Made by a program: the position numbers and the translations under genes. Under the pieces are notes generated by a model. It was not told where the DNA came from. It saw only the letters and a program-made list of their open reading frames with translations, and searched no databases. A stretch of DNA of 37,695 bases from an uncultured Bacteroidales bacterium. Its GTDB lineage: Bacteria > Bacteroidota > Bacteroidia > Bacteroidales > JAIOZK01. The stretch is taken from contig CAZTAW010000002.1 of assembly GCA_964611705.1 (NCBI GenBank), positions 1-37,695 of the forward strand. Reading direction: 5' to 3'. Shown piece after piece: positions 1 to 37,695 of the stretch (within the stretch, counting starts at the first letter, position 1; each line of letters starts with the position of its first letter).

Positions 1-188
1 TCTCTTATTAATGCTTCTGATTTTGTTTGGTATTCTTCGGTATAAATGAGCTTCCAGGGTCTGAATCTAGTCGTCCATTCTTTGTTTCTAAGTTCATTAT
101 GTGATTTAAGTCTTTCAGTCAAGTCACCTGTGTAACCGATATAAATTTTGTTGAACTTTTGGGAATAAAGTGCATAAACGTAATACAT
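1..188 (-). CDS. GIY-YIG nuclease-domain protein, N-terminal part only (runs off the window edge)
   Basis: Absent from the ORF track because it is truncated. Reverse-strand translation from the ATG at complement(186..188) reads MYYVYALYSQKFNKIYIGYTGDLTERLKSHNELRNKEWTTRFRPWKLIYTEEYQTKSEALIRE. This carries the Y..Y / IYIGYT / RL..HN pattern of the GIY-YIG fold. Confidence 0.7.
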   Translation of the reverse strand, partial: MYYVYALYSQKFNKIYIGYTGDLTERLKSHNELRNKEWTTRFRPWKLIYTEEYQTKSEALIR

Positions 189-239
189 ATGAATTGAAAT
201 ATGAAAGGCAATCTAAAGCAGATTGCCTTCCTGGTAAAG

Positions 240-313
240 TGGCGAGACCGAGAATTGAACTCGGGACCTCCGGGTTATGAATCCGACGCTCTAACCACCT
301 GAGCTACCTCGCC
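240..313 (-). tRNA. tRNA with CAT anticodon (elongator tRNA-Met; lysidine-type tRNA-Ile2 cannot be excluded)
   Basis: The reverse complement GGCGAGGTAGCTCAGGTGGTTAGAGCGTCGGATTCATAACCCGGAGGTCCCGAGTTCAATTCTCGGTCTCGCCA folds as a cloverleaf. Acceptor stem is 7 bp (G1-C72 paired, so not an initiator). D arm is GCTC/GAGC, anticodon loop is TTCATAA, and the T arm is CCGAG-TTCAATT-CTCGG. The discriminator is A and no CCA is encoded. Confidence 0.9.
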
Positions 314-537
314 GTTTTTAAAGGTGCAAAATTAGTAAAATTTGTTTGAAACCAATGAATTGATTCATGATTTTTTAGCACAGAAGTGTTTCATATAGAT
401 CAAAAAAATTATTAAAATACTAAGGAAGGTCTCAAAGAGACTGAAATAAAAATCTCAAGTTATGGCCTTGATAGCGGTATTTATTTCTATAAGCTTGTAA
501 CAACGGGTAAAACATACCGGGGCAAGGTCAGTATCAA

Positions 538-1674
538 TTAGATTTTACTGATTTTTTCAGTATAAACAATGTTTCTTTCTTTTAATTCCCTGAGGATAAA
601 ATCAACACATTTTTTATCCTTGCCAATGAATTCCGGAGGGGAAATACCTTTGTGTTTATAGAGTCCGTCAGCTACAAGACGAACCGTAGATGTTGCCGTA
701 TAACCTGTTGTGCGGGCCATGCTATGTGTATCAGTTTCGCTATCGTATTCATCGTACAAATCATACTCATAACGAATCCTTTTTCCATTTCTAATTCCTT
801 CAACAATGATCTTCATAACAGTGATATCCTGTTCGCCCTTTTCCAGTTTCCATTTCGGTAAAAGTAAAGCGGTTGTGAAATCAACAGGCTTTATTTTTTT
901 TCCGTTTATTTCAATCTCATCTTCATTAAAGAAGCCTGTCTCTTTTAACACTTTGATCTTGTCAATATGTCCGGGATATCGAAGTGTTTTTTCAATCATG
1001 TCGGGGATATCAAGTGTTTTGATAAGACTACGCAGTCCGTCGCTGTTAAATGCTTCCAGAGCCCCCACATAAGGAAAATCAAGAAGTTCCGGATCGGTAA
1101 GTGCAGGTTTTGTGATAAGCTTTTTGTTTTCAACAAAGCGTGCAGGGCGGGTATATTCTTCAATTACATCAATGGGTGAAAATACGGCTTTATATTCCCA
1201 TGGCCAGGTGCGTGTTTTAGGCAAGCCTCCAACATATATTTTTGCCGAGTGGGTTTCGTCCAATTGTTCTTTAGCATAAGCTACAAGAATATTACTCATT
1301 CCAGGTGCCACACCGATATCAGAAATAGCAACCACATTGTTTTTTTTAGCAAGCGAGTCCAGCTCAAACAGGTCTTCCGGAAAGAAGGCAATGTCAATTA
1401 CATTTTTTTTGCATTCAATAATCGTTTTCAAGGTTTGAAAGCCCATATGACCCGGTACTGCATTTAATGCCAAATCATGGTTTTTCAATAGCTGTATAAG
1501 CCCTGCCGGATATGAAATATCCGTATGAGTGGTTATTATGTTTTTTTCTGATGAAAGTTTTTCAAGATTCTCAGGGTTAATATCAGCTACGGTAATTTCA
1601 AACCGGGCATCTTTTGCCAGGTCTTTTGCCATTGGAGCACCAACCAATCCTGCACCCAATACGATAATTTTCAT
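538..1674 (-). CDS. saccharopine dehydrogenase family oxidoreductase (L-lysine dehydrogenase-like)
   Basis: 378-aa ORF with an N-terminal Rossmann motif (MKIIVLGAGLVGAPMA). The overall layout matches the Sacchrp_dh NADP-binding plus C-terminal domains (GVAPGMSN, RYPGH). It starts 2 nt after the stop of the upstream EamA gene on the same strand. Confidence 0.8.
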   Translation of the reverse strand: MKIIVLGAGLVGAPMAKDLAKDARFEITVADINPENLEKLSSEKNIITTHTDISYPAGLIQLLKNHDLALNAVPGHMGFQTLKTIIECKKNVIDIAFFPEDLFELDSLAKKNNVVAISDIGVAPGMSNILVAYAKEQLDETHSAKIYVGGLPKTRTWPWEYKAVFSPIDVIEEYTRPARFVENKKLITKPALTDPELLDFPYVGALEAFNSDGLRSLIKTLDIPDMIEKTLRYPGHIDKIKVLKETGFFNEDEIEINGKKIKPVDFTTALLLPKWKLEKGEQDITVMKIIVEGIRNGKRIRYEYDLYDEYDSETDTHSMARTTGYTATSTVRLVADGLYKHKGISPPEFIGKDKKCVDFILRELKERNIVYTEKISKI

Positions 1675-1676
1675 TA

Positions 1677-2597
1677 TTATAGTTTTAAGTCTTTCTTTTT
1701 TGATTTGTTATAAATCCTGATTTTTCTCAATTGTGTTATTAACACACCACAAATAACGATAATCATCCCGATTATCTTATTGAAATCGAAAAATTCATCA
1801 ACCAGAAAATATGCTGAAATGGCGGCAAAAACCGGTATCAGGTTTGAGTATACATTGGCCTTGCTCATACCAAGGTTTCGCACAGCCACCGTATAAAAAA
1901 TAAAAGACATGGATGATGCAAATACCGCTAGTAGGATTAATGAAGTAAACAGTTCGGTATTCAGTTTCACCTGAATAAAATTTTCATAATGAAAAACAAG
2001 AAAAAAAGGCAGGAAATAAAATATTCCTATTATGTTTTGATAGGTGATAATGCAGAGGGGGGTATATCTTTTTGTTAATTTTTTCAATATAACAGTATAA
2101 CAGAGTGCCGCCAAAACACCACCGAATAAATAAAGAATTCCTTTAGGAGAAGCCCTGAAGGTCAGGTCGGGATCAATCAGCATAAGGATGATTCCGAAGA
2201 AAGAGACTACAATCCCGAAAAGATTAAGCGTTGTGAGTCTTTCTCTAAGTGTAATGAAGGCGATAATAGGTGTAAACAAAGGGATAGTGGCAATAATTAC
2301 CGCACTTACAGTTGGCGAAACCAGGTTCAGTCCGTAACTTTCACCTAAAAAATAAAGGAAAGGATTGAACAATGCGGAAAGAAAAAAAAGGCCGTAATCC
2401 TTTTTTTGAATTTTTTGTGCTTTGTTAAGCAGAAAAATATAGCCGATCAAAACGATGGATGAGAGTGTCAATCTGATAAACACAGTAGTAAGCGGACTAT
2501 AGTATTCGAATACGATCTTGGACCAGACATATGACAATCCCCAGAAAATCATCGAAAAAATTGCATACAGGTGTGTTTGTATGTTATTTTGTTTCAA
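1677..2597 (-). CDS. EamA/DMT family transporter
   Basis: 306-aa ORF that is almost entirely hydrophobic, with about ten helices arranged as two similar halves, as in EamA repeats. It is divergent from a MarR gene. Confidence 0.8.
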   Translation of the reverse strand: MKQNNIQTHLYAIFSMIFWGLSYVWSKIVFEYYSPLTTVFIRLTLSSIVLIGYIFLLNKAQKIQKKDYGLFFLSALFNPFLYFLGESYGLNLVSPTVSAVIIATIPLFTPIIAFITLRERLTTLNLFGIVVSFFGIILMLIDPDLTFRASPKGILYLFGGVLAALCYTVILKKLTKRYTPLCIITYQNIIGIFYFLPFFLVFHYENFIQVKLNTELFTSLILLAVFASSMSFIFYTVAVRNLGMSKANVYSNLIPVFAAISAYFLVDEFFDFNKIIGMIIVICGVLITQLRKIRIYNKSKKKDLKL

Positions 2598-2677
2598 TGG
2601 AAATTAATTTTGTTATTTTTGGTTCCTAAACACGGCAAACAAGATATAAAAAAAATCCAAATATAAAGGTGTTGGAA

Positions 2678-3190
2678 ATGGATTATACAAGTATTCTTAT
2701 TAACATCAGGCGAATTGTAAGATCACTTAATCTTGAATCGAAAAGAATTTTAAAGGAATATGGCATAAGCATACCTCAGTTACTTTGTTTAAATTATTTA
2801 TCAGGAAAGGAAAATTACCAGTCGAGTGTAACTGAAATAGCCAGGTATCTGAAACTCAATCTCAGCACCGTTACCGGCATTGTAAGCCGCATGGAAAAGA
2901 AAGGCCTGCTGGCCCGCTTGCCCAAAATGGGCGATAAACGGGTAACTCCTGTTGCACTTACATCGGCAGGCCATAAAATGCTTGAAGATTCACCGGAATT
3001 AATTCATGATCAGTTGAGTCGCAAACTCAAACAATTAAGTAATGAAAAGCTAAGGGAAATTGACAGGTCACTGAAAACACTGGTTGATTATCTTGAAATT
3101 GACGATATGGCAGCCTCACCCATGATTACAATAGAAGAACCTATTATTTCAATTGAAAATCCTGAAAGCCCCAATATTAAAGCTGACTAA
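2678..3190 (+). CDS. MarR family transcriptional regulator
   Basis: The winged-helix core SVTEIARYLKLNLSTVTGIVSRMEKKGLLARLPKMGDKRV is typical of MarR. The ATG at 2678 is preferred over the GTG at 2669 reported in the ORF track. It is divergent from the EamA transporter, a classic regulator/exporter pair. Confidence 0.85.
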   Translation: MDYTSILINIRRIVRSLNLESKRILKEYGISIPQLLCLNYLSGKENYQSSVTEIARYLKLNLSTVTGIVSRMEKKGLLARLPKMGDKRVTPVALTSAGHKMLEDSPELIHDQLSRKLKQLSNEKLREIDRSLKTLVDYLEIDDMAASPMITIEEPIISIENPESPNIKAD

Positions 3191-3292
3191 GTTTCATACA
3201 GGGGTATATGCATATTTATTTTTAATTTTTTCAATAGGAAAAGAATTTTTTTATAATTTTGTTTCCATAGAAACTAATTGTCAAAATAGTAC

Positions 3293-3667
3293 ATGTTAAA
3301 ACTCAAGGAAAGAATTATTCAAGCTCTTAGGGATTATTTAAAAGATAAAGATTATGACGAGTTCAGATCGGTATTAAAAGGTATGGATGATCCGCATAAA
3401 ATAATGTCCAATGAAACAAAAAAATCCTATACCCCTGATTTGGTAGCAATTCGCAAGGGGAGTAAATATCTGTTTGAGATTGAGATTGCAGATGATCCCA
3501 ATGAAAACGAACTCGTTGAGAAATGCCGGGTGCTTTCAACAGAAGCCGAGAAAATGGAAGGGAAGTTAAATCTGGTGGTTCCTGTTGAAAATTACGGTAA
3601 AGTTCTTCAGATTCTTAACAACAACAAGCTTGAGAATATTGGTATACTGCAAATTAACACACATTAA
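3293..3667 (+). CDS. hypothetical small cytoplasmic protein
   Basis: 124-aa ORF with no TM segment and coding-like composition. PDLVAIRKGSKYLFEIEI weakly resembles a PD-(D/E)xK core, but I do not recognise a family. Confidence 0.5.
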   Translation: MLKLKERIIQALRDYLKDKDYDEFRSVLKGMDDPHKIMSNETKKSYTPDLVAIRKGSKYLFEIEIADDPNENELVEKCRVLSTEAEKMEGKLNLVVPVENYGKVLQILNNNKLENIGILQINTH

Positions 3668-3705
3668 TCAAGTTATCTCACCTATCTTAAAAAATAGGAG
3701 TTTCA

Positions 3706-5163
3706 ATGCATATTGTTGATTTAACAATTTTTATCCTTTACATCACTGTGATGTTGGGCATTGGTTTCTATTTTCATAAAAAGAACAAAGATATTGATGA
3801 CTATTATGTGGGTGGTCGTAAAATGGGGAGCTTCCATATCGGGCTCTCAGTAGTGGCAACCGATGTAGGAGGCGGTTTCTCAATTGGTTTGGGGGGGCTT
3901 GGTTTTGCTATTGGACTATCGGGTTCATGGATGCTTTTTACTGGCCTGGTTGGTGCCTGGCTTTGTGCAGTTATTTTGATACCGCGAATTAAAAAACTTT
4001 CACAAAATGTAAAACTTTATACTTTCCCGCAAATATTTGAAACATTCTATAGCAAGGAAGTAGCTATTGTTGCGGGTATTATCTCAGCAATTGGATATTT
4101 GGGTTTTACAAGTTCGCAATTGCTGGCAGGGGCAAAACTCGCATCAGCGACCTTTACAAACCTGGACCTGCAGAATGCCTTGTTACTCATGGGTTTTGTG
4201 GCTATTGTTTATACGGTGCTGGGTGGGCTCAAGGCTGTAATTTATACTGATAGCGTACAATGGGCTATTTTGATGTCAGGTTTAATTTTTGTCGCAATAC
4301 CCTTTGCATACCATGAAATTGGAGGAATGCAGGCTATACGTGCGACAGTTGGCCCGGAGTTTATAAGGCTGGATAATCTTACCTGGCAGATGTTCCTTAA
4401 CTGGTTTATTACAATTGTGCCAATCTGGTTTGTCGGAATGACCTTGTACCAGCGCATATATGCTGCACGAGACGTGAAAGCAGCAAAGCGTGCCTGGTAT
4501 ATTGCCGGAATATTCGAATGGCCGATCATGGCTTTTATGGGTGTTTTGCTGGGGCTTTTTGCCAGGGTAGCATTTGAAAACGGACTGTTTTTGGATATGG
4601 GATTTGAATCAAGTGAGAATTTGGACAGTGAAATGGGATTACCTTTGCTACTCAGAAATATTTTGCCATTTGGACTAATGGGATTGATACTTTCCGCTTA
4701 TTTTTCTGCGATACTTTCAACAGCGGATAGTTGCCTGATGGCGGCATCAGGAAATGTGCTCACAGATATTATTGAAAGAATTAAAAAGGTAAAGTCCAGC
4801 CAAAAAAGCTCTTTAATGTTATCCAAAATTCTAACCCTGATTATTGGCGCTTCTGCATTGATTATAGCCTGGCGTATGACCATGGTGCTTGAACTTATGC
4901 TTTCGTCGTATGCTTTTATGGTTTCGGGTTTGTTTATTCCTGTTCTGGGAGCCATATTCCTGAAACGACGTAGCCCGCTGGCTGCGCTCGGTGCTATGAT
5001 ACTGGGTGGGGGTACCACCTTAATACTCATCATACAGGAAGCGAAAACATCTTTTGGCCTCGATCATAATATTTTCGGAATTTCGGTAGCATTATTAACG
5101 TATATAATTATTCATTTATTAACCATAAATAAGAGGAGAAATCATGAAATTCAGAATAATTGA
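3706..5163 (+). CDS. sodium:solute symporter (SSF) family transporter
   Basis: 485 aa with about 13 hydrophobic helices. The N-terminal YYVGGRKMG...GLSVVATDVGGGFSIG is typical of SSF (PutP/PanF/SglT-like) proteins. Confidence 0.85.
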   Translation: MHIVDLTIFILYITVMLGIGFYFHKKNKDIDDYYVGGRKMGSFHIGLSVVATDVGGGFSIGLGGLGFAIGLSGSWMLFTGLVGAWLCAVILIPRIKKLSQNVKLYTFPQIFETFYSKEVAIVAGIISAIGYLGFTSSQLLAGAKLASATFTNLDLQNALLLMGFVAIVYTVLGGLKAVIYTDSVQWAILMSGLIFVAIPFAYHEIGGMQAIRATVGPEFIRLDNLTWQMFLNWFITIVPIWFVGMTLYQRIYAARDVKAAKRAWYIAGIFEWPIMAFMGVLLGLFARVAFENGLFLDMGFESSENLDSEMGLPLLLRNILPFGLMGLILSAYFSAILSTADSCLMAASGNVLTDIIERIKKVKSSQKSSLMLSKILTLIIGASALIIAWRMTMVLELMLSSYAFMVSGLFIPVLGAIFLKRRSPLAALGAMILGGGTTLILIIQEAKTSFGLDHNIFGISVALLTYIIIHLLTINKRRNHEIQNN

Positions 5164-5581
5164 TTCAATGAATCCGATAGGAATAGTTGAAAAGAAAAAG
5201 ATCACAAAGTTTTTGCATAAACATCTTGATCAGTACGGAGACAATGAAGAAGATATCATGAGCGCATTAGACTATGCACTTCAGGAAACTTCGGTTGACG
5301 GGGGGTTTATCCTTTTGGGATTGGAAGATGATCAGATCGTGGGTGCTGTTGTGTTCAATAAAACTGGTATGAAAGGATATATTCCGGAAAACGTACTCGT
5401 TTACATTGCCGTTCACCGCGATTACAGGGGAAAGGGATATGGAAAGAAATTGATGGAGAAAGCACTGAAGAATTGCACGGGTAGTGTAAAGCTCCATGTT
5501 GAACCCGATAATCCGGCGAGGTTTTTGTACGAAAAAGTTGGGTTTACCAATAAATACCTTGAGTACAGGTATACAAGGTAA
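5144..5581 (+). CDS. GNAT family N-acetyltransferase
   Basis: 145 aa. Acetyl-CoA motif A is present as VHRDYRGKGYGKKLMEKAL, and the GNAT end as ARFLYEKVGF. It overlaps the transporter gene by 20 nt. Confidence 0.85.
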   Translation: MKFRIIDSMNPIGIVEKKKITKFLHKHLDQYGDNEEDIMSALDYALQETSVDGGFILLGLEDDQIVGAVVFNKTGMKGYIPENVLVYIAVHRDYRGKGYGKKLMEKALKNCTGSVKLHVEPDNPARFLYEKVGFTNKYLEYRYTR

Positions 5582-5597
5582 GTTTTAAAATATCGAA

Positions 5598-6740
5598 ATG
5601 TTATATCTGAAAGAACTTAAAAAACTCAGACTTCAGCTCCATAGTCACCCGGAGCTATCAGGCCAGGAGGAATATACAGCCTCAAGGATTGTTGATTTTA
5701 TAAGCCGGTATCATCCTGATGAAGTAGTAAAAAACATTGCCGGTCATGGACTTGCCTTTGTTTTTAAAGGTAAGGTTGAAGGACCTGTTGTTATGTTCCG
5801 TTGCGAGCTGGATGCATTGCCTATACATGAAATCAATGAATTTGATCACAGATCGGTTTATGATAATGTAGGGCATAAATGCGGGCATGATGGGCATATG
5901 GCCATTTTGTCAGGTGTTGCCCAGGTGCTTTCCAAATCACCGCCGGAAAACGGAAATGTGATTTTGTTGTTCCAACCTGAAGAAGAAACCGGTCAGGGAG
6001 CCGAAAAAGTTGTAAATGATCCGGCATTTCAAGCCCTGAATATTGACTATGTTTTTGCATTGCATAATTTACCGGGATACAAAAAAGGGGAAATCATCCT
6101 TCGGAAAAAAGTATTTGCATCTGCTTCGAAAGGGATGATTATGAAGTTGAAAGGAAAATCATCCCATGCCGGGGAACCGGAGAACGGGATTAATCCGGCT
6201 ATTGCCGCAGCAAAGATCATTCAATCATTTTCAGGTTTATCCAAACAAAAGAAAGGGTTCAACGATTTTAAACTGATTACCATTATCCATGCCAGAATCG
6301 GTGAACGGGCTTTCGGAACCAATCCCGGTTATGGCGAAATCATGGTAACACTACGCTCATACCGGAATGATGATATGGATTCACTAAGTGATCAGGCTGA
6401 AAAAATTGCCAGAGATATTGCCAAAGAAGAAAAACTGGGTATAGATATTACATGGGTTGAAGAGTTTCCGGCCTCTGTAAACCACAATGAATTTGTAGAA
6501 ACTATTGAAGAAATATGTAGTAAAGAAAGCTACTCCTTTATGTATAAAGATGTACCTTTTAAATGGTCGGAGGATTTTGCACATTTCCTTTTGAATTACC
6601 AAGGTGCATTATTCGGATTAGGCTCAGGAGAAAAAACACCCCAGTTGCATAATCCTGATTATGATTTTCCGGACGAAATAACAGAAAGAGGTGTGGAAAT
6701 TTTTGTGTCAATTTATAAAAAGATTTTGAATCAGCGATGA
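5598..6740 (+). CDS. M20D family amidohydrolase (N-acyl-amino-acid / hippurate hydrolase-like)
   Basis: 380 aa. Contains LHSHPELSGQEEYTA, a HKCGHDGH metal site and FQPEEETGQGA, which are typical of the M20 peptidase/aminoacylase family. Confidence 0.85.
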   Translation: MLYLKELKKLRLQLHSHPELSGQEEYTASRIVDFISRYHPDEVVKNIAGHGLAFVFKGKVEGPVVMFRCELDALPIHEINEFDHRSVYDNVGHKCGHDGHMAILSGVAQVLSKSPPENGNVILLFQPEEETGQGAEKVVNDPAFQALNIDYVFALHNLPGYKKGEIILRKKVFASASKGMIMKLKGKSSHAGEPENGINPAIAAAKIIQSFSGLSKQKKGFNDFKLITIIHARIGERAFGTNPGYGEIMVTLRSYRNDDMDSLSDQAEKIARDIAKEEKLGIDITWVEEFPASVNHNEFVETIEEICSKESYSFMYKDVPFKWSEDFAHFLLNYQGALFGLGSGEKTPQLHNPDYDFPDEITERGVEIFVSIYKKILNQR

Positions 6741-7894
6741 GCGAAATAGAAAGCACATCAATAATAGAACTGGATCAATCTGCATTAAGAAGTAATATTG
6801 ATTTCCTGCGTTCACAGTTTGGCCCGGAAGTTAAAATATCTTCAGTGGTTAAAGGTAATGCCTATGGTCATGGAATAGATGAGTTTATTCCAATGGCTGA
6901 GCAATGCGGTATTGACCATTTTTCGGTATTTAGTGCCGATGAAGCACATTCTGTCTGGAAAAATAAAGAAAAATATACCCGGGTTATGATTATGGGTTAT
7001 GTTGACAATTCTGCACTTGAGTGGGCCATTGAGAACGAAATTGAGTTTTATGTCTTTGAACTTGAAAGGTTGATCAATACCATTGATATTGCCAGAAAAA
7101 TTGGAAAACCTGCACTAATCCATCTTGATGCTGAAACCGGTATGAACAGAACCGGTTTAAGCCAGAAATCTTTAAGTAAAGCGGTTAAGCTGATAATAAA
7201 CAATGCCGATCGAATCATTGTTAAAGGATTATGTACTCATTACGCAGGCGCCGAGAGTATTGCAAATCATGTAAGAGTGCAAAAGCAGTATACACGGTTC
7301 AACCGCATTTACAATTGGCTTATAAAACATGGCATTAGACCCGAATTAAAGCACACTGCAAGTTCAGCAGCCGCTATGACATACCCCAAAACACGCATGG
7401 ATATGGTCCGTATTGGTATTCTGCAGTATGGATTCTGGCCGGGGCAGGAAACCTACATACATTATGTGAATCGGCAGCGTGATAAAAAAGACCCGCTTAA
7501 AAGAGTGATCAGTTGGAAAACAAAGATCATGAGTATTAAAAATGTTAAACAGGGTGAGTTCGTAAGTTACGGTACTTCTTTTTTTGCAACGGATAACAAA
7601 CGAATTGCCATCATCCCGGTAGGATATTCATATGGATACAGTCGTTCGTTGAGTAATATCGGACGTGTGCTTATCGGGGGACAGCGTGTGCTGGTAATAG
7701 GTAATGTGAATATGAACATGATTATTGCCGATATTACCAATATTCCTGAAGCTGATGTGGGTGATGAAGTCGTTATTATTGGTTCACAGGGTATAAGTAA
7801 TATTTCTGTTGCTTCATTTACCGATTTGAGTGACCAGTTGAATTACGAATTGCTTAGCCGGCTTCCTGCAAAAATAACACGAATTATTAATTAA
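6737..7894 (+). CDS. alr: alanine racemase
   Basis: 385 aa. The PLP-lysine motif SSVVKGNAYGHG and a fold-type III racemase layout are present (RIGILQYGFWP, C-terminal beta domain). An ATGA overlap joins it to the upstream gene. Confidence 0.88.
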   Translation: MSEIESTSIIELDQSALRSNIDFLRSQFGPEVKISSVVKGNAYGHGIDEFIPMAEQCGIDHFSVFSADEAHSVWKNKEKYTRVMIMGYVDNSALEWAIENEIEFYVFELERLINTIDIARKIGKPALIHLDAETGMNRTGLSQKSLSKAVKLIINNADRIIVKGLCTHYAGAESIANHVRVQKQYTRFNRIYNWLIKHGIRPELKHTASSAAAMTYPKTRMDMVRIGILQYGFWPGQETYIHYVNRQRDKKDPLKRVISWKTKIMSIKNVKQGEFVSYGTSFFATDNKRIAIIPVGYSYGYSRSLSNIGRVLIGGQRVLVIGNVNMNMIIADITNIPEADVGDEVVIIGSQGISNISVASFTDLSDQLNYELLSRLPAKITRIIN

Positions 7895-7905
7895 TAATAT
7901 ATACC

Positions 7906-8976
7906 ATGGCTTATATTGAATTACACAGGGAAAATCTTAAACATAATTTTCACTTTCTGGATAATCTTTTTAAAAAGAACGATATTGATTGGGGAGTGGT
8001 AAGCAAGCTTCTTTGCGGAAATAAAATTTACCTTAAAGAGCTTTTAGCCCTTGGTGTGCGTGAAATACATGATTCGAGAATCAGTAATTTGAAAGCTTTA
8101 AAAGAGCTTGACAAAGATGTACAGACAGTGTACATTAAACCTCCCGCAAAAAGAAGCATCAAAAATCTTGTTAAATATGCCGATGTGAGCTTTAATACCG
8201 AATACTCCACCATTAAGCTGATTTCAGATGAAGCAGTAAGACAGAAAAAAGAGCATAAAATCATCATAATGATCGAAATGGGAGACCTTAGGGAAGGCGT
8301 GCTGGGTGAGCAGCTTGTGGACTTTTATTCCAGTATTTTTAAGCTTCCCAATATCGAAGTAATAGGACTTGGAACAAATTTAAACTGCCTCAATGGTGTA
8401 ATGCCTACACATGATAAAATGGTGCAATTGAGTTTATATGAACAGTTGATCGAAGCGAAATTCAACAAACGGATCCCGTGGGTTTCGGGAGGCTCTTCCG
8501 TTACCATTCCTCTGATATTTAAGAAGTTGATTCCCATGGGCATTAATCATTTCAGGGTAGGTGAGACTTTATACAATGGTATGAATTTGCTTACCGATAA
8601 ACCACTGAAGGGAATGAAGAATGATGTTTTTAAATTGTATGCAGAGATCATTGAGCTGACTAAAAAACCCAAAATCCCGAGCGGGGAATTCGGCACCAAT
8701 GTAGCTGGTGACAAACCCACTTTTAATGCTGAAGATTACGGGAAAACATCTTACAGGGCTATTTTGGATATTGGTTTGCTGGACATACAAACACGTTATA
8801 TAGAACCGGTTAAGAAAAATATTGAAATATCAGGCGCCAGCTCTGATATGATTGTGCTTGACCTCGGGCAAAACCGCTCACGGCTTAAAGTTGGTGATCT
8901 GATTGCTTTCCGCCTCGACTATATGGGTATATTATCCGTTCTGAATTCGGATTATATCCAAAAGGTTGTTGTTTAA
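7906..8976 (+). CDS. alanine/ornithine racemase family PLP-dependent enzyme (second fold-type III racemase-like protein)
   Basis: 356 aa. The N-terminal TIM-barrel-like half has a candidate PLP lysine in WGVVSKLLCGN. Size and layout resemble YhfX/ornithine-racemase-type proteins. It lies 11 nt after alr. Confidence 0.65.
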   Translation: MAYIELHRENLKHNFHFLDNLFKKNDIDWGVVSKLLCGNKIYLKELLALGVREIHDSRISNLKALKELDKDVQTVYIKPPAKRSIKNLVKYADVSFNTEYSTIKLISDEAVRQKKEHKIIIMIEMGDLREGVLGEQLVDFYSSIFKLPNIEVIGLGTNLNCLNGVMPTHDKMVQLSLYEQLIEAKFNKRIPWVSGGSSVTIPLIFKKLIPMGINHFRVGETLYNGMNLLTDKPLKGMKNDVFKLYAEIIELTKKPKIPSGEFGTNVAGDKPTFNAEDYGKTSYRAILDIGLLDIQTRYIEPVKKNIEISGASSDMIVLDLGQNRSRLKVGDLIAFRLDYMGILSVLNSDYIQKVVV

Positions 8977-9008
8977 CAAATCTTTTCAATTAAATATTAC
9001 ATAATAAA

Positions 9009-9040
9009 TGCTGCTTACCGGAAGCAGTATGTATTTTTTT
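9009..9040 (+). terminator. candidate intrinsic terminator of the transporter-racemase operon
   Basis: The stem CTGCTT (9011..9016) pairs with AAGCAG (9022..9027). It is followed by TATGTATTTTTTT, with a T-run at 9034..9040. Confidence 0.5.
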
Positions 9041-9099
9041 GTAATAACTGTCACATTAGTTTTTAATTTTAGTCTTTATCATAAAACAGGATTTGAAGC

Positions 9100-9672
9100 T
9101 TGAATAGTAAAAATAGAAATATTCATCATCAGTTGATTGATAAGTGCCGTGAAGGAAACCAAAAGGCACAGATGGAAATTTATAAACTTTATTACAAAGC
9201 CATGTTCAATACATCATTCAGGATCACCGGAAATAAGGAGGAAGCGGAAGATGTTATGCAGGATGCTTTTCTGGATGCTTTTTCAAAGATTGATCAGTAT
9301 GATGAAAAGGCAACATTTGGAGCATGGCTGAAAAAAATCGTGATCAACAAATCTATTGATCAATACAAACAACAACGTATTGAAACAGTTTCTGTTGATG
9401 AGGAGAAAGTTGATACTATCCCGGAAAGTATCGAGGAAGATCATTTTGAGATATTGTCATATAAAATGGATATGATAAGACGGGCGATAGAACAGTTGCC
9501 TGATCAATACCGGATTATTGTTTCGCTTTATTTGCTCGAAGGCTATGACCATGAAGAGATATCGGGAATTTTGGATGTTTCTTATGATAATTCCCGGACG
9601 AGATTTTCGAGGGCAAAGAAAAAAATCTTGAAAAATTTACAGCAAATTAAACTTATGGAACAAGTAAACTAA
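9100..9672 (+). CDS. ECF (sigma-70 group 4) RNA polymerase sigma factor
   Basis: 190 aa. Region 2 is present as AEDVMQDAFLDAF...WLKKIVINKSID, and region 4 as LPDQYRIIVSLYLLEGYDHEEISGILDVSYDNSRTRFSRAKKKI. The start is a TTG, and no upstream in-frame ATG precedes the conserved LIDKCREGNQKA. Confidence 0.9.
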   Translation: MNSKNRNIHHQLIDKCREGNQKAQMEIYKLYYKAMFNTSFRITGNKEEAEDVMQDAFLDAFSKIDQYDEKATFGAWLKKIVINKSIDQYKQQRIETVSVDEEKVDTIPESIEEDHFEILSYKMDMIRRAIEQLPDQYRIIVSLYLLEGYDHEEISGILDVSYDNSRTRFSRAKKKILKNLQQIKLMEQVN

Positions 9673-9685
9673 CTTACTAACAACA

Positions 9686-10225
9686 ATGTCAATACTTGAA
9701 GAAAAAATAAAAAAGAACAAAGATTATTTCGATTTTCATGAACCTTCAGGAAAGCACAAGGAAAAGTTCAGGGAAAAGCTTACGGGTAAAGAAGCCGGGC
9801 AAGGTAAAATGCATGTTTCATTTTCCCTTGCCTTGAAAATTGCAGCGAGCCTTGTGGTTATTGCAGTTGTGGCTGTTTTGTTGATGGATATTGACCCCGG
9901 CAATAAAGTTTTGGCCGATGATGTAATGATCAATAACGAAGAAATACCAAAGGAGCTCAAAGAGGTAAAAACCTATTATCAAAGCCTTACCTCAAAGAAA
10001 CTTGAACAAATAGAAAATATTTCGTGTAGTGAATCCGGCTGTGAGAAGTTGAAAGATATTGCACAGGAAGAGATCATTGCCCTAAACCGGAATAATCAGA
10101 AACTTGAAAAAGACCTGGCAGAAAGTAATAACGATCGCAGGGTAATGAACGCCATTGTTAGCAATTACGAGTTGATGTCGAAATTGCTTGATAAGGTTAT
10201 TGTTAATATGAATAAAATTAATTGA
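9686..10225 (+). CDS. putative single-pass anti-sigma factor
   Basis: 179 aa, located 13 nt after the ECF sigma gene. It has a short cytoplasmic N-terminus, one TM helix (LALKIAASLVVIAVVAVLLM) and a coiled-coil-like C-terminal part. The call rests on position and topology only. Confidence 0.55.
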   Translation: MSILEEKIKKNKDYFDFHEPSGKHKEKFREKLTGKEAGQGKMHVSFSLALKIAASLVVIAVVAVLLMDIDPGNKVLADDVMINNEEIPKELKEVKTYYQSLTSKKLEQIENISCSESGCEKLKDIAQEEIIALNRNNQKLEKDLAESNNDRRVMNAIVSNYELMSKLLDKVIVNMNKIN

Positions 10226-10248
10226 TTAAAAATTAAATATTTTAAGCC

Positions 10249-11289
10249 ATGAAAAAGTTAGTACAATTTACATTTATTGCAGCCTTTATGCTGGTTTCGG
10301 TTTGGGGCAGCAAAGCCGATGAGGTTGAGAAAGTGATCTCAAAAGAATTCGGTGTTAAGAAAGGTGCTGTTTTAAAAATCTCGAACAAACACGGGATCAT
10401 AAACTGTGAAAACTGGAACAGCGATAAGGTTCTGGTTGAAGTTACGGTAAAAATTGACCACAGCAACAAAGAAAAAGCAGCAAGATTGCTTGACAAGATC
10501 AGAATTGATCTTTCCGGCGATGATCAGCTCATTGAAGGAATTACTGATATTTCGGGGTATAGTTGTAACGGTTGCGATCTCGATATCGAATACAAAGTTA
10601 AAATGCCGGAGTGGATCAATCTTGATTTTAAGATGAAATATGGCGATATTTTTATTGATAACGTAAGCGGTGAAGCCAAACTGGGAGTTGCCTACGGCAA
10701 TATGAAAGTCAATAGTCTGACAAATGATGAAACCGAACTGTATTTTAGTTATGCAAAAAACTCACACCTGGGGAGTATCGCAAATGCCAAACTAAACATA
10801 CAATACGCTGAAGTTGAAATTGAAACAGCCAATGTAATTAAGGTGAAATCAGAGTATTCGGAGATAAGGCTCGGAACTGTTTACAGCATGGAAATAGAAA
10901 CACAATATGATGAGATTGAAATTACAGAAATCAATTCTTTAAGCTGCAGGTCAAATTTTTCGGAAATAGAAATTGATGCTCTTGCCAAAAGCCTGATTGT
11001 GGAATCCAATTACGGTGATCTGGAAGTAGAGAATGTGGCAAAGGATTTTGAAGTAATAGATATTGCGATGAATTACGGTGATGCTGAAATTGGAATTGAC
11101 AGGGGGGCTAGCTATACCCTGCAGGCCGAATTGAAATACGGCGATATTGAGTACCCGGAAGAAAATGCCAAAGTAAGAGATCAGAAAACAGGCCATACCA
11201 AACGTAAAGTTGAAGGTACGATTGGTAACAAAAGCAATCCTTCATCAAGGGTTGTTATTTATGCAGAACATGCGGATGTAGAACTGTAA
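10249..11289 (+). CDS. secreted beta-strand repeat protein (DUF4097 / putative-adhesin-like)
   Basis: 346 aa with a signal peptide (MKKLVQFTFIAAFMLVSVWG). Short units are repeated: YGDIFID, YGNMKV, YAEVEIE, YSEIRLG, YDEIEIT, FSEIEID, YGDLEVE, YGDAEIG, YGDIEY. It is the third gene of the ECF operon. Confidence 0.6.
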   Translation: MKKLVQFTFIAAFMLVSVWGSKADEVEKVISKEFGVKKGAVLKISNKHGIINCENWNSDKVLVEVTVKIDHSNKEKAARLLDKIRIDLSGDDQLIEGITDISGYSCNGCDLDIEYKVKMPEWINLDFKMKYGDIFIDNVSGEAKLGVAYGNMKVNSLTNDETELYFSYAKNSHLGSIANAKLNIQYAEVEIETANVIKVKSEYSEIRLGTVYSMEIETQYDEIEITEINSLSCRSNFSEIEIDALAKSLIVESNYGDLEVENVAKDFEVIDIAMNYGDAEIGIDRGASYTLQAELKYGDIEYPEENAKVRDQKTGHTKRKVEGTIGNKSNPSSRVVIYAEHADVEL

Positions 11290-11311
11290 ATTTAAAAACA
11301 ACAATAATAAA

Positions 11312-11342
11312 AGCACAATTGAAAACGGTTGTGCTTTTTTTT
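11312..11342. terminator. bidirectional intrinsic terminator between convergent genes
   Basis: The stem AGCACAA (11312..11318) pairs with TTGTGCT (11329..11335). An A-rich run lies upstream and TTTTTTT lies downstream (11336..11342). Confidence 0.6.
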
Positions 11343-11358
11343 GCGTGAATTGAACCGG

Positions 11359-13257
11359 TTATTTTACCTTGATGAATTTAATCCCGTTTACCACAGTATT
11401 ATCATTAAAAAGGCTCAGAAAATATATGCCTTCCTTTATAAACGATATGTCAATTATACCTTTGGTTGGATAATTGCCTTCTAAAATGCATTCACCATTA
11501 ATGTTGTATATGCGAAATGATTCAAATTTACATTCGTTAGAAATGCTGATTTTGTTATTTGCCGGGTTTGGATATACAAAAGTTTGGTTCCTGATTTTTG
11601 AGGATATACCTTCATCAATATCGGTATATAAACCTGTGTATTTTATGCTTATAAATCCTGTTTGCTTGTTGACAAAATCCATATAAAGAATTTTGTTGTT
11701 ATAATCATCCATATAATCAAGTTCTGTCCAGGTTAATCCACCATCAACGGTTTTTAATAGTTTGTTGTCAACATATACATCGTAAAAAAACAAGTTTATA
11801 TAGCCAGTAAGTGAATCAAGAAACTGTATTTGTGTAATTTGATAATCCTCATAATTCGTGCTTATGTCAGTCCAGGAATCTCCAAAGTCGTTTGATTTAA
11901 TTAGTTTACCAGAATGGCCTCCTGCCCAGATATATTTCCCTTCAATACATTCAATATCATAAAAGGTGTAGTTATATCCTGTGTTAGCTTTTATCCATGT
12001 TTCACCTCCGTTGTTTGTTTTAAACATAATCCCATTAATTCCACCAATCCAACCGGTATCATTTTTCCAAAAATCAATAGTGTTCAGATAACCATATGAA
12101 TAGGTGGTATCGAAAGCATATTTGTTCCAGCTACGTCCGTCATCTTCACTTGTATAAATTGAGGCGTTTCCATATTCGTGACCAACAGCAAATCCTTTTT
12201 GATTATCATTCACAACAATGTTGCGGAATGATGTATTTCCTCCTTTTTTCAGATCTTGCCAGGAATATCCCGAGTTCTCGCTTTTAAAAATATAACCGTT
12301 AATACCAACGCTTATAAATAATTCGTCATTAATCCAGTCAATGTCGTTCATTGAGGAATTATAGTCCAGATAGTTTGATGCCCAGCTTTCTCCACCATCA
12401 CAGGTATGAAACATCATGTCGCTACATAATACTTTTCCTACCGAATCCGAAAGAAATTTCAAGCGCTCCACTCCTAAGATGTAATGACCAAGTATTATGG
12501 TATCCCAGTCTTTGCCGGCATTGACTGTGTGAAATAATGCAACTGCGCGATTCCAGGGAACAATCTGGTTTCCCGAACCAATCCATAACTCATTTTCATT
12601 GATTACATCAAAACCTCTTATAAACTCAATTTCTTCGGGTGTATCAATGAATTCCCAGCTATCTCCTCCATCAAAAGTTCGTTTTAACAATCCGTGACTT
12701 TTTCCAAAACCGTCTTCGCCCACAAGATATCCCGTATCAGGATTAATAAATTCAACATTGCTCCATACCTTGTCGCTATATATGGAGTGGCTTAATAATT
12801 CCCAACTATTACCTCCGTCATGTGTACGAAGTATTGTGTTGTATGTTCCTGTTATCCAGCCATTTTTGTTATCAAAAAAATAGATATAAAACAAGTCTGT
12901 TGGAACTGGTTGGGGTAATTGCGTCCATGTTTCGCCTTCATCGGTTGTTTTAATTATTGTGCCTGCATTACCAACGGCAAAACCGGTGTCAGCATTGATA
13001 AATGCTATTGACCATAAATTGTAGCAAATATTGCTTTCTTTTCTTTTCCAATTGAATCCTCTATCTTCAGTTTTGAATAAATCCCCATCATATCCGCATA
13101 TATAACCTGTGTCTTTATTAATAAAATCAATACCCTGCAAATAATTATACGTAGGATCGGGATTCGTTAAATCCCAGTGTTGTGCTACCGATGAATTGAA
13201 TAGGAAAAGAATACTTATAATAAGAAATGATGTTTTAAAGGGATGAAAAAAAATCAT
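11359..13257 (-). CDS. secreted Asp-box (BNR) beta-propeller protein with T9SS C-terminal sorting domain
   Basis: 632 aa with a signal peptide. It carries at least 10 D-G-G-x-S/T-W type Asp-boxes (DRGFNW, DEGETW, DGGNSW, DGGDSW, DGGESW, DDGRSW, NGGETW, FGDSW, DGGLTW). The C-terminus VYPNPANNKISI...GIYFLSL...IKFIKVK is typical of the Por/T9SS CTD. Confidence 0.8.
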   Translation of the reverse strand: MIFFHPFKTSFLIISILFLFNSSVAQHWDLTNPDPTYNYLQGIDFINKDTGYICGYDGDLFKTEDRGFNWKRKESNICYNLWSIAFINADTGFAVGNAGTIIKTTDEGETWTQLPQPVPTDLFYIYFFDNKNGWITGTYNTILRTHDGGNSWELLSHSIYSDKVWSNVEFINPDTGYLVGEDGFGKSHGLLKRTFDGGDSWEFIDTPEEIEFIRGFDVINENELWIGSGNQIVPWNRAVALFHTVNAGKDWDTIILGHYILGVERLKFLSDSVGKVLCSDMMFHTCDGGESWASNYLDYNSSMNDIDWINDELFISVGINGYIFKSENSGYSWQDLKKGGNTSFRNIVVNDNQKGFAVGHEYGNASIYTSEDDGRSWNKYAFDTTYSYGYLNTIDFWKNDTGWIGGINGIMFKTNNGGETWIKANTGYNYTFYDIECIEGKYIWAGGHSGKLIKSNDFGDSWTDISTNYEDYQITQIQFLDSLTGYINLFFYDVYVDNKLLKTVDGGLTWTELDYMDDYNNKILYMDFVNKQTGFISIKYTGLYTDIDEGISSKIRNQTFVYPNPANNKISISNECKFESFRIYNINGECILEGNYPTKGIIDISFIKEGIYFLSLFNDNTVVNGIKFIKVK

Positions 13258-13302
13258 GATTAATTAAGCTTTTTTGATTTAATTCGTTTTGTTTTTTACA
13301 TT

Positions 13303-15360
<2,058 letters not shown>

Positions 15361-16938
15361 TTATTCAACAATTGACTCAGGAATTTTATCCCTGTTCCTG
15401 TATATATGTATGGTTTGATTGGCATTGACCGGATTCAGCCAGTGCATCACTTTATCAATAAAACCGGGCTGTATGGTTGTCTCATATACCAGACCGGGAA
15501 CTATTTCTTTAACAGCTTCCACACGATTGTCAAGGTTTTTCTCTTCGAAAAACAAAATAAAACAAGGCGAATTTTCACACACAAGCGCAGAATCCTTAAT
15601 ATGTTGCGCAAGTGGTTCGTTTTGGCTAATATCTCTTTCTTTTGTCCATTTTTCAAGATAATATCGTGGCGACATTTTGGCTTCTTCATGATTGGTATCC
15701 TCCAACACGATATATTCCACATTTTTGTAATTTGATAAATATGTCATGGATTCCACCCTGGCTCTTTTCGAATACATTGTACTGATAACCGGAAGAAGGA
15801 TGAGGTTGATCACCCAGAAAAAAAACCAGCATGCTTTTAGCAATTGTCTGTTGTTTTTCCAGAATTTTGATTTTTCAATAAATCCATACCAGCCCATCAT
15901 TCCGAGTATGAGAATAAACGGGATTACCGGAAGTATAAAACGTTCCTGTTTATTGGGAAAGGCAGAGTGAAAAATAAAGAAAAGCAGGGTTGGAAGCAAA
16001 ATCACAAGATTTCTTTTCCAGTTTCTGAAAAATCCGAAAATAATAAAAATGCTGATGGGAGGTACCAAAATTCCCACTACAAGAAGGATATAGCTGTACC
16101 ATGCAATTACGTTGTAATCGTAGGCATGGGTCATGTTGTATCTGATATATTCCGTGAGCTCGGCAAAAGGATATCCCCAGATAAAGAGGTCAATGATGCC
16201 CTGGACCAGAAAAATACTCAGGATCACCCCCATGGCAAGAATAAGCGTTTCTTTGAATTTTTTTTGAAAAAGCAGTGCAAGCCCGACTCCACCAGTAAAA
16301 ACAAGCGTTTGGAAGCGGATTGAAAAAGCCAGCCCCAGCATAAACCCCGCCCAGAAAAAATACCGGAATAGTCCGGATTTGTTTTCTGATTTAATGATCA
16401 GCCAAATTCCGTAAATCATCGGAGGGATACAAACAACTTCAACCAGGTTGCGCACGCTTAAAAAAGGTATAAACCAGAAAACAGCAAGCAAAAGGCCTGT
16501 GTAGGCTGCTACTTTTTTATTGGCCAGGCGTTCAACGATTTTAAAACCAACAACCACCGTAATGAGCGAATAAAAGGCATGCAGAATTCTGATCAACAGC
16601 ATTTTGCCCTGGGCATCCGTAAAGTTAAACCAGTCCGTTACTGAGAAAATCAGGTAATGAATACCCACATAAAAAAAACTATGCCCGCTGGGCTTATCAA
16701 CGCTTCCGGGAAGCCAGTTGTTGTAATTGTAGTTGTCAATCCAGGCTTGAGCAGGTTCTATAACCAAAAAATGATCGTCATGCATCCCGAATCCTTTTGA
16801 GAAAATGGCTGCAATGAGACGTAAAATAATTGCAAGCCAGATAATCAGGGTTAAGGGATTGTTTTGCCAGGTTGTTTTAATCCGGTTCATGTTTAAAGAA
16901 ATTAATACGCAAATGTACCAATTAATAAAAAAGCGCAT
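15361..16938 (-). CDS. GT-C fold membrane glycosyltransferase, GT22 (Alg9/PIG-B-like mannosyltransferase) family
   Basis: 525-aa polytopic membrane protein. The first-loop motif GMHDDHFLVIEPAQ resembles the HPDE-hF-Q-xEP motif of GT22 enzymes. The true start may be the ATG at 16890 (MNRIKTTWQNN). Confidence 0.55.
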   Translation of the reverse strand: MRFFINWYICVLISLNMNRIKTTWQNNPLTLIIWLAIILRLIAAIFSKGFGMHDDHFLVIEPAQAWIDNYNYNNWLPGSVDKPSGHSFFYVGIHYLIFSVTDWFNFTDAQGKMLLIRILHAFYSLITVVVGFKIVERLANKKVAAYTGLLLAVFWFIPFLSVRNLVEVVCIPPMIYGIWLIIKSENKSGLFRYFFWAGFMLGLAFSIRFQTLVFTGGVGLALLFQKKFKETLILAMGVILSIFLVQGIIDLFIWGYPFAELTEYIRYNMTHAYDYNVIAWYSYILLVVGILVPPISIFIIFGFFRNWKRNLVILLPTLLFFIFHSAFPNKQERFILPVIPFILILGMMGWYGFIEKSKFWKNNRQLLKACWFFFWVINLILLPVISTMYSKRARVESMTYLSNYKNVEYIVLEDTNHEEAKMSPRYYLEKWTKERDISQNEPLAQHIKDSALVCENSPCFILFFEEKNLDNRVEAVKEIVPGLVYETTIQPGFIDKVMHWLNPVNANQTIHIYRNRDKIPESIVE

Positions 16939-16959
16939 CCCGAAAAGGAAGAAAAATTT

Positions 16960-17796
16960 TTACTCACTTAATTCATCCGGGTTAATGCACATCACCGGAA
17001 TTTCGGATTTGTTAAACATGATCTCTTCGTCCCAGTGGCCAAGTTTGTAATCGGATGAATACACATCAGGCCCGGTCATGATCATGATCAGGCTGGCCCG
17101 GATATCACCGGCGTATTTTATTATTTGTTTTGATAAATGCCCCGGTTTTTCGGCCACGATTTCCCGGTAGGTAATATTTCCCTCTTTGAATAATTCGATA
17201 ACCTGCTGCTGTAAATGCTGAACCTTGACATTCAATCCGGGGTCGGGCTGATTTTGTATAAAAAGATGTATTTCTGAATCAAAGGTTTTTGCAAGATGAT
17301 TAACCCATTTTGTTTTTTGCCTTGCATCCGTAAAGTCCGTAACGGGAAATACGATTTTTTTAAAGGCTATAAAGGGTTTGTTTTGAATGATGATGGTGGG
17401 TACAGGTACTCTTGTTAGCACCCGAAGGGCATGGCTTCCAATCAGGCGTTGCATGCCTTTTTTGCCGTGCGTTCCGAGAATAAGCAGGCTGGCGCTGATA
17501 TCTTTGGCGGTTTTGTGGATTTCGGCGAAAATACTGCCTTCTCTTGTGTAAAAATCGGCATAAATATTATGTTTGCGGTTGATTTGTTCGCAAATGGATT
17601 TAAGTTTTTCTGCAATGGTTTCAATACCTTTACCTGAACGCCTGAGTTCCGAACGGCTTTCTTTGTTGATCACATGCAGCAAGGCAAGTTTTGAATCCAT
17701 TGCTTTTGCCAGTTGGGCTCCGTAGTTAAGGGCATTTTCGCAAACAGTGGAAAAATCGGTTGGAATTAGAATAATGTTTGTTTTTTCGGTATCCAT
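16960..17796 (-). CDS. tandem-domain universal stress protein (UspA family)
   Basis: The real start is taken as MDTEKTNIILIPTDFS at complement(17794..17796), giving 279 aa. It is a paralog of 19157..19996 (shared PTDFS, LLHV, GTHGKKGMQ, IPVMCINP). The longer 394-aa ORF in the track runs antisense into the patatin gene. Confidence 0.85.
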   Translation of the reverse strand: MDTEKTNIILIPTDFSTVCENALNYGAQLAKAMDSKLALLHVINKESRSELRRSGKGIETIAEKLKSICEQINRKHNIYADFYTREGSIFAEIHKTAKDISASLLILGTHGKKGMQRLIGSHALRVLTRVPVPTIIIQNKPFIAFKKIVFPVTDFTDARQKTKWVNHLAKTFDSEIHLFIQNQPDPGLNVKVQHLQQQVIELFKEGNITYREIVAEKPGHLSKQIIKYAGDIRASLIMIMTGPDVYSSDYKLGHWDEEIMFNKSEIPVMCINPDELSE

Positions 17797-17893
17797 CGTG
17801 ATTTTAATATTTGAATTAATCAACCAAATGTAGTAAAAAATGTTCTTTTTGTAAGGAGTTTTTGTACTTTTAATGAACAAATAAAATGATGAA

Positions 17894-18799
17894 ATGAAAA
17901 AGAATGTTGCATTGGTAATGTCGAGCGGAGGCGCAAGGGGAATGGCGCATATCGGTATAATTGAAGAACTGCTTAAATCGGGTTTTAATATCACTTCAAT
18001 TGCCGGCTCTTCAATAGGGGCTTTGATTGGGGGCGTGTATGCCAGTGGCAGGCTGAATGAATTTACAACCTGGATGCGCGACGTTTCAAGGATGGATGTT
18101 TTTAAAATGATGGATTTTGCCATTAGCAAAAGAGGATTTATCAAGGGTGAAAAAGTGTTCAGGGAAATTAAAAAATATATTGGCGATGTAAATATAGAAG
18201 ACCTGACAATACCTTATGTCTCCATCGCTACTGACATCATGAACCACAATGAAATAGTTTTTACCACCGGTAGCCTGATCAATGCGATCAGGGCATCGGT
18301 TTCCATACCTACCATTTTTTTACCTTTTGAAATTGACGGTATTGATCTGATTGACGGAGGAATGATCAATCCGTTGCCTTTAAATCGTGTTAAACGACAG
18401 GAAAACGATATTTTAATTGCCGTAAACCTGAACTCTCCGGTAAAATATATTAAACCTGAAAGCGAAACGAACCATCATAAAGAATCTGTTTTCAATAATA
18501 TGCGCAAAACCATCAATAAGAAATGGTCGAGATATTTCAATAACAATAAAAAACAGCGAAGTAAAAAGATGGGGTTTTTTGACCTGCTTACCGGTTCTTT
18601 TGCACTGATGCAGGATAAAATTTCGGAATACACCATACAGCAGTACGCACCGGATATTTTAATTGACATTTCCCGTCATTCCTGCGATACACTTGAATTT
18701 TATAAGGCAAATGAACTGATTGAAGTTGGCAGGGAAGCATGCCGGGAGGCTATTGGAAAATATTTGAAGGCGGGTGAGGACCAAACAGAAAAGCATTAA
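17894..18799 (+). CDS. patatin-like phospholipase (RssA/YlbK-like)
   Basis: 301 aa. It has the oxyanion motif SSGGARGMAHIG, the nucleophile elbow GSSIGA (GxSxG) and the catalytic Asp motif LIDGGMINPLP. Confidence 0.9.
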   Translation: MKKNVALVMSSGGARGMAHIGIIEELLKSGFNITSIAGSSIGALIGGVYASGRLNEFTTWMRDVSRMDVFKMMDFAISKRGFIKGEKVFREIKKYIGDVNIEDLTIPYVSIATDIMNHNEIVFTTGSLINAIRASVSIPTIFLPFEIDGIDLIDGGMINPLPLNRVKRQENDILIAVNLNSPVKYIKPESETNHHKESVFNNMRKTINKKWSRYFNNNKKQRSKKMGFFDLLTGSFALMQDKISEYTIQQYAPDILIDISRHSCDTLEFYKANELIEVGREACREAIGKYLKAGEDQTEKH

Positions 18800-19096
18800 G
18801 TTTTTTAATAATTTGTTGCCAAATATTATCAATCCAAACAAAACTACTTGATTTTAGCATTATTCAAAAAATAGCTTAATATACTAAAATAATGCAGGTT
18901 AATCCCGAATTAGAAAAGCTTGCAATTTGAAAACGAAGTGAATCAATCCCGATTATCAGGATAGCTTTTCTTAGTCGTAAGGATAATTCAGCGTTTCACC
19001 TTTTAGGTTTATGAATTATCCGGGTTAGCATGTTTTAGGTGTAAAATGCCTATATAGCAAAATGCCTGTTAGATTTTCGAGAATTCTTCAGGTCTG

Positions 19097-19134
19097 AAAA
19101 AAAAACACACCCCGATAATCACAGGGTGTGTTTT
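19097..19134 (-). terminator. intrinsic terminator downstream of the second USP gene
   Basis: ACACACCC (19105..19112) pairs with GGGTGTGT (19124..19131). On the minus strand the hairpin is followed by a 9-nt T-run, which is the A-run 19097..19105 on plus. Confidence 0.65.
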
Positions 19135-19156
19135 AATATTATAATAGAATTAATCT

Positions 19157-19996
19157 TTATCTTGAAACAATCTTGCGCCAGTTGAAATCCCTGGGGTTGA
19201 TGCACATTACAGGTATTTGTGATGTGTTGAAAATGATCTCTTCGTCGTAGCTGCCAAGGATGAATTTGGTAAATCCTTTTTCAGGGTTGGTCATGATCAT
19301 GATCATACCGGCGTCAATAGATGTGGCATAATCAATTACTTTTTTGGTAAAACCCGAACCTTTTTCAAGTTTTTTTACCTCGAAGCCAATATCATTGGCT
19401 TTAAAATGATTGGTAATCAGCACCACGGCATCATCAATCGTATCGTCTTCAACCTGCAAAAGGTGTATTTTTGCATCGAACTGTTTTGCAATGGAAGCAG
19501 CCCATTTGGTTTTTTCCCAGGGGCCGGCATCGCTGGTAATAGGCAATACGATGTTTTTGTAAAGGTCTTTGAAATAGCGTTTTTGTGTAACAATAACCGG
19601 AACTTCGGAGCTGGTAATCACTTTAAGTGCATAGCTGCCTGTAAGCTTTTGCATTCCTACCTTGCCATGCGTGCCAAGATAAATGAGGTTTGCTTTGATG
19701 TCTTTGGCAACTTCGCCGATGGTGGTAAATATTTTACCTTCTTTGGCCATGGTTTCAACCTCCACACCATATTCTTTCTTTGTTTCCTCTGCAATTTCGT
19801 TAAGCTTATTGTCAATTGATTCAAGCCCTTTTTTTTCTTTTTTCAGCTCTGCTTTGGTGTTCTTGTCTATCACATGGAGAATACAGACCTTGAAATCTAA
19901 GAACTTTGCAGCATTAGCTGCCATTTTTATCGCGTTTGCGCATACTTCCGAAAAATCAGTTGGTACCAGAAGTACATTGTTCATTTTTGTTTCCAT
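19157..19996 (-). CDS. tandem-domain universal stress protein (UspA family)
   Basis: 279 aa, the same length and motifs as 16960..17796 (VPTDFSEVC, ILHV, GTHGKVGMQ, IPVMCINP). Confidence 0.85.
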   Translation of the reverse strand: METKMNNVLLVPTDFSEVCANAIKMAANAAKFLDFKVCILHVIDKNTKAELKKEKKGLESIDNKLNEIAEETKKEYGVEVETMAKEGKIFTTIGEVAKDIKANLIYLGTHGKVGMQKLTGSYALKVITSSEVPVIVTQKRYFKDLYKNIVLPITSDAGPWEKTKWAASIAKQFDAKIHLLQVEDDTIDDAVVLITNHFKANDIGFEVKKLEKGSGFTKKVIDYATSIDAGMIMIMTNPEKGFTKFILGSYDEEIIFNTSQIPVMCINPRDFNWRKIVSR

Positions 19997-20071
19997 GTAT
20001 TAGAATTATTTTATTGTTACTAATTTTATCACACAAATATAGAAAATATTTATTTGCAATCTGATTAATTT

Positions 20072-20668
20072 TTATTTATGATTGAGCAATTCAAGGATTT
20101 GGCCTAAGTTGTCCTGTTTTCCTTCTGACCTTAGCTTTTCGGAGGTTTTTGTGAAATAAGTATGGCTTTGCAAAAATTCAACCTGCAATTGGTACCATTC
20201 AATAAGGGTAGTGGGCTTAAATCTTGATATAAGCCATTCCTGGCGCAACTGATGAGAGATCATAAAGAAATCGTTTCTTCCCAAATAATCAAGGTCGGCA
20301 TCACAAAGAATTTTTTCAAGCGGGTGAGAGGCATCCTGCGGAAGCTTTGTTGTTAGGATCATCTGATTGATTAGTTCAATTTCTCTTTTGGAGTAATTAA
20401 ATTCTGGCAGAATCTCGTTTGTAATTTCTGTTGAGGCTTCTTCATGTCCCTGGTATGTTGTAAGCATGCCTGAATCGTGAAAAAGACAGGCTGTTTTCAG
20501 TAGCAGTAAGTCGGTAGTGTTTATATTCTCATTGGCTGCAATGTTGACCGCTGCTTCCAGAACATCCAATGTGTGGTTCACATTGTGATAATACAACCAG
20601 GCAGGTAATTCTTTCTCCAGCTTGCTTAATATCAATGTCTTTACGCTTTCATATTCCATGTTTTGCAA
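20072..20668 (-). CDS. HD-domain metal-dependent phosphohydrolase (phosphodiesterase-like motifs)
   Basis: 198 aa. Motifs present are YYHNVNHTLDV, LFHDSG and LCDADLDYLG. It is the last gene of the cyclase operon, after a 14-nt gap. Confidence 0.75.
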   Translation of the reverse strand: MQNMEYESVKTLILSKLEKELPAWLYYHNVNHTLDVLEAAVNIAANENINTTDLLLLKTACLFHDSGMLTTYQGHEEASTEITNEILPEFNYSKREIELINQMILTTKLPQDASHPLEKILCDADLDYLGRNDFFMISHQLRQEWLISRFKPTTLIEWYQLQVEFLQSHTYFTKTSEKLRSEGKQDNLGQILELLNHK

Positions 20669-20682
20669 ATTTAAACATAATG

Positions 20683-21174
20683 TTAATGCTCAGGCTGATA
20701 ACCCAATAAATTTATTTCCGCTGTTTTGCCCCTGAGTGCAACCGGCCCTAAGTTGCTAAACCGCGGGTCGGGTTTTAGCAGTTTGAATGCCTGCCCGGAT
20801 ATGATCATATCGGTTTTATACTTTTTACAGGCTTCCATAATCCGGCTGAAGTTTTTGAATACAACATCAATATACCTGATGTTGGAGAGCATGGCATAGA
20901 ACAGACTAACGGTGTAAATCACAAAAGCATAAAACAAGGTAAGAAGCAATACCGAAACAATCAGGTTGAATCTTCTGGTAAGTCTTGCATAAAAATAATC
21001 GGTATAGCTGTACAATATAAAAAAAACCGTTCCTCCGATGGCGAAGCCGAAAACCATATTAAGCGGGTGCCAGTTGTTTTGCATTACGCATACAAATACT
21101 CCGGTAAGTAATCCTGCAAAAATAAAAGGGGCCAAAGCTGTTTTAATTTTATGTCTGATAATGGGGGCCATCAA
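20683..21174 (-). CDS. membrane protein carrying only the C-terminal remnant of a class III cyclase domain
   Basis: 163 aa with four hydrophobic helices. The tail RIMEACKKYKTDMIISGQAFKLLKPDPRFSNLGPVALRGKTAEINLLGY aligns by eye with SRLEGLTKLYGASIIMSEDTLIRLNDPSQYNYRFLDIVKVKGKKEAVYIFEI of the upstream cyclase. The metal-binding part of the domain is absent. An ATGA overlap joins it to the cyclase gene. Confidence 0.6.
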   Translation of the reverse strand: MMAPIIRHKIKTALAPFIFAGLLTGVFVCVMQNNWHPLNMVFGFAIGGTVFFILYSYTDYFYARLTRRFNLIVSVLLLTLFYAFVIYTVSLFYAMLSNIRYIDVVFKNFSRIMEACKKYKTDMIISGQAFKLLKPDPRFSNLGPVALRGKTAEINLLGYQPEH

Positions 21175-23273
21175 TCGTATTTGTTTTCAATTTTCTCAAT
21201 GCCGTCCCAGTTTTCCGAAACACCTTCGCGCAGTATTTTTTTGCATCTTTGAATGTAAATATTGGCAGCCAGGTCTTCGGGGTTTTCCGAGAACACGGTA
21301 ATAAACAATTCAAGTGCTTTTTCAAACTGCATGTTTTTATAAAGCTGAAGGGCTTTACTGAATTCACTTTTTGTTTTGATCTTTAGCAGTTTGCTTTCTT
21401 CTTTTTCACCGTCAAGGATTTCAAAAATATAAACCGCTTCTTTTTTCCCTTTTACTTTTACAATATCAAGAAATCTGTAATTATACTGCGATGGATCGTT
21501 CAATCTGATCAATGTATCTTCTGACATAATAATAGAGGCGCCATAGAGTTTCGTCAATCCCTCAAGACGGGAGGTGAGGTTAACGGCATCGGAGATTACA
21601 GTTCCGTCCATACGGCCTTCGCCTCCTACGATGCCAAGCATCAGGTTGCCGGTATGTATGCCAATTCCGATCTGTATAGGAGGCTTTCCAAATTGACTGA
21701 TCACATGGTTAAATTCAACCAGCTTGATCTGCATTTCTATGGCCGCATTGATGGCATCTTCGGCTTTATCGCTGAAGAGTGCCATGATGGAATCGCCGAT
21801 GTATTTGTCAACAAAACCCTGGTTATTCCTGATCACGGGTTCCATGTAACCCAGGTAATTATTCAGGAAATTGAAGTTTTCGCGGGGTGTCATCTCTTCC
21901 GATATTCCTGTAAAATTGCGAATGTCAGCAAAAAGGATGCTCATTTCTTTTTGCACCTGGTCGCCAAGATGGATATCGGCAATGTTTTCTTTCTGCAGGA
22001 ATTCGAGGAATTGTTTGGGAACAAAACGGGAATTCGCCTCATTGATCTTAGAAATACTTTCGATGTATTCGTTGATGCGGCGCGCCATGTCGTTGTATCC
22101 TTCGGTTAAAACACCCAGTTCGTCGTTGGTGCGTACAATGCTGTACTGGTTTATTTCACCGCGTCCTGTGGCCTGCATGTTGACCAGAAGCTCCCTGACG
22201 GGTTCAACAATGTCGCGGGTTGTCCAGGTAACAAAAAATAGCAGGTAAATAACGGCAATGATAATTCCTGTAAATATGCCGGAAAACATTAGCAGGCTGT
22301 CGAGGACATTTACATAGAAAAATTCTCCGTACAGGTTGATCTGTATGGATGAAAAATAGGCCAGGTAATTACCGAAAAGGATTTTCAGTTGCTCGGGTGT
22401 GGGGTTTTCAATCCCGGTTTCACGCAGTGTGGAGACGCTGAGCAATAAATAAAACATCACAATAAATAACGGAAGCAAGGTAGTCATTGCATTTGAAGTC
22501 CAGAGCCTGAATCTTACCTTACCGGCTTTTACTTTGAATATTCTTTTCCTGAGTTCATGGGTTGAATAAACATGATCGATGTAACGGAGATGAACGCGGT
22601 GTTTTTCCCAGAAATAAACAAACAGCAATGTAAGAATGGTTGAAACCAATGAGATGATAAAGAAACGCAGGAAAAAACGTTGTGTGATCTCATCGAAAGT
22701 GTTGGTGAAGATCAAAATAAAAAGCATGTATATCAATGTGATTCCGAATGAAATAAACAATATACCTACATTAATAACAGGAACTTTAAGCAGGAATTTT
22801 TTGCAAAACTTATGCAGCTTTTCCGGTATGGGTTTGTTTTTTCGTTTTTTTGAAAAATAGATTTTGAATGGAAGGTTGAACGCCAGCCCGAGTAAAAAGC
22901 TCACCATTAGCAGCTTGATCAGGGTAATAACAGTAGTATTAAATTTATTACTGCCAGATTGTGTGGAGGAATCGTTACCAACCTCTATATTAATATTTTC
23001 TTCCGGTCCGGTGGTATCAAAAACAATAACGCTGTCGGCCACCAGGCTAATGTCATCTTCGGGAATTATTTTTGTGAGGTTGCCGGCATCGAATTCCTGT
23101 TCTGTTTGTTCAGTATCATTTTGTGGGTGCCGGTTTTGTTGTGCCATCCAGTTAGGCCCGTATTTTGCAAGCAGAAAAAGGGCAATGGGCATAACCAGTA
23201 AAAAATAGATCAATACCGAAACCAGATAAATCCTTAAGCCATGAAACCTGGGTACCTTTCTTCTGTCAGACAT
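21171..23273 (-). CDS. membrane-bound class III adenylate/guanylate cyclase with HAMP domain and C-terminal TPR-like tail
   Basis: 700 aa with a multi-TM N-terminal half and a HAMP-like linker (VEPVRELLVNMQATGRGE...ELGVLTEGYNDMARRINE). The cyclase core has SILFADIRNFTG, KYIGDSIMALF, IGIHTG and DAVNLTSRLEG. Confidence 0.9.
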   Translation of the reverse strand: MSDRRKVPRFHGLRIYLVSVLIYFLLVMPIALFLLAKYGPNWMAQQNRHPQNDTEQTEQEFDAGNLTKIIPEDDISLVADSVIVFDTTGPEENINIEVGNDSSTQSGSNKFNTTVITLIKLLMVSFLLGLAFNLPFKIYFSKKRKNKPIPEKLHKFCKKFLLKVPVINVGILFISFGITLIYMLFILIFTNTFDEITQRFFLRFFIISLVSTILTLLFVYFWEKHRVHLRYIDHVYSTHELRKRIFKVKAGKVRFRLWTSNAMTTLLPLFIVMFYLLLSVSTLRETGIENPTPEQLKILFGNYLAYFSSIQINLYGEFFYVNVLDSLLMFSGIFTGIIIAVIYLLFFVTWTTRDIVEPVRELLVNMQATGRGEINQYSIVRTNDELGVLTEGYNDMARRINEYIESISKINEANSRFVPKQFLEFLQKENIADIHLGDQVQKEMSILFADIRNFTGISEEMTPRENFNFLNNYLGYMEPVIRNNQGFVDKYIGDSIMALFSDKAEDAINAAIEMQIKLVEFNHVISQFGKPPIQIGIGIHTGNLMLGIVGGEGRMDGTVISDAVNLTSRLEGLTKLYGASIIMSEDTLIRLNDPSQYNYRFLDIVKVKGKKEAVYIFEILDGEKEESKLLKIKTKSEFSKALQLYKNMQFEKALELFITVFSENPEDLAANIYIQRCKKILREGVSENWDGIEKIENKYD

Positions 23274-23357
23274 TACTCCATTTAAGTTTTTGTAAAATTA
23301 AATAAATTAGTTAATTATTACAAAGTGATGGCATAAAGAATAAGCTGAAATTTTTTA

Positions 23358-23365
23358 TATATTTG
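23358..23365 (+). promoter_or_regulatory. Bacteroidota-type -7 promoter box candidate (TAnnTTTG)
   Basis: TATATTTG lies 19 nt upstream of the ATG at 23384, inside the 110-bp divergent intergenic region. No clear -33 TTTG was seen. Confidence 0.3.
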
Positions 23366-23383
23366 GGTAATGTTTAGAATTTT

Positions 23384-24367
23384 ATGTTTATGACCGTATC
23401 AGCAATGCGTTTATTCTTATCATTTATATTTTTAGTTTTATTGTTTCCGCTTTCGGGTCAGGAATTAACAAAGCTCAGATTTACTCCACACTGGCTACCG
23501 CAAGCGCAGTTTGCAGGTTATTATGTTGCCAGGGAAAAAGGTATTTATGAAAAATACGGCCTGGATGTGGAGGTGTTGATGGGAGGGCATAATTTTCCTG
23601 CTATTCCTGTTCTTACGGAAGACAAGACCGATCTGGTAAGTATGTTTCTGTCAGGGGCTATAAAAGCGAAAGCAAGAGGCGTTGATATGGTTGATGTATG
23701 CCAGCTTTCGCAGCGTTCGGCCCTGATATTCGTGTCAAAAAAAGAAAGCGGTATTGATAAACCCGATGGCTTTAACGGAAAGAAAATCGGTGTCTGGCGA
23801 TCCGATTTCCAGGAATTACCCCGCGCTTTTTTAAACAAGTTTGATATTGATGCGGAAATCGTTCCCATTACCAGTACCGTTAATTTATTTCTGTGGGGCG
23901 GAATTGACATCATGTGCGTTATGTGGTACAATGAATATCATCAGATCCTGAATTTCGGAATCAACCCTGATGAATTGAATACCTTTCATTTTTATGATTA
24001 CGATTTAAACTATCCCGAAGACGGTATCTTTTGCATGGAATCATTTTACCATGAAAATAAGGAAGCGGTTGAAAAATTTGTCAAGGCAACAATTGAAGGC
24101 TGGAATTATGCTTTTGCCCATAAAGAAGAAGCGCTTGATATTGTTCTCGAAAGAATGGAAAAGGTAATGGTGCCTGCTAACAGGGCTCACCAGCAATGGA
24201 TGCTGAACCGTATGCAGGATGTTTTTATTTTACAGGAAGGGGATAAGATCACAGGATGTCTTAAGAAGGAGGATTATCTGAGTACTGCCCGTGTTTTGCT
24301 GAAATCCGGGGTTATTGATAATATTCCTGATTTTGAGGAATTTAACAAAACACCGGAGGGGAAATGA
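23384..24367 (+). CDS. periplasmic solute-binding protein, NMT1/THI5 (NitT/TauT-like) family
   Basis: 327 aa with a signal peptide. LRFTPHWLPQAQFAGYYVAREKGIYEKYGLDVEV is typical of NMT1-like SBPs. No permease or ATPase gene is nearby. Its stop overlaps the start of the sensor gene (ATGA). Confidence 0.7.
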   Translation: MFMTVSAMRLFLSFIFLVLLFPLSGQELTKLRFTPHWLPQAQFAGYYVAREKGIYEKYGLDVEVLMGGHNFPAIPVLTEDKTDLVSMFLSGAIKAKARGVDMVDVCQLSQRSALIFVSKKESGIDKPDGFNGKKIGVWRSDFQELPRAFLNKFDIDAEIVPITSTVNLFLWGGIDIMCVMWYNEYHQILNFGINPDELNTFHFYDYDLNYPEDGIFCMESFYHENKEAVEKFVKATIEGWNYAFAHKEEALDIVLERMEKVMVPANRAHQQWMLNRMQDVFILQEGDKITGCLKKEDYLSTARVLLKSGVIDNIPDFEEFNKTPEGK

Positions 24368-26733
24368 AAGCGAAAGGCCTGGGCGTTAAACTGGCATTTT
24401 ATATTATTACGGCTACTATTATCATCGTAGGTGCAATTCTCTGGATCAACCACTCCATTTCAAAAAAACTTTTGCTTAAAAATGTTGAGGAAAATGCCGC
24501 CAATCTCACCCAGTCAACTGTAAACAAAATAGAAGGTGTTTTGGGAACCGTTGCTAAAATACCTGAAAATGAGTCTTATGTATTCAAGGATTTTGATATT
24601 ACCACTGAACAATTGCATTCCTATATTAGAATGATCGTTAAGAACAATAAGGAAGTATTCGGGGGTTGTGTGGCATTTGAACCTTATTCTTATTATAAAG
24701 ATTCTCTTTATTTTGCTCCTTATTGCTATAAGAGCGAGGATTCAATTATCTGTGAGAATCTGGGTACTGAAACGTACCAGTATTTTTACTGGGACTGGTA
24801 CCAGATACCGTCCATTCTGCAAAAGCCTGTCTGGTCGGAGCCGTATTTTGATGAAGGCGGAGGGAATATTTTGATGTGTACCTATTCGGTTCCTTTTTAC
24901 AGGAAAAGTAATGGAGAAAAAAAATTCAGGGGAGTTGTAACGGTTGATATTTCACTGGAATGGCTGGATGAGCTGGTTTCTTGCATAAAAATATACGAGC
25001 ATGGCTACGCTTTTCTGCTTTCGCAAAATGGTACGGTTATTACCCATCCGAATGATAAATATGAAATGCATCAAACTGTTTTCAGCCTGGCAGAAGAATA
25101 TAATGTACCTGAGTTGCGGGAGGTAGGCCGGAAAATGATCAGTGGTAAAAGCGGATTTATTGAGTATACTTCCATTTATACGCATCAGGAGGGTTTTATG
25201 TATTACTATCCTCTTGAAACAACCGGTTGGTCGCTCGCTGTATTGATTCCAAGAGAAGAGTTATTTGCCGACCTTTATGCATTAAACAAACGTTTGCTGT
25301 TAATAGGTGTTATCGGAATTATTGTTTTGCTGGTATTGATAGTCGCTACTTCTCAGCGTATTACGGGTCCGCTGAGAAAACTTGTTAAGGTTACTGATAA
25401 TATAGGAAAAGGTAATTTTGATGTTGTTTTGCCACCAGTAAAGGGAAATGATGAGATCGCCAAGCTTAACAGCTCAATTTCGGCTATGCAGCGCGAATTA
25501 AAGACCTATATCAGGAATTTAAAAGATACCACAGCAGCCAAGGAAAAAATTGAAAGCGAGCTGAAAATTGCCCATGATATTCAACAGGGGATTATTCCGA
25601 AGATATTTCCTCCTTTTCCCGAAAGGGATGATGTTGATCTGTATGCAGTTTTGGATCCGGCACGCGATGTGGGCGGTGACCTATATGATTTTTTCTTCCT
25701 GGATGATTATAATCTCTGTTTTGCAGTGGGTGATGTTTCCGGAAAAGGAGTGCCTGCTTCATTGTTTATGGCGATTACACGTACGTTGTTGCGTGCCAAA
25801 GTTTCAATTGATCTTCCTGTAAATGAAATTGTGAAAAGCATAAATCTGGAATTATGCCAGGGAAACGAAAACAGCATGTTCGTTACTTTCTTCCTTGGTA
25901 TAATTGACCTGAAAAACGGATTAGTGAATTACTGCAATGCGGGGCATAACCTTCCTTATATTCTCAGGAGCGATTGTAAAATTGAAACTCTTACCGGTAC
26001 ACATGGTACGCCAATGGGGATTTTTGAGGATATGGAATATAAAACCGAAACACTACAGCTCAATAATACGGATACACTGGTAATTTATACCGACGGTGTT
26101 CCTGAAGCAATGAATTTCAATAATGAACTGTTTGGAGATGACCGGTTAAAAAAACTTCTTCTGCAATTTTGCAGAACAAACCCAATTGATGTTACAACCG
26201 CAATGGTAAATGAAGTGAAAAAGTATACAGGTGAAGCCGAACAGTCGGATGATATAACGATTTTATCTTTAACCTTCTTTTCTGATAAAAAAGTGAAAAA
26301 ACATATTGACGATACCAGGGAATTGATCCTCAGAAATGATATTGCTGAACTGTATAATCTTAAAAAATATATAGACAGCCTGGCGCTTGAATGGAAGATG
26401 GATCAGAAACTTGTTATTAACATCAACCTCGTTCTTGAAGAAGTGCTGACGAATATTATTTTTTACGGATACGCTGATAAGCAGCAGCATCAGATATTGT
26501 TGTTTTTCAGTAAACAGGATGGCCGACTTGAGATACGCGTTGAAGATGATGCCAGGCCCTTTAATCCCCTTGAAACGGATATACCGGAAGATTTTGACAA
26601 GCCATTGGAGAAACGCAAAATTGGCGGCCTTGGCATACACCTGATGAAAAACTTAATGGATAACTTTAGCTATAAACGCGAAAACAATAAGAATATACTC
26701 ATTCTAATTAAAAATTGTAGTATAAATGCATAA
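24364..26733 (+). CDS. membrane sensor: Cache-like periplasmic domain - HAMP - PP2C/SpoIIE phosphatase - RsbW-type HATPase domain
   Basis: 789 aa. TM1 spans aa 10-30, followed by an extracytoplasmic region of about 280 aa, TM2 (LLLIGVIGIIVLLVLIVATS) and a HAMP linker. PP2C motifs are DVGGDLYDFF, GDVSGKGVPASLFMA, YTDGVPEA and SDDITILSL. The C-terminal HATPase_c_2-like domain has EEVLTNIIFYGY, VEDDARPFNP and GGLGIHLMKNLMD. Confidence 0.85.
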   Translation: MKAKGLGVKLAFYIITATIIIVGAILWINHSISKKLLLKNVEENAANLTQSTVNKIEGVLGTVAKIPENESYVFKDFDITTEQLHSYIRMIVKNNKEVFGGCVAFEPYSYYKDSLYFAPYCYKSEDSIICENLGTETYQYFYWDWYQIPSILQKPVWSEPYFDEGGGNILMCTYSVPFYRKSNGEKKFRGVVTVDISLEWLDELVSCIKIYEHGYAFLLSQNGTVITHPNDKYEMHQTVFSLAEEYNVPELREVGRKMISGKSGFIEYTSIYTHQEGFMYYYPLETTGWSLAVLIPREELFADLYALNKRLLLIGVIGIIVLLVLIVATSQRITGPLRKLVKVTDNIGKGNFDVVLPPVKGNDEIAKLNSSISAMQRELKTYIRNLKDTTAAKEKIESELKIAHDIQQGIIPKIFPPFPERDDVDLYAVLDPARDVGGDLYDFFFLDDYNLCFAVGDVSGKGVPASLFMAITRTLLRAKVSIDLPVNEIVKSINLELCQGNENSMFVTFFLGIIDLKNGLVNYCNAGHNLPYILRSDCKIETLTGTHGTPMGIFEDMEYKTETLQLNNTDTLVIYTDGVPEAMNFNNELFGDDRLKKLLLQFCRTNPIDVTTAMVNEVKKYTGEAEQSDDITILSLTFFSDKKVKKHIDDTRELILRNDIAELYNLKKYIDSLALEWKMDQKLVININLVLEEVLTNIIFYGYADKQQHQILLFFSKQDGRLEIRVEDDARPFNPLETDIPEDFDKPLEKRKIGGLGIHLMKNLMDNFSYKRENNKNILILIKNCSINA

Positions 26734-28234
26734 AGAAAAACAGGTAATTATTACCATTCCCAACGATTTGATGTTTGCAGAACTGGTCATTGAAAATGCA
26801 AGGCAATCAGCCAGGCTGATGGAGTTTGCTGATAAGTCAATTCGTGAAATAGAGCTTGGAACCGAAGAAGCCATTAGTAATATTATAAAGAATGCTTTTG
26901 AAGAAGAACAGGAAGAAACAATTGATGTGATTTTTAATTTGAAACAAACCGGGCTGGAAATTATTATGAAGGAGAAAGGAATTCCATGGGATCCGGAAGT
27001 GGTTTCGGAATTCACACCGGAAAAGTTTAAAGAAAGCGGTTCCGAAGAAGGTTTGGGCATGTATCTGATGAAGCGTTTTATGGATTCATTTTCATTTGAA
27101 AATCTTGGTAAGCAAGGCAAGGAAACACGTTTGTTTAAATATCTTGATCAGAGCAAAATTGAAAATATTCTTTCCAATGAAGAACTCCAAAAAGCAGAAG
27201 AAGAACGCAAAGCTGAAAAGCTTCCCAAAGGCAGTGTAAAGTATACTGTCAGGATGCTGAAGCCGGAAGAAGCTGTTGGGGTTTCTGTTTGTGCCTATGC
27301 TTCGTATGGATATACATATGTTCATGAAGATATTTATTATCCTGACCGTGTTCGTGCTTTGAATAAAAGTGGTGACTTGTTGTCATTTGTAGCCATAAAA
27401 GATAATGGTGAAGTTATTGCCCATGCTGCCCTTGAAAGAGAAGACGATCCGCTTGTACCGGAATTTGGTGTTGCAGCTACAAAACCCAGGTATCGCGGAC
27501 AGGGTTGTTTGAATGCGATCAGTATTTACAGGAAGAAAAAAGCCAAAGAGTTCAATTTCCTGGGTATATACGGAAAAGGCATAACAACCCATTTCTTTTC
27601 GCAAAAATCAATGCTTAAACATGGAATGAATCCTTGTGCATTGTTTTTGTCGAGCGGAATGGAACGAAAGTATAAAGATATAGAACAGAAAAAAATACAG
27701 CGCGAAAGCGTTTTTATTCATTTTCAATATATGAATCCGCCTGAAAAGATTTCAATTTTCCCCCCTGAAAAACATGCCGGTTTTATTGAAGAATTGTTCG
27801 GAAAAATTGGTGTTAAACCTGAAGTTGCAAAAGTTGAAACAGACATCAAGCCCTTAGCAGATGAAGCGAAGTTAAGTGTTAAAACTTACCTGAGTAGCAT
27901 GACTTCCAATATCAAGATCATTGAATACGGGAAAAATGTTGTTAGAGAGGTTAATGCCCAACTCAAAAAGCTATGCCTTGAAAGGGTGGAATCAATTTAT
28001 TTGTTTTTACCCCTATGTGATAAAAATACAGCAGTATATTGCGAAGCATTTGAAAAAATTGGATTTTTCTTTGCCGGAATCAAACCTGCCTCCGGTTTCC
28101 GGGATGCATTGGTTTTGCAGTATCTGAATAATTATGAGATAGATTATGATTTGATCGCAGTAGGTTGCGAATTTTCAGAACGCATAAAAAAATACGTCAG
28201 AAAAAGTCAGCAGGAAGTAAAACAGAATCAATAA
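26726..28234 (+). CDS. RsbW-type anti-sigma-kinase-like domain fused to a GNAT acetyltransferase-like domain
   Basis: 502 aa. The N-terminal domain has GTEEAISNIIKNAFEE, KEKGIPWDP and EGLGMYLMKRFMDSF. The central GNAT has VAIKDNGEVIAHAALE and FGVAATKPRYRGQGCLNAI (motif A). The C-terminal ~180 aa are unassigned. It overlaps the upstream gene by 8 nt. Confidence 0.7.
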   Translation: MHKEKQVIITIPNDLMFAELVIENARQSARLMEFADKSIREIELGTEEAISNIIKNAFEEEQEETIDVIFNLKQTGLEIIMKEKGIPWDPEVVSEFTPEKFKESGSEEGLGMYLMKRFMDSFSFENLGKQGKETRLFKYLDQSKIENILSNEELQKAEEERKAEKLPKGSVKYTVRMLKPEEAVGVSVCAYASYGYTYVHEDIYYPDRVRALNKSGDLLSFVAIKDNGEVIAHAALEREDDPLVPEFGVAATKPRYRGQGCLNAISIYRKKKAKEFNFLGIYGKGITTHFFSQKSMLKHGMNPCALFLSSGMERKYKDIEQKKIQRESVFIHFQYMNPPEKISIFPPEKHAGFIEELFGKIGVKPEVAKVETDIKPLADEAKLSVKTYLSSMTSNIKIIEYGKNVVREVNAQLKKLCLERVESIYLFLPLCDKNTAVYCEAFEKIGFFFAGIKPASGFRDALVLQYLNNYEIDYDLIAVGCEFSERIKKYVRKSQQEVKQNQ

Positions 28235-28272
28235 AAATTAATATCATTGTAACAGAATAAAGTTCTAAAGAC

Positions 28273-28605
28273 ATGGAAATTACTACCCGGAAAAAACAAA
28301 ATTATACCATCGTAGTCATTGATGGAAGACTTGATACAACCAATTATCAGGAACTGGAAAAAGAATTGCAAAAGTTGCTGGAATCAAATGTTAGTAATTT
28401 GATCATTAATTGTGAGAATCTTGAATATATAAGTAGTAGCGGTTTACGTGTGTTTTTAATGTTCCTGAAAAAGATCAGGGCTTTGGATGGAAAGTTTTTG
28501 ATTTGCAATATGCAGGAGAGTATCAGGGAAATATTCCAGATTTCAGGGTTTACAAGTATATTTGATATTTACGAAAATCAGGACAGGGCAGAGGCTGTCA
28601 TGTAA
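28273..28605 (+). CDS. STAS-domain anti-sigma factor antagonist (SpoIIAA/RsbV-like)
   Basis: 110 aa. VIDGRLDTTNYQELEKEL...LIINCENLEYISSSGLRVFL carries the conserved phosphorylatable serine context, with SSSGL corresponding to DSSGL. Confidence 0.9.
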   Translation: MEITTRKKQNYTIVVIDGRLDTTNYQELEKELQKLLESNVSNLIINCENLEYISSSGLRVFLMFLKKIRALDGKFLICNMQESIREIFQISGFTSIFDIYENQDRAEAVM

Positions 28606-28648
28606 TTGTTCTCCCTTCACCTCTTCTTATTTATACACTTGTCTGAAT

Positions 28649-28692
28649 AAGCTGATTTTGACAGAAAAATCATTTGATAAGCTTTTTTTTTT
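28649..28692 (+). terminator. possible intrinsic terminator after the STAS gene
   Basis: An interrupted AT-rich stem is formed by AAGCT 28649..28653 with AGCTT 28680..28684, and TGATTTT 28653..28659 with AAAATCA 28666..28672. It runs into a 10-nt T-run at 28683..28692. The stem is weak. Confidence 0.35.
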
Positions 28693-28709
28693 ATTTTTGC
28701 CGAAAATTA

Positions 28710-28740
28710 ATCAGGTAATTGAAGTGTTGCATTACCTGAT
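28710..28740. promoter_or_regulatory. 10-bp perfect inverted repeat upstream of the His-rich protein / TonB receptor pair (operator or RNA hairpin candidate)
   Basis: ATCAGGTAAT (28710..28719), an 11-nt spacer, then ATTACCTGAT (28731..28740). The repeat ends 12 nt before the ATG at 28753. Confidence 0.35.
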
Positions 28741-28752
28741 TATACAGAATAT

Positions 28753-29130
28753 ATGAAATCAATTAAGGGTAAAAATGTGAAATTGTTTTTTGCGGGTTTG
28801 TTTCTGGCAGTGACAATGGCCCTTGTATATAATAATGCATTTTTTACCCATACTCACAAGCTTCCCGACGGAACGATTATACAACATGCCCACCCCTATA
28901 AAAGTGATGCGGATTCTTCTTCACCCTTCAAAAACCACCATCATACCTCATTTGAATTTCTTGTACTCAATAACCTGGGCGTTTTTATTCTTCTTACCTG
29001 CCTGGCATTTTTCTTTTTCGATAAAGGGATACCATCTTTAATAACTGATCATTACTTTTTTGTAGAATACTCATCTTATCATTTATATCATTTCTATCGG
29101 GGGCCGCCACTTAAAATGATCTCTTTTTAA
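28753..29130 (+). CDS. small His-rich membrane protein (two TM helices), unknown family
   Basis: 125 aa. An N-terminal TM helix is followed by the His cluster HTHKLPDGTIIQHAHPY...KNHHHTSFEF, a second TM (LGVFILLTCLAFFFF) and a C-terminal FYRGPP. It ends 57 nt upstream of the TonB-dependent receptor. Confidence 0.55.
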   Translation: MKSIKGKNVKLFFAGLFLAVTMALVYNNAFFTHTHKLPDGTIIQHAHPYKSDADSSSPFKNHHHTSFEFLVLNNLGVFILLTCLAFFFFDKGIPSLITDHYFFVEYSSYHLYHFYRGPPLKMISF

Positions 29131-29187
29131 TTTACTTCTTATCAATTTTTCAATTTAATATTATTCACGAATAAAATCATTACTGAA

Positions 29188-31569
29188 ATGAAAAAATATT
29201 TATTGGTATTTATATGTATTTATATATCATTTGCATCTTTTAAAATCAATGCACAAAACAAAACAGATGCAAATTTAGTTGGGCACGTAGTTTGCTGCGG
29301 GGAACATATCCCCTTTGCCAGCGTTTATATTAAAGGAACAACCATCGGAACAACAACAGATGAAACAGGGCATTTTCAACTGATCAACCTTCCACCCGGT
29401 GAAGTTGTTGTGAGGGCGCAAGCATTGGGATATAAACCTGCTGAGCAAACAGTGACAGCAGAAACCGGTACAACAAAGGAAATTAAGTTTGAACTGGAAC
29501 GCGATATGTTGGGCCTTGAGGAGGTTGTTGTAACCGGCGACCGGAAAACAAAAGGAAGGCATAATTCTTCTGTTGTTGTTAACTCAATTACACCGGTGCA
29601 TTTCAGGGCAACACAATCAGTAACACTGGGTGAGGGCCTGAATTTTTGTCCTGGCCTGCGGATGGAAAACAATTGCCAGAATTGTGGTTTTAGCCAGATA
29701 AGAATGAACGGAATGGAAGGGCCGTATTCCCAGATTCTTATTAACAATCGTCCCATCTTTAGCGGCCTGGCGGGTGTATATGGTCTTGAGTTGATCCCGG
29801 CCAATATGATAGAACGTGTGGAAGTAGTTAGGGGTGGAGGTTCTGCTTTGTACGGAAGTAATGCAATTGCAGGAACCATTAACCTTATTTTAAAAGACCC
29901 CGGCAAAAGCTCTTATGAATTTGGAACTGACATGGGAGTAATTGGTGTTGGTATGGATGGCGCAGGCGATCCCGCTACGGATTACAATATGAAATTAAAT
30001 ACCTCACTTGTTTCGGGTGATAGCAAAACAGGAATGTCCGTATATGGTTTTCACAGGAACAGGCAGCATTTTGATGCCAACGGAGATGAGTTTTCAGAAC
30101 TGGCTTCAATTGAAAATACAACAATTGGCTCACGCTTGTTTCATCGTTTTGGATATCGTAGTAAACTTACTTTTGATTTTTTCAACATCAACGAAAACAG
30201 AAGGGGTGGAAATAAATTTGAGTATCCCAAACATGAGGCGGATATTGCAGAGGCTTTGGAGCATAATCTTTTCACAGGTGCGCTTTCATTTGATCAGTAT
30301 TTCAGGGATACGGACCTTTTATCGGTATACATCTCAGGACAGAATGTTGACAGAGACTCATATTATGGTGCCAATCAATCTTTGAAAGACTATGGAAAGA
30401 CAAGCGATTTTACTTATAATATCGGAGCACAGTATTTTGCTGACTTCAAATCTTCTGATCTGATCATTGGTATTGAAAATACAGGTGGAAAGCTGAAAGA
30501 CAAAAAGCTTGGCTATCCTGATTATGAAAATGCCGTTATTATTGATGATTCAATTGTTAGCGTTCCGCATGTGCCGAATACGGTAATTGCGGATCAAACT
30601 ACAAATACATTTGGTGCTTTTACACAATATGAAATCAACATCAGTAATCTGAAAGCTTCACTTGGTTTACGATACGATCATTATAACGTAAAGGACAATC
30701 AGCGTGAAGGGGAAACCAAAACCGGTGATGTATTCAGCCCGCGTGTTAACCTGATGTATGATATAACCGAATTTCTGCAGGCACGCCTGAGTTATTCGCA
30801 AGGATACAGGGCGCCTCAGATTTTTGATGAAGACCTGCATATAGAAACTTCGGGCTCCCGACAGGTAATACATCGAAATGCGCCTGACCTGAAGCAGGAA
30901 ACAAGTCATAGTATTACTACATCTTTAACCTTAAATAAAAGGTTTGGTAAAACGAATGTTGAATTTGTTGCAGAGGGTTTTTACATTCAGCTTGTTGATC
31001 CTTTTGCCAATGAATTCAGTGAACCTGATTCAAGTGGTGTTGTGGTTTATACGCGCGTGAATGCTGAGGATGGCGCCAAAGTAATGGGGGTAAATCTGGA
31101 GTTGAATATTGTACCAAAAGGAAATGTTTTATTCAAATCGGGTCTTACAATACAAAAAAGCGAATATGATAAAGCGCAGGAATTTAACGAAAAACGTTTT
31201 TTCAGAACACCTGATTCCTATGGCTATACAATGATGGACTGGAAGGTTAATAATTCCTTTGGTTTTTCGGCTTCCCTTGATTATACGGGTAAAATGCTAG
31301 TGCCTTATTTTGGGGTGGGGCTGCCGGATGCTGATGAGGGAGAATTGCGTGAATCGGATGCTTTCTTTGATTTGGGAGTGAAGCTCAGATATAATGTGAA
31401 AATCAACGGAGCTACATTGCAGATTTTTGGCGGAGTGAAAAACATTTTCAATTCTTATCAGGATGATTTTGATTACGGAGTTGACCGTGACCCGGGCTAT
31501 ATCTATGGCCCGCTGAATCCAAGAACGATTTATTTTGGTATCAATATCGGAAATAAAATCAAGTCCTGA
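29188..31569 (+). CDS. TonB-dependent receptor with N-terminal CarboxypepD_reg-like domain
   Basis: 793 aa with a signal peptide. It has a CarboxypepD_reg-like domain (VYIKGTTIGTTTDETGHFQLINLPPGEVVV), a TonB-box/plug region (LEEVVVTGDR...ERVEVVRGGGSALYGSNAIAGTINL) and a long beta-barrel. The plug contains an unusual NNCQNCG. Confidence 0.9.
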   Translation: MKKYLLVFICIYISFASFKINAQNKTDANLVGHVVCCGEHIPFASVYIKGTTIGTTTDETGHFQLINLPPGEVVVRAQALGYKPAEQTVTAETGTTKEIKFELERDMLGLEEVVVTGDRKTKGRHNSSVVVNSITPVHFRATQSVTLGEGLNFCPGLRMENNCQNCGFSQIRMNGMEGPYSQILINNRPIFSGLAGVYGLELIPANMIERVEVVRGGGSALYGSNAIAGTINLILKDPGKSSYEFGTDMGVIGVGMDGAGDPATDYNMKLNTSLVSGDSKTGMSVYGFHRNRQHFDANGDEFSELASIENTTIGSRLFHRFGYRSKLTFDFFNINENRRGGNKFEYPKHEADIAEALEHNLFTGALSFDQYFRDTDLLSVYISGQNVDRDSYYGANQSLKDYGKTSDFTYNIGAQYFADFKSSDLIIGIENTGGKLKDKKLGYPDYENAVIIDDSIVSVPHVPNTVIADQTTNTFGAFTQYEINISNLKASLGLRYDHYNVKDNQREGETKTGDVFSPRVNLMYDITEFLQARLSYSQGYRAPQIFDEDLHIETSGSRQVIHRNAPDLKQETSHSITTSLTLNKRFGKTNVEFVAEGFYIQLVDPFANEFSEPDSSGVVVYTRVNAEDGAKVMGVNLELNIVPKGNVLFKSGLTIQKSEYDKAQEFNEKRFFRTPDSYGYTMMDWKVNNSFGFSASLDYTGKMLVPYFGVGLPDADEGELRESDAFFDLGVKLRYNVKINGATLQIFGGVKNIFNSYQDDFDYGVDRDPGYIYGPLNPRTIYFGINIGNKIKS

Positions 31570-31741
31570 GTAAGAAGATTATAGTATTTGTCAGAATTGT
31601 TTAACTTTATCAGTTTGTTGGAAACCGGAAACTGATAGCTGGAAGTTTGATGTTTATTAATCTGTTATCAAGCATTCATTATCAAGTAACTGTTGCCAGG
31701 AATCCGGTTTTCAAAAAAATTGAACGAAATCAAATCTTGTT

Positions 31742-32389
31742 ATGGTAAAGTGCATTCAATACAAAGATCCCAATTCTCAGGAATTGATTCGCGAGCTGGA
31801 AGGATTAAACCAATGCCCGGGTACATGTTTTTTTATTGACATTGTGGGTTCAACCATTATTAAATACAGGTCAGGTTTGAAAGAATGGGGACGTAAGCTG
31901 AACAATACCTTTAATTTTATTTCTTTCCTGAATGACTTCCCTGATAATATCGTTAAAGGCATTGGTGATGAAATTATGCTATACATACCTGATGAAGAGC
32001 TTTTTAAAAAGAAATCCCACAAGGATTATTTTTCGCTTTTACAGGAAATCTACGCCACGCTTGATAATATTAAAAACTTCCCCCTTGAGGACACTTTTTT
32101 ACACTGCAAGGTAGCCATTCATTACTGCAGTGATGTGTACAATATTTCTTTCCTGAAAGGCGCGAATGATTACTATGGCAAAGATATTGACCTTACGGCA
32201 AGGCTTACCTCCAAAGCAAAAACCAACAGAATTGTCTTGAGTGAAGTCTTTTACCAAAAAGTAAAGATTGATTACGATAAAAAATACAAAGGTTTCCAGG
32301 CAACAGCTTTCAATAGAATATCAGAAAAATATATAGAAGATTTTAAAGGTGTACCATTTCCAACTGAGTTTCGCATTATAGAAGTTTAG
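31742..32389 (+). CDS. minimal stand-alone class III nucleotidyl cyclase-like protein
   Basis: 215 aa with no sensor, TM or regulatory domain. CFFIDIVGST, KGIGDEIMLYI, KVAIHYC and GKDIDLTARLTS align by eye with ILFADIRNFT, KYIGDSIMALF, IGIHTG and DAVNLTSRLE of the 700-aa cyclase in this window. Confidence 0.7.
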   Translation: MVKCIQYKDPNSQELIRELEGLNQCPGTCFFIDIVGSTIIKYRSGLKEWGRKLNNTFNFISFLNDFPDNIVKGIGDEIMLYIPDEELFKKKSHKDYFSLLQEIYATLDNIKNFPLEDTFLHCKVAIHYCSDVYNISFLKGANDYYGKDIDLTARLTSKAKTNRIVLSEVFYQKVKIDYDKKYKGFQATAFNRISEKYIEDFKGVPFPTEFRIIEV

Positions 32390-32407
32390 TTGTATTTTTG
32401 TAAAGCA

Positions 32408-32695
32408 ATGCTGAAATTTCAGAAAATAGCAGCCGGTTTGTTTCTTTTGCTGTTCCTGTTCAGGTCTGTGCCTGAACAATATTGGATATTTCTACATCCT
32501 CATGAGCATGACAAATATCATAAAATCTCTCAACATTCTGTATTAAGCAAAGCTTATCATAACTGCAAAGATCATCTTACCTATGTGAATGTAAAGTTGA
32601 TTCAGGATGATGAATCCTTTTCTGTGGTTTTACCTTTTGATCAACCTGTTTATTTTATTAATATTTCAGAACACGACTACAAAACTTATTTTTAA
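32408..32695 (+). CDS. His-rich small membrane protein, probable frameshifted paralog of 28753..29130
   Basis: An N-terminal TM (IAAGLFLLLFLF) is followed by His clusters (HPHEHDKYHK, HNCKDH). The second TM and an NRAPP end (compare YRGPP) appear only in the +1 frame, 32601..32735 (MMNPFLWFYLLINLFILLIFQNTTTKLIFNFQNRAPPTRLIA). The ATG at 32408 is preferred over the TTG at 32390. Confidence 0.4.
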   Translation: MLKFQKIAAGLFLLLFLFRSVPEQYWIFLHPHEHDKYHKISQHSVLSKAYHNCKDHLTYVNVKLIQDDESFSVVLPFDQPVYFINISEHDYKTYF

Positions 32696-32735
32696 TTTTC
32701 AAAACAGGGCACCTCCGACAAGATTAATTGCATAG

Positions 32736-32927
32736 TATCACTTAAATGCATCTGTGGGAGCAGAGATAAAATGGGGAAAACAGTTACTTTCGTTGGGTGT
32801 TGTTGTAAACAATATTCTTGATAAAAAATATATTTCTCATTTATCCACGCTTAAGCCAATGGAAATCTATAATCCCGGCAGGAATGTCAGTGTTTATTTG
32901 AGGGTGCCTGTTGGATTGAAAAAATAA
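32736..32927 (+). pseudogene. C-terminal remnant of a TonB-dependent receptor
   Basis: An open frame with no start codon reads YHLNASVGAEIKWGKQLLSLGVVVNNILDKKYISHLSTLKPMEIYNPGRNVSVYLRVPVGLKK followed by a stop. This is the last few barrel strands of a TBDR (N-L-D-K-Y...PGRN motif). About 700 codons of plug and barrel are missing. Confidence 0.7.
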
Positions 32928-32983
32928 AAATACCAGGCATTTTTCTGTTAGATGCAGTTATACCGATTGGAGCATAAGATCAA

Positions 32984-34195
32984 TTATTGCAAACCTGTTC
33001 CGGATCGGTATACCTCACTGTAAACCCTGAGCAAATTTTTTCCCCAAATCTTTTTTATATCTTTTTCTGAATATCCACGGTGTAGTAGTTCTGCTGTTAT
33101 GTTTTTCATCTGGCTCGCATCATAACAATCTTTCAAAGCACCGCCGCCATCAAAATCCGAACCGATGCCCACATAATCAACTCCAATCAGGTTAACTACA
33201 TGATCAATATGATCAACCAGGTCAGAAACTGTTGCCAGTTCTTTTGGGTATTTTTTATTGGCTTCATGCCAGTCTTTGCGGGCTTGTTTATATTCTTCCT
33301 CGCTTAAATCCTTAAAATGATTGTATTTTTCACGAATGGCCTGAAAAGCGCTGTCACGTGGCGGATTGGGTGCAGGCTCTGTAACATAATCAGTATAAAG
33401 GCACATTTGGATAACACCGCCTTTTTCGGCCAGCTTTTTCAGCATATCATCATTCAGATTTCTTACATTGTCGCAAATGGTTCTGGCACAGCTATGAGAG
33501 GCAATTACAGGTGCTTCGGTAATTTCAAGCACATCATAAAAACTACTGTCGGAAATATGCGTAACGTCTATGATCATTCCCAGCTTGTTCATTTCCTTAA
33601 CGACTTCAATGCCAAAATCACTCAAACCATTATGCTCGGTGGTATCTGTCGAAGAGTCACAAATATCATTGTTTTTGGTATGACATAGCGTGATGTAACG
33701 CACGCCTCTGTCATAAAAATGCTTGATGTTTTCGATTTGATTTCCGATTGGAAAACCATTTTCCAGCCCGATGCAAACAATTTGTTTTCCAGCTTTTTCA
33801 AGATCATAAATCTCATCGGGAGTAGTTGCAATAGCAGCGGTTTCGGGATAACGATTTACATTTGCATAAATGGAGTCAATAATGCGATTGGCTAACTGAA
33901 AGGCCTTCTCATTTTCTTCTGGAGTTCTTTCCCTTTGCCCTACAAAAGCTGCGAAAAAGACTGCATCCAAACCACCTTTTTGCATTTTGGGAAAGTCAAT
34001 TTTGCTGCTGCTCTCCGCTGGATCGTGAAAGGTGTTCAGGTCAAAATCCGAACGGGTGAAGCGCAGAGGGGTATCCGTATGCGAATCTATGGTAATGGCT
34101 TCCAGATGAATGCGTTCAGCTTTTTCTTCAAATGATTCCGAATGACAGGAAAACAGAAATGCTGGCGCAATAAACAAAACAATCCACTTCTTCAT
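32984..34195 (-). CDS. membrane dipeptidase (peptidase M19, renal dipeptidase family), lipoprotein
   Basis: 403 aa with a lipobox (LFSC). It has IDSHTDTP, LCHTKNNDI, IDVTHISD and GIGSDFDGGG, which are typical of M19. Confidence 0.9.
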   Translation of the reverse strand: MKKWIVLFIAPAFLFSCHSESFEEKAERIHLEAITIDSHTDTPLRFTRSDFDLNTFHDPAESSSKIDFPKMQKGGLDAVFFAAFVGQRERTPEENEKAFQLANRIIDSIYANVNRYPETAAIATTPDEIYDLEKAGKQIVCIGLENGFPIGNQIENIKHFYDRGVRYITLCHTKNNDICDSSTDTTEHNGLSDFGIEVVKEMNKLGMIIDVTHISDSSFYDVLEITEAPVIASHSCARTICDNVRNLNDDMLKKLAEKGGVIQMCLYTDYVTEPAPNPPRDSAFQAIREKYNHFKDLSEEEYKQARKDWHEANKKYPKELATVSDLVDHIDHVVNLIGVDYVGIGSDFDGGGALKDCYDASQMKNITAELLHRGYSEKDIKKIWGKNLLRVYSEVYRSGTGLQ

Positions 34196-34253
34196 AACAG
34201 TCGTATTTATTTTATTGCAATGTTAAGGATTTTTTTGAATATCAGAATATCAG

Positions 34254-34516
34254 CCCGCAGCTTTAGCTGTGGGTTAAAAAGAAGGAAATATAATGAGCCG
34301 GGAGATTCCTCAACCTCTCGCTGCTGACTTTTGCAGTATTTCGCAATCGGCTAAACGGCGAGAGGTTTACGGAATGACAGGCGCTTTTTTTGAAAGTGGG
34401 CGGGGGCTGGATGGCGCTCTGCGCCATCCAGCCCCATCTCTTTCCTATAAAAGCCAATGTCATTCCTCATAAGAGCAGTCGAGCGCAGCGAGACCGCGAA
34501 AGGAGGAATCTGTGGG
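34254..34516. repeat. GC-rich island of nested perfect inverted repeats (candidate structured RNA or REP/MITE-like DNA element)
   Basis: Perfect arms are 34303..34311 with 34503..34511 (9 bp), 34312..34321 with 34358..34367 (10 bp), 34371..34379 with 34458..34466 (9 bp), and 34403..34417 with 34421..34435 (15 bp, 3-nt loop). A further hairpin pairs 34254..34261 with 34266..34273. Bases 34381..34440 are 37/60 G+C, whereas the flanks are strongly AT-rich. Confidence 0.6.
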
Positions 34517-34618
34517 CATATTGTTTTTAAATTAAAGAATAAAAAATTAATATTCATTTATACAATTTTTCCAATTGTTTTTATACATTTACATTCCAAA
34601 ATCAATACTTGTTTAACC

Positions 34619-36376
34619 ATGAGATATATATTATTAATTCTGATAGCTGTTTTTTTTTCATCTCAGGCTTATTCACAAAAAGTTATATCCGGTAAAAGCG
34701 GAAAAACAAAATTAAAGATCAATCCGCATTACGAAAGGGGAATGCCTCCAAACCTCTATGTAGATATGGTTTTTGAAGATCAAAACAACAATGGTATCCT
34801 GGAAGCAATGGAAGATGCCATTTTAAAGGTTAAAATAACCAACAAAGGCGCAGGCAAAGCGCAAGGCCTGAAAGTACGGGTCAATTCGGATAAATATGAT
34901 GAAGAACTAACAATTGATGACGGTAAAGAGATACCGTACTTAATGCCCGATCAAACTGTTGAACTGGATATTCCCATAGATGCCGGTTTTGACATACAAT
35001 CAAACGAGCACAAGCTAAAGATTTCGGTTACAGAGTATTTTGGGTATGATATGGACCCGGCATATCTTTATCTGAGCACTTTAGCATACAGAAAACCTAA
35101 CCTGGAATTCTCGGGCCTGGAAATAGTGGACCTCGGTAAAGGGGCCATCCAGCAAGATGCCAAGCTACAAGCCGGAGAAATGGTCAGGGTAAAGATCATT
35201 ATTCAGAATGTTGGCCGGAATATCTCCCGAAACACAAAATACCATGTTTATACAACTGATAACAACATCTATATTGATAACAAATCAGGAGAGCTTGGTG
35301 ATATTAAAATCGGAGAAGTTAAAGAATTTTGGGTTAATGTGAGCCCCAACAAGAGGGTTGATTATACCGGCGACCTTCCCATATATCTTACCCTTAACAA
35401 CAAATACGATATTGGAGAGATAGATGCTTTAAGGCTTCCGATACAGCTTGACCAAAAACCACCGGAAAAAAACATTGTCAAGGTTGAGCCTGATATTGAC
35501 CGCCTCGAAAAACAAGTAGCACGTTTTGAATACACCTCAGATAAAATTACGGCTAATGTAGGTAAAGTTATTGACATCAGGCAGGTGCCCCGCTCCAAAA
35601 CATTGCGTACTGATGCTGTTGCCATTGTGATTGGTGTGGAAGACTATGATAATTTCGTTCCGGCACCTTATGCTGATAATGATGCTGATCTTATGGCCGA
35701 GTATTTCAGGAATGTAATAGGAATCAATAAAGTATATACTTATACCAATCATGATGTATCCGGATTTTTCTTTGACAATACCTTTGATCCCAATTACGGC
35801 GAATTACAAAAAGCCATTGCCAAAGGACAAACCGAAGTTTTTGTTTACTATTCCGGGCATGGAATGCCTTCAAAAGACGGCAGCAAGGTTTTTCTTTTCC
35901 CTGCTGATGGTAGAATTGAAGCCCTCGACAGGCAAGGCTATGACCTGAACAAGTTTTACCAGAACCTCGAATCCCTCGGGGCAAAGAAAATAACGGTATT
36001 TCTGGATGCCTGTTTCAGCGGTGCATCACGTACATCGGGCACATATGAAACAGAAAACCTCATTGCCATGAAAGGCATCAGGATCACGCCCAAGGTAAAA
36101 CAACCCTGGGAAGAAAACCCCAACTTTACCGTTTTTACTTCTTCCGATTACAATGAAACTTCTCTGGGATTTGACCCATCCGAAACAGGTTTGTTTACCT
36201 ATTATTTATGTGCCGGATTGCAGGGCAATGCCGACCGGAACAACGACCAGAAGATCACATTGGGCGAACTCAGGGAATATGTAATTAACAATGTAACCGA
36301 AACCTCAGTAAAGATCAGCGGTTTGCAAACGCCAAGGTTTTTTGGAAATGAAAATACGGTGGTTGTTGAGTATTAG
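34619..36376 (+). CDS. secreted caspase-family (peptidase C14) protein with N-terminal Ig/CARDB-like domains
   Basis: The start is taken at MRYILLILIAVFFSSQAYSQ (signal peptide), not at 34457. Two CARDB-like segments are present (AILKVKITNKGAGKAQGLKV, MVRVKIIIQNVGRNISRN). The caspase core has AIVIGVEDYD, the catalytic His in YYSGHG and the catalytic Cys in LDACFSGA. Confidence 0.85.
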   Translation: MRYILLILIAVFFSSQAYSQKVISGKSGKTKLKINPHYERGMPPNLYVDMVFEDQNNNGILEAMEDAILKVKITNKGAGKAQGLKVRVNSDKYDEELTIDDGKEIPYLMPDQTVELDIPIDAGFDIQSNEHKLKISVTEYFGYDMDPAYLYLSTLAYRKPNLEFSGLEIVDLGKGAIQQDAKLQAGEMVRVKIIIQNVGRNISRNTKYHVYTTDNNIYIDNKSGELGDIKIGEVKEFWVNVSPNKRVDYTGDLPIYLTLNNKYDIGEIDALRLPIQLDQKPPEKNIVKVEPDIDRLEKQVARFEYTSDKITANVGKVIDIRQVPRSKTLRTDAVAIVIGVEDYDNFVPAPYADNDADLMAEYFRNVIGINKVYTYTNHDVSGFFFDNTFDPNYGELQKAIAKGQTEVFVYYSGHGMPSKDGSKVFLFPADGRIEALDRQGYDLNKFYQNLESLGAKKITVFLDACFSGASRTSGTYETENLIAMKGIRITPKVKQPWEENPNFTVFTSSDYNETSLGFDPSETGLFTYYLCAGLQGNADRNNDQKITLGELREYVINNVTETSVKISGLQTPRFFGNENTVVVEY

Positions 36377-36466
36377 TGAATGGTGAGTGGTGAGTGGTGA
36401 GTAGTGAATGGTAGTAAGTAATGAAAAGGCACAACAATGAAGCAATCGAACAATTGAACAATAAAT
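36376..36466 (+). repeat. short-period tandem repeats: 7 x heptamer GTGARTG-like, then 4 x octamer CAATNGAA-like
   Basis: 36376..36424 reads GTGAATG GTGAGTG GTGAGTG GTGAGTA GTGAATG GTAGTAA GTAATGA and begins at the last base of the caspase stop codon. 36435..36466 reads CAATGAAG CAATCGAA CAATTGAA CAATAAAT. Confidence 0.85.
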
Positions 36467-36561
36467 ATAGCACACGGATAACTCAGATGCAACGAATATT
36501 CACGGATCAGTGTGAATCCGTAAAATCCGTGGTATCTGCGTGCTATTAAAAAGATTGACAT

Positions 36562-37404
36562 ATGACAAAAAGAATTTTTACAGTTTTGGTTTTTACCCTT
36601 TGCGGGTATTTCGCATTTTCCCAAAGCGTAACCAATATTAAAGCATGGGTAACATCCGATAACAAAATCGCAGTTGAATACCATATCACAGGTGCTAAGT
36701 TTTACCAGAACTTTAATGTAAGCTTGTTTGTTAGTCTTGATGATGGCGCAACGTGGCAGGGACCGCTTACTGAAGTTGCCGGTGACATAGGCAAAAACAT
36801 TGAAAAAGGCAAACATGTTATTTACTGGGATTTCCTCAATGAAATACCCATTGTAAATGAAAACGTGATCTTTGATGTACGCGCTGAGATCATAGAAAGC
36901 AAGGTGCGAAAATCATTTTTTATTGCTTATTCGGGAAATGATGTTACACCATTTGGCGTGCGGATTGGCTTACTTGGTAAAACAGGCTTTTACCTCGAAG
37001 CCCGCATGAGTCCCATTGCTTTTGATAAAGCAAACTACACTTTTGAAGATGGTAATTTAGCTGATTATGATCAAGTGGGTTACTATGAATTTACAAAGGC
37101 CAATGGCTGGGCAGCATTATCTGTTCTGGCCGGAGCAACTTTCCAGATTGGTAAGGATGCTTTTCTATATACAGGTGCCGGATATGCTTTTGAAAAGTAT
37201 TTGTATACAATTGATGAGTACACCTATAATCCACCGGAAAAAATAGGTGAAGCTTTTGTTGAAGATAAAGGATATAGTATCACAGGCGTTGAAATTGATG
37301 CCGGATTGATGTTGCGGTTTGGAAAGTTCTTAATTACCGGCGGAGGTTACGCAATAAACTTTGAGTCTTTCGGCTGGACAGCGGGGGTAGGAGTTAGCTT
37401 TTAG
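36562..37404 (+). CDS. secreted protein: N-terminal Ig-like domain plus C-terminal small beta-barrel-like domain (outer-membrane-type), unknown family
   Basis: 280 aa with a signal peptide (MTKRIFTVLVFTLCGYFAFSQ). The C-terminal half has alternating Gly/aromatic-rich strands, and the protein ends in GVGVSF (terminal Phe, as in many OM barrels). Confidence 0.6.
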   Translation: MTKRIFTVLVFTLCGYFAFSQSVTNIKAWVTSDNKIAVEYHITGAKFYQNFNVSLFVSLDDGATWQGPLTEVAGDIGKNIEKGKHVIYWDFLNEIPIVNENVIFDVRAEIIESKVRKSFFIAYSGNDVTPFGVRIGLLGKTGFYLEARMSPIAFDKANYTFEDGNLADYDQVGYYEFTKANGWAALSVLAGATFQIGKDAFLYTGAGYAFEKYLYTIDEYTYNPPEKIGEAFVEDKGYSITGVEIDAGLMLRFGKFLITGGGYAINFESFGWTAGVGVSF

Positions 37405-37511
37405 TTAATTTGGTGATTTGTCCGAAGGACTCCCTGGGAGAAAATGTGGTAATTTGAAGATTTGGATGAGTACTACAATGGCTACAGAGGGGTGCAAAAG
37501 AGCGGATGGTT

Positions 37512-37616
37512 GTTGAATATCGAATGTTGAATATTGAATATCGAATATTGAATGTTGAAGTACAGAGCGAAAAAATTCAGGATTCATGATTCAGAATTCA
37601 AGATTCAAAATTCAAA
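37512..37616. repeat. inverted pair of heptamer arrays: 7 x RTYGAAT, 14-nt spacer, 6 x ATTCARN
   Basis: 37512..37560 reads GTTGAAT ATCGAAT GTTGAAT ATTGAAT ATCGAAT ATTGAAT GTTGAAG. The spacer is TACAGAGCGAAAAA. 37575..37616 reads ATTCAGG ATTCATG ATTCAGA ATTCAAG ATTCAAA ATTCAAA. The unit cores TGAAT and ATTCA are reverse complements, so the region can form a long imperfect hairpin. Confidence 0.85.
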
Positions 37617-37695
37617 ACAAGAACAGAAACCAATGAATCAAAACGAAAACCACTGATGCATCATATGGATAAACTCGATGAAGTATATAATGAAA

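Follow-up and report, generated by a model that had tools for sequence, protein, structure and literature searches.

A putative sigma-independent phospho-STAS partner switch linked to a small class III nucleotide cyclase and an RsbW-GNAT fusion in an uncultured Bacteroidales bacterium

Analysis of a 37,695-nt stretch of DNA (hereafter, the window) from an uncultured Bacteroidales bacterium (JAIOZK01; assembly GCA_964611705.1, contig CAZTAW010000002.1, positions 1 to 37,695, forward strand) revealed a four-gene cassette that may encode a periplasm-sensing, sigma-independent phospho-STAS partner switch with two enzyme outputs, cAMP synthesis and acetylation. We hold this reading with reasonable, though not high, confidence; the functional links in the model are drawn from gene order and homology. 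A small class III nucleotide cyclase, cyc215, is the evolutionarily conserved partner of the switch. The cassette comprised the following features:

23384-24367, plus strand: NMT1/THI5-type periplasmic solute-binding protein, 327 aa (Pfam NMT1, E 1.4e-34)
24364-26733, plus strand: membrane sensor phosphatase/kinase fusion, 789 aa (Pfam, transmembrane prediction)
24391-24447, plus strand: first transmembrane segment of the phosphatase (transmembrane prediction)
24514-25242, plus strand: periplasmic dCache domain of the phosphatase (Pfam dCache_1 / MCP-like_PDC_1)
25294-25350, plus strand: second transmembrane segment of the phosphatase (transmembrane prediction)
25351-25503, plus strand: HAMP domain of the phosphatase (Pfam)
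25705-26277, plus strand: PP2C/SpoIIE domain of the phosphatase (Pfam SpoIIE, E 6.7e-49)
26335-26712, plus strand: RsbW_A, the RsbW-type HATPase_c_2 domain of the phosphatase (Pfam HATPase_c_2, E 9e-24)
26726-28234, plus strand: RsbW-GNAT fusion, 502 aa (Pfam, AF2 model, homologues)
26774-27136, plus strand: RsbW_B, the RsbW-type domain of the fusion (Pfam HATPase_c_2, E 5e-17)
about 27233-27745, plus strand: GNAT acetyltransferase fold (homologues, AF2/Foldseek)
about 27758-28231, plus strand: conserved C-terminal alpha/beta domain (no detectable relative)
28273-28605, plus strand: single-domain STAS protein (phospho-switch), 110 aa (Pfam STAS, E 2.8e-22)

An earlier note on this DNA had described four packed, co-directional ORFs, and their coordinates and junctions were exactly reproduced. 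Read from the sequence, the NMT1 and phosphatase genes share an ATGA overlap (24364-24367), the phosphatase and RsbW-GNAT genes overlap by 8 nt (from the ATG at 26726 to the TAA at 26733), and a gap of 38 nt separates RsbW-GNAT from the STAS ATG at 28273. The domain calls of that note (NMT1, dCache, HAMP, SpoIIE, two HATPase_c_2, and STAS) were borne out by the Pfam search, and its view that every part of an RsbU/V/W-style switch is present is supported by the domain matches, the kinase and PP2C motifs, and an invariant STAS serine; judged from sequence, these components look catalytically intact. The PP2C motifs GDVSGKG, TDGVPEA, and SDDIT were readable in the 789-aa protein, whose Cache domain has a transmembrane segment on either side. 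RsbW_A, which in relatives is either fused to the phosphatase as in the window or encoded by a standalone gene of ~142 aa, retains the N-box E/N, the G1 Asp, and the G2 GxG, and these kinase motifs were conserved (n = 81 RsbW_A sequences). The STAS protein matched the NCBIfam anti-sigma factor antagonist model with 86 bits (cut-off 53). Within its previously noted SSSGL context, the predicted phospho-acceptor is Ser55 (codon 28435-28437, motif YISSSGLR), which aligned to Ser58 of SpoIIAA and was invariant in 95 of 95 STAS proteins of related operons. The cassette has stayed together in more than 14 independent loci, distributed among Bacteroidota, Cloacimonadota, and Thermodesulfobacteriota; therefore, the juxtaposition of its genes is not due to chance.

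The NMT1 protein carries a single N-terminal signal-like hydrophobic segment (aa 5-23), and no ABC permease or ATPase partner for it was found within the window, which agrees with its earlier description as an orphan. However, the presence of this gene tracks that of RsbW-GNAT: among Cache-PP2C loci, NMT1 occurred in 12 of 13 with RsbW-GNAT versus 2 of 34 without it (Fisher p 2e-8, a value that ignores phylogeny). It is likely that the NMT1 protein serves as a co-sensor for the Cache phosphatase.

The genes located downstream of the cassette in the window include cyc215:

28753-29130, plus strand: His-rich small membrane protein, 125 aa, two hydrophobic segments (no Pfam match)
29188-31569, plus strand: TonB-dependent outer-membrane receptor, 793 aa (Pfam CarbopepD_reg_2, Plug, TonB_dep_Rec_b-barrel)
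31742-32389, plus strand: cyc215, class III nucleotide cyclase, 215 aa, catalytic domain only (Pfam Guanylate_cyc)
32390-32695, plus strand: small His-rich exported or membrane protein, 101 aa, directly after cyc215 (no Pfam match)

The cyc215 protein scored 28.3 bits against Pfam Guanylate_cyc (cut-off 21.9), and in Foldseek its AF2 model (pLDDT 89.5, pTM 0.87) came closest to adenylate cyclases of bacteria, namely CyaC, Rv1900c, CyaB, and Ma1120 (TMt reaching 0.81). The metal-binding Asp33 and Asp76 are conserved, as are Lys72, Asp143, Arg154, and Lys202, and the protein has a residue pair of the adenylate-cyclase type. Pfam, profile alignment, residues, AF2, and Foldseek were concordant and, by sequence and predicted structure, identify cyc215 as a true class III cyclase that lacks a regulatory domain. 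An invariant Asp150 replaces the usual transition-state Asn; therefore, the activity and the product of cyc215 are predictions.

We retrieved 80 loci with cyc215, 68 of which were informative (at least 500 nt upstream); being metagenome loci, they share phylogeny and are not independent samples. A same-strand STAS gene was found directly upstream of cyc215 in 65 of the 80 loci and in 60 of the 68 informative ones, with a 1-nt overlap as the commonest spacing. De-duplication at 95, 85, and 75% identity left this arrangement in 46/51, 22/27, and 11/14 clusters, respectively. In the other 8 of the 68 informative loci, STAS was not directly upstream. Where cyc215 was not linked to the cassette, the genome still encoded it (L010/L170, L015/L173). 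The gene before STAS was usually the Cache-HAMP-PP2C-RsbW phosphatase, and GNAT-bearing cassettes with cyc215 after STAS were represented by L013, L018, L038, and L104-L106. In one lineage (L171, L172), a class II cNMP phosphodiesterase joins the co-directional operon. In the window, cyc215 lies about 3.1 kb downstream of STAS, behind the His-rich protein and the TonB receptor, and may be transcribed separately from the cassette.

These surroundings bear on a different reading, in which the cyc215 module is part of a circuit for acquiring a transition metal (zinc). Metal status would be reported or controlled by the switch and the cyclase, and the circuit would regulate the TonB receptor and the His-rich proteins, together with a ZIP transporter in relatives. 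A same-strand ZIP transporter gene followed cyc215 in 47 of 80 loci (31 of 46 clusters at 95% identity and 5 of 13 at 75%), and further neighbours encode a PTPS/QueD-family (PF01242) protein, FKBP-domain proteins, and M20/M28 metallopeptidases. Cys29, Cys122, His127, and Cys129, all invariant in cyc215, are putative metal ligands. In the window, cyc215 is flanked by two small His-rich proteins and the TonB receptor, whose family also adjoins cyc215 in L003, L014, and L113. The 125-aa protein contains the His-rich stretch HTHKLPDGTIIQHAHPYKSDADSSSPFKNHHH and weakly matches the His-rich prefix of HypB; the 101-aa protein contains the motif HPHEHDKYH, and its homologues follow cyc215 in L003, L004, L014, and L113. 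However, the ZIP linkage drops to the above 5 of 13 clusters on de-duplication, and much of it may represent synteny inside one clade. We consider the zinc reading rather doubtful; it concerns the physiological role, and would complement the switch mechanism rather than replace it.

The second putative output is the GNAT domain of the 502-aa protein, whose best PDB sequence match was B. subtilis RsbW. The GNAT call of the earlier note fell under the Pfam cut-off in the window (16.9 versus 20.7 bits, Acetyltransf_1), and motif A lacks the final G/A. The call was nevertheless confirmed, because full-length homologues match PF00583 and the middle domain of the AF2 model (pLDDT 87) resembles solved GNATs (Foldseek TMt 0.6-0.78, compared with 0.93 for RsbW). 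RsbW-GNAT is a large, previously undescribed cross-phylum family of ~500-aa proteins, with 200 full-length matches, at least 543 species genomes, and 426 clusters (50% identity, E<=1e-30), nearly all of ~500 aa. Its invariant residues include the RGQG and H..SQK motifs, and the GNAT plus C-terminal module is almost always accompanied by an RsbW domain. The fusion is not special to the window cassette and is often encoded alone. Of 63 loci with sufficient flanks, 18 had STAS next to RsbW-GNAT, and such adjacent pairs occur in at least six phyla. For about 70% of the RsbW-GNAT genes, no STAS lies in the vicinity; therefore, the protein may function without a dedicated STAS. Such orphan genes adjoin amidohydrolase, ABC transporter, and binding-protein genes.

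Alternatively, the GNAT and C-terminal domains might constitute an input that senses acetyl-CoA or another metabolite and tunes the RsbW_B kinase acting on STAS, the cyclase being the sole output; the switch would then combine metabolic state with the periplasmic signal. RsbW_B could be a real kinase because its N-box, G1, and G2 ATP-binding motifs are kept in nearly all members (n = 95); one STAS with two kinases would be sensible if the kinases bring different inputs, and the neighbours of the orphan genes fit a metabolite link. However, the residues of GNAT motifs A and B are invariant across phyla, which argues for retained catalysis over ligand sensing alone. In addition, most family members have no nearby STAS as a phosphorylation substrate, and the G1 Asp of RsbW_B is replaced by Glu in 65 of 95 sequences. 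An input role of the GNAT appears unlikely to us, and its role as an output, suggested previously, is credible.

On the other side of the cassette, a divergent operon was identified:

19102-21174, minus strand: rest of the divergent operon, including a hairpin (Pfam, cyclase HMM, sequence)
19102-19134, minus strand: strong terminator-like hairpin, 13-bp stem followed by a T-run (sequence)
19157-19996, minus strand: tandem-type Usp protein (Pfam Usp)
20072-20668, minus strand: HD-domain protein (Pfam HD)
20683-21174, minus strand: p163, transmembrane segments and a cyclase C-terminus remnant (cyclase HMM match 1.4e-14)
21171-23273, minus strand: cyc700, membrane adenylate cyclase, 700 aa, 6-7 transmembrane segments and HAMP (Pfam Guanylate_cyc, E 2.7e-23; HAMP; transmembrane prediction)
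21426-21953, minus strand: class III catalytic domain of cyc700 (Pfam Guanylate_cyc)
23274-23383, no strand: AT-rich divergent intergenic region, 110 nt (sequence)

The earlier note had proposed a cyclase as the output of the switch; a nucleotide cyclase is credible in this role, but the choice of the divergent cyc700 was not supported, and cyc215 had been overlooked. The protein cyc700 is a true class III cyclase; its residues are of the adenylate-cyclase type, and its PDB relatives are Cya2 and CyaB. In the window, L013, and L020, it is encoded together with HD and Usp genes in an operon that diverges from the cassette, and L019 has a similar cyclase close to its cassette, an arrangement that would suit gating by protein contact or via the 110 bp shared by the two operons. 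However, the co-occurrence that the note had put forward as a check is confined to these loci: neither the other ~20 cassette loci nor any of the 80 cyc215-centred loci contained cyc700. The 3-4 loci with cyc700 are close relatives, and their arrangement is explicable by shared ancestry alone. Moreover, the 6-7 transmembrane segments and HAMP provide cyc700 with its own input module, and the intergenic region showed no sign of shared regulation. A Bacteroidota-type -7 element TATATTTG at 23358-23365, 19 nt 5' of the NMT1 start codon (a match to TANNTTTG), agrees with a promoter without being evidence for one; the motif was not enriched in the window (44 observed versus 48.7 expected matches). 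Gating of cyc700 by the switch is thus very unlikely. This cyclase is probably a neighbour and not a direct output, and the cyc700/HD/Usp operon is most likely an independent cAMP unit that has a sensor of its own and lies beside the cassette in a small clade.

A classical role, in which RsbW_A and/or RsbW_B act as anti-sigma factors on a sigma factor from elsewhere in the genome and the cyclase and GNAT are mere neighbours, is similarly improbable. In both sequence and fold, the two domains resemble RsbW and SpoIIAB, and some partner switches have unlinked targets, as in the action of HsbA on FlgM (PMC5085249). However, the cassette contains no sigma factor, as stated earlier, and about 170 related loci had none within 6.9 kb of their STAS gene. 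The window has a single sigma factor, the distant ECF type reported previously (9100-9672, 13.7 kb away), and its gene is directly followed by an uncharacterised 179-aa ORF and then a DUF4097 gene. The 1-nt overlaps of STAS and cyc215 over a diverse family favour a functional unit. As a rule, RsbW-type anti-sigma factors target sigma factors of group 3, a group that is not typical of Bacteroidota.

According to the preferred reading, a sigma-independent switch with cyclase and acetylation outputs, the NMT1 protein and the dCache domain would sense an extracytoplasmic solute, and HAMP would pass the signal on to PP2C. The phosphatase would remove the phosphate from STAS Ser55, and the fused RsbW_A would re-phosphorylate this residue; the parts for this predicted chemistry were observed. 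The phosphorylation state of STAS would in turn gate the adenylate cyclase cyc215, to which very strong gene linkage points. Dephospho-STAS may bind cyc215 directly to give an active dimer, like SiaC/SiaD and HsbA/HsbD, or cyc215 may be sequestered by RsbW_A and freed by STAS, like in the sigma-B system. The same STAS might also dock on RsbW_B and switch GNAT acetylation on or off, and the RsbW-GNAT branch would be an accessory module travelling with the NMT1 gene.

Enzyme outputs of partner switches have been described for SiaC-SiaD (PMC8457831), HsbA-HsbD (PMC5085249), and the STAS-glycosyltransferase system of Anabaena (PMC13555669). The analogies with SiaABCD and HsbR/HsbA drawn in the earlier note are apt, with HsbD added to the latter; SiaABCD and HsbR/A/D are the nearest known sigma-independent partner switches. 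In the present operons, cyc215 holds the slot that sigB and sigF have in the classical ones.

A switch that operates without a sigma factor and gates a cyclase and/or an acetyltransferase had been proposed for this locus in the earlier note, with the fused GNAT domain or the divergently transcribed cyclase operon as its outputs. The idea itself was supported; however, the wrong cyclase appears to have been chosen, and our analysis points to a second enzyme of the window (cyc215), which the earlier note had not listed, and not to the divergent one (cyc700). The genes concerned are as follows.

23384-24367, plus strand, NMT1-type solute-binding protein
24364-26733, plus strand, 789-aa Cache-HAMP-PP2C phosphatase with an RsbW-type domain (RsbW_A)
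26726-28234, plus strand, 502-aa RsbW-GNAT protein (RsbW_B, GNAT, and a C-terminal domain)
28273-28605, plus strand, 110-aa STAS protein
31742-32389, plus strand, 215-aa class III cyclase, catalytic domain only (cyc215)
21171-23273, minus strand, 700-aa membrane cyclase (cyc700)

The four co-directional cassette genes were recovered from the six-frame ORF list with exactly the boundaries proposed earlier. The junctions were also read in the sequence, namely an ATGA overlap at 24364-24367, an 8-nt overlap from the ATG at 26726 to the TAA at 26733, a 38-nt gap ahead of the ATG at 28273, and a divergent spacer of 110 nt (23274-23383). The Pfam search upheld the domain assignments: NMT1 in the solute-binding protein (E 1.4e-34), dCache_1/MCP-like PDC, HAMP, and SpoIIE (E 6.7e-49) in the 789-aa protein, HATPase_c_2 in both the 789-aa (E 9e-24) and the 502-aa (E 5e-17) protein, and STAS (PF01740, E 2.8e-22) in the 110-aa protein, which scored 86 bits against TIGR00377 (cut-off 53). 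The PF07228 match of the phosphatase spans positions 2-191 of 192 in the profile, and the PP2C motifs GDVSGKG, TDG, and DDIT were all found. According to hydropathy, two transmembrane segments flank the dCache domain, which is therefore predicted to be periplasmic, and the N-terminus of the NMT1 protein is signal-like. The phospho-serine context of the STAS protein was likewise supported: Ser55 of YISSSGLR aligns with Ser58 of SpoIIAA and is unchanged in 95/95 STAS proteins of related operons.

The cassette encodes two HATPase_c_2 domains of the RsbW/SpoIIAB type, and the best PDB match for the RsbW-type domain was RsbW 6m36 (fold TMt 0.93). The ATP-binding motifs were checked in 81 RsbW_A-type (stand-alone or phosphatase-fused) and 95 RsbW_B-type (GNAT-fused) sequences. 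The N-box Glu and Asn, the G1 Asp (or Glu)-x-Gly, and the G2 Gly-x-Gly were kept across both families; in the window, Ala replaces the first G1 Gly of RsbW_A, and Glu replaces the G1 Asp of RsbW_B. Thus, three of the four sequence-testable features of an RsbUVW/SpoIIA-type system were found, and the fourth, a cognate sigma factor, was not. As the earlier note had stated, the cassette contains no sigma factor, and the sole one in the window is of the ECF type (9100-9672) and lies 13.7 kb away. The suggestion that a sigma factor is hidden nearby in relatives was rejected, as none was found within 6.9 kb of any STAS gene in approximately 170 related loci.

The ECF sigma gene is followed, within 9100-11289, by a 179-aa ORF without a Pfam match, presumed to encode an anti-sigma factor, and by a gene for a DUF4097 “toastrack” protein. 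Several other genes of the window were annotated. Five co-directional genes at 3706-8976, preceded by a MarR regulator, resemble an operon for the utilization of D-amino acids or peptides; their products are a sodium:solute symporter, a canonical GNAT of small size (5144-5581), an M20 peptidase, an alanine racemase, and a further alanine-racemase-N-domain protein. The 394-aa ORF at 16960-18144 (minus strand) has a Usp domain at residues 124-253 only. There is an overlap of ~250 nt between this ORF and the start of a patatin-like phospholipase gene (17894-18799, plus strand), and the mechanically assigned TTG start of the Usp ORF is probably too far upstream. The region 34457-36376 encodes a 639-aa protein with CARDB and caspase-like Peptidase_C14 domains. 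Por_Secre_tail (T9SS) signals at 11359-13257 support the Bacteroidota origin of the sequence.

The small cyclase cyc215 matched Pfam Guanylate_cyc (PF00211) with 28.3 bits (cut-off 21.9). No cyclase match was obtained when the PDB was searched with the single sequence, and a five-sequence profile was required before the search reached one. The AF2 model (pLDDT 89.5, pTM 0.87) had the adenylate cyclases CyaC, Rv1900c, CyaB, and Ma1120 as its best Foldseek matches (E ~1e-11, TMt up to 0.81). The alignment to CyaB and spacing rules placed the metal-binding Asp33 and Asp76 and the adenine-pair Lys72 and Asp143, while Arg154 and Lys202 were placed by the alignment to CyaB; all these residues are invariant in 32 homologs. 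The position of the transition-state Asn is taken in this family by an invariant Asp150, and Arg154 is present. The family comprises 572 protein clusters, all of ~215 aa, with named sources that are nearly all Bacteroidota and an identity of 58–86% among the best 120 of the 572 clusters. Cys29, Cys122, His127, and Cys129 are invariant in the family, and Cys25 is near-invariant, within a CPGTC motif; these residues could form a metal or redox site. The assignment of cyc215 to a Pycsar system (PycC) was rejected, since the match covered merely 34 residues (E 8e-4), the neighbors are STAS and PP2C genes, and the effector-type gene expected for Pycsar was not found near cyc215. The same reading of cyc700 was discarded because its matches reflect generic class III homology.

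A metagenome scan with cyc215 as the query yielded 80 loci, which are not phylogenetically independent. A STAS gene was located directly upstream of the cyclase on the same strand in 65 of the 80 loci, or in 60 of the 68 with at least 500 nt of upstream sequence, and the commonest spacing was a 1-nt overlap. When the cyclases were clustered at 95, 85, and 75% identity, the upstream STAS gene was found in 46/51, 22/27, and 11/14 clusters, respectively. In view of these de-duplicated counts and the overlapping stop and start codons, chance synteny of the cassette and cyc215 was rejected. Upstream of the STAS gene there was usually a Cache-HAMP-PP2C-RsbW fusion, or a PP2C gene and a separate RsbW gene, whereas RsbW-GNAT was present in just 4/80 and NMT1 in just 2/80 of these loci. 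The conserved core is therefore [Cache-HAMP-PP2C + RsbW] - [STAS] - [minimal cyclase], in which cyc215 occupies the place of sigB/sigF in the Bacillus operons.

Among the cassettes that contain the GNAT gene, cyc215 directly follows the STAS gene in the relatives' loci L013, L018, L038, and L104-L106. A distance of a few kb separates the two in the window, L003/L014, and L113, where cyc215 is located beside genes for a TonB receptor and small His-rich proteins. Two genomes (L010/L170 and L015/L173) retain cyc215 without linkage to the cassette, and the unlinked gene adjoins the same Peptidase_M19 gene that flanks cyc215 in the window. In one lineage, represented by contigs longer than 1 Mb, a co-directional cluster (L171:5643-10648 and L172:5763-10648) encodes a class II cNMP phosphodiesterase (PF02112), Cache-PP2C, RsbW, two successive STAS proteins, and the cyclase; the presence of the phosphodiesterase supports a cyclic-nucleotide function. 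A different arrangement was seen in L001 (14027-17082), and also in L002 and L010, where a beta-lactamase-fold gene, a group II intron reverse transcriptase, and a Fic protein follow the cassette. The MAG concerned carries the cassette and the small cyclase on different contigs, and the genes after the cassette in L001 suggest that the site occupied by the cyclase in other genomes has been rearranged.

The surroundings of cyc215 were also surveyed. A ZIP zinc transporter gene (PF02535, E 1.5e-23) follows it on the same strand in 47/80 loci, corresponding to 5/13 clusters at 75% identity (for example, L126:10771-11499). Other neighbors are PTPS/QueD, an FKBP-domain protein (PF00254), and M20/M28 metallopeptidases. 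In the window, cyc215 is flanked by genes for two His-rich small membrane proteins (28753-29130 and 32390-32695) and the TonB receptor (29188-31569). The ZIP, metallopeptidase, and His-rich neighbors give the small cyclase a metal theme.

The divergent operon, which the earlier note had named among the candidate outputs of the cassette, did not fare well in this comparison. It consists of the genes for cyc700, an HD protein, and Usp, and it faces the cassette in the window, L013, and L020 only, with a similar gene near L019; all these loci belong to close relatives. In the cyc700 protein, 6-7 transmembrane segments and HAMP are combined with a catalytic domain whose Lys/Thr residues are of the adenylate-cyclase type. 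With these segments and HAMP it has its own input module, and the operon is probably a separate cAMP unit. Mycobacterial Usp proteins bind cAMP and are substrates of a cAMP-dependent GNAT; in view of this link, the clustering of cyclase, Usp, and GNAT genes here is a lead, not a result. A 163-aa ORF (20683-21174, minus strand) overlaps the stop of the cyc700 gene by 4 nt and encodes three transmembrane segments followed by the apparent last ~45 residues of a class III cyclase (1.4e-14 with our own cyclase HMM). It had no Pfam match and no counterpart in L013 or L020, and may have been left over from a second membrane cyclase. A scan of 19-33 kb gave no more signals than chance would, with 53 sigma-70 promoters against 43.5±6.5 expected and 11 terminators against 11.3; the hairpin after the Usp gene is the only one of these signals that looks real. 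The Bacteroidota -7 motif TANNTTTG was not enriched in the window (44 vs. 48.7 expected), and the matches to TANNTTTG ahead of the NMT1 gene and of a 125-aa gene are only suggestive.

HMMs built from the window proteins were run on all ORFs of 80 genome loci. The full cassette, i.e., NMT1, Cache-HAMP-PP2C, RsbW_A (fused or as a separate gene of ~142 aa), RsbW_B-GNAT, and STAS, was found in some 15 loci, which belong to Bacteroidota, Cloacimonadota, and Thermodesulfobacteriota. Among the loci with enough sequence upstream of Cache-PP2C, NMT1 was directly 5' of this gene in 12/13 with RsbW-GNAT vs. 2/34 without it (Fisher p = 2e-8, phylogeny ignored), and one of the two NMT1-bearing exceptions has an RsbW-GNAT gene 8.5 kb off. 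Hence, NMT1 and RsbW-GNAT are accessories that come as a pair on top of the core switch, and the window represents the extended flavor, in which the core switch is combined with both.

The acetyltransferase domain of the window protein scored below the Pfam cut-off (16.9 vs. 20.7 bits). The GNAT call was nonetheless sustained, since many full-length homologs match PF00583 and the modeled middle domain resembles solved GNATs. The AlphaFold model of the 502-aa protein, obtained from 32 homologs, had a pLDDT of 87. Its N-terminal domain superposes on B. subtilis RsbW (TMt 0.93), and its GNAT domain (~170-340) matched YhbS, RimJ-like (S5-alanine), RimI, phosphinothricin acetyltransferase, and ArsN in Foldseek, with E values of 1e-7 to 1e-6 and TMt of 0.6-0.78. 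Motif A reads R257-G-Q-G260-C-L in the window and lacks the final G/A of the canonical R/Q-x-x-G-x-G/A; Arg257, Gly258, and Gly260 are invariant, and Gln259 is conserved in at least 90% of the sequences. Residues ~345-502 form a further conserved alpha/beta domain. A profile search found no credible PDB sequence relative for residues 340-502, the top match being eIF2-alpha (E 0.04).

A word-indexed search gave 200 RsbW-GNAT homologs at E ≤ 1e-3 among the candidates scored, with an identity of 34–79% among the 120 matches listed. A GTDB-based scan detected the protein in at least 543 species genomes from Bacteroidota, Desulfobacterota, Syntrophomonas, Nitrospirota, Cloacimonadota, Verrucomicrobiota, Acidobacteriota, Armatimonadota, and others. 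At E ≤ 1e-30, the family forms 426 clusters at 50% identity. Since nearly all of them are of ~500 aa, the GNAT and C-terminal module hardly ever occurs without the RsbW domain ahead of it. This architecture and its C-terminal domain have no model in Pfam or NCBIfam. In 18 of the 63 loci whose flanks were adequate, representing at least six phyla, a STAS gene was located no more than 500 nt from the RsbW-GNAT gene, and the other ~70% of the RsbW-GNAT genes stand alone. The STAS-less genes have recurrent neighbors. Amidohydro_3 is found beside them in 10 loci, in divergent orientation, and a large HEAT-repeat protein in 7 loci, and ABC transporters are represented by ATPase, permease, and binding-protein genes; examples of such neighbors are L061:8181-9872, L072:11721-12569, L035:12922-14337, L066:8950-9879, and L047:4053-6821. 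These neighbors hint at a metabolite-linked role.

With the gene linkage, the component proteins, and their motifs established and a membrane topology predicted, a course of signaling can be proposed. The NMT1 protein and the dCache domain would sense a periplasmic solute, and HAMP would alter the activity of the PP2C domain. PP2C and RsbW_A would then determine the phosphorylation state of Ser55 in the STAS protein, and this state would gate a cyclase that has no regulatory domain. By analogy with SiaC-SiaD and HsbA-HsbD, the STAS protein may bind cyc215 directly and favor the active dimer, which we consider quite possible, if somewhat short of probable. Release of cyc215 from RsbW_A by the STAS protein, as RsbV frees SigB, appears less likely. 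In addition, the STAS protein may bind RsbW_B and thereby control the fused GNAT. In a reasonable but less favored alternative, the GNAT and C-terminal domains would sense acetyl-CoA or another metabolite and tune RsbW_B as a second STAS kinase.

Our conclusions are drawn from homology, predicted structures, and gene order, in loci that are not phylogenetically independent. The boldest reading, which we regard as less likely than not, goes further. Many Bacteroidota would possess a dedicated cAMP module in which phospho-STAS or the RsbW kinase directly gates a minimal adenylate cyclase that replaced the sigma factor of the ancestral operon. In one lineage, the same STAS protein would also drive an RsbW-acetyltransferase from a cross-phylum “anti-sigma-like” family, and through the circuit, cAMP and acetylation may be tied to the solute or metal status of the periplasm.

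In the usual teaching, partner switching serves to control sigma factors. To our knowledge, the exceptions are few and mostly proteobacterial, and the cyclase outputs among them make c-di-GMP. In the literature searched, no link of STAS or partner switching to a class III cyclase or cAMP was described, the “adenylate cyclase” matches being two-hybrid methods sections; cyclases and acetylation are also absent from a 2021 review devoted to STAS-only proteins. Nor was a fusion of RsbW/HATPase_c_2 with an acetyltransferase described in the searched literature. Thus, two widespread signaling architectures are apparently undescribed, and both are testable: an operon whose conserved last gene is predicted to encode a class III adenylate cyclase without a regulatory domain, and an RsbW-domain/acetyltransferase fusion family spread over many phyla. 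If confirmed, they would provide a mechanism for regulating cAMP synthesis in a phylum with poorly understood cAMP signaling, extend the RsbW fold from anti-sigma factor/kinase to enzyme regulator, and offer a compact three-protein phospho-switch for cAMP control in synthetic circuits.

Among the known systems, mycobacterial KATmt/Rv0998 is reportedly a cAMP-dependent GNAT protein acetyltransferase with a fused sensor domain. The RsbW-GNAT protein similarly has a GNAT with an N-terminal regulatory domain; however, this domain is an RsbW-type GHKL and not a cNMP-binding one, and a further conserved domain is located at the C-terminus. Clustered in this window are cAMP, Usp, and GNAT genes, which we take to be functionally connected in mycobacteria.

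The Bacillus systems RsbU-RsbV-RsbW-SigB and SpoIIE-SpoIIAA-SpoIIAB-SigF (comparison structures 6m36, 1th8, and 1l0o) share with the locus the same three protein families, with the phospho-Ser and kinase motifs, and an output gene at the end of the kinase/antagonist operon, although here the cyclase replaces sigB/sigF. In contrast to Bacillus, the RsbW domains are parts of larger fusion proteins, one with the phosphatase and one with the GNAT. Other outputs have been reported: the Anabaena HenR/STAS phospho-switch acts on a glycosyltransferase (PMC13555669), the Vibrio SypE/SypA pair is a sigma-independent partner switch (PMC10120452), and a PP2C, stas-kinase, and STAS set acting on c-di-GMP enzymes has been predicted in Campylobacterota (PMC9239204). 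One of these three switches uses a periplasmic-sensor PP2C, but they involve neither a class III cyclase nor an RsbW-acetyltransferase fusion.

The P. aeruginosa HsbR protein, like the window phosphatase, combines PP2C and an RsbW-type kinase in one polypeptide (PMC5085249, PMC6482189), and the partners of the STAS antagonist HsbA are a nucleotide cyclase and a second protein, so that one switch has two outputs (PMC5085249). However, a receiver domain and the HptB phosphorelay provide the input of HsbR, whereas the input here is dCache and HAMP, and Pfam found no Response_reg domain in the PP2C-HATPase_c_2 fusion of the window. The second partner of HsbA is said to be the anti-sigma factor FlgM, so a sigma factor is still involved. 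Furthermore, HsbD is a diguanylate cyclase, and HsbR/HsbA/HsbD is without an acetyltransferase.

In SiaABCD of P. aeruginosa, as here, the genes for a HAMP-PP2C phosphatase of the membrane, its partner kinase, a small protein that serves as the phospho-switch, and a sensor-less nucleotide cyclase are found together, and the small protein SiaC activates the cyclase SiaD by direct binding (PMC8457831). The switch protein of our locus, however, is a STAS protein (PF01740) with a predicted phospho-Ser, whereas SiaC is phosphorylated on Thr (PMC7647112), and the cyclases are class III (PF00211, cAMP-type), whereas SiaD is a GGDEF diguanylate cyclase; no GGDEF domain was found anywhere in the window. 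The SiaA equivalog NF038263 matched the window phosphatase only partially (76 bits, cut-off 700). This phosphatase differs in having a periplasmic dCache domain and in being fused to the kinase, and the RsbW-GNAT branch and the NMT1 binding protein are extra. Thus, the locus resembles SiaABCD and HsbR/HsbA/HsbD in its presumed working and is a member of neither.

What the first reader, a model, noticed from the sequence alone, without database searches (positions are those of the whole stretch)
26726..28234. RsbW-like kinase domain fused to a GNAT: possible acetylation output of a partner switch
The first ~130 aa read as an anti-sigma-factor-type HATPase (N-box-like EEAISNIIKNAFEE, G-boxes KEKGIPWDP and EGLGMYLMKRF). 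After a charged linker (EELQKAEEERKAEK), residues ~170-320 read as a GNAT with an intact acetyl-CoA motif A (RYRGQGCLNAI). A further ~180 aa are unassigned. In canonical switches the RsbW-type protein sequesters a sigma factor. Here the same module is covalently attached to an acetyltransferase. Binding of the unphosphorylated STAS partner could therefore switch an enzymatic (acetylation) activity instead of transcription.
Basis: inference. Interest (0 to 1): 0.65.

Follow-up and report, generated by a model that had tools for sequence, protein, structure and literature searches.

The report
RsbW-like domain fused to acetyltransferase
This gene encodes a widespread but unstudied bacterial protein that joins an anti-sigma-factor-type switch domain to an acetyltransferase, and it sits in an operon with a phosphatase, a kinase and a STAS switch protein, so a phosphorylation switch probably controls acetylation here rather than transcription.

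Summary
ORF 26726-28234 (+) encodes a 502-aa protein with three domains. The first is an RsbW/SpoIIAB-type HATPase_c_2 domain (K2). After a flexible charged linker comes a complete GNAT domain. The "unassigned" last ~170 aa is a degenerate second GNAT-like half-domain.

The fusion is not an assembly artefact. Two independent assemblies carry it identically, and at least 426 protein clusters (50% identity) from more than 10 phyla share the ~500-aa architecture.

The gene overlaps by 8 nt an upstream gene for a dCache-HAMP-PP2C phosphatase. A STAS gene with the phosphorylatable Ser follows. No sigma factor lies in the operon. Across 83 loci, STAS genes are 20-30 times denser within 500 bp of the gene than further away, in several phyla.

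In the family, the GNAT acetyl-CoA motif is nearly invariant, while the ATP-binding residues of K2 are lost in about a quarter of members.

Best reading, not tested: K2 is a tethered STAS receptor that gates the acetyltransferase. The substrate is unknown. More than half of the family members have no switch genes nearby. No paper on this fusion was found. I rate it a new variant of a known kind.

The parts
26726..27160 (+). K2: the RsbW/SpoIIAB-type HATPase_c_2 domain of the 502-aa protein (aa 1-145). N-box E48/N52, G1 box E83-x-G85-x-P87, G2 box G109-L-G111.
   Evidence: Pfam HATPase_c_2 E=5e-17. Family profile against RsbW 6m36 E=1e-20. Foldseek RsbW/SpoIIAB TM-scores 0.8-0.94. Motif counts.
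27161..27235 (+). Charged, flexible linker (aa 146-170, includes EELQKAEEERKAEK).
   Evidence: pLDDT 55-73. Lowest conservation of the protein: mean majority fraction 0.27 against 0.45-0.54 in the domains.
27236..27730 (+). GNAT acetyltransferase domain (aa 171-335). Motif A is Y256-R257-G258-Q259-G260. H233, H289 and Q293 are invariant or nearly so.
   Evidence: Acetyltransf_1 in 28 of 32 family members, best E=2e-12. Full GNAT topology in the model. Foldseek hits to YhbS, ArsN, RimI, Ard1 and PAT. R/Q257 100%, H289 100% and Q293 100% of 234 members.
27731..28234 (+). C-terminal degenerate GNAT-like half-domain (aa 336-502) plus stop codon. Motifs FEKxGFFFAGIxP and LQYLNN. No Pfam family.
   Evidence: Model of the domain alone has pLDDT 89.6. 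All Foldseek hits are GNATs, but they are partial: about 100 columns, TM-score about 0.4, E about 5e-4. No PDB sequence hit. Q465 99.6% and G451 99% conserved.
24364..26733 (+). Upstream gene (789 aa): membrane dCache + HAMP + SpoIIE/PP2C phosphatase, with a C-terminal canonical RsbW-like kinase domain (K1, aa 658-783, nt 26335-26712). It overlaps the K2-GNAT start by 8 nt (ATGCATAA).
   Evidence: Pfam SpoIIE 7e-49, MCP-like_PDC_1 4e-31, HAMP 3e-11, HATPase_c_2 9e-24. Overlap read. K1 motifs are canonical in 18-20 of 20 loci.
28273..28605 (+). Single-domain STAS protein (110 aa, anti-sigma-factor-antagonist type). The predicted phospho-acceptor is S55 in the ISSSGLR motif. The gene starts 38 nt after the K2-GNAT stop.
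   Evidence: Pfam STAS 3e-22 and NCBIfam ant_ant_sig 1e-24, above the cut-off. ISS[SA]GLR is kept in all 24 small STAS neighbours aligned over that stretch.
23384..24367 (+). First gene of the operon: secreted NMT1/SsuA-like substrate-binding protein. Its stop overlaps the PP2C gene start by 4 nt. It is the likely ligand-presenting partner of the dCache sensor.
   Evidence: Pfam NMT1 1e-34. It recurs upstream of the PP2C gene in 12-14 related loci.
31742..32389 (+). Possible former operon member: a small standalone class III cyclase-like protein (215 aa). In relatives it lies directly after the STAS gene.
   Evidence: Guanylate_cyc 28.3 bits against a cut-off of 21.9. Homologues lie downstream of STAS in L004, L005, L009 and L029.

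Best explanation
The 502-aa protein is an acetyl-CoA-dependent acyltransferase (a GNAT plus a degenerate GNAT-like lobe). An N-terminal, flexibly tethered RsbW-like domain (K2) probably serves as the docking site for the adjacent STAS protein and thereby gates the enzyme.

Proposed pathway in this operon:
1. The periplasmic binding protein and the dCache sensor detect a ligand.
2. This changes the balance between the PP2C phosphatase and the K1 kinase, which is fused to the phosphatase.
3. That balance sets the phosphorylation state of STAS Ser55.
4. Unphosphorylated STAS binds K2, as RsbV binds RsbW.
5. Binding frees the acetyltransferase module, or otherwise changes its activity.

K2 thus plays the part of an anti-sigma factor, tethered to an enzyme instead of sequestering a sigma factor.

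Shown here: the domain architecture, its conservation, the operon structure, the STAS phospho-site, the adjacency statistics, and the different conservation of catalytic motifs in K1, K2 and the GNAT.

Inferred: STAS-K2 binding, its effect on catalysis, the direction of the effect, and the ligand. The acetyl acceptor is unknown.
For: Architecture.

Operon: 4-nt and 8-nt gene overlaps and a 38-nt gap. The same gene order (binding protein, dCache-PP2C, K1, K2-GNAT, STAS) occurs in at least 8 Bacteroidota loci.

STAS adjacency: 23 hits within 500 bp (0.30 per kb) against 0.010-0.017 per kb at 0.5-8 kb. Adjacent STAS genes are seen in Bacteroidota, Cloacimonadota, Armatimonadota, Syntrophomonadaceae, Thermodesulfobacteriota, Verrucomicrobiota and Lentisphaerae. 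In L011, L013, L072, L076 and L026, STAS-domain genes are the only switch-type neighbours of K2-GNAT, which argues for a direct K2-STAS pairing.

STAS site: the aligned STAS neighbours keep ISS[SA]GLR.

No sigma factor: the only one in the window is an ECF sigma 17 kb away, and no sigma-like cluster recurs among the neighbours.

Conservation: K1 has canonical N-box, G1 and G2 motifs. Across 234 members, K2 keeps the N-box Asn in only 73% and the G2 GxG in about 80%, and the window protein has E83 in place of the G1 Asp. In the same members the GNAT R/Q257, H289 and Q293 are 100% conserved and the K2 structural residues G85, P87, G128, G131 and K138 are 94-100% conserved. K2 therefore looks selected as a fold and binding module, and the GNAT as an acetyl-CoA-using enzyme.

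The fusion is effectively obligate: nearly all of the best 150 representatives are about 500 aa with the GNAT match at about 165-495.
Against: No interaction or activity was computed or measured.

Of 44 loci with at least 3 kb on both flanks, 25 have no STAS, PP2C or K1 gene nearby. One example is the Kiritimatiellia loci L081/L082. Many members must therefore use partners encoded elsewhere or work without them. My home-made STAS profile may also miss divergent STAS genes.

K2 keeps most ATP-binding motifs in the majority of members, so it may be an active kinase rather than a passive receptor.

Motif A lacks the final G/A. The usual general-acid Tyr of helix a4 is not clearly present: position 291 is Y or F, and F in the window protein.

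A small cyclase-like gene follows STAS in four relatives and could be the real output there.
Confidence: 0.45

Rival explanations
1. The GNAT module is an input, not an output. It binds acetyl-CoA or another acyl-CoA or metabolite and tunes the kinase or binding activity of K2 towards STAS. The operon would then integrate an external ligand (through PP2C and K1) with a metabolic signal (through K2-GNAT). The real output would be whatever free STAS binds, for example the small cyclase-like protein that follows STAS in relatives.
For: There are two RsbW-like domains for one STAS, and most K2 domains keep the N-box and G2 motifs. A standalone cyclase-homology gene lies right after STAS in L004, L005, L009 and L029 and is still nearby in the window. 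From general knowledge, STAS or STAS-like proteins activate cyclases directly in the Pseudomonas HsbA-HsbD and SiaC-SiaD systems.
Against: The cyclase-like gene was seen in only 5 of 83 loci, all close Bacteroidales relatives. Residues beyond the CoA-binding loop (H233, H289, Q293, Y204, P206) and the whole C-terminal lobe are 98-100% conserved, which fits a catalytic and acceptor site better than a simple ligand sensor. About 27% of members have lost the K2 N-box Asn, so they have no kinase activity to tune.
Confidence: 0.2
2. K2 is a nucleotide (ATP/ADP) sensing or dimerising regulatory domain that controls the acetyltransferase without any STAS partner. The operon in Bacteroidota would be a secondary recruitment of this enzyme next to an otherwise self-contained PP2C/K1/STAS switch.
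For: More than half of the well-flanked loci have no switch genes near the gene (L081/L082). In 9 loci from at least 5 phyla the conserved neighbour is instead an uncharacterised Amidohydro_3 hydrolase. RsbW and SpoIIAB are dimers whose partner choice depends on the bound nucleotide (general knowledge).
Against: STAS genes are 20-30 times enriched immediately beside the gene, in several unrelated phyla. In several loci STAS-domain genes are the only switch-type neighbours of K2-GNAT. Members that have lost the N-box Asn could not sense nucleotide.
Confidence: 0.15
3. The acetyltransferase acts within the switch itself. K2 recruits STAS (or K1/PP2C) as the substrate, and Lys or N-terminal acetylation of a switch component provides feedback or a second layer of control.
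For: A docking domain fused to an enzyme is a common way to select a protein substrate. Foldseek hits for both GNAT lobes include many protein N-terminal acetyltransferases, such as RimI, Ard1 and Naa50. Conservation across phyla is very high (34-59% identity over 500 aa), which would fit a conserved protein substrate.
Against: The Foldseek hits are generic for the GNAT fold and include small-molecule enzymes such as ArsN, PAT and SpeG. Members without nearby STAS would lack the substrate. No conserved acceptor Lys in STAS was examined.
Confidence: 0.1
4. The GNAT is catalytically dead. The protein would be a scaffold, or an RsbW-like kinase or anti-factor with a large non-enzymatic C-terminal domain.
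For: The window protein is below Pfam's GNAT threshold. Motif A ends in L/M instead of G/A. The second lobe is clearly degenerate.
Against: Motif A R/Q is 100% conserved, G260 90%, and H289 and Q293 100% across 234 members. Other members score up to E=2e-12 against Acetyltransf_1.
Confidence: 0.07

Closest known systems
RsbW / SpoIIAB anti-sigma-factor serine kinases (HATPase_c_2) with RsbV / SpoIIAA STAS antagonists
   Same: K2 matches RsbW over its whole length (E=1e-20; TM-scores up to 0.94). It has the N-box E/N and the G2 GLG. It is encoded next to a single-domain STAS with the phospho-Ser motif and a PP2C phosphatase.
   Different: It is covalently joined to a two-lobed GNAT module. No sigma factor is in the operon. 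The G1 Asp is Glu in the window protein and in about half of the family, and the N-box Asn is lost in about 27%. It scores far below NCBIfam's RsbW equivalog cut-off (52 against 145 bits).
RsbT-RsbU of the Bacillus sigma-B pathway (an RsbW-type switch kinase that activates an enzyme, the PP2C RsbU, after release from STAS proteins); general knowledge
   Same: It is a precedent for an HATPase_c_2 protein whose partner is an enzyme rather than a sigma factor, with STAS proteins deciding which partner is bound.
   Different: RsbT and RsbU are separate proteins and the enzyme is a phosphatase. Here the switch domain is fused in cis to an acetyltransferase.
Partner switches with enzymatic outputs in Pseudomonas: HsbR-HsbA-HsbD and SiaABCD (a STAS or STAS-like protein activates a diguanylate cyclase); general knowledge
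   Same: A PP2C and kinase pair controls the phosphorylation of a small switch protein, and the output is an enzyme activity rather than transcription.
   Different: In those systems the switch protein itself binds the enzyme. Here the enzyme carries its own RsbW-like receptor domain, and the chemistry is acyl transfer rather than c-di-GMP synthesis.
Mycobacterial cAMP-regulated protein lysine acetyltransferase (Mt-Pat Rv0998 / MSMEG_5458); general knowledge
   Same: An N-terminal regulatory domain is joined by a linker to a GNAT, and ligand binding to the regulatory domain relieves autoinhibition. This is the closest analogy for how the protein may work.
   Different: The regulatory domain there is a cyclic-nucleotide-binding domain and the signal is a small molecule. 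No cNMP domain is present here, and the predicted signal is a phospho-regulated protein partner.
Multidomain partner-switch fusions such as M. tuberculosis Rv1364c and Vibrio fischeri SypE (PP2C and an RsbW-like kinase in one polypeptide); general knowledge
   Same: The upstream gene fuses a SpoIIE/PP2C phosphatase to an RsbW-like kinase, as these proteins do.
   Different: This comparison concerns the neighbouring gene, not the 502-aa protein. Here the fusion also carries dCache and HAMP sensor domains, and in most relatives the kinase is a separate gene.
Tandem-GNAT enzymes (mycothiol synthase MshD, Eis, N-myristoyltransferase); general knowledge
   Same: One canonical GNAT is followed by a second GNAT-like lobe that has lost the CoA motif and may help to form the acceptor site.
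   Different: There is no detectable sequence relation. The second lobe is only a partial GNAT (b-b-a-b-a-b-b). None of these enzymes has a HATPase_c_2 domain.

Membership tests
RsbW/SpoIIAB-type HATPase_c_2 switch kinases | Bergerat (GHKL) fold of the HATPase_c_2 type | tested here: met
   Pfam PF13581 62.5 bits against a cut-off of 27.4. RsbW 6m36 E=1e-20. Foldseek TM-scores 0.8-0.94.
RsbW/SpoIIAB-type HATPase_c_2 switch kinases | ATP-binding motifs: N-box E...N, G1 D-x-G, G2 G-x-G | tested here: inconclusive
   The window protein has E48, N52 and G109-L-G111, but E83 instead of the G1 Asp. In the family, Asn is kept in 73%, GxG in about 80%, and the G1 position is D in 45% and E in 46%.
RsbW/SpoIIAB-type HATPase_c_2 switch kinases | A cognate single-domain STAS antagonist with a phosphorylatable Ser, encoded nearby | tested here: met
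   STAS gene 28273-28605 with the ISSSGLR motif. 20-30 times enrichment of STAS within 500 bp across loci.
RsbW/SpoIIAB-type HATPase_c_2 switch kinases | Binds and inhibits a sigma factor encoded in the same operon | tested here: not met
   No sigma factor gene in the operon. The only one in the window is an ECF sigma at 9100-9672. No recurrent sigma-like neighbour in 83 loci. Binding itself cannot be tested here.
RsbW/SpoIIAB-type HATPase_c_2 switch kinases | Ser kinase activity on the STAS partner | not testable with these tools
   Needs an in vitro phosphorylation assay.
GNAT (GCN5-related N-acetyltransferase) superfamily | GNAT fold b1-a1-a2-b2-b3-b4-a3-b5-a4-b6-b7 | tested here: met
   The secondary-structure order in the model over aa 174-335. 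Foldseek hits to many solved GNATs, TM-scores 0.6-0.8.
GNAT (GCN5-related N-acetyltransferase) superfamily | Significant match to GNAT sequence profiles | tested here: met
   The window protein alone is below threshold (16.9 against 20.7 bits). However, 28 of 32 aligned homologues hit PF00583 (best E=2e-12), and 17 of 32 hit PF13673.
GNAT (GCN5-related N-acetyltransferase) superfamily | Motif A Q/R-x-x-G-x-G/A in the b4-a3 loop (binds the CoA pyrophosphate) | tested here: inconclusive
   The motif is R257-G-Q-G260-C-L262. R/Q is 100% and G260 90% conserved, but the sixth position is L, M or F instead of G or A.
GNAT (GCN5-related N-acetyltransferase) superfamily | Acyl-CoA binding and acyl transfer | not testable with these tools
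   Needs biochemical assays.
Partner-switching systems | A PP2C phosphatase, an RsbW-type kinase and a STAS switch protein encoded together | tested here: met
   SpoIIE 7e-49, the K1 HATPase_c_2 9e-24 and STAS 3e-22 lie in one overlapping gene cluster. The arrangement is conserved in at least 8 relatives.
Partner-switching systems | A target whose activity depends on which partner the switch protein binds | not testable with these tools
   The K2-GNAT protein is the candidate target from its position and domain content only.
cNMP-regulated protein acetyltransferases (Mt-Pat type) | A cyclic-nucleotide-binding domain fused to the GNAT | tested here: not met
   No cNMP-binding family was found in the protein or in 32 homologues.
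Tandem-GNAT enzymes (MshD / Eis type) | A second GNAT-fold domain following the first | tested here: inconclusive
   The C-terminal model hits only GNATs, but over about 100 columns with TM-score about 0.4 and E about 5e-4. The profile-profile comparison of the two lobes is not significant, and there is no sequence match to MshD or Eis.

The most novel reading that the evidence does not exclude
This would be a cis partner switch that converts serine phosphorylation into acetylation. The RsbW-like domain acts as a tethered 'anti-enzyme' that holds the acetyltransferase inactive, as an anti-sigma factor holds sigma. Dephosphorylated STAS, produced when a periplasmic ligand activates the dCache-PP2C, pulls the domain away. 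Extracellular sensing would then be written directly into protein (or metabolite) acetylation in many anaerobic bacterial phyla, without transcription.
Probability: 0.3. Interest if true: 0.75.

Novelty: new variant of a known kind. Interest (0 to 1): 0.6.

Why it matters
Partner switches are mostly known as controllers of sigma factors, with a few cases that control diguanylate cyclases, secretion or phosphatases. Bacterial acetyltransferases with known regulatory domains are few: cAMP-, amino-acid- or NADP-sensing ones.

This family has at least 426 clusters at 50% identity and occurs in at least 540 species-representative genomes from more than 10 phyla. If it is an acetyltransferase gated by a STAS/RsbW-type interaction, it would link two major post-translational signalling systems, Ser phosphorylation and acylation. 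It would also give an assayable output for the many partner switches in Bacteroidota and anaerobes that have no cognate sigma factor.

It would further show that the anti-sigma fold has been reused as a portable regulatory domain for enzymes. The family is annotated only as 'ATP-binding protein' or 'GNAT family N-acetyltransferase', and I found no paper about it in seven full-text searches.

Tried and rejected
1. Natural split forms (K2 and the GNAT module as separate genes) would have argued for a physical K2-GNAT interaction. The three candidates failed. L083 has a 10-N scaffold gap in the linker, and the GNAT frame stays open across it. L085 and L086 differ by +1 and -1 indels at the same spot after 'GNET', so they are frameshifts. 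The shorter 'representatives' of about 320-390 aa begin inside K2 or at internal Met codons. L087, the contig that encodes one of them (P0240), is only 1 kb. I conclude that the fusion is effectively obligate and I make no split-gene argument.

2. Internal duplication: a profile-profile comparison of the GNAT lobe with the C-terminal lobe was not significant (E=0.13). It aligned only the 'K.GF' / 'EK.GFFF' segment.

3. A PDB sequence search with the C-terminal profile gave only noise.

4. Promoter and terminator scans found no more sites than in shuffled sequence. The sigma-70 consensus is also unsuited to Bacteroidota.

5. Anti-phage defence: no PADLOC match for K2-GNAT, PP2C-K1, STAS or the SLFN variant.

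6. The exact-sequence look-up of the window protein found nothing on record.

7. I tested whether loss of the K2 N-box goes with the presence of K1 or STAS nearby. No trend was seen, but only 6 of 85 loci have lost the Asn.

8. Assembly artefact: rejected.

9. Literature: no paper on a HATPase_c_2-GNAT fusion was found. A review of STAS-only proteins (PMC8256260) has no occurrence of 'acetyl'.

Full report

The ORF at 26726-28234 (+) starts with ATG and encodes 502 aa.

Pfam places HATPase_c_2 at aa 17-137 (E=5e-17, 62.5 bits, cut-off 27.4) and HATPase_c at aa 46-121 (29.6 bits, cut-off 26.4). In the window protein alone, the GNAT family Acetyltransf_1 reaches only 16.9 bits against a cut-off of 20.7 (E=0.008, aa 205-260). 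NCBIfam's RsbW and SpoIIAB models match the first 148 residues but score far below their equivalog cut-offs.

A protein search returned 200 relatives at E<=0.001, and the 120 listed are almost all 490-530 aa and full length. They come from Bacteroidales, Nitrospirota, Planctomycetota, Acidobacteriota, Kiritimatiellia and others. Their source names are only 'ATP-binding protein', 'GNAT family N-acetyltransferase' or 'anti-sigma regulatory factor / GNAT superfamily N-acetyltransferase'.

In an alignment of 32 members (34-59% identical to the window protein, 31 invariant columns), all 32 hit HATPase_c_2. 28 hit Acetyltransf_1 (best E=2e-12), and 17 hit Acetyltransf_10. The central GNAT is therefore established at family level.

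**2. Structure**

An AlphaFold2 model built from that alignment has mean pLDDT 87.8 and pTM 0.69. It shows:
- a compact N-terminal domain (aa 5-139);
- a poorly defined helical linker (pLDDT 55-73 over aa 141-170);
- the complete GNAT order b1-a1-a2-b2-b3-b4-a3-b5-a4-b6-b7 over aa 174-335.

Foldseek against the PDB gives B. subtilis RsbW from the RsbV/RsbW complex (6m36, 6m37; TM-scores relative to the target up to 0.94) and SpoIIAB (1l0o, 1til, 1th8) as the top hits. These are interleaved with many GNATs, such as YhbS, ArsN, RimI, Ard1 and phosphinothricin acetyltransferases, with TM-scores of 0.6-0.8. The family profile matches the RsbW sequence over residues 3-140 with E=1e-20.

Their order is a-b-b-a-b-a-b-b-a. 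All significant Foldseek hits are GNATs (Naa50, RimI, Ard1, SpeG and others), but only over about 100 columns, with TM-score about 0.4 and E about 5e-4. Sequence methods see nothing there: no Pfam family, no PDB sequence hit, and no significant similarity to the first GNAT lobe. I read it as a degenerate second GNAT-like half-domain that has lost the CoA motif. It remains extremely conserved in the motifs FEKxGFFFAGIxP and LQYLNN, with Q465 at 99.6% and G451 at 99% of 234 members.

**3. Not an artefact**

The window comes from a microbial-mat metagenome. Two independent run assemblies carry 24300-28700 as single contigs at depths 41 and 34. The only difference is one base at 28683, outside the genes.

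An exhaustive search with only the GNAT plus C-terminal part (aa 166-502) found 426 clusters (50% identity) at E<=1e-30 and 1098 at E<=1e-10. Nearly all of the best 150 are about 500 aa with the match at about residues 165-495, so they have room for K2.

**4. Context in the window**

Four genes are packed head to tail on the + strand.
- 23384-24367 encodes a secreted NMT1/SsuA-like binding protein.
- 24364-26733 encodes a membrane protein with dCache, HAMP and a SpoIIE/PP2C phosphatase domain (E=7e-49). At its C-terminus it carries a second HATPase_c_2 domain, here called K1 (aa 658-783, E=9e-24).
- 26726-28234 is the finding. Its ATG overlaps the upstream stop in ATGCATAA.
- 28273-28605 follows after 38 nt. 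It encodes a 110-aa STAS protein (Pfam 3e-22; NCBIfam anti-sigma factor antagonist 1e-24, above the cut-off) with the motif ISSSGLR, in which S55 corresponds to the phosphorylated Ser of SpoIIAA and RsbV.

K1 and K2 are 32% identical over 92 residues. The only sigma factor in the 37.7-kb window is an ECF sigma at 9100-9672, which has its own downstream genes and lies 17 kb away.

**5. Context in relatives**

I called ORFs in 82 related loci plus the window and searched them with iterated profiles seeded from the window's own domains.

In Bacteroidota relatives the order binding protein, dCache-PP2C, K1, K2-GNAT, STAS recurs. It is seen in the window and in L001, L005, L006, L018, L023, L025 and L029. 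L004 and L028 show the same order, but without a detected binding protein. K1 is a separate gene in most of these loci and is fused to the phosphatase only in the window, L001 and L018.

Other orders or orientations occur in L014, L022, L027, L036, L037, L038, L044 and L045. These include Cloacimonadota, Armatimonadota, Syntrophomonadaceae and Thermodesulfobacteriota. In L011, L013, L026, L072 and L076 (Bacteroidales, a deltaproteobacterium, Verrucomicrobia, Lentisphaerae) STAS-domain genes are the only switch-type neighbours.

STAS hits number 23 within 500 bp of the gene (0.30 per kb), against 0.010-0.017 per kb between 0.5 and 8 kb. All 24 small STAS neighbours aligned over that stretch keep ISS[SA]GLR.

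The link is not universal. Of 44 loci with at least 3 kb on both sides, 16 have STAS within 3 kb and 19 have any switch gene. The Kiritimatiellia loci L081 and L082 have none.

**6. Which residues are under selection?**

In 20 K1 domains the N-box E and N, the G1 D-x-G and the G2 GGLG are canonical.

In 234 full-length family members, K2 residues fall into two classes.
- ATP-binding residues are only partly kept: N-box Glu 90%, N-box Asn 73%, G2 glycines about 80%. The G1 position is Asp in 45% and Glu in 46%, and the window protein has E83.
- K2 residues with no role in ATP binding are highly conserved: G85, P87, G128 and G131 at 98-100%, and K138 at 94%.

In the same members the GNAT residues are more strongly conserved:
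- the first motif A position is R in 226 and Q in 8, exactly the canonical Q/R;
- G260 is 90% conserved;
- H289 and Q293 are 100%, Y204 and P206 99.6%, and H233 98%.

The sixth motif A position is L, M or F rather than G or A. The usual a4 Tyr is Y or F, and F in the window protein, so the chemistry is probably intact but not textbook.

The pattern suggests that the acetyl-CoA-using module is the conserved business end. K2 appears to be conserved as a fold and binding surface, and its phosphotransfer activity is dispensable in a sizeable minority.

**7. Most likely mechanism**

The operon holds a complete partner switch (sensor phosphatase, canonical kinase K1 and STAS) plus one more protein. 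That protein sits where a sigma factor gene would sit in a sigB- or sigF-type operon, and it carries its own RsbW-like domain.

The simplest reading is that STAS, once dephosphorylated, binds K2 as RsbV binds RsbW, and that this changes the activity of the tethered acetyltransferase. The flexible linker would allow K2 to occlude the enzyme and then release it, in the manner of an anti-sigma factor. The direction of the effect, the ligand and the acetyl acceptor are all unknown.

I give this 0.45. The rivals are:
- the GNAT module is a metabolic input to a K2 kinase, with another output such as the small cyclase-like protein (0.2);
- K2 is a STAS-independent nucleotide-sensing or dimerising regulator (0.15);
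- switch components are themselves the acetylation substrate (0.1);
- the GNAT is catalytically dead (0.07).

**8. Comparison with known systems**

K2 works like RsbW or SpoIIAB, but it fails the family's functional hallmark, since there is no sigma factor partner in the operon. It scores well below the equivalog thresholds, and its G1 box is atypical.

The closest precedents for how it may work are the following. These rest on my knowledge of the literature, not on tests made here.
- RsbT activating the phosphatase RsbU.
- The Pseudomonas HsbA-HsbD and SiaC-SiaD switches, which activate diguanylate cyclases.
- The mycobacterial cAMP-gated acetyltransferase Mt-Pat, whose N-terminal regulatory domain autoinhibits a GNAT.

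The upstream PP2C-kinase fusion resembles Rv1364c and SypE.

I found no publication on a HATPase_c_2-GNAT protein in seven full-text searches. A review of STAS-only proteins does not mention acetylation. Absence from this library is not proof of absence.

**9. Verdict**

I class it as a new variant of a known kind, namely a partner-switch module with an acetyltransferase as its likely output. Interest is 0.6.

Noticed in passing
window 31742-32389 (+); L004 10359-11015, L005 10967-11656, L009 2013-2681, L029 9934-10581: A small (215 aa) standalone class III cyclase-homology protein lies directly after the STAS gene in four Bacteroidales relatives. In the window it is separated from STAS by a small membrane ORF (28753-29130) and a TonB-dependent receptor gene (29188-31569), which looks like an insertion into an older operon. 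It could be a second or alternative output of the switch. It has a weak PADLOC PycC match only (E=8e-4).
   Followed up: partly
L015, L047, L051, L054, L060, L068, L070, L073, L079 (for example L073 6219-7895 -): An uncharacterised Amidohydro_3 metal hydrolase (~560 aa; nearest solved structures 3igh and 3icj, 'uncharacterized metal-dependent hydrolase') lies immediately beside the K2-GNAT gene in 9 loci from at least 5 phyla. It is either divergent upstream or overlapping downstream. Most of these loci have no STAS. This may be an acylation/deacylation pair and a clue to a small-molecule or peptide substrate.
   Followed up: partly
P0212 and P0234 (651-652 aa); L084 752-2710: A rare variant of the family carries an extra C-terminal Schlafen AlbA_2 domain (E about 4e-21), a domain usually linked to nucleic-acid binding.
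   Followed up: partly
L012 1-2990; L020 6483-9497: Two full-length K2-GNAT paralogues lie in tandem in two Bacteroidota genomes.
   Followed up: no
L085 about 3866-3872; L086 about 553-557: Two related contigs carry different indels (+1 and -1) at the same spot near the end of K2, right after 'GNET'. This splits the gene into two called ORFs. It could be an error-prone site, a pseudogene or a slippery site.
   Followed up: partly
window 21171-23273 (-): Divergently upstream of the operon lies a 700-aa membrane protein with HAMP, a class III adenylate/guanylate cyclase domain (E=3e-23) and a TPR-like tail. With the small cyclase-like gene, this makes two cyclase-type genes flanking the switch operon.
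   Followed up: no
L032, L037, L038, L039, L041 (Syntrophomonas), L080: In Syntrophomonas loci the K2-GNAT gene is followed directly by a ~900-1000-aa polytopic membrane protein with HEAT repeats.
   Followed up: no
window 9100-11289 (+): An ECF sigma factor (9100-9672) is followed by a 179-aa ORF with no Pfam family, a likely anti-sigma factor, and by a DUF4097 'toastrack' protein. This is a separate, ordinary ECF module.
   Followed up: no
window 34457-36376 (+); 16960-18144 (-) and 19157-19996 (-); 11359-13257 (-): Other genes in the window: a caspase-domain (Peptidase_C14) protein with a CARDB domain, two universal stress protein genes, and a BNR-repeat protein with a type IX secretion sorting tail. 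The last points to Bacteroidota as the source organism.
   Followed up: no
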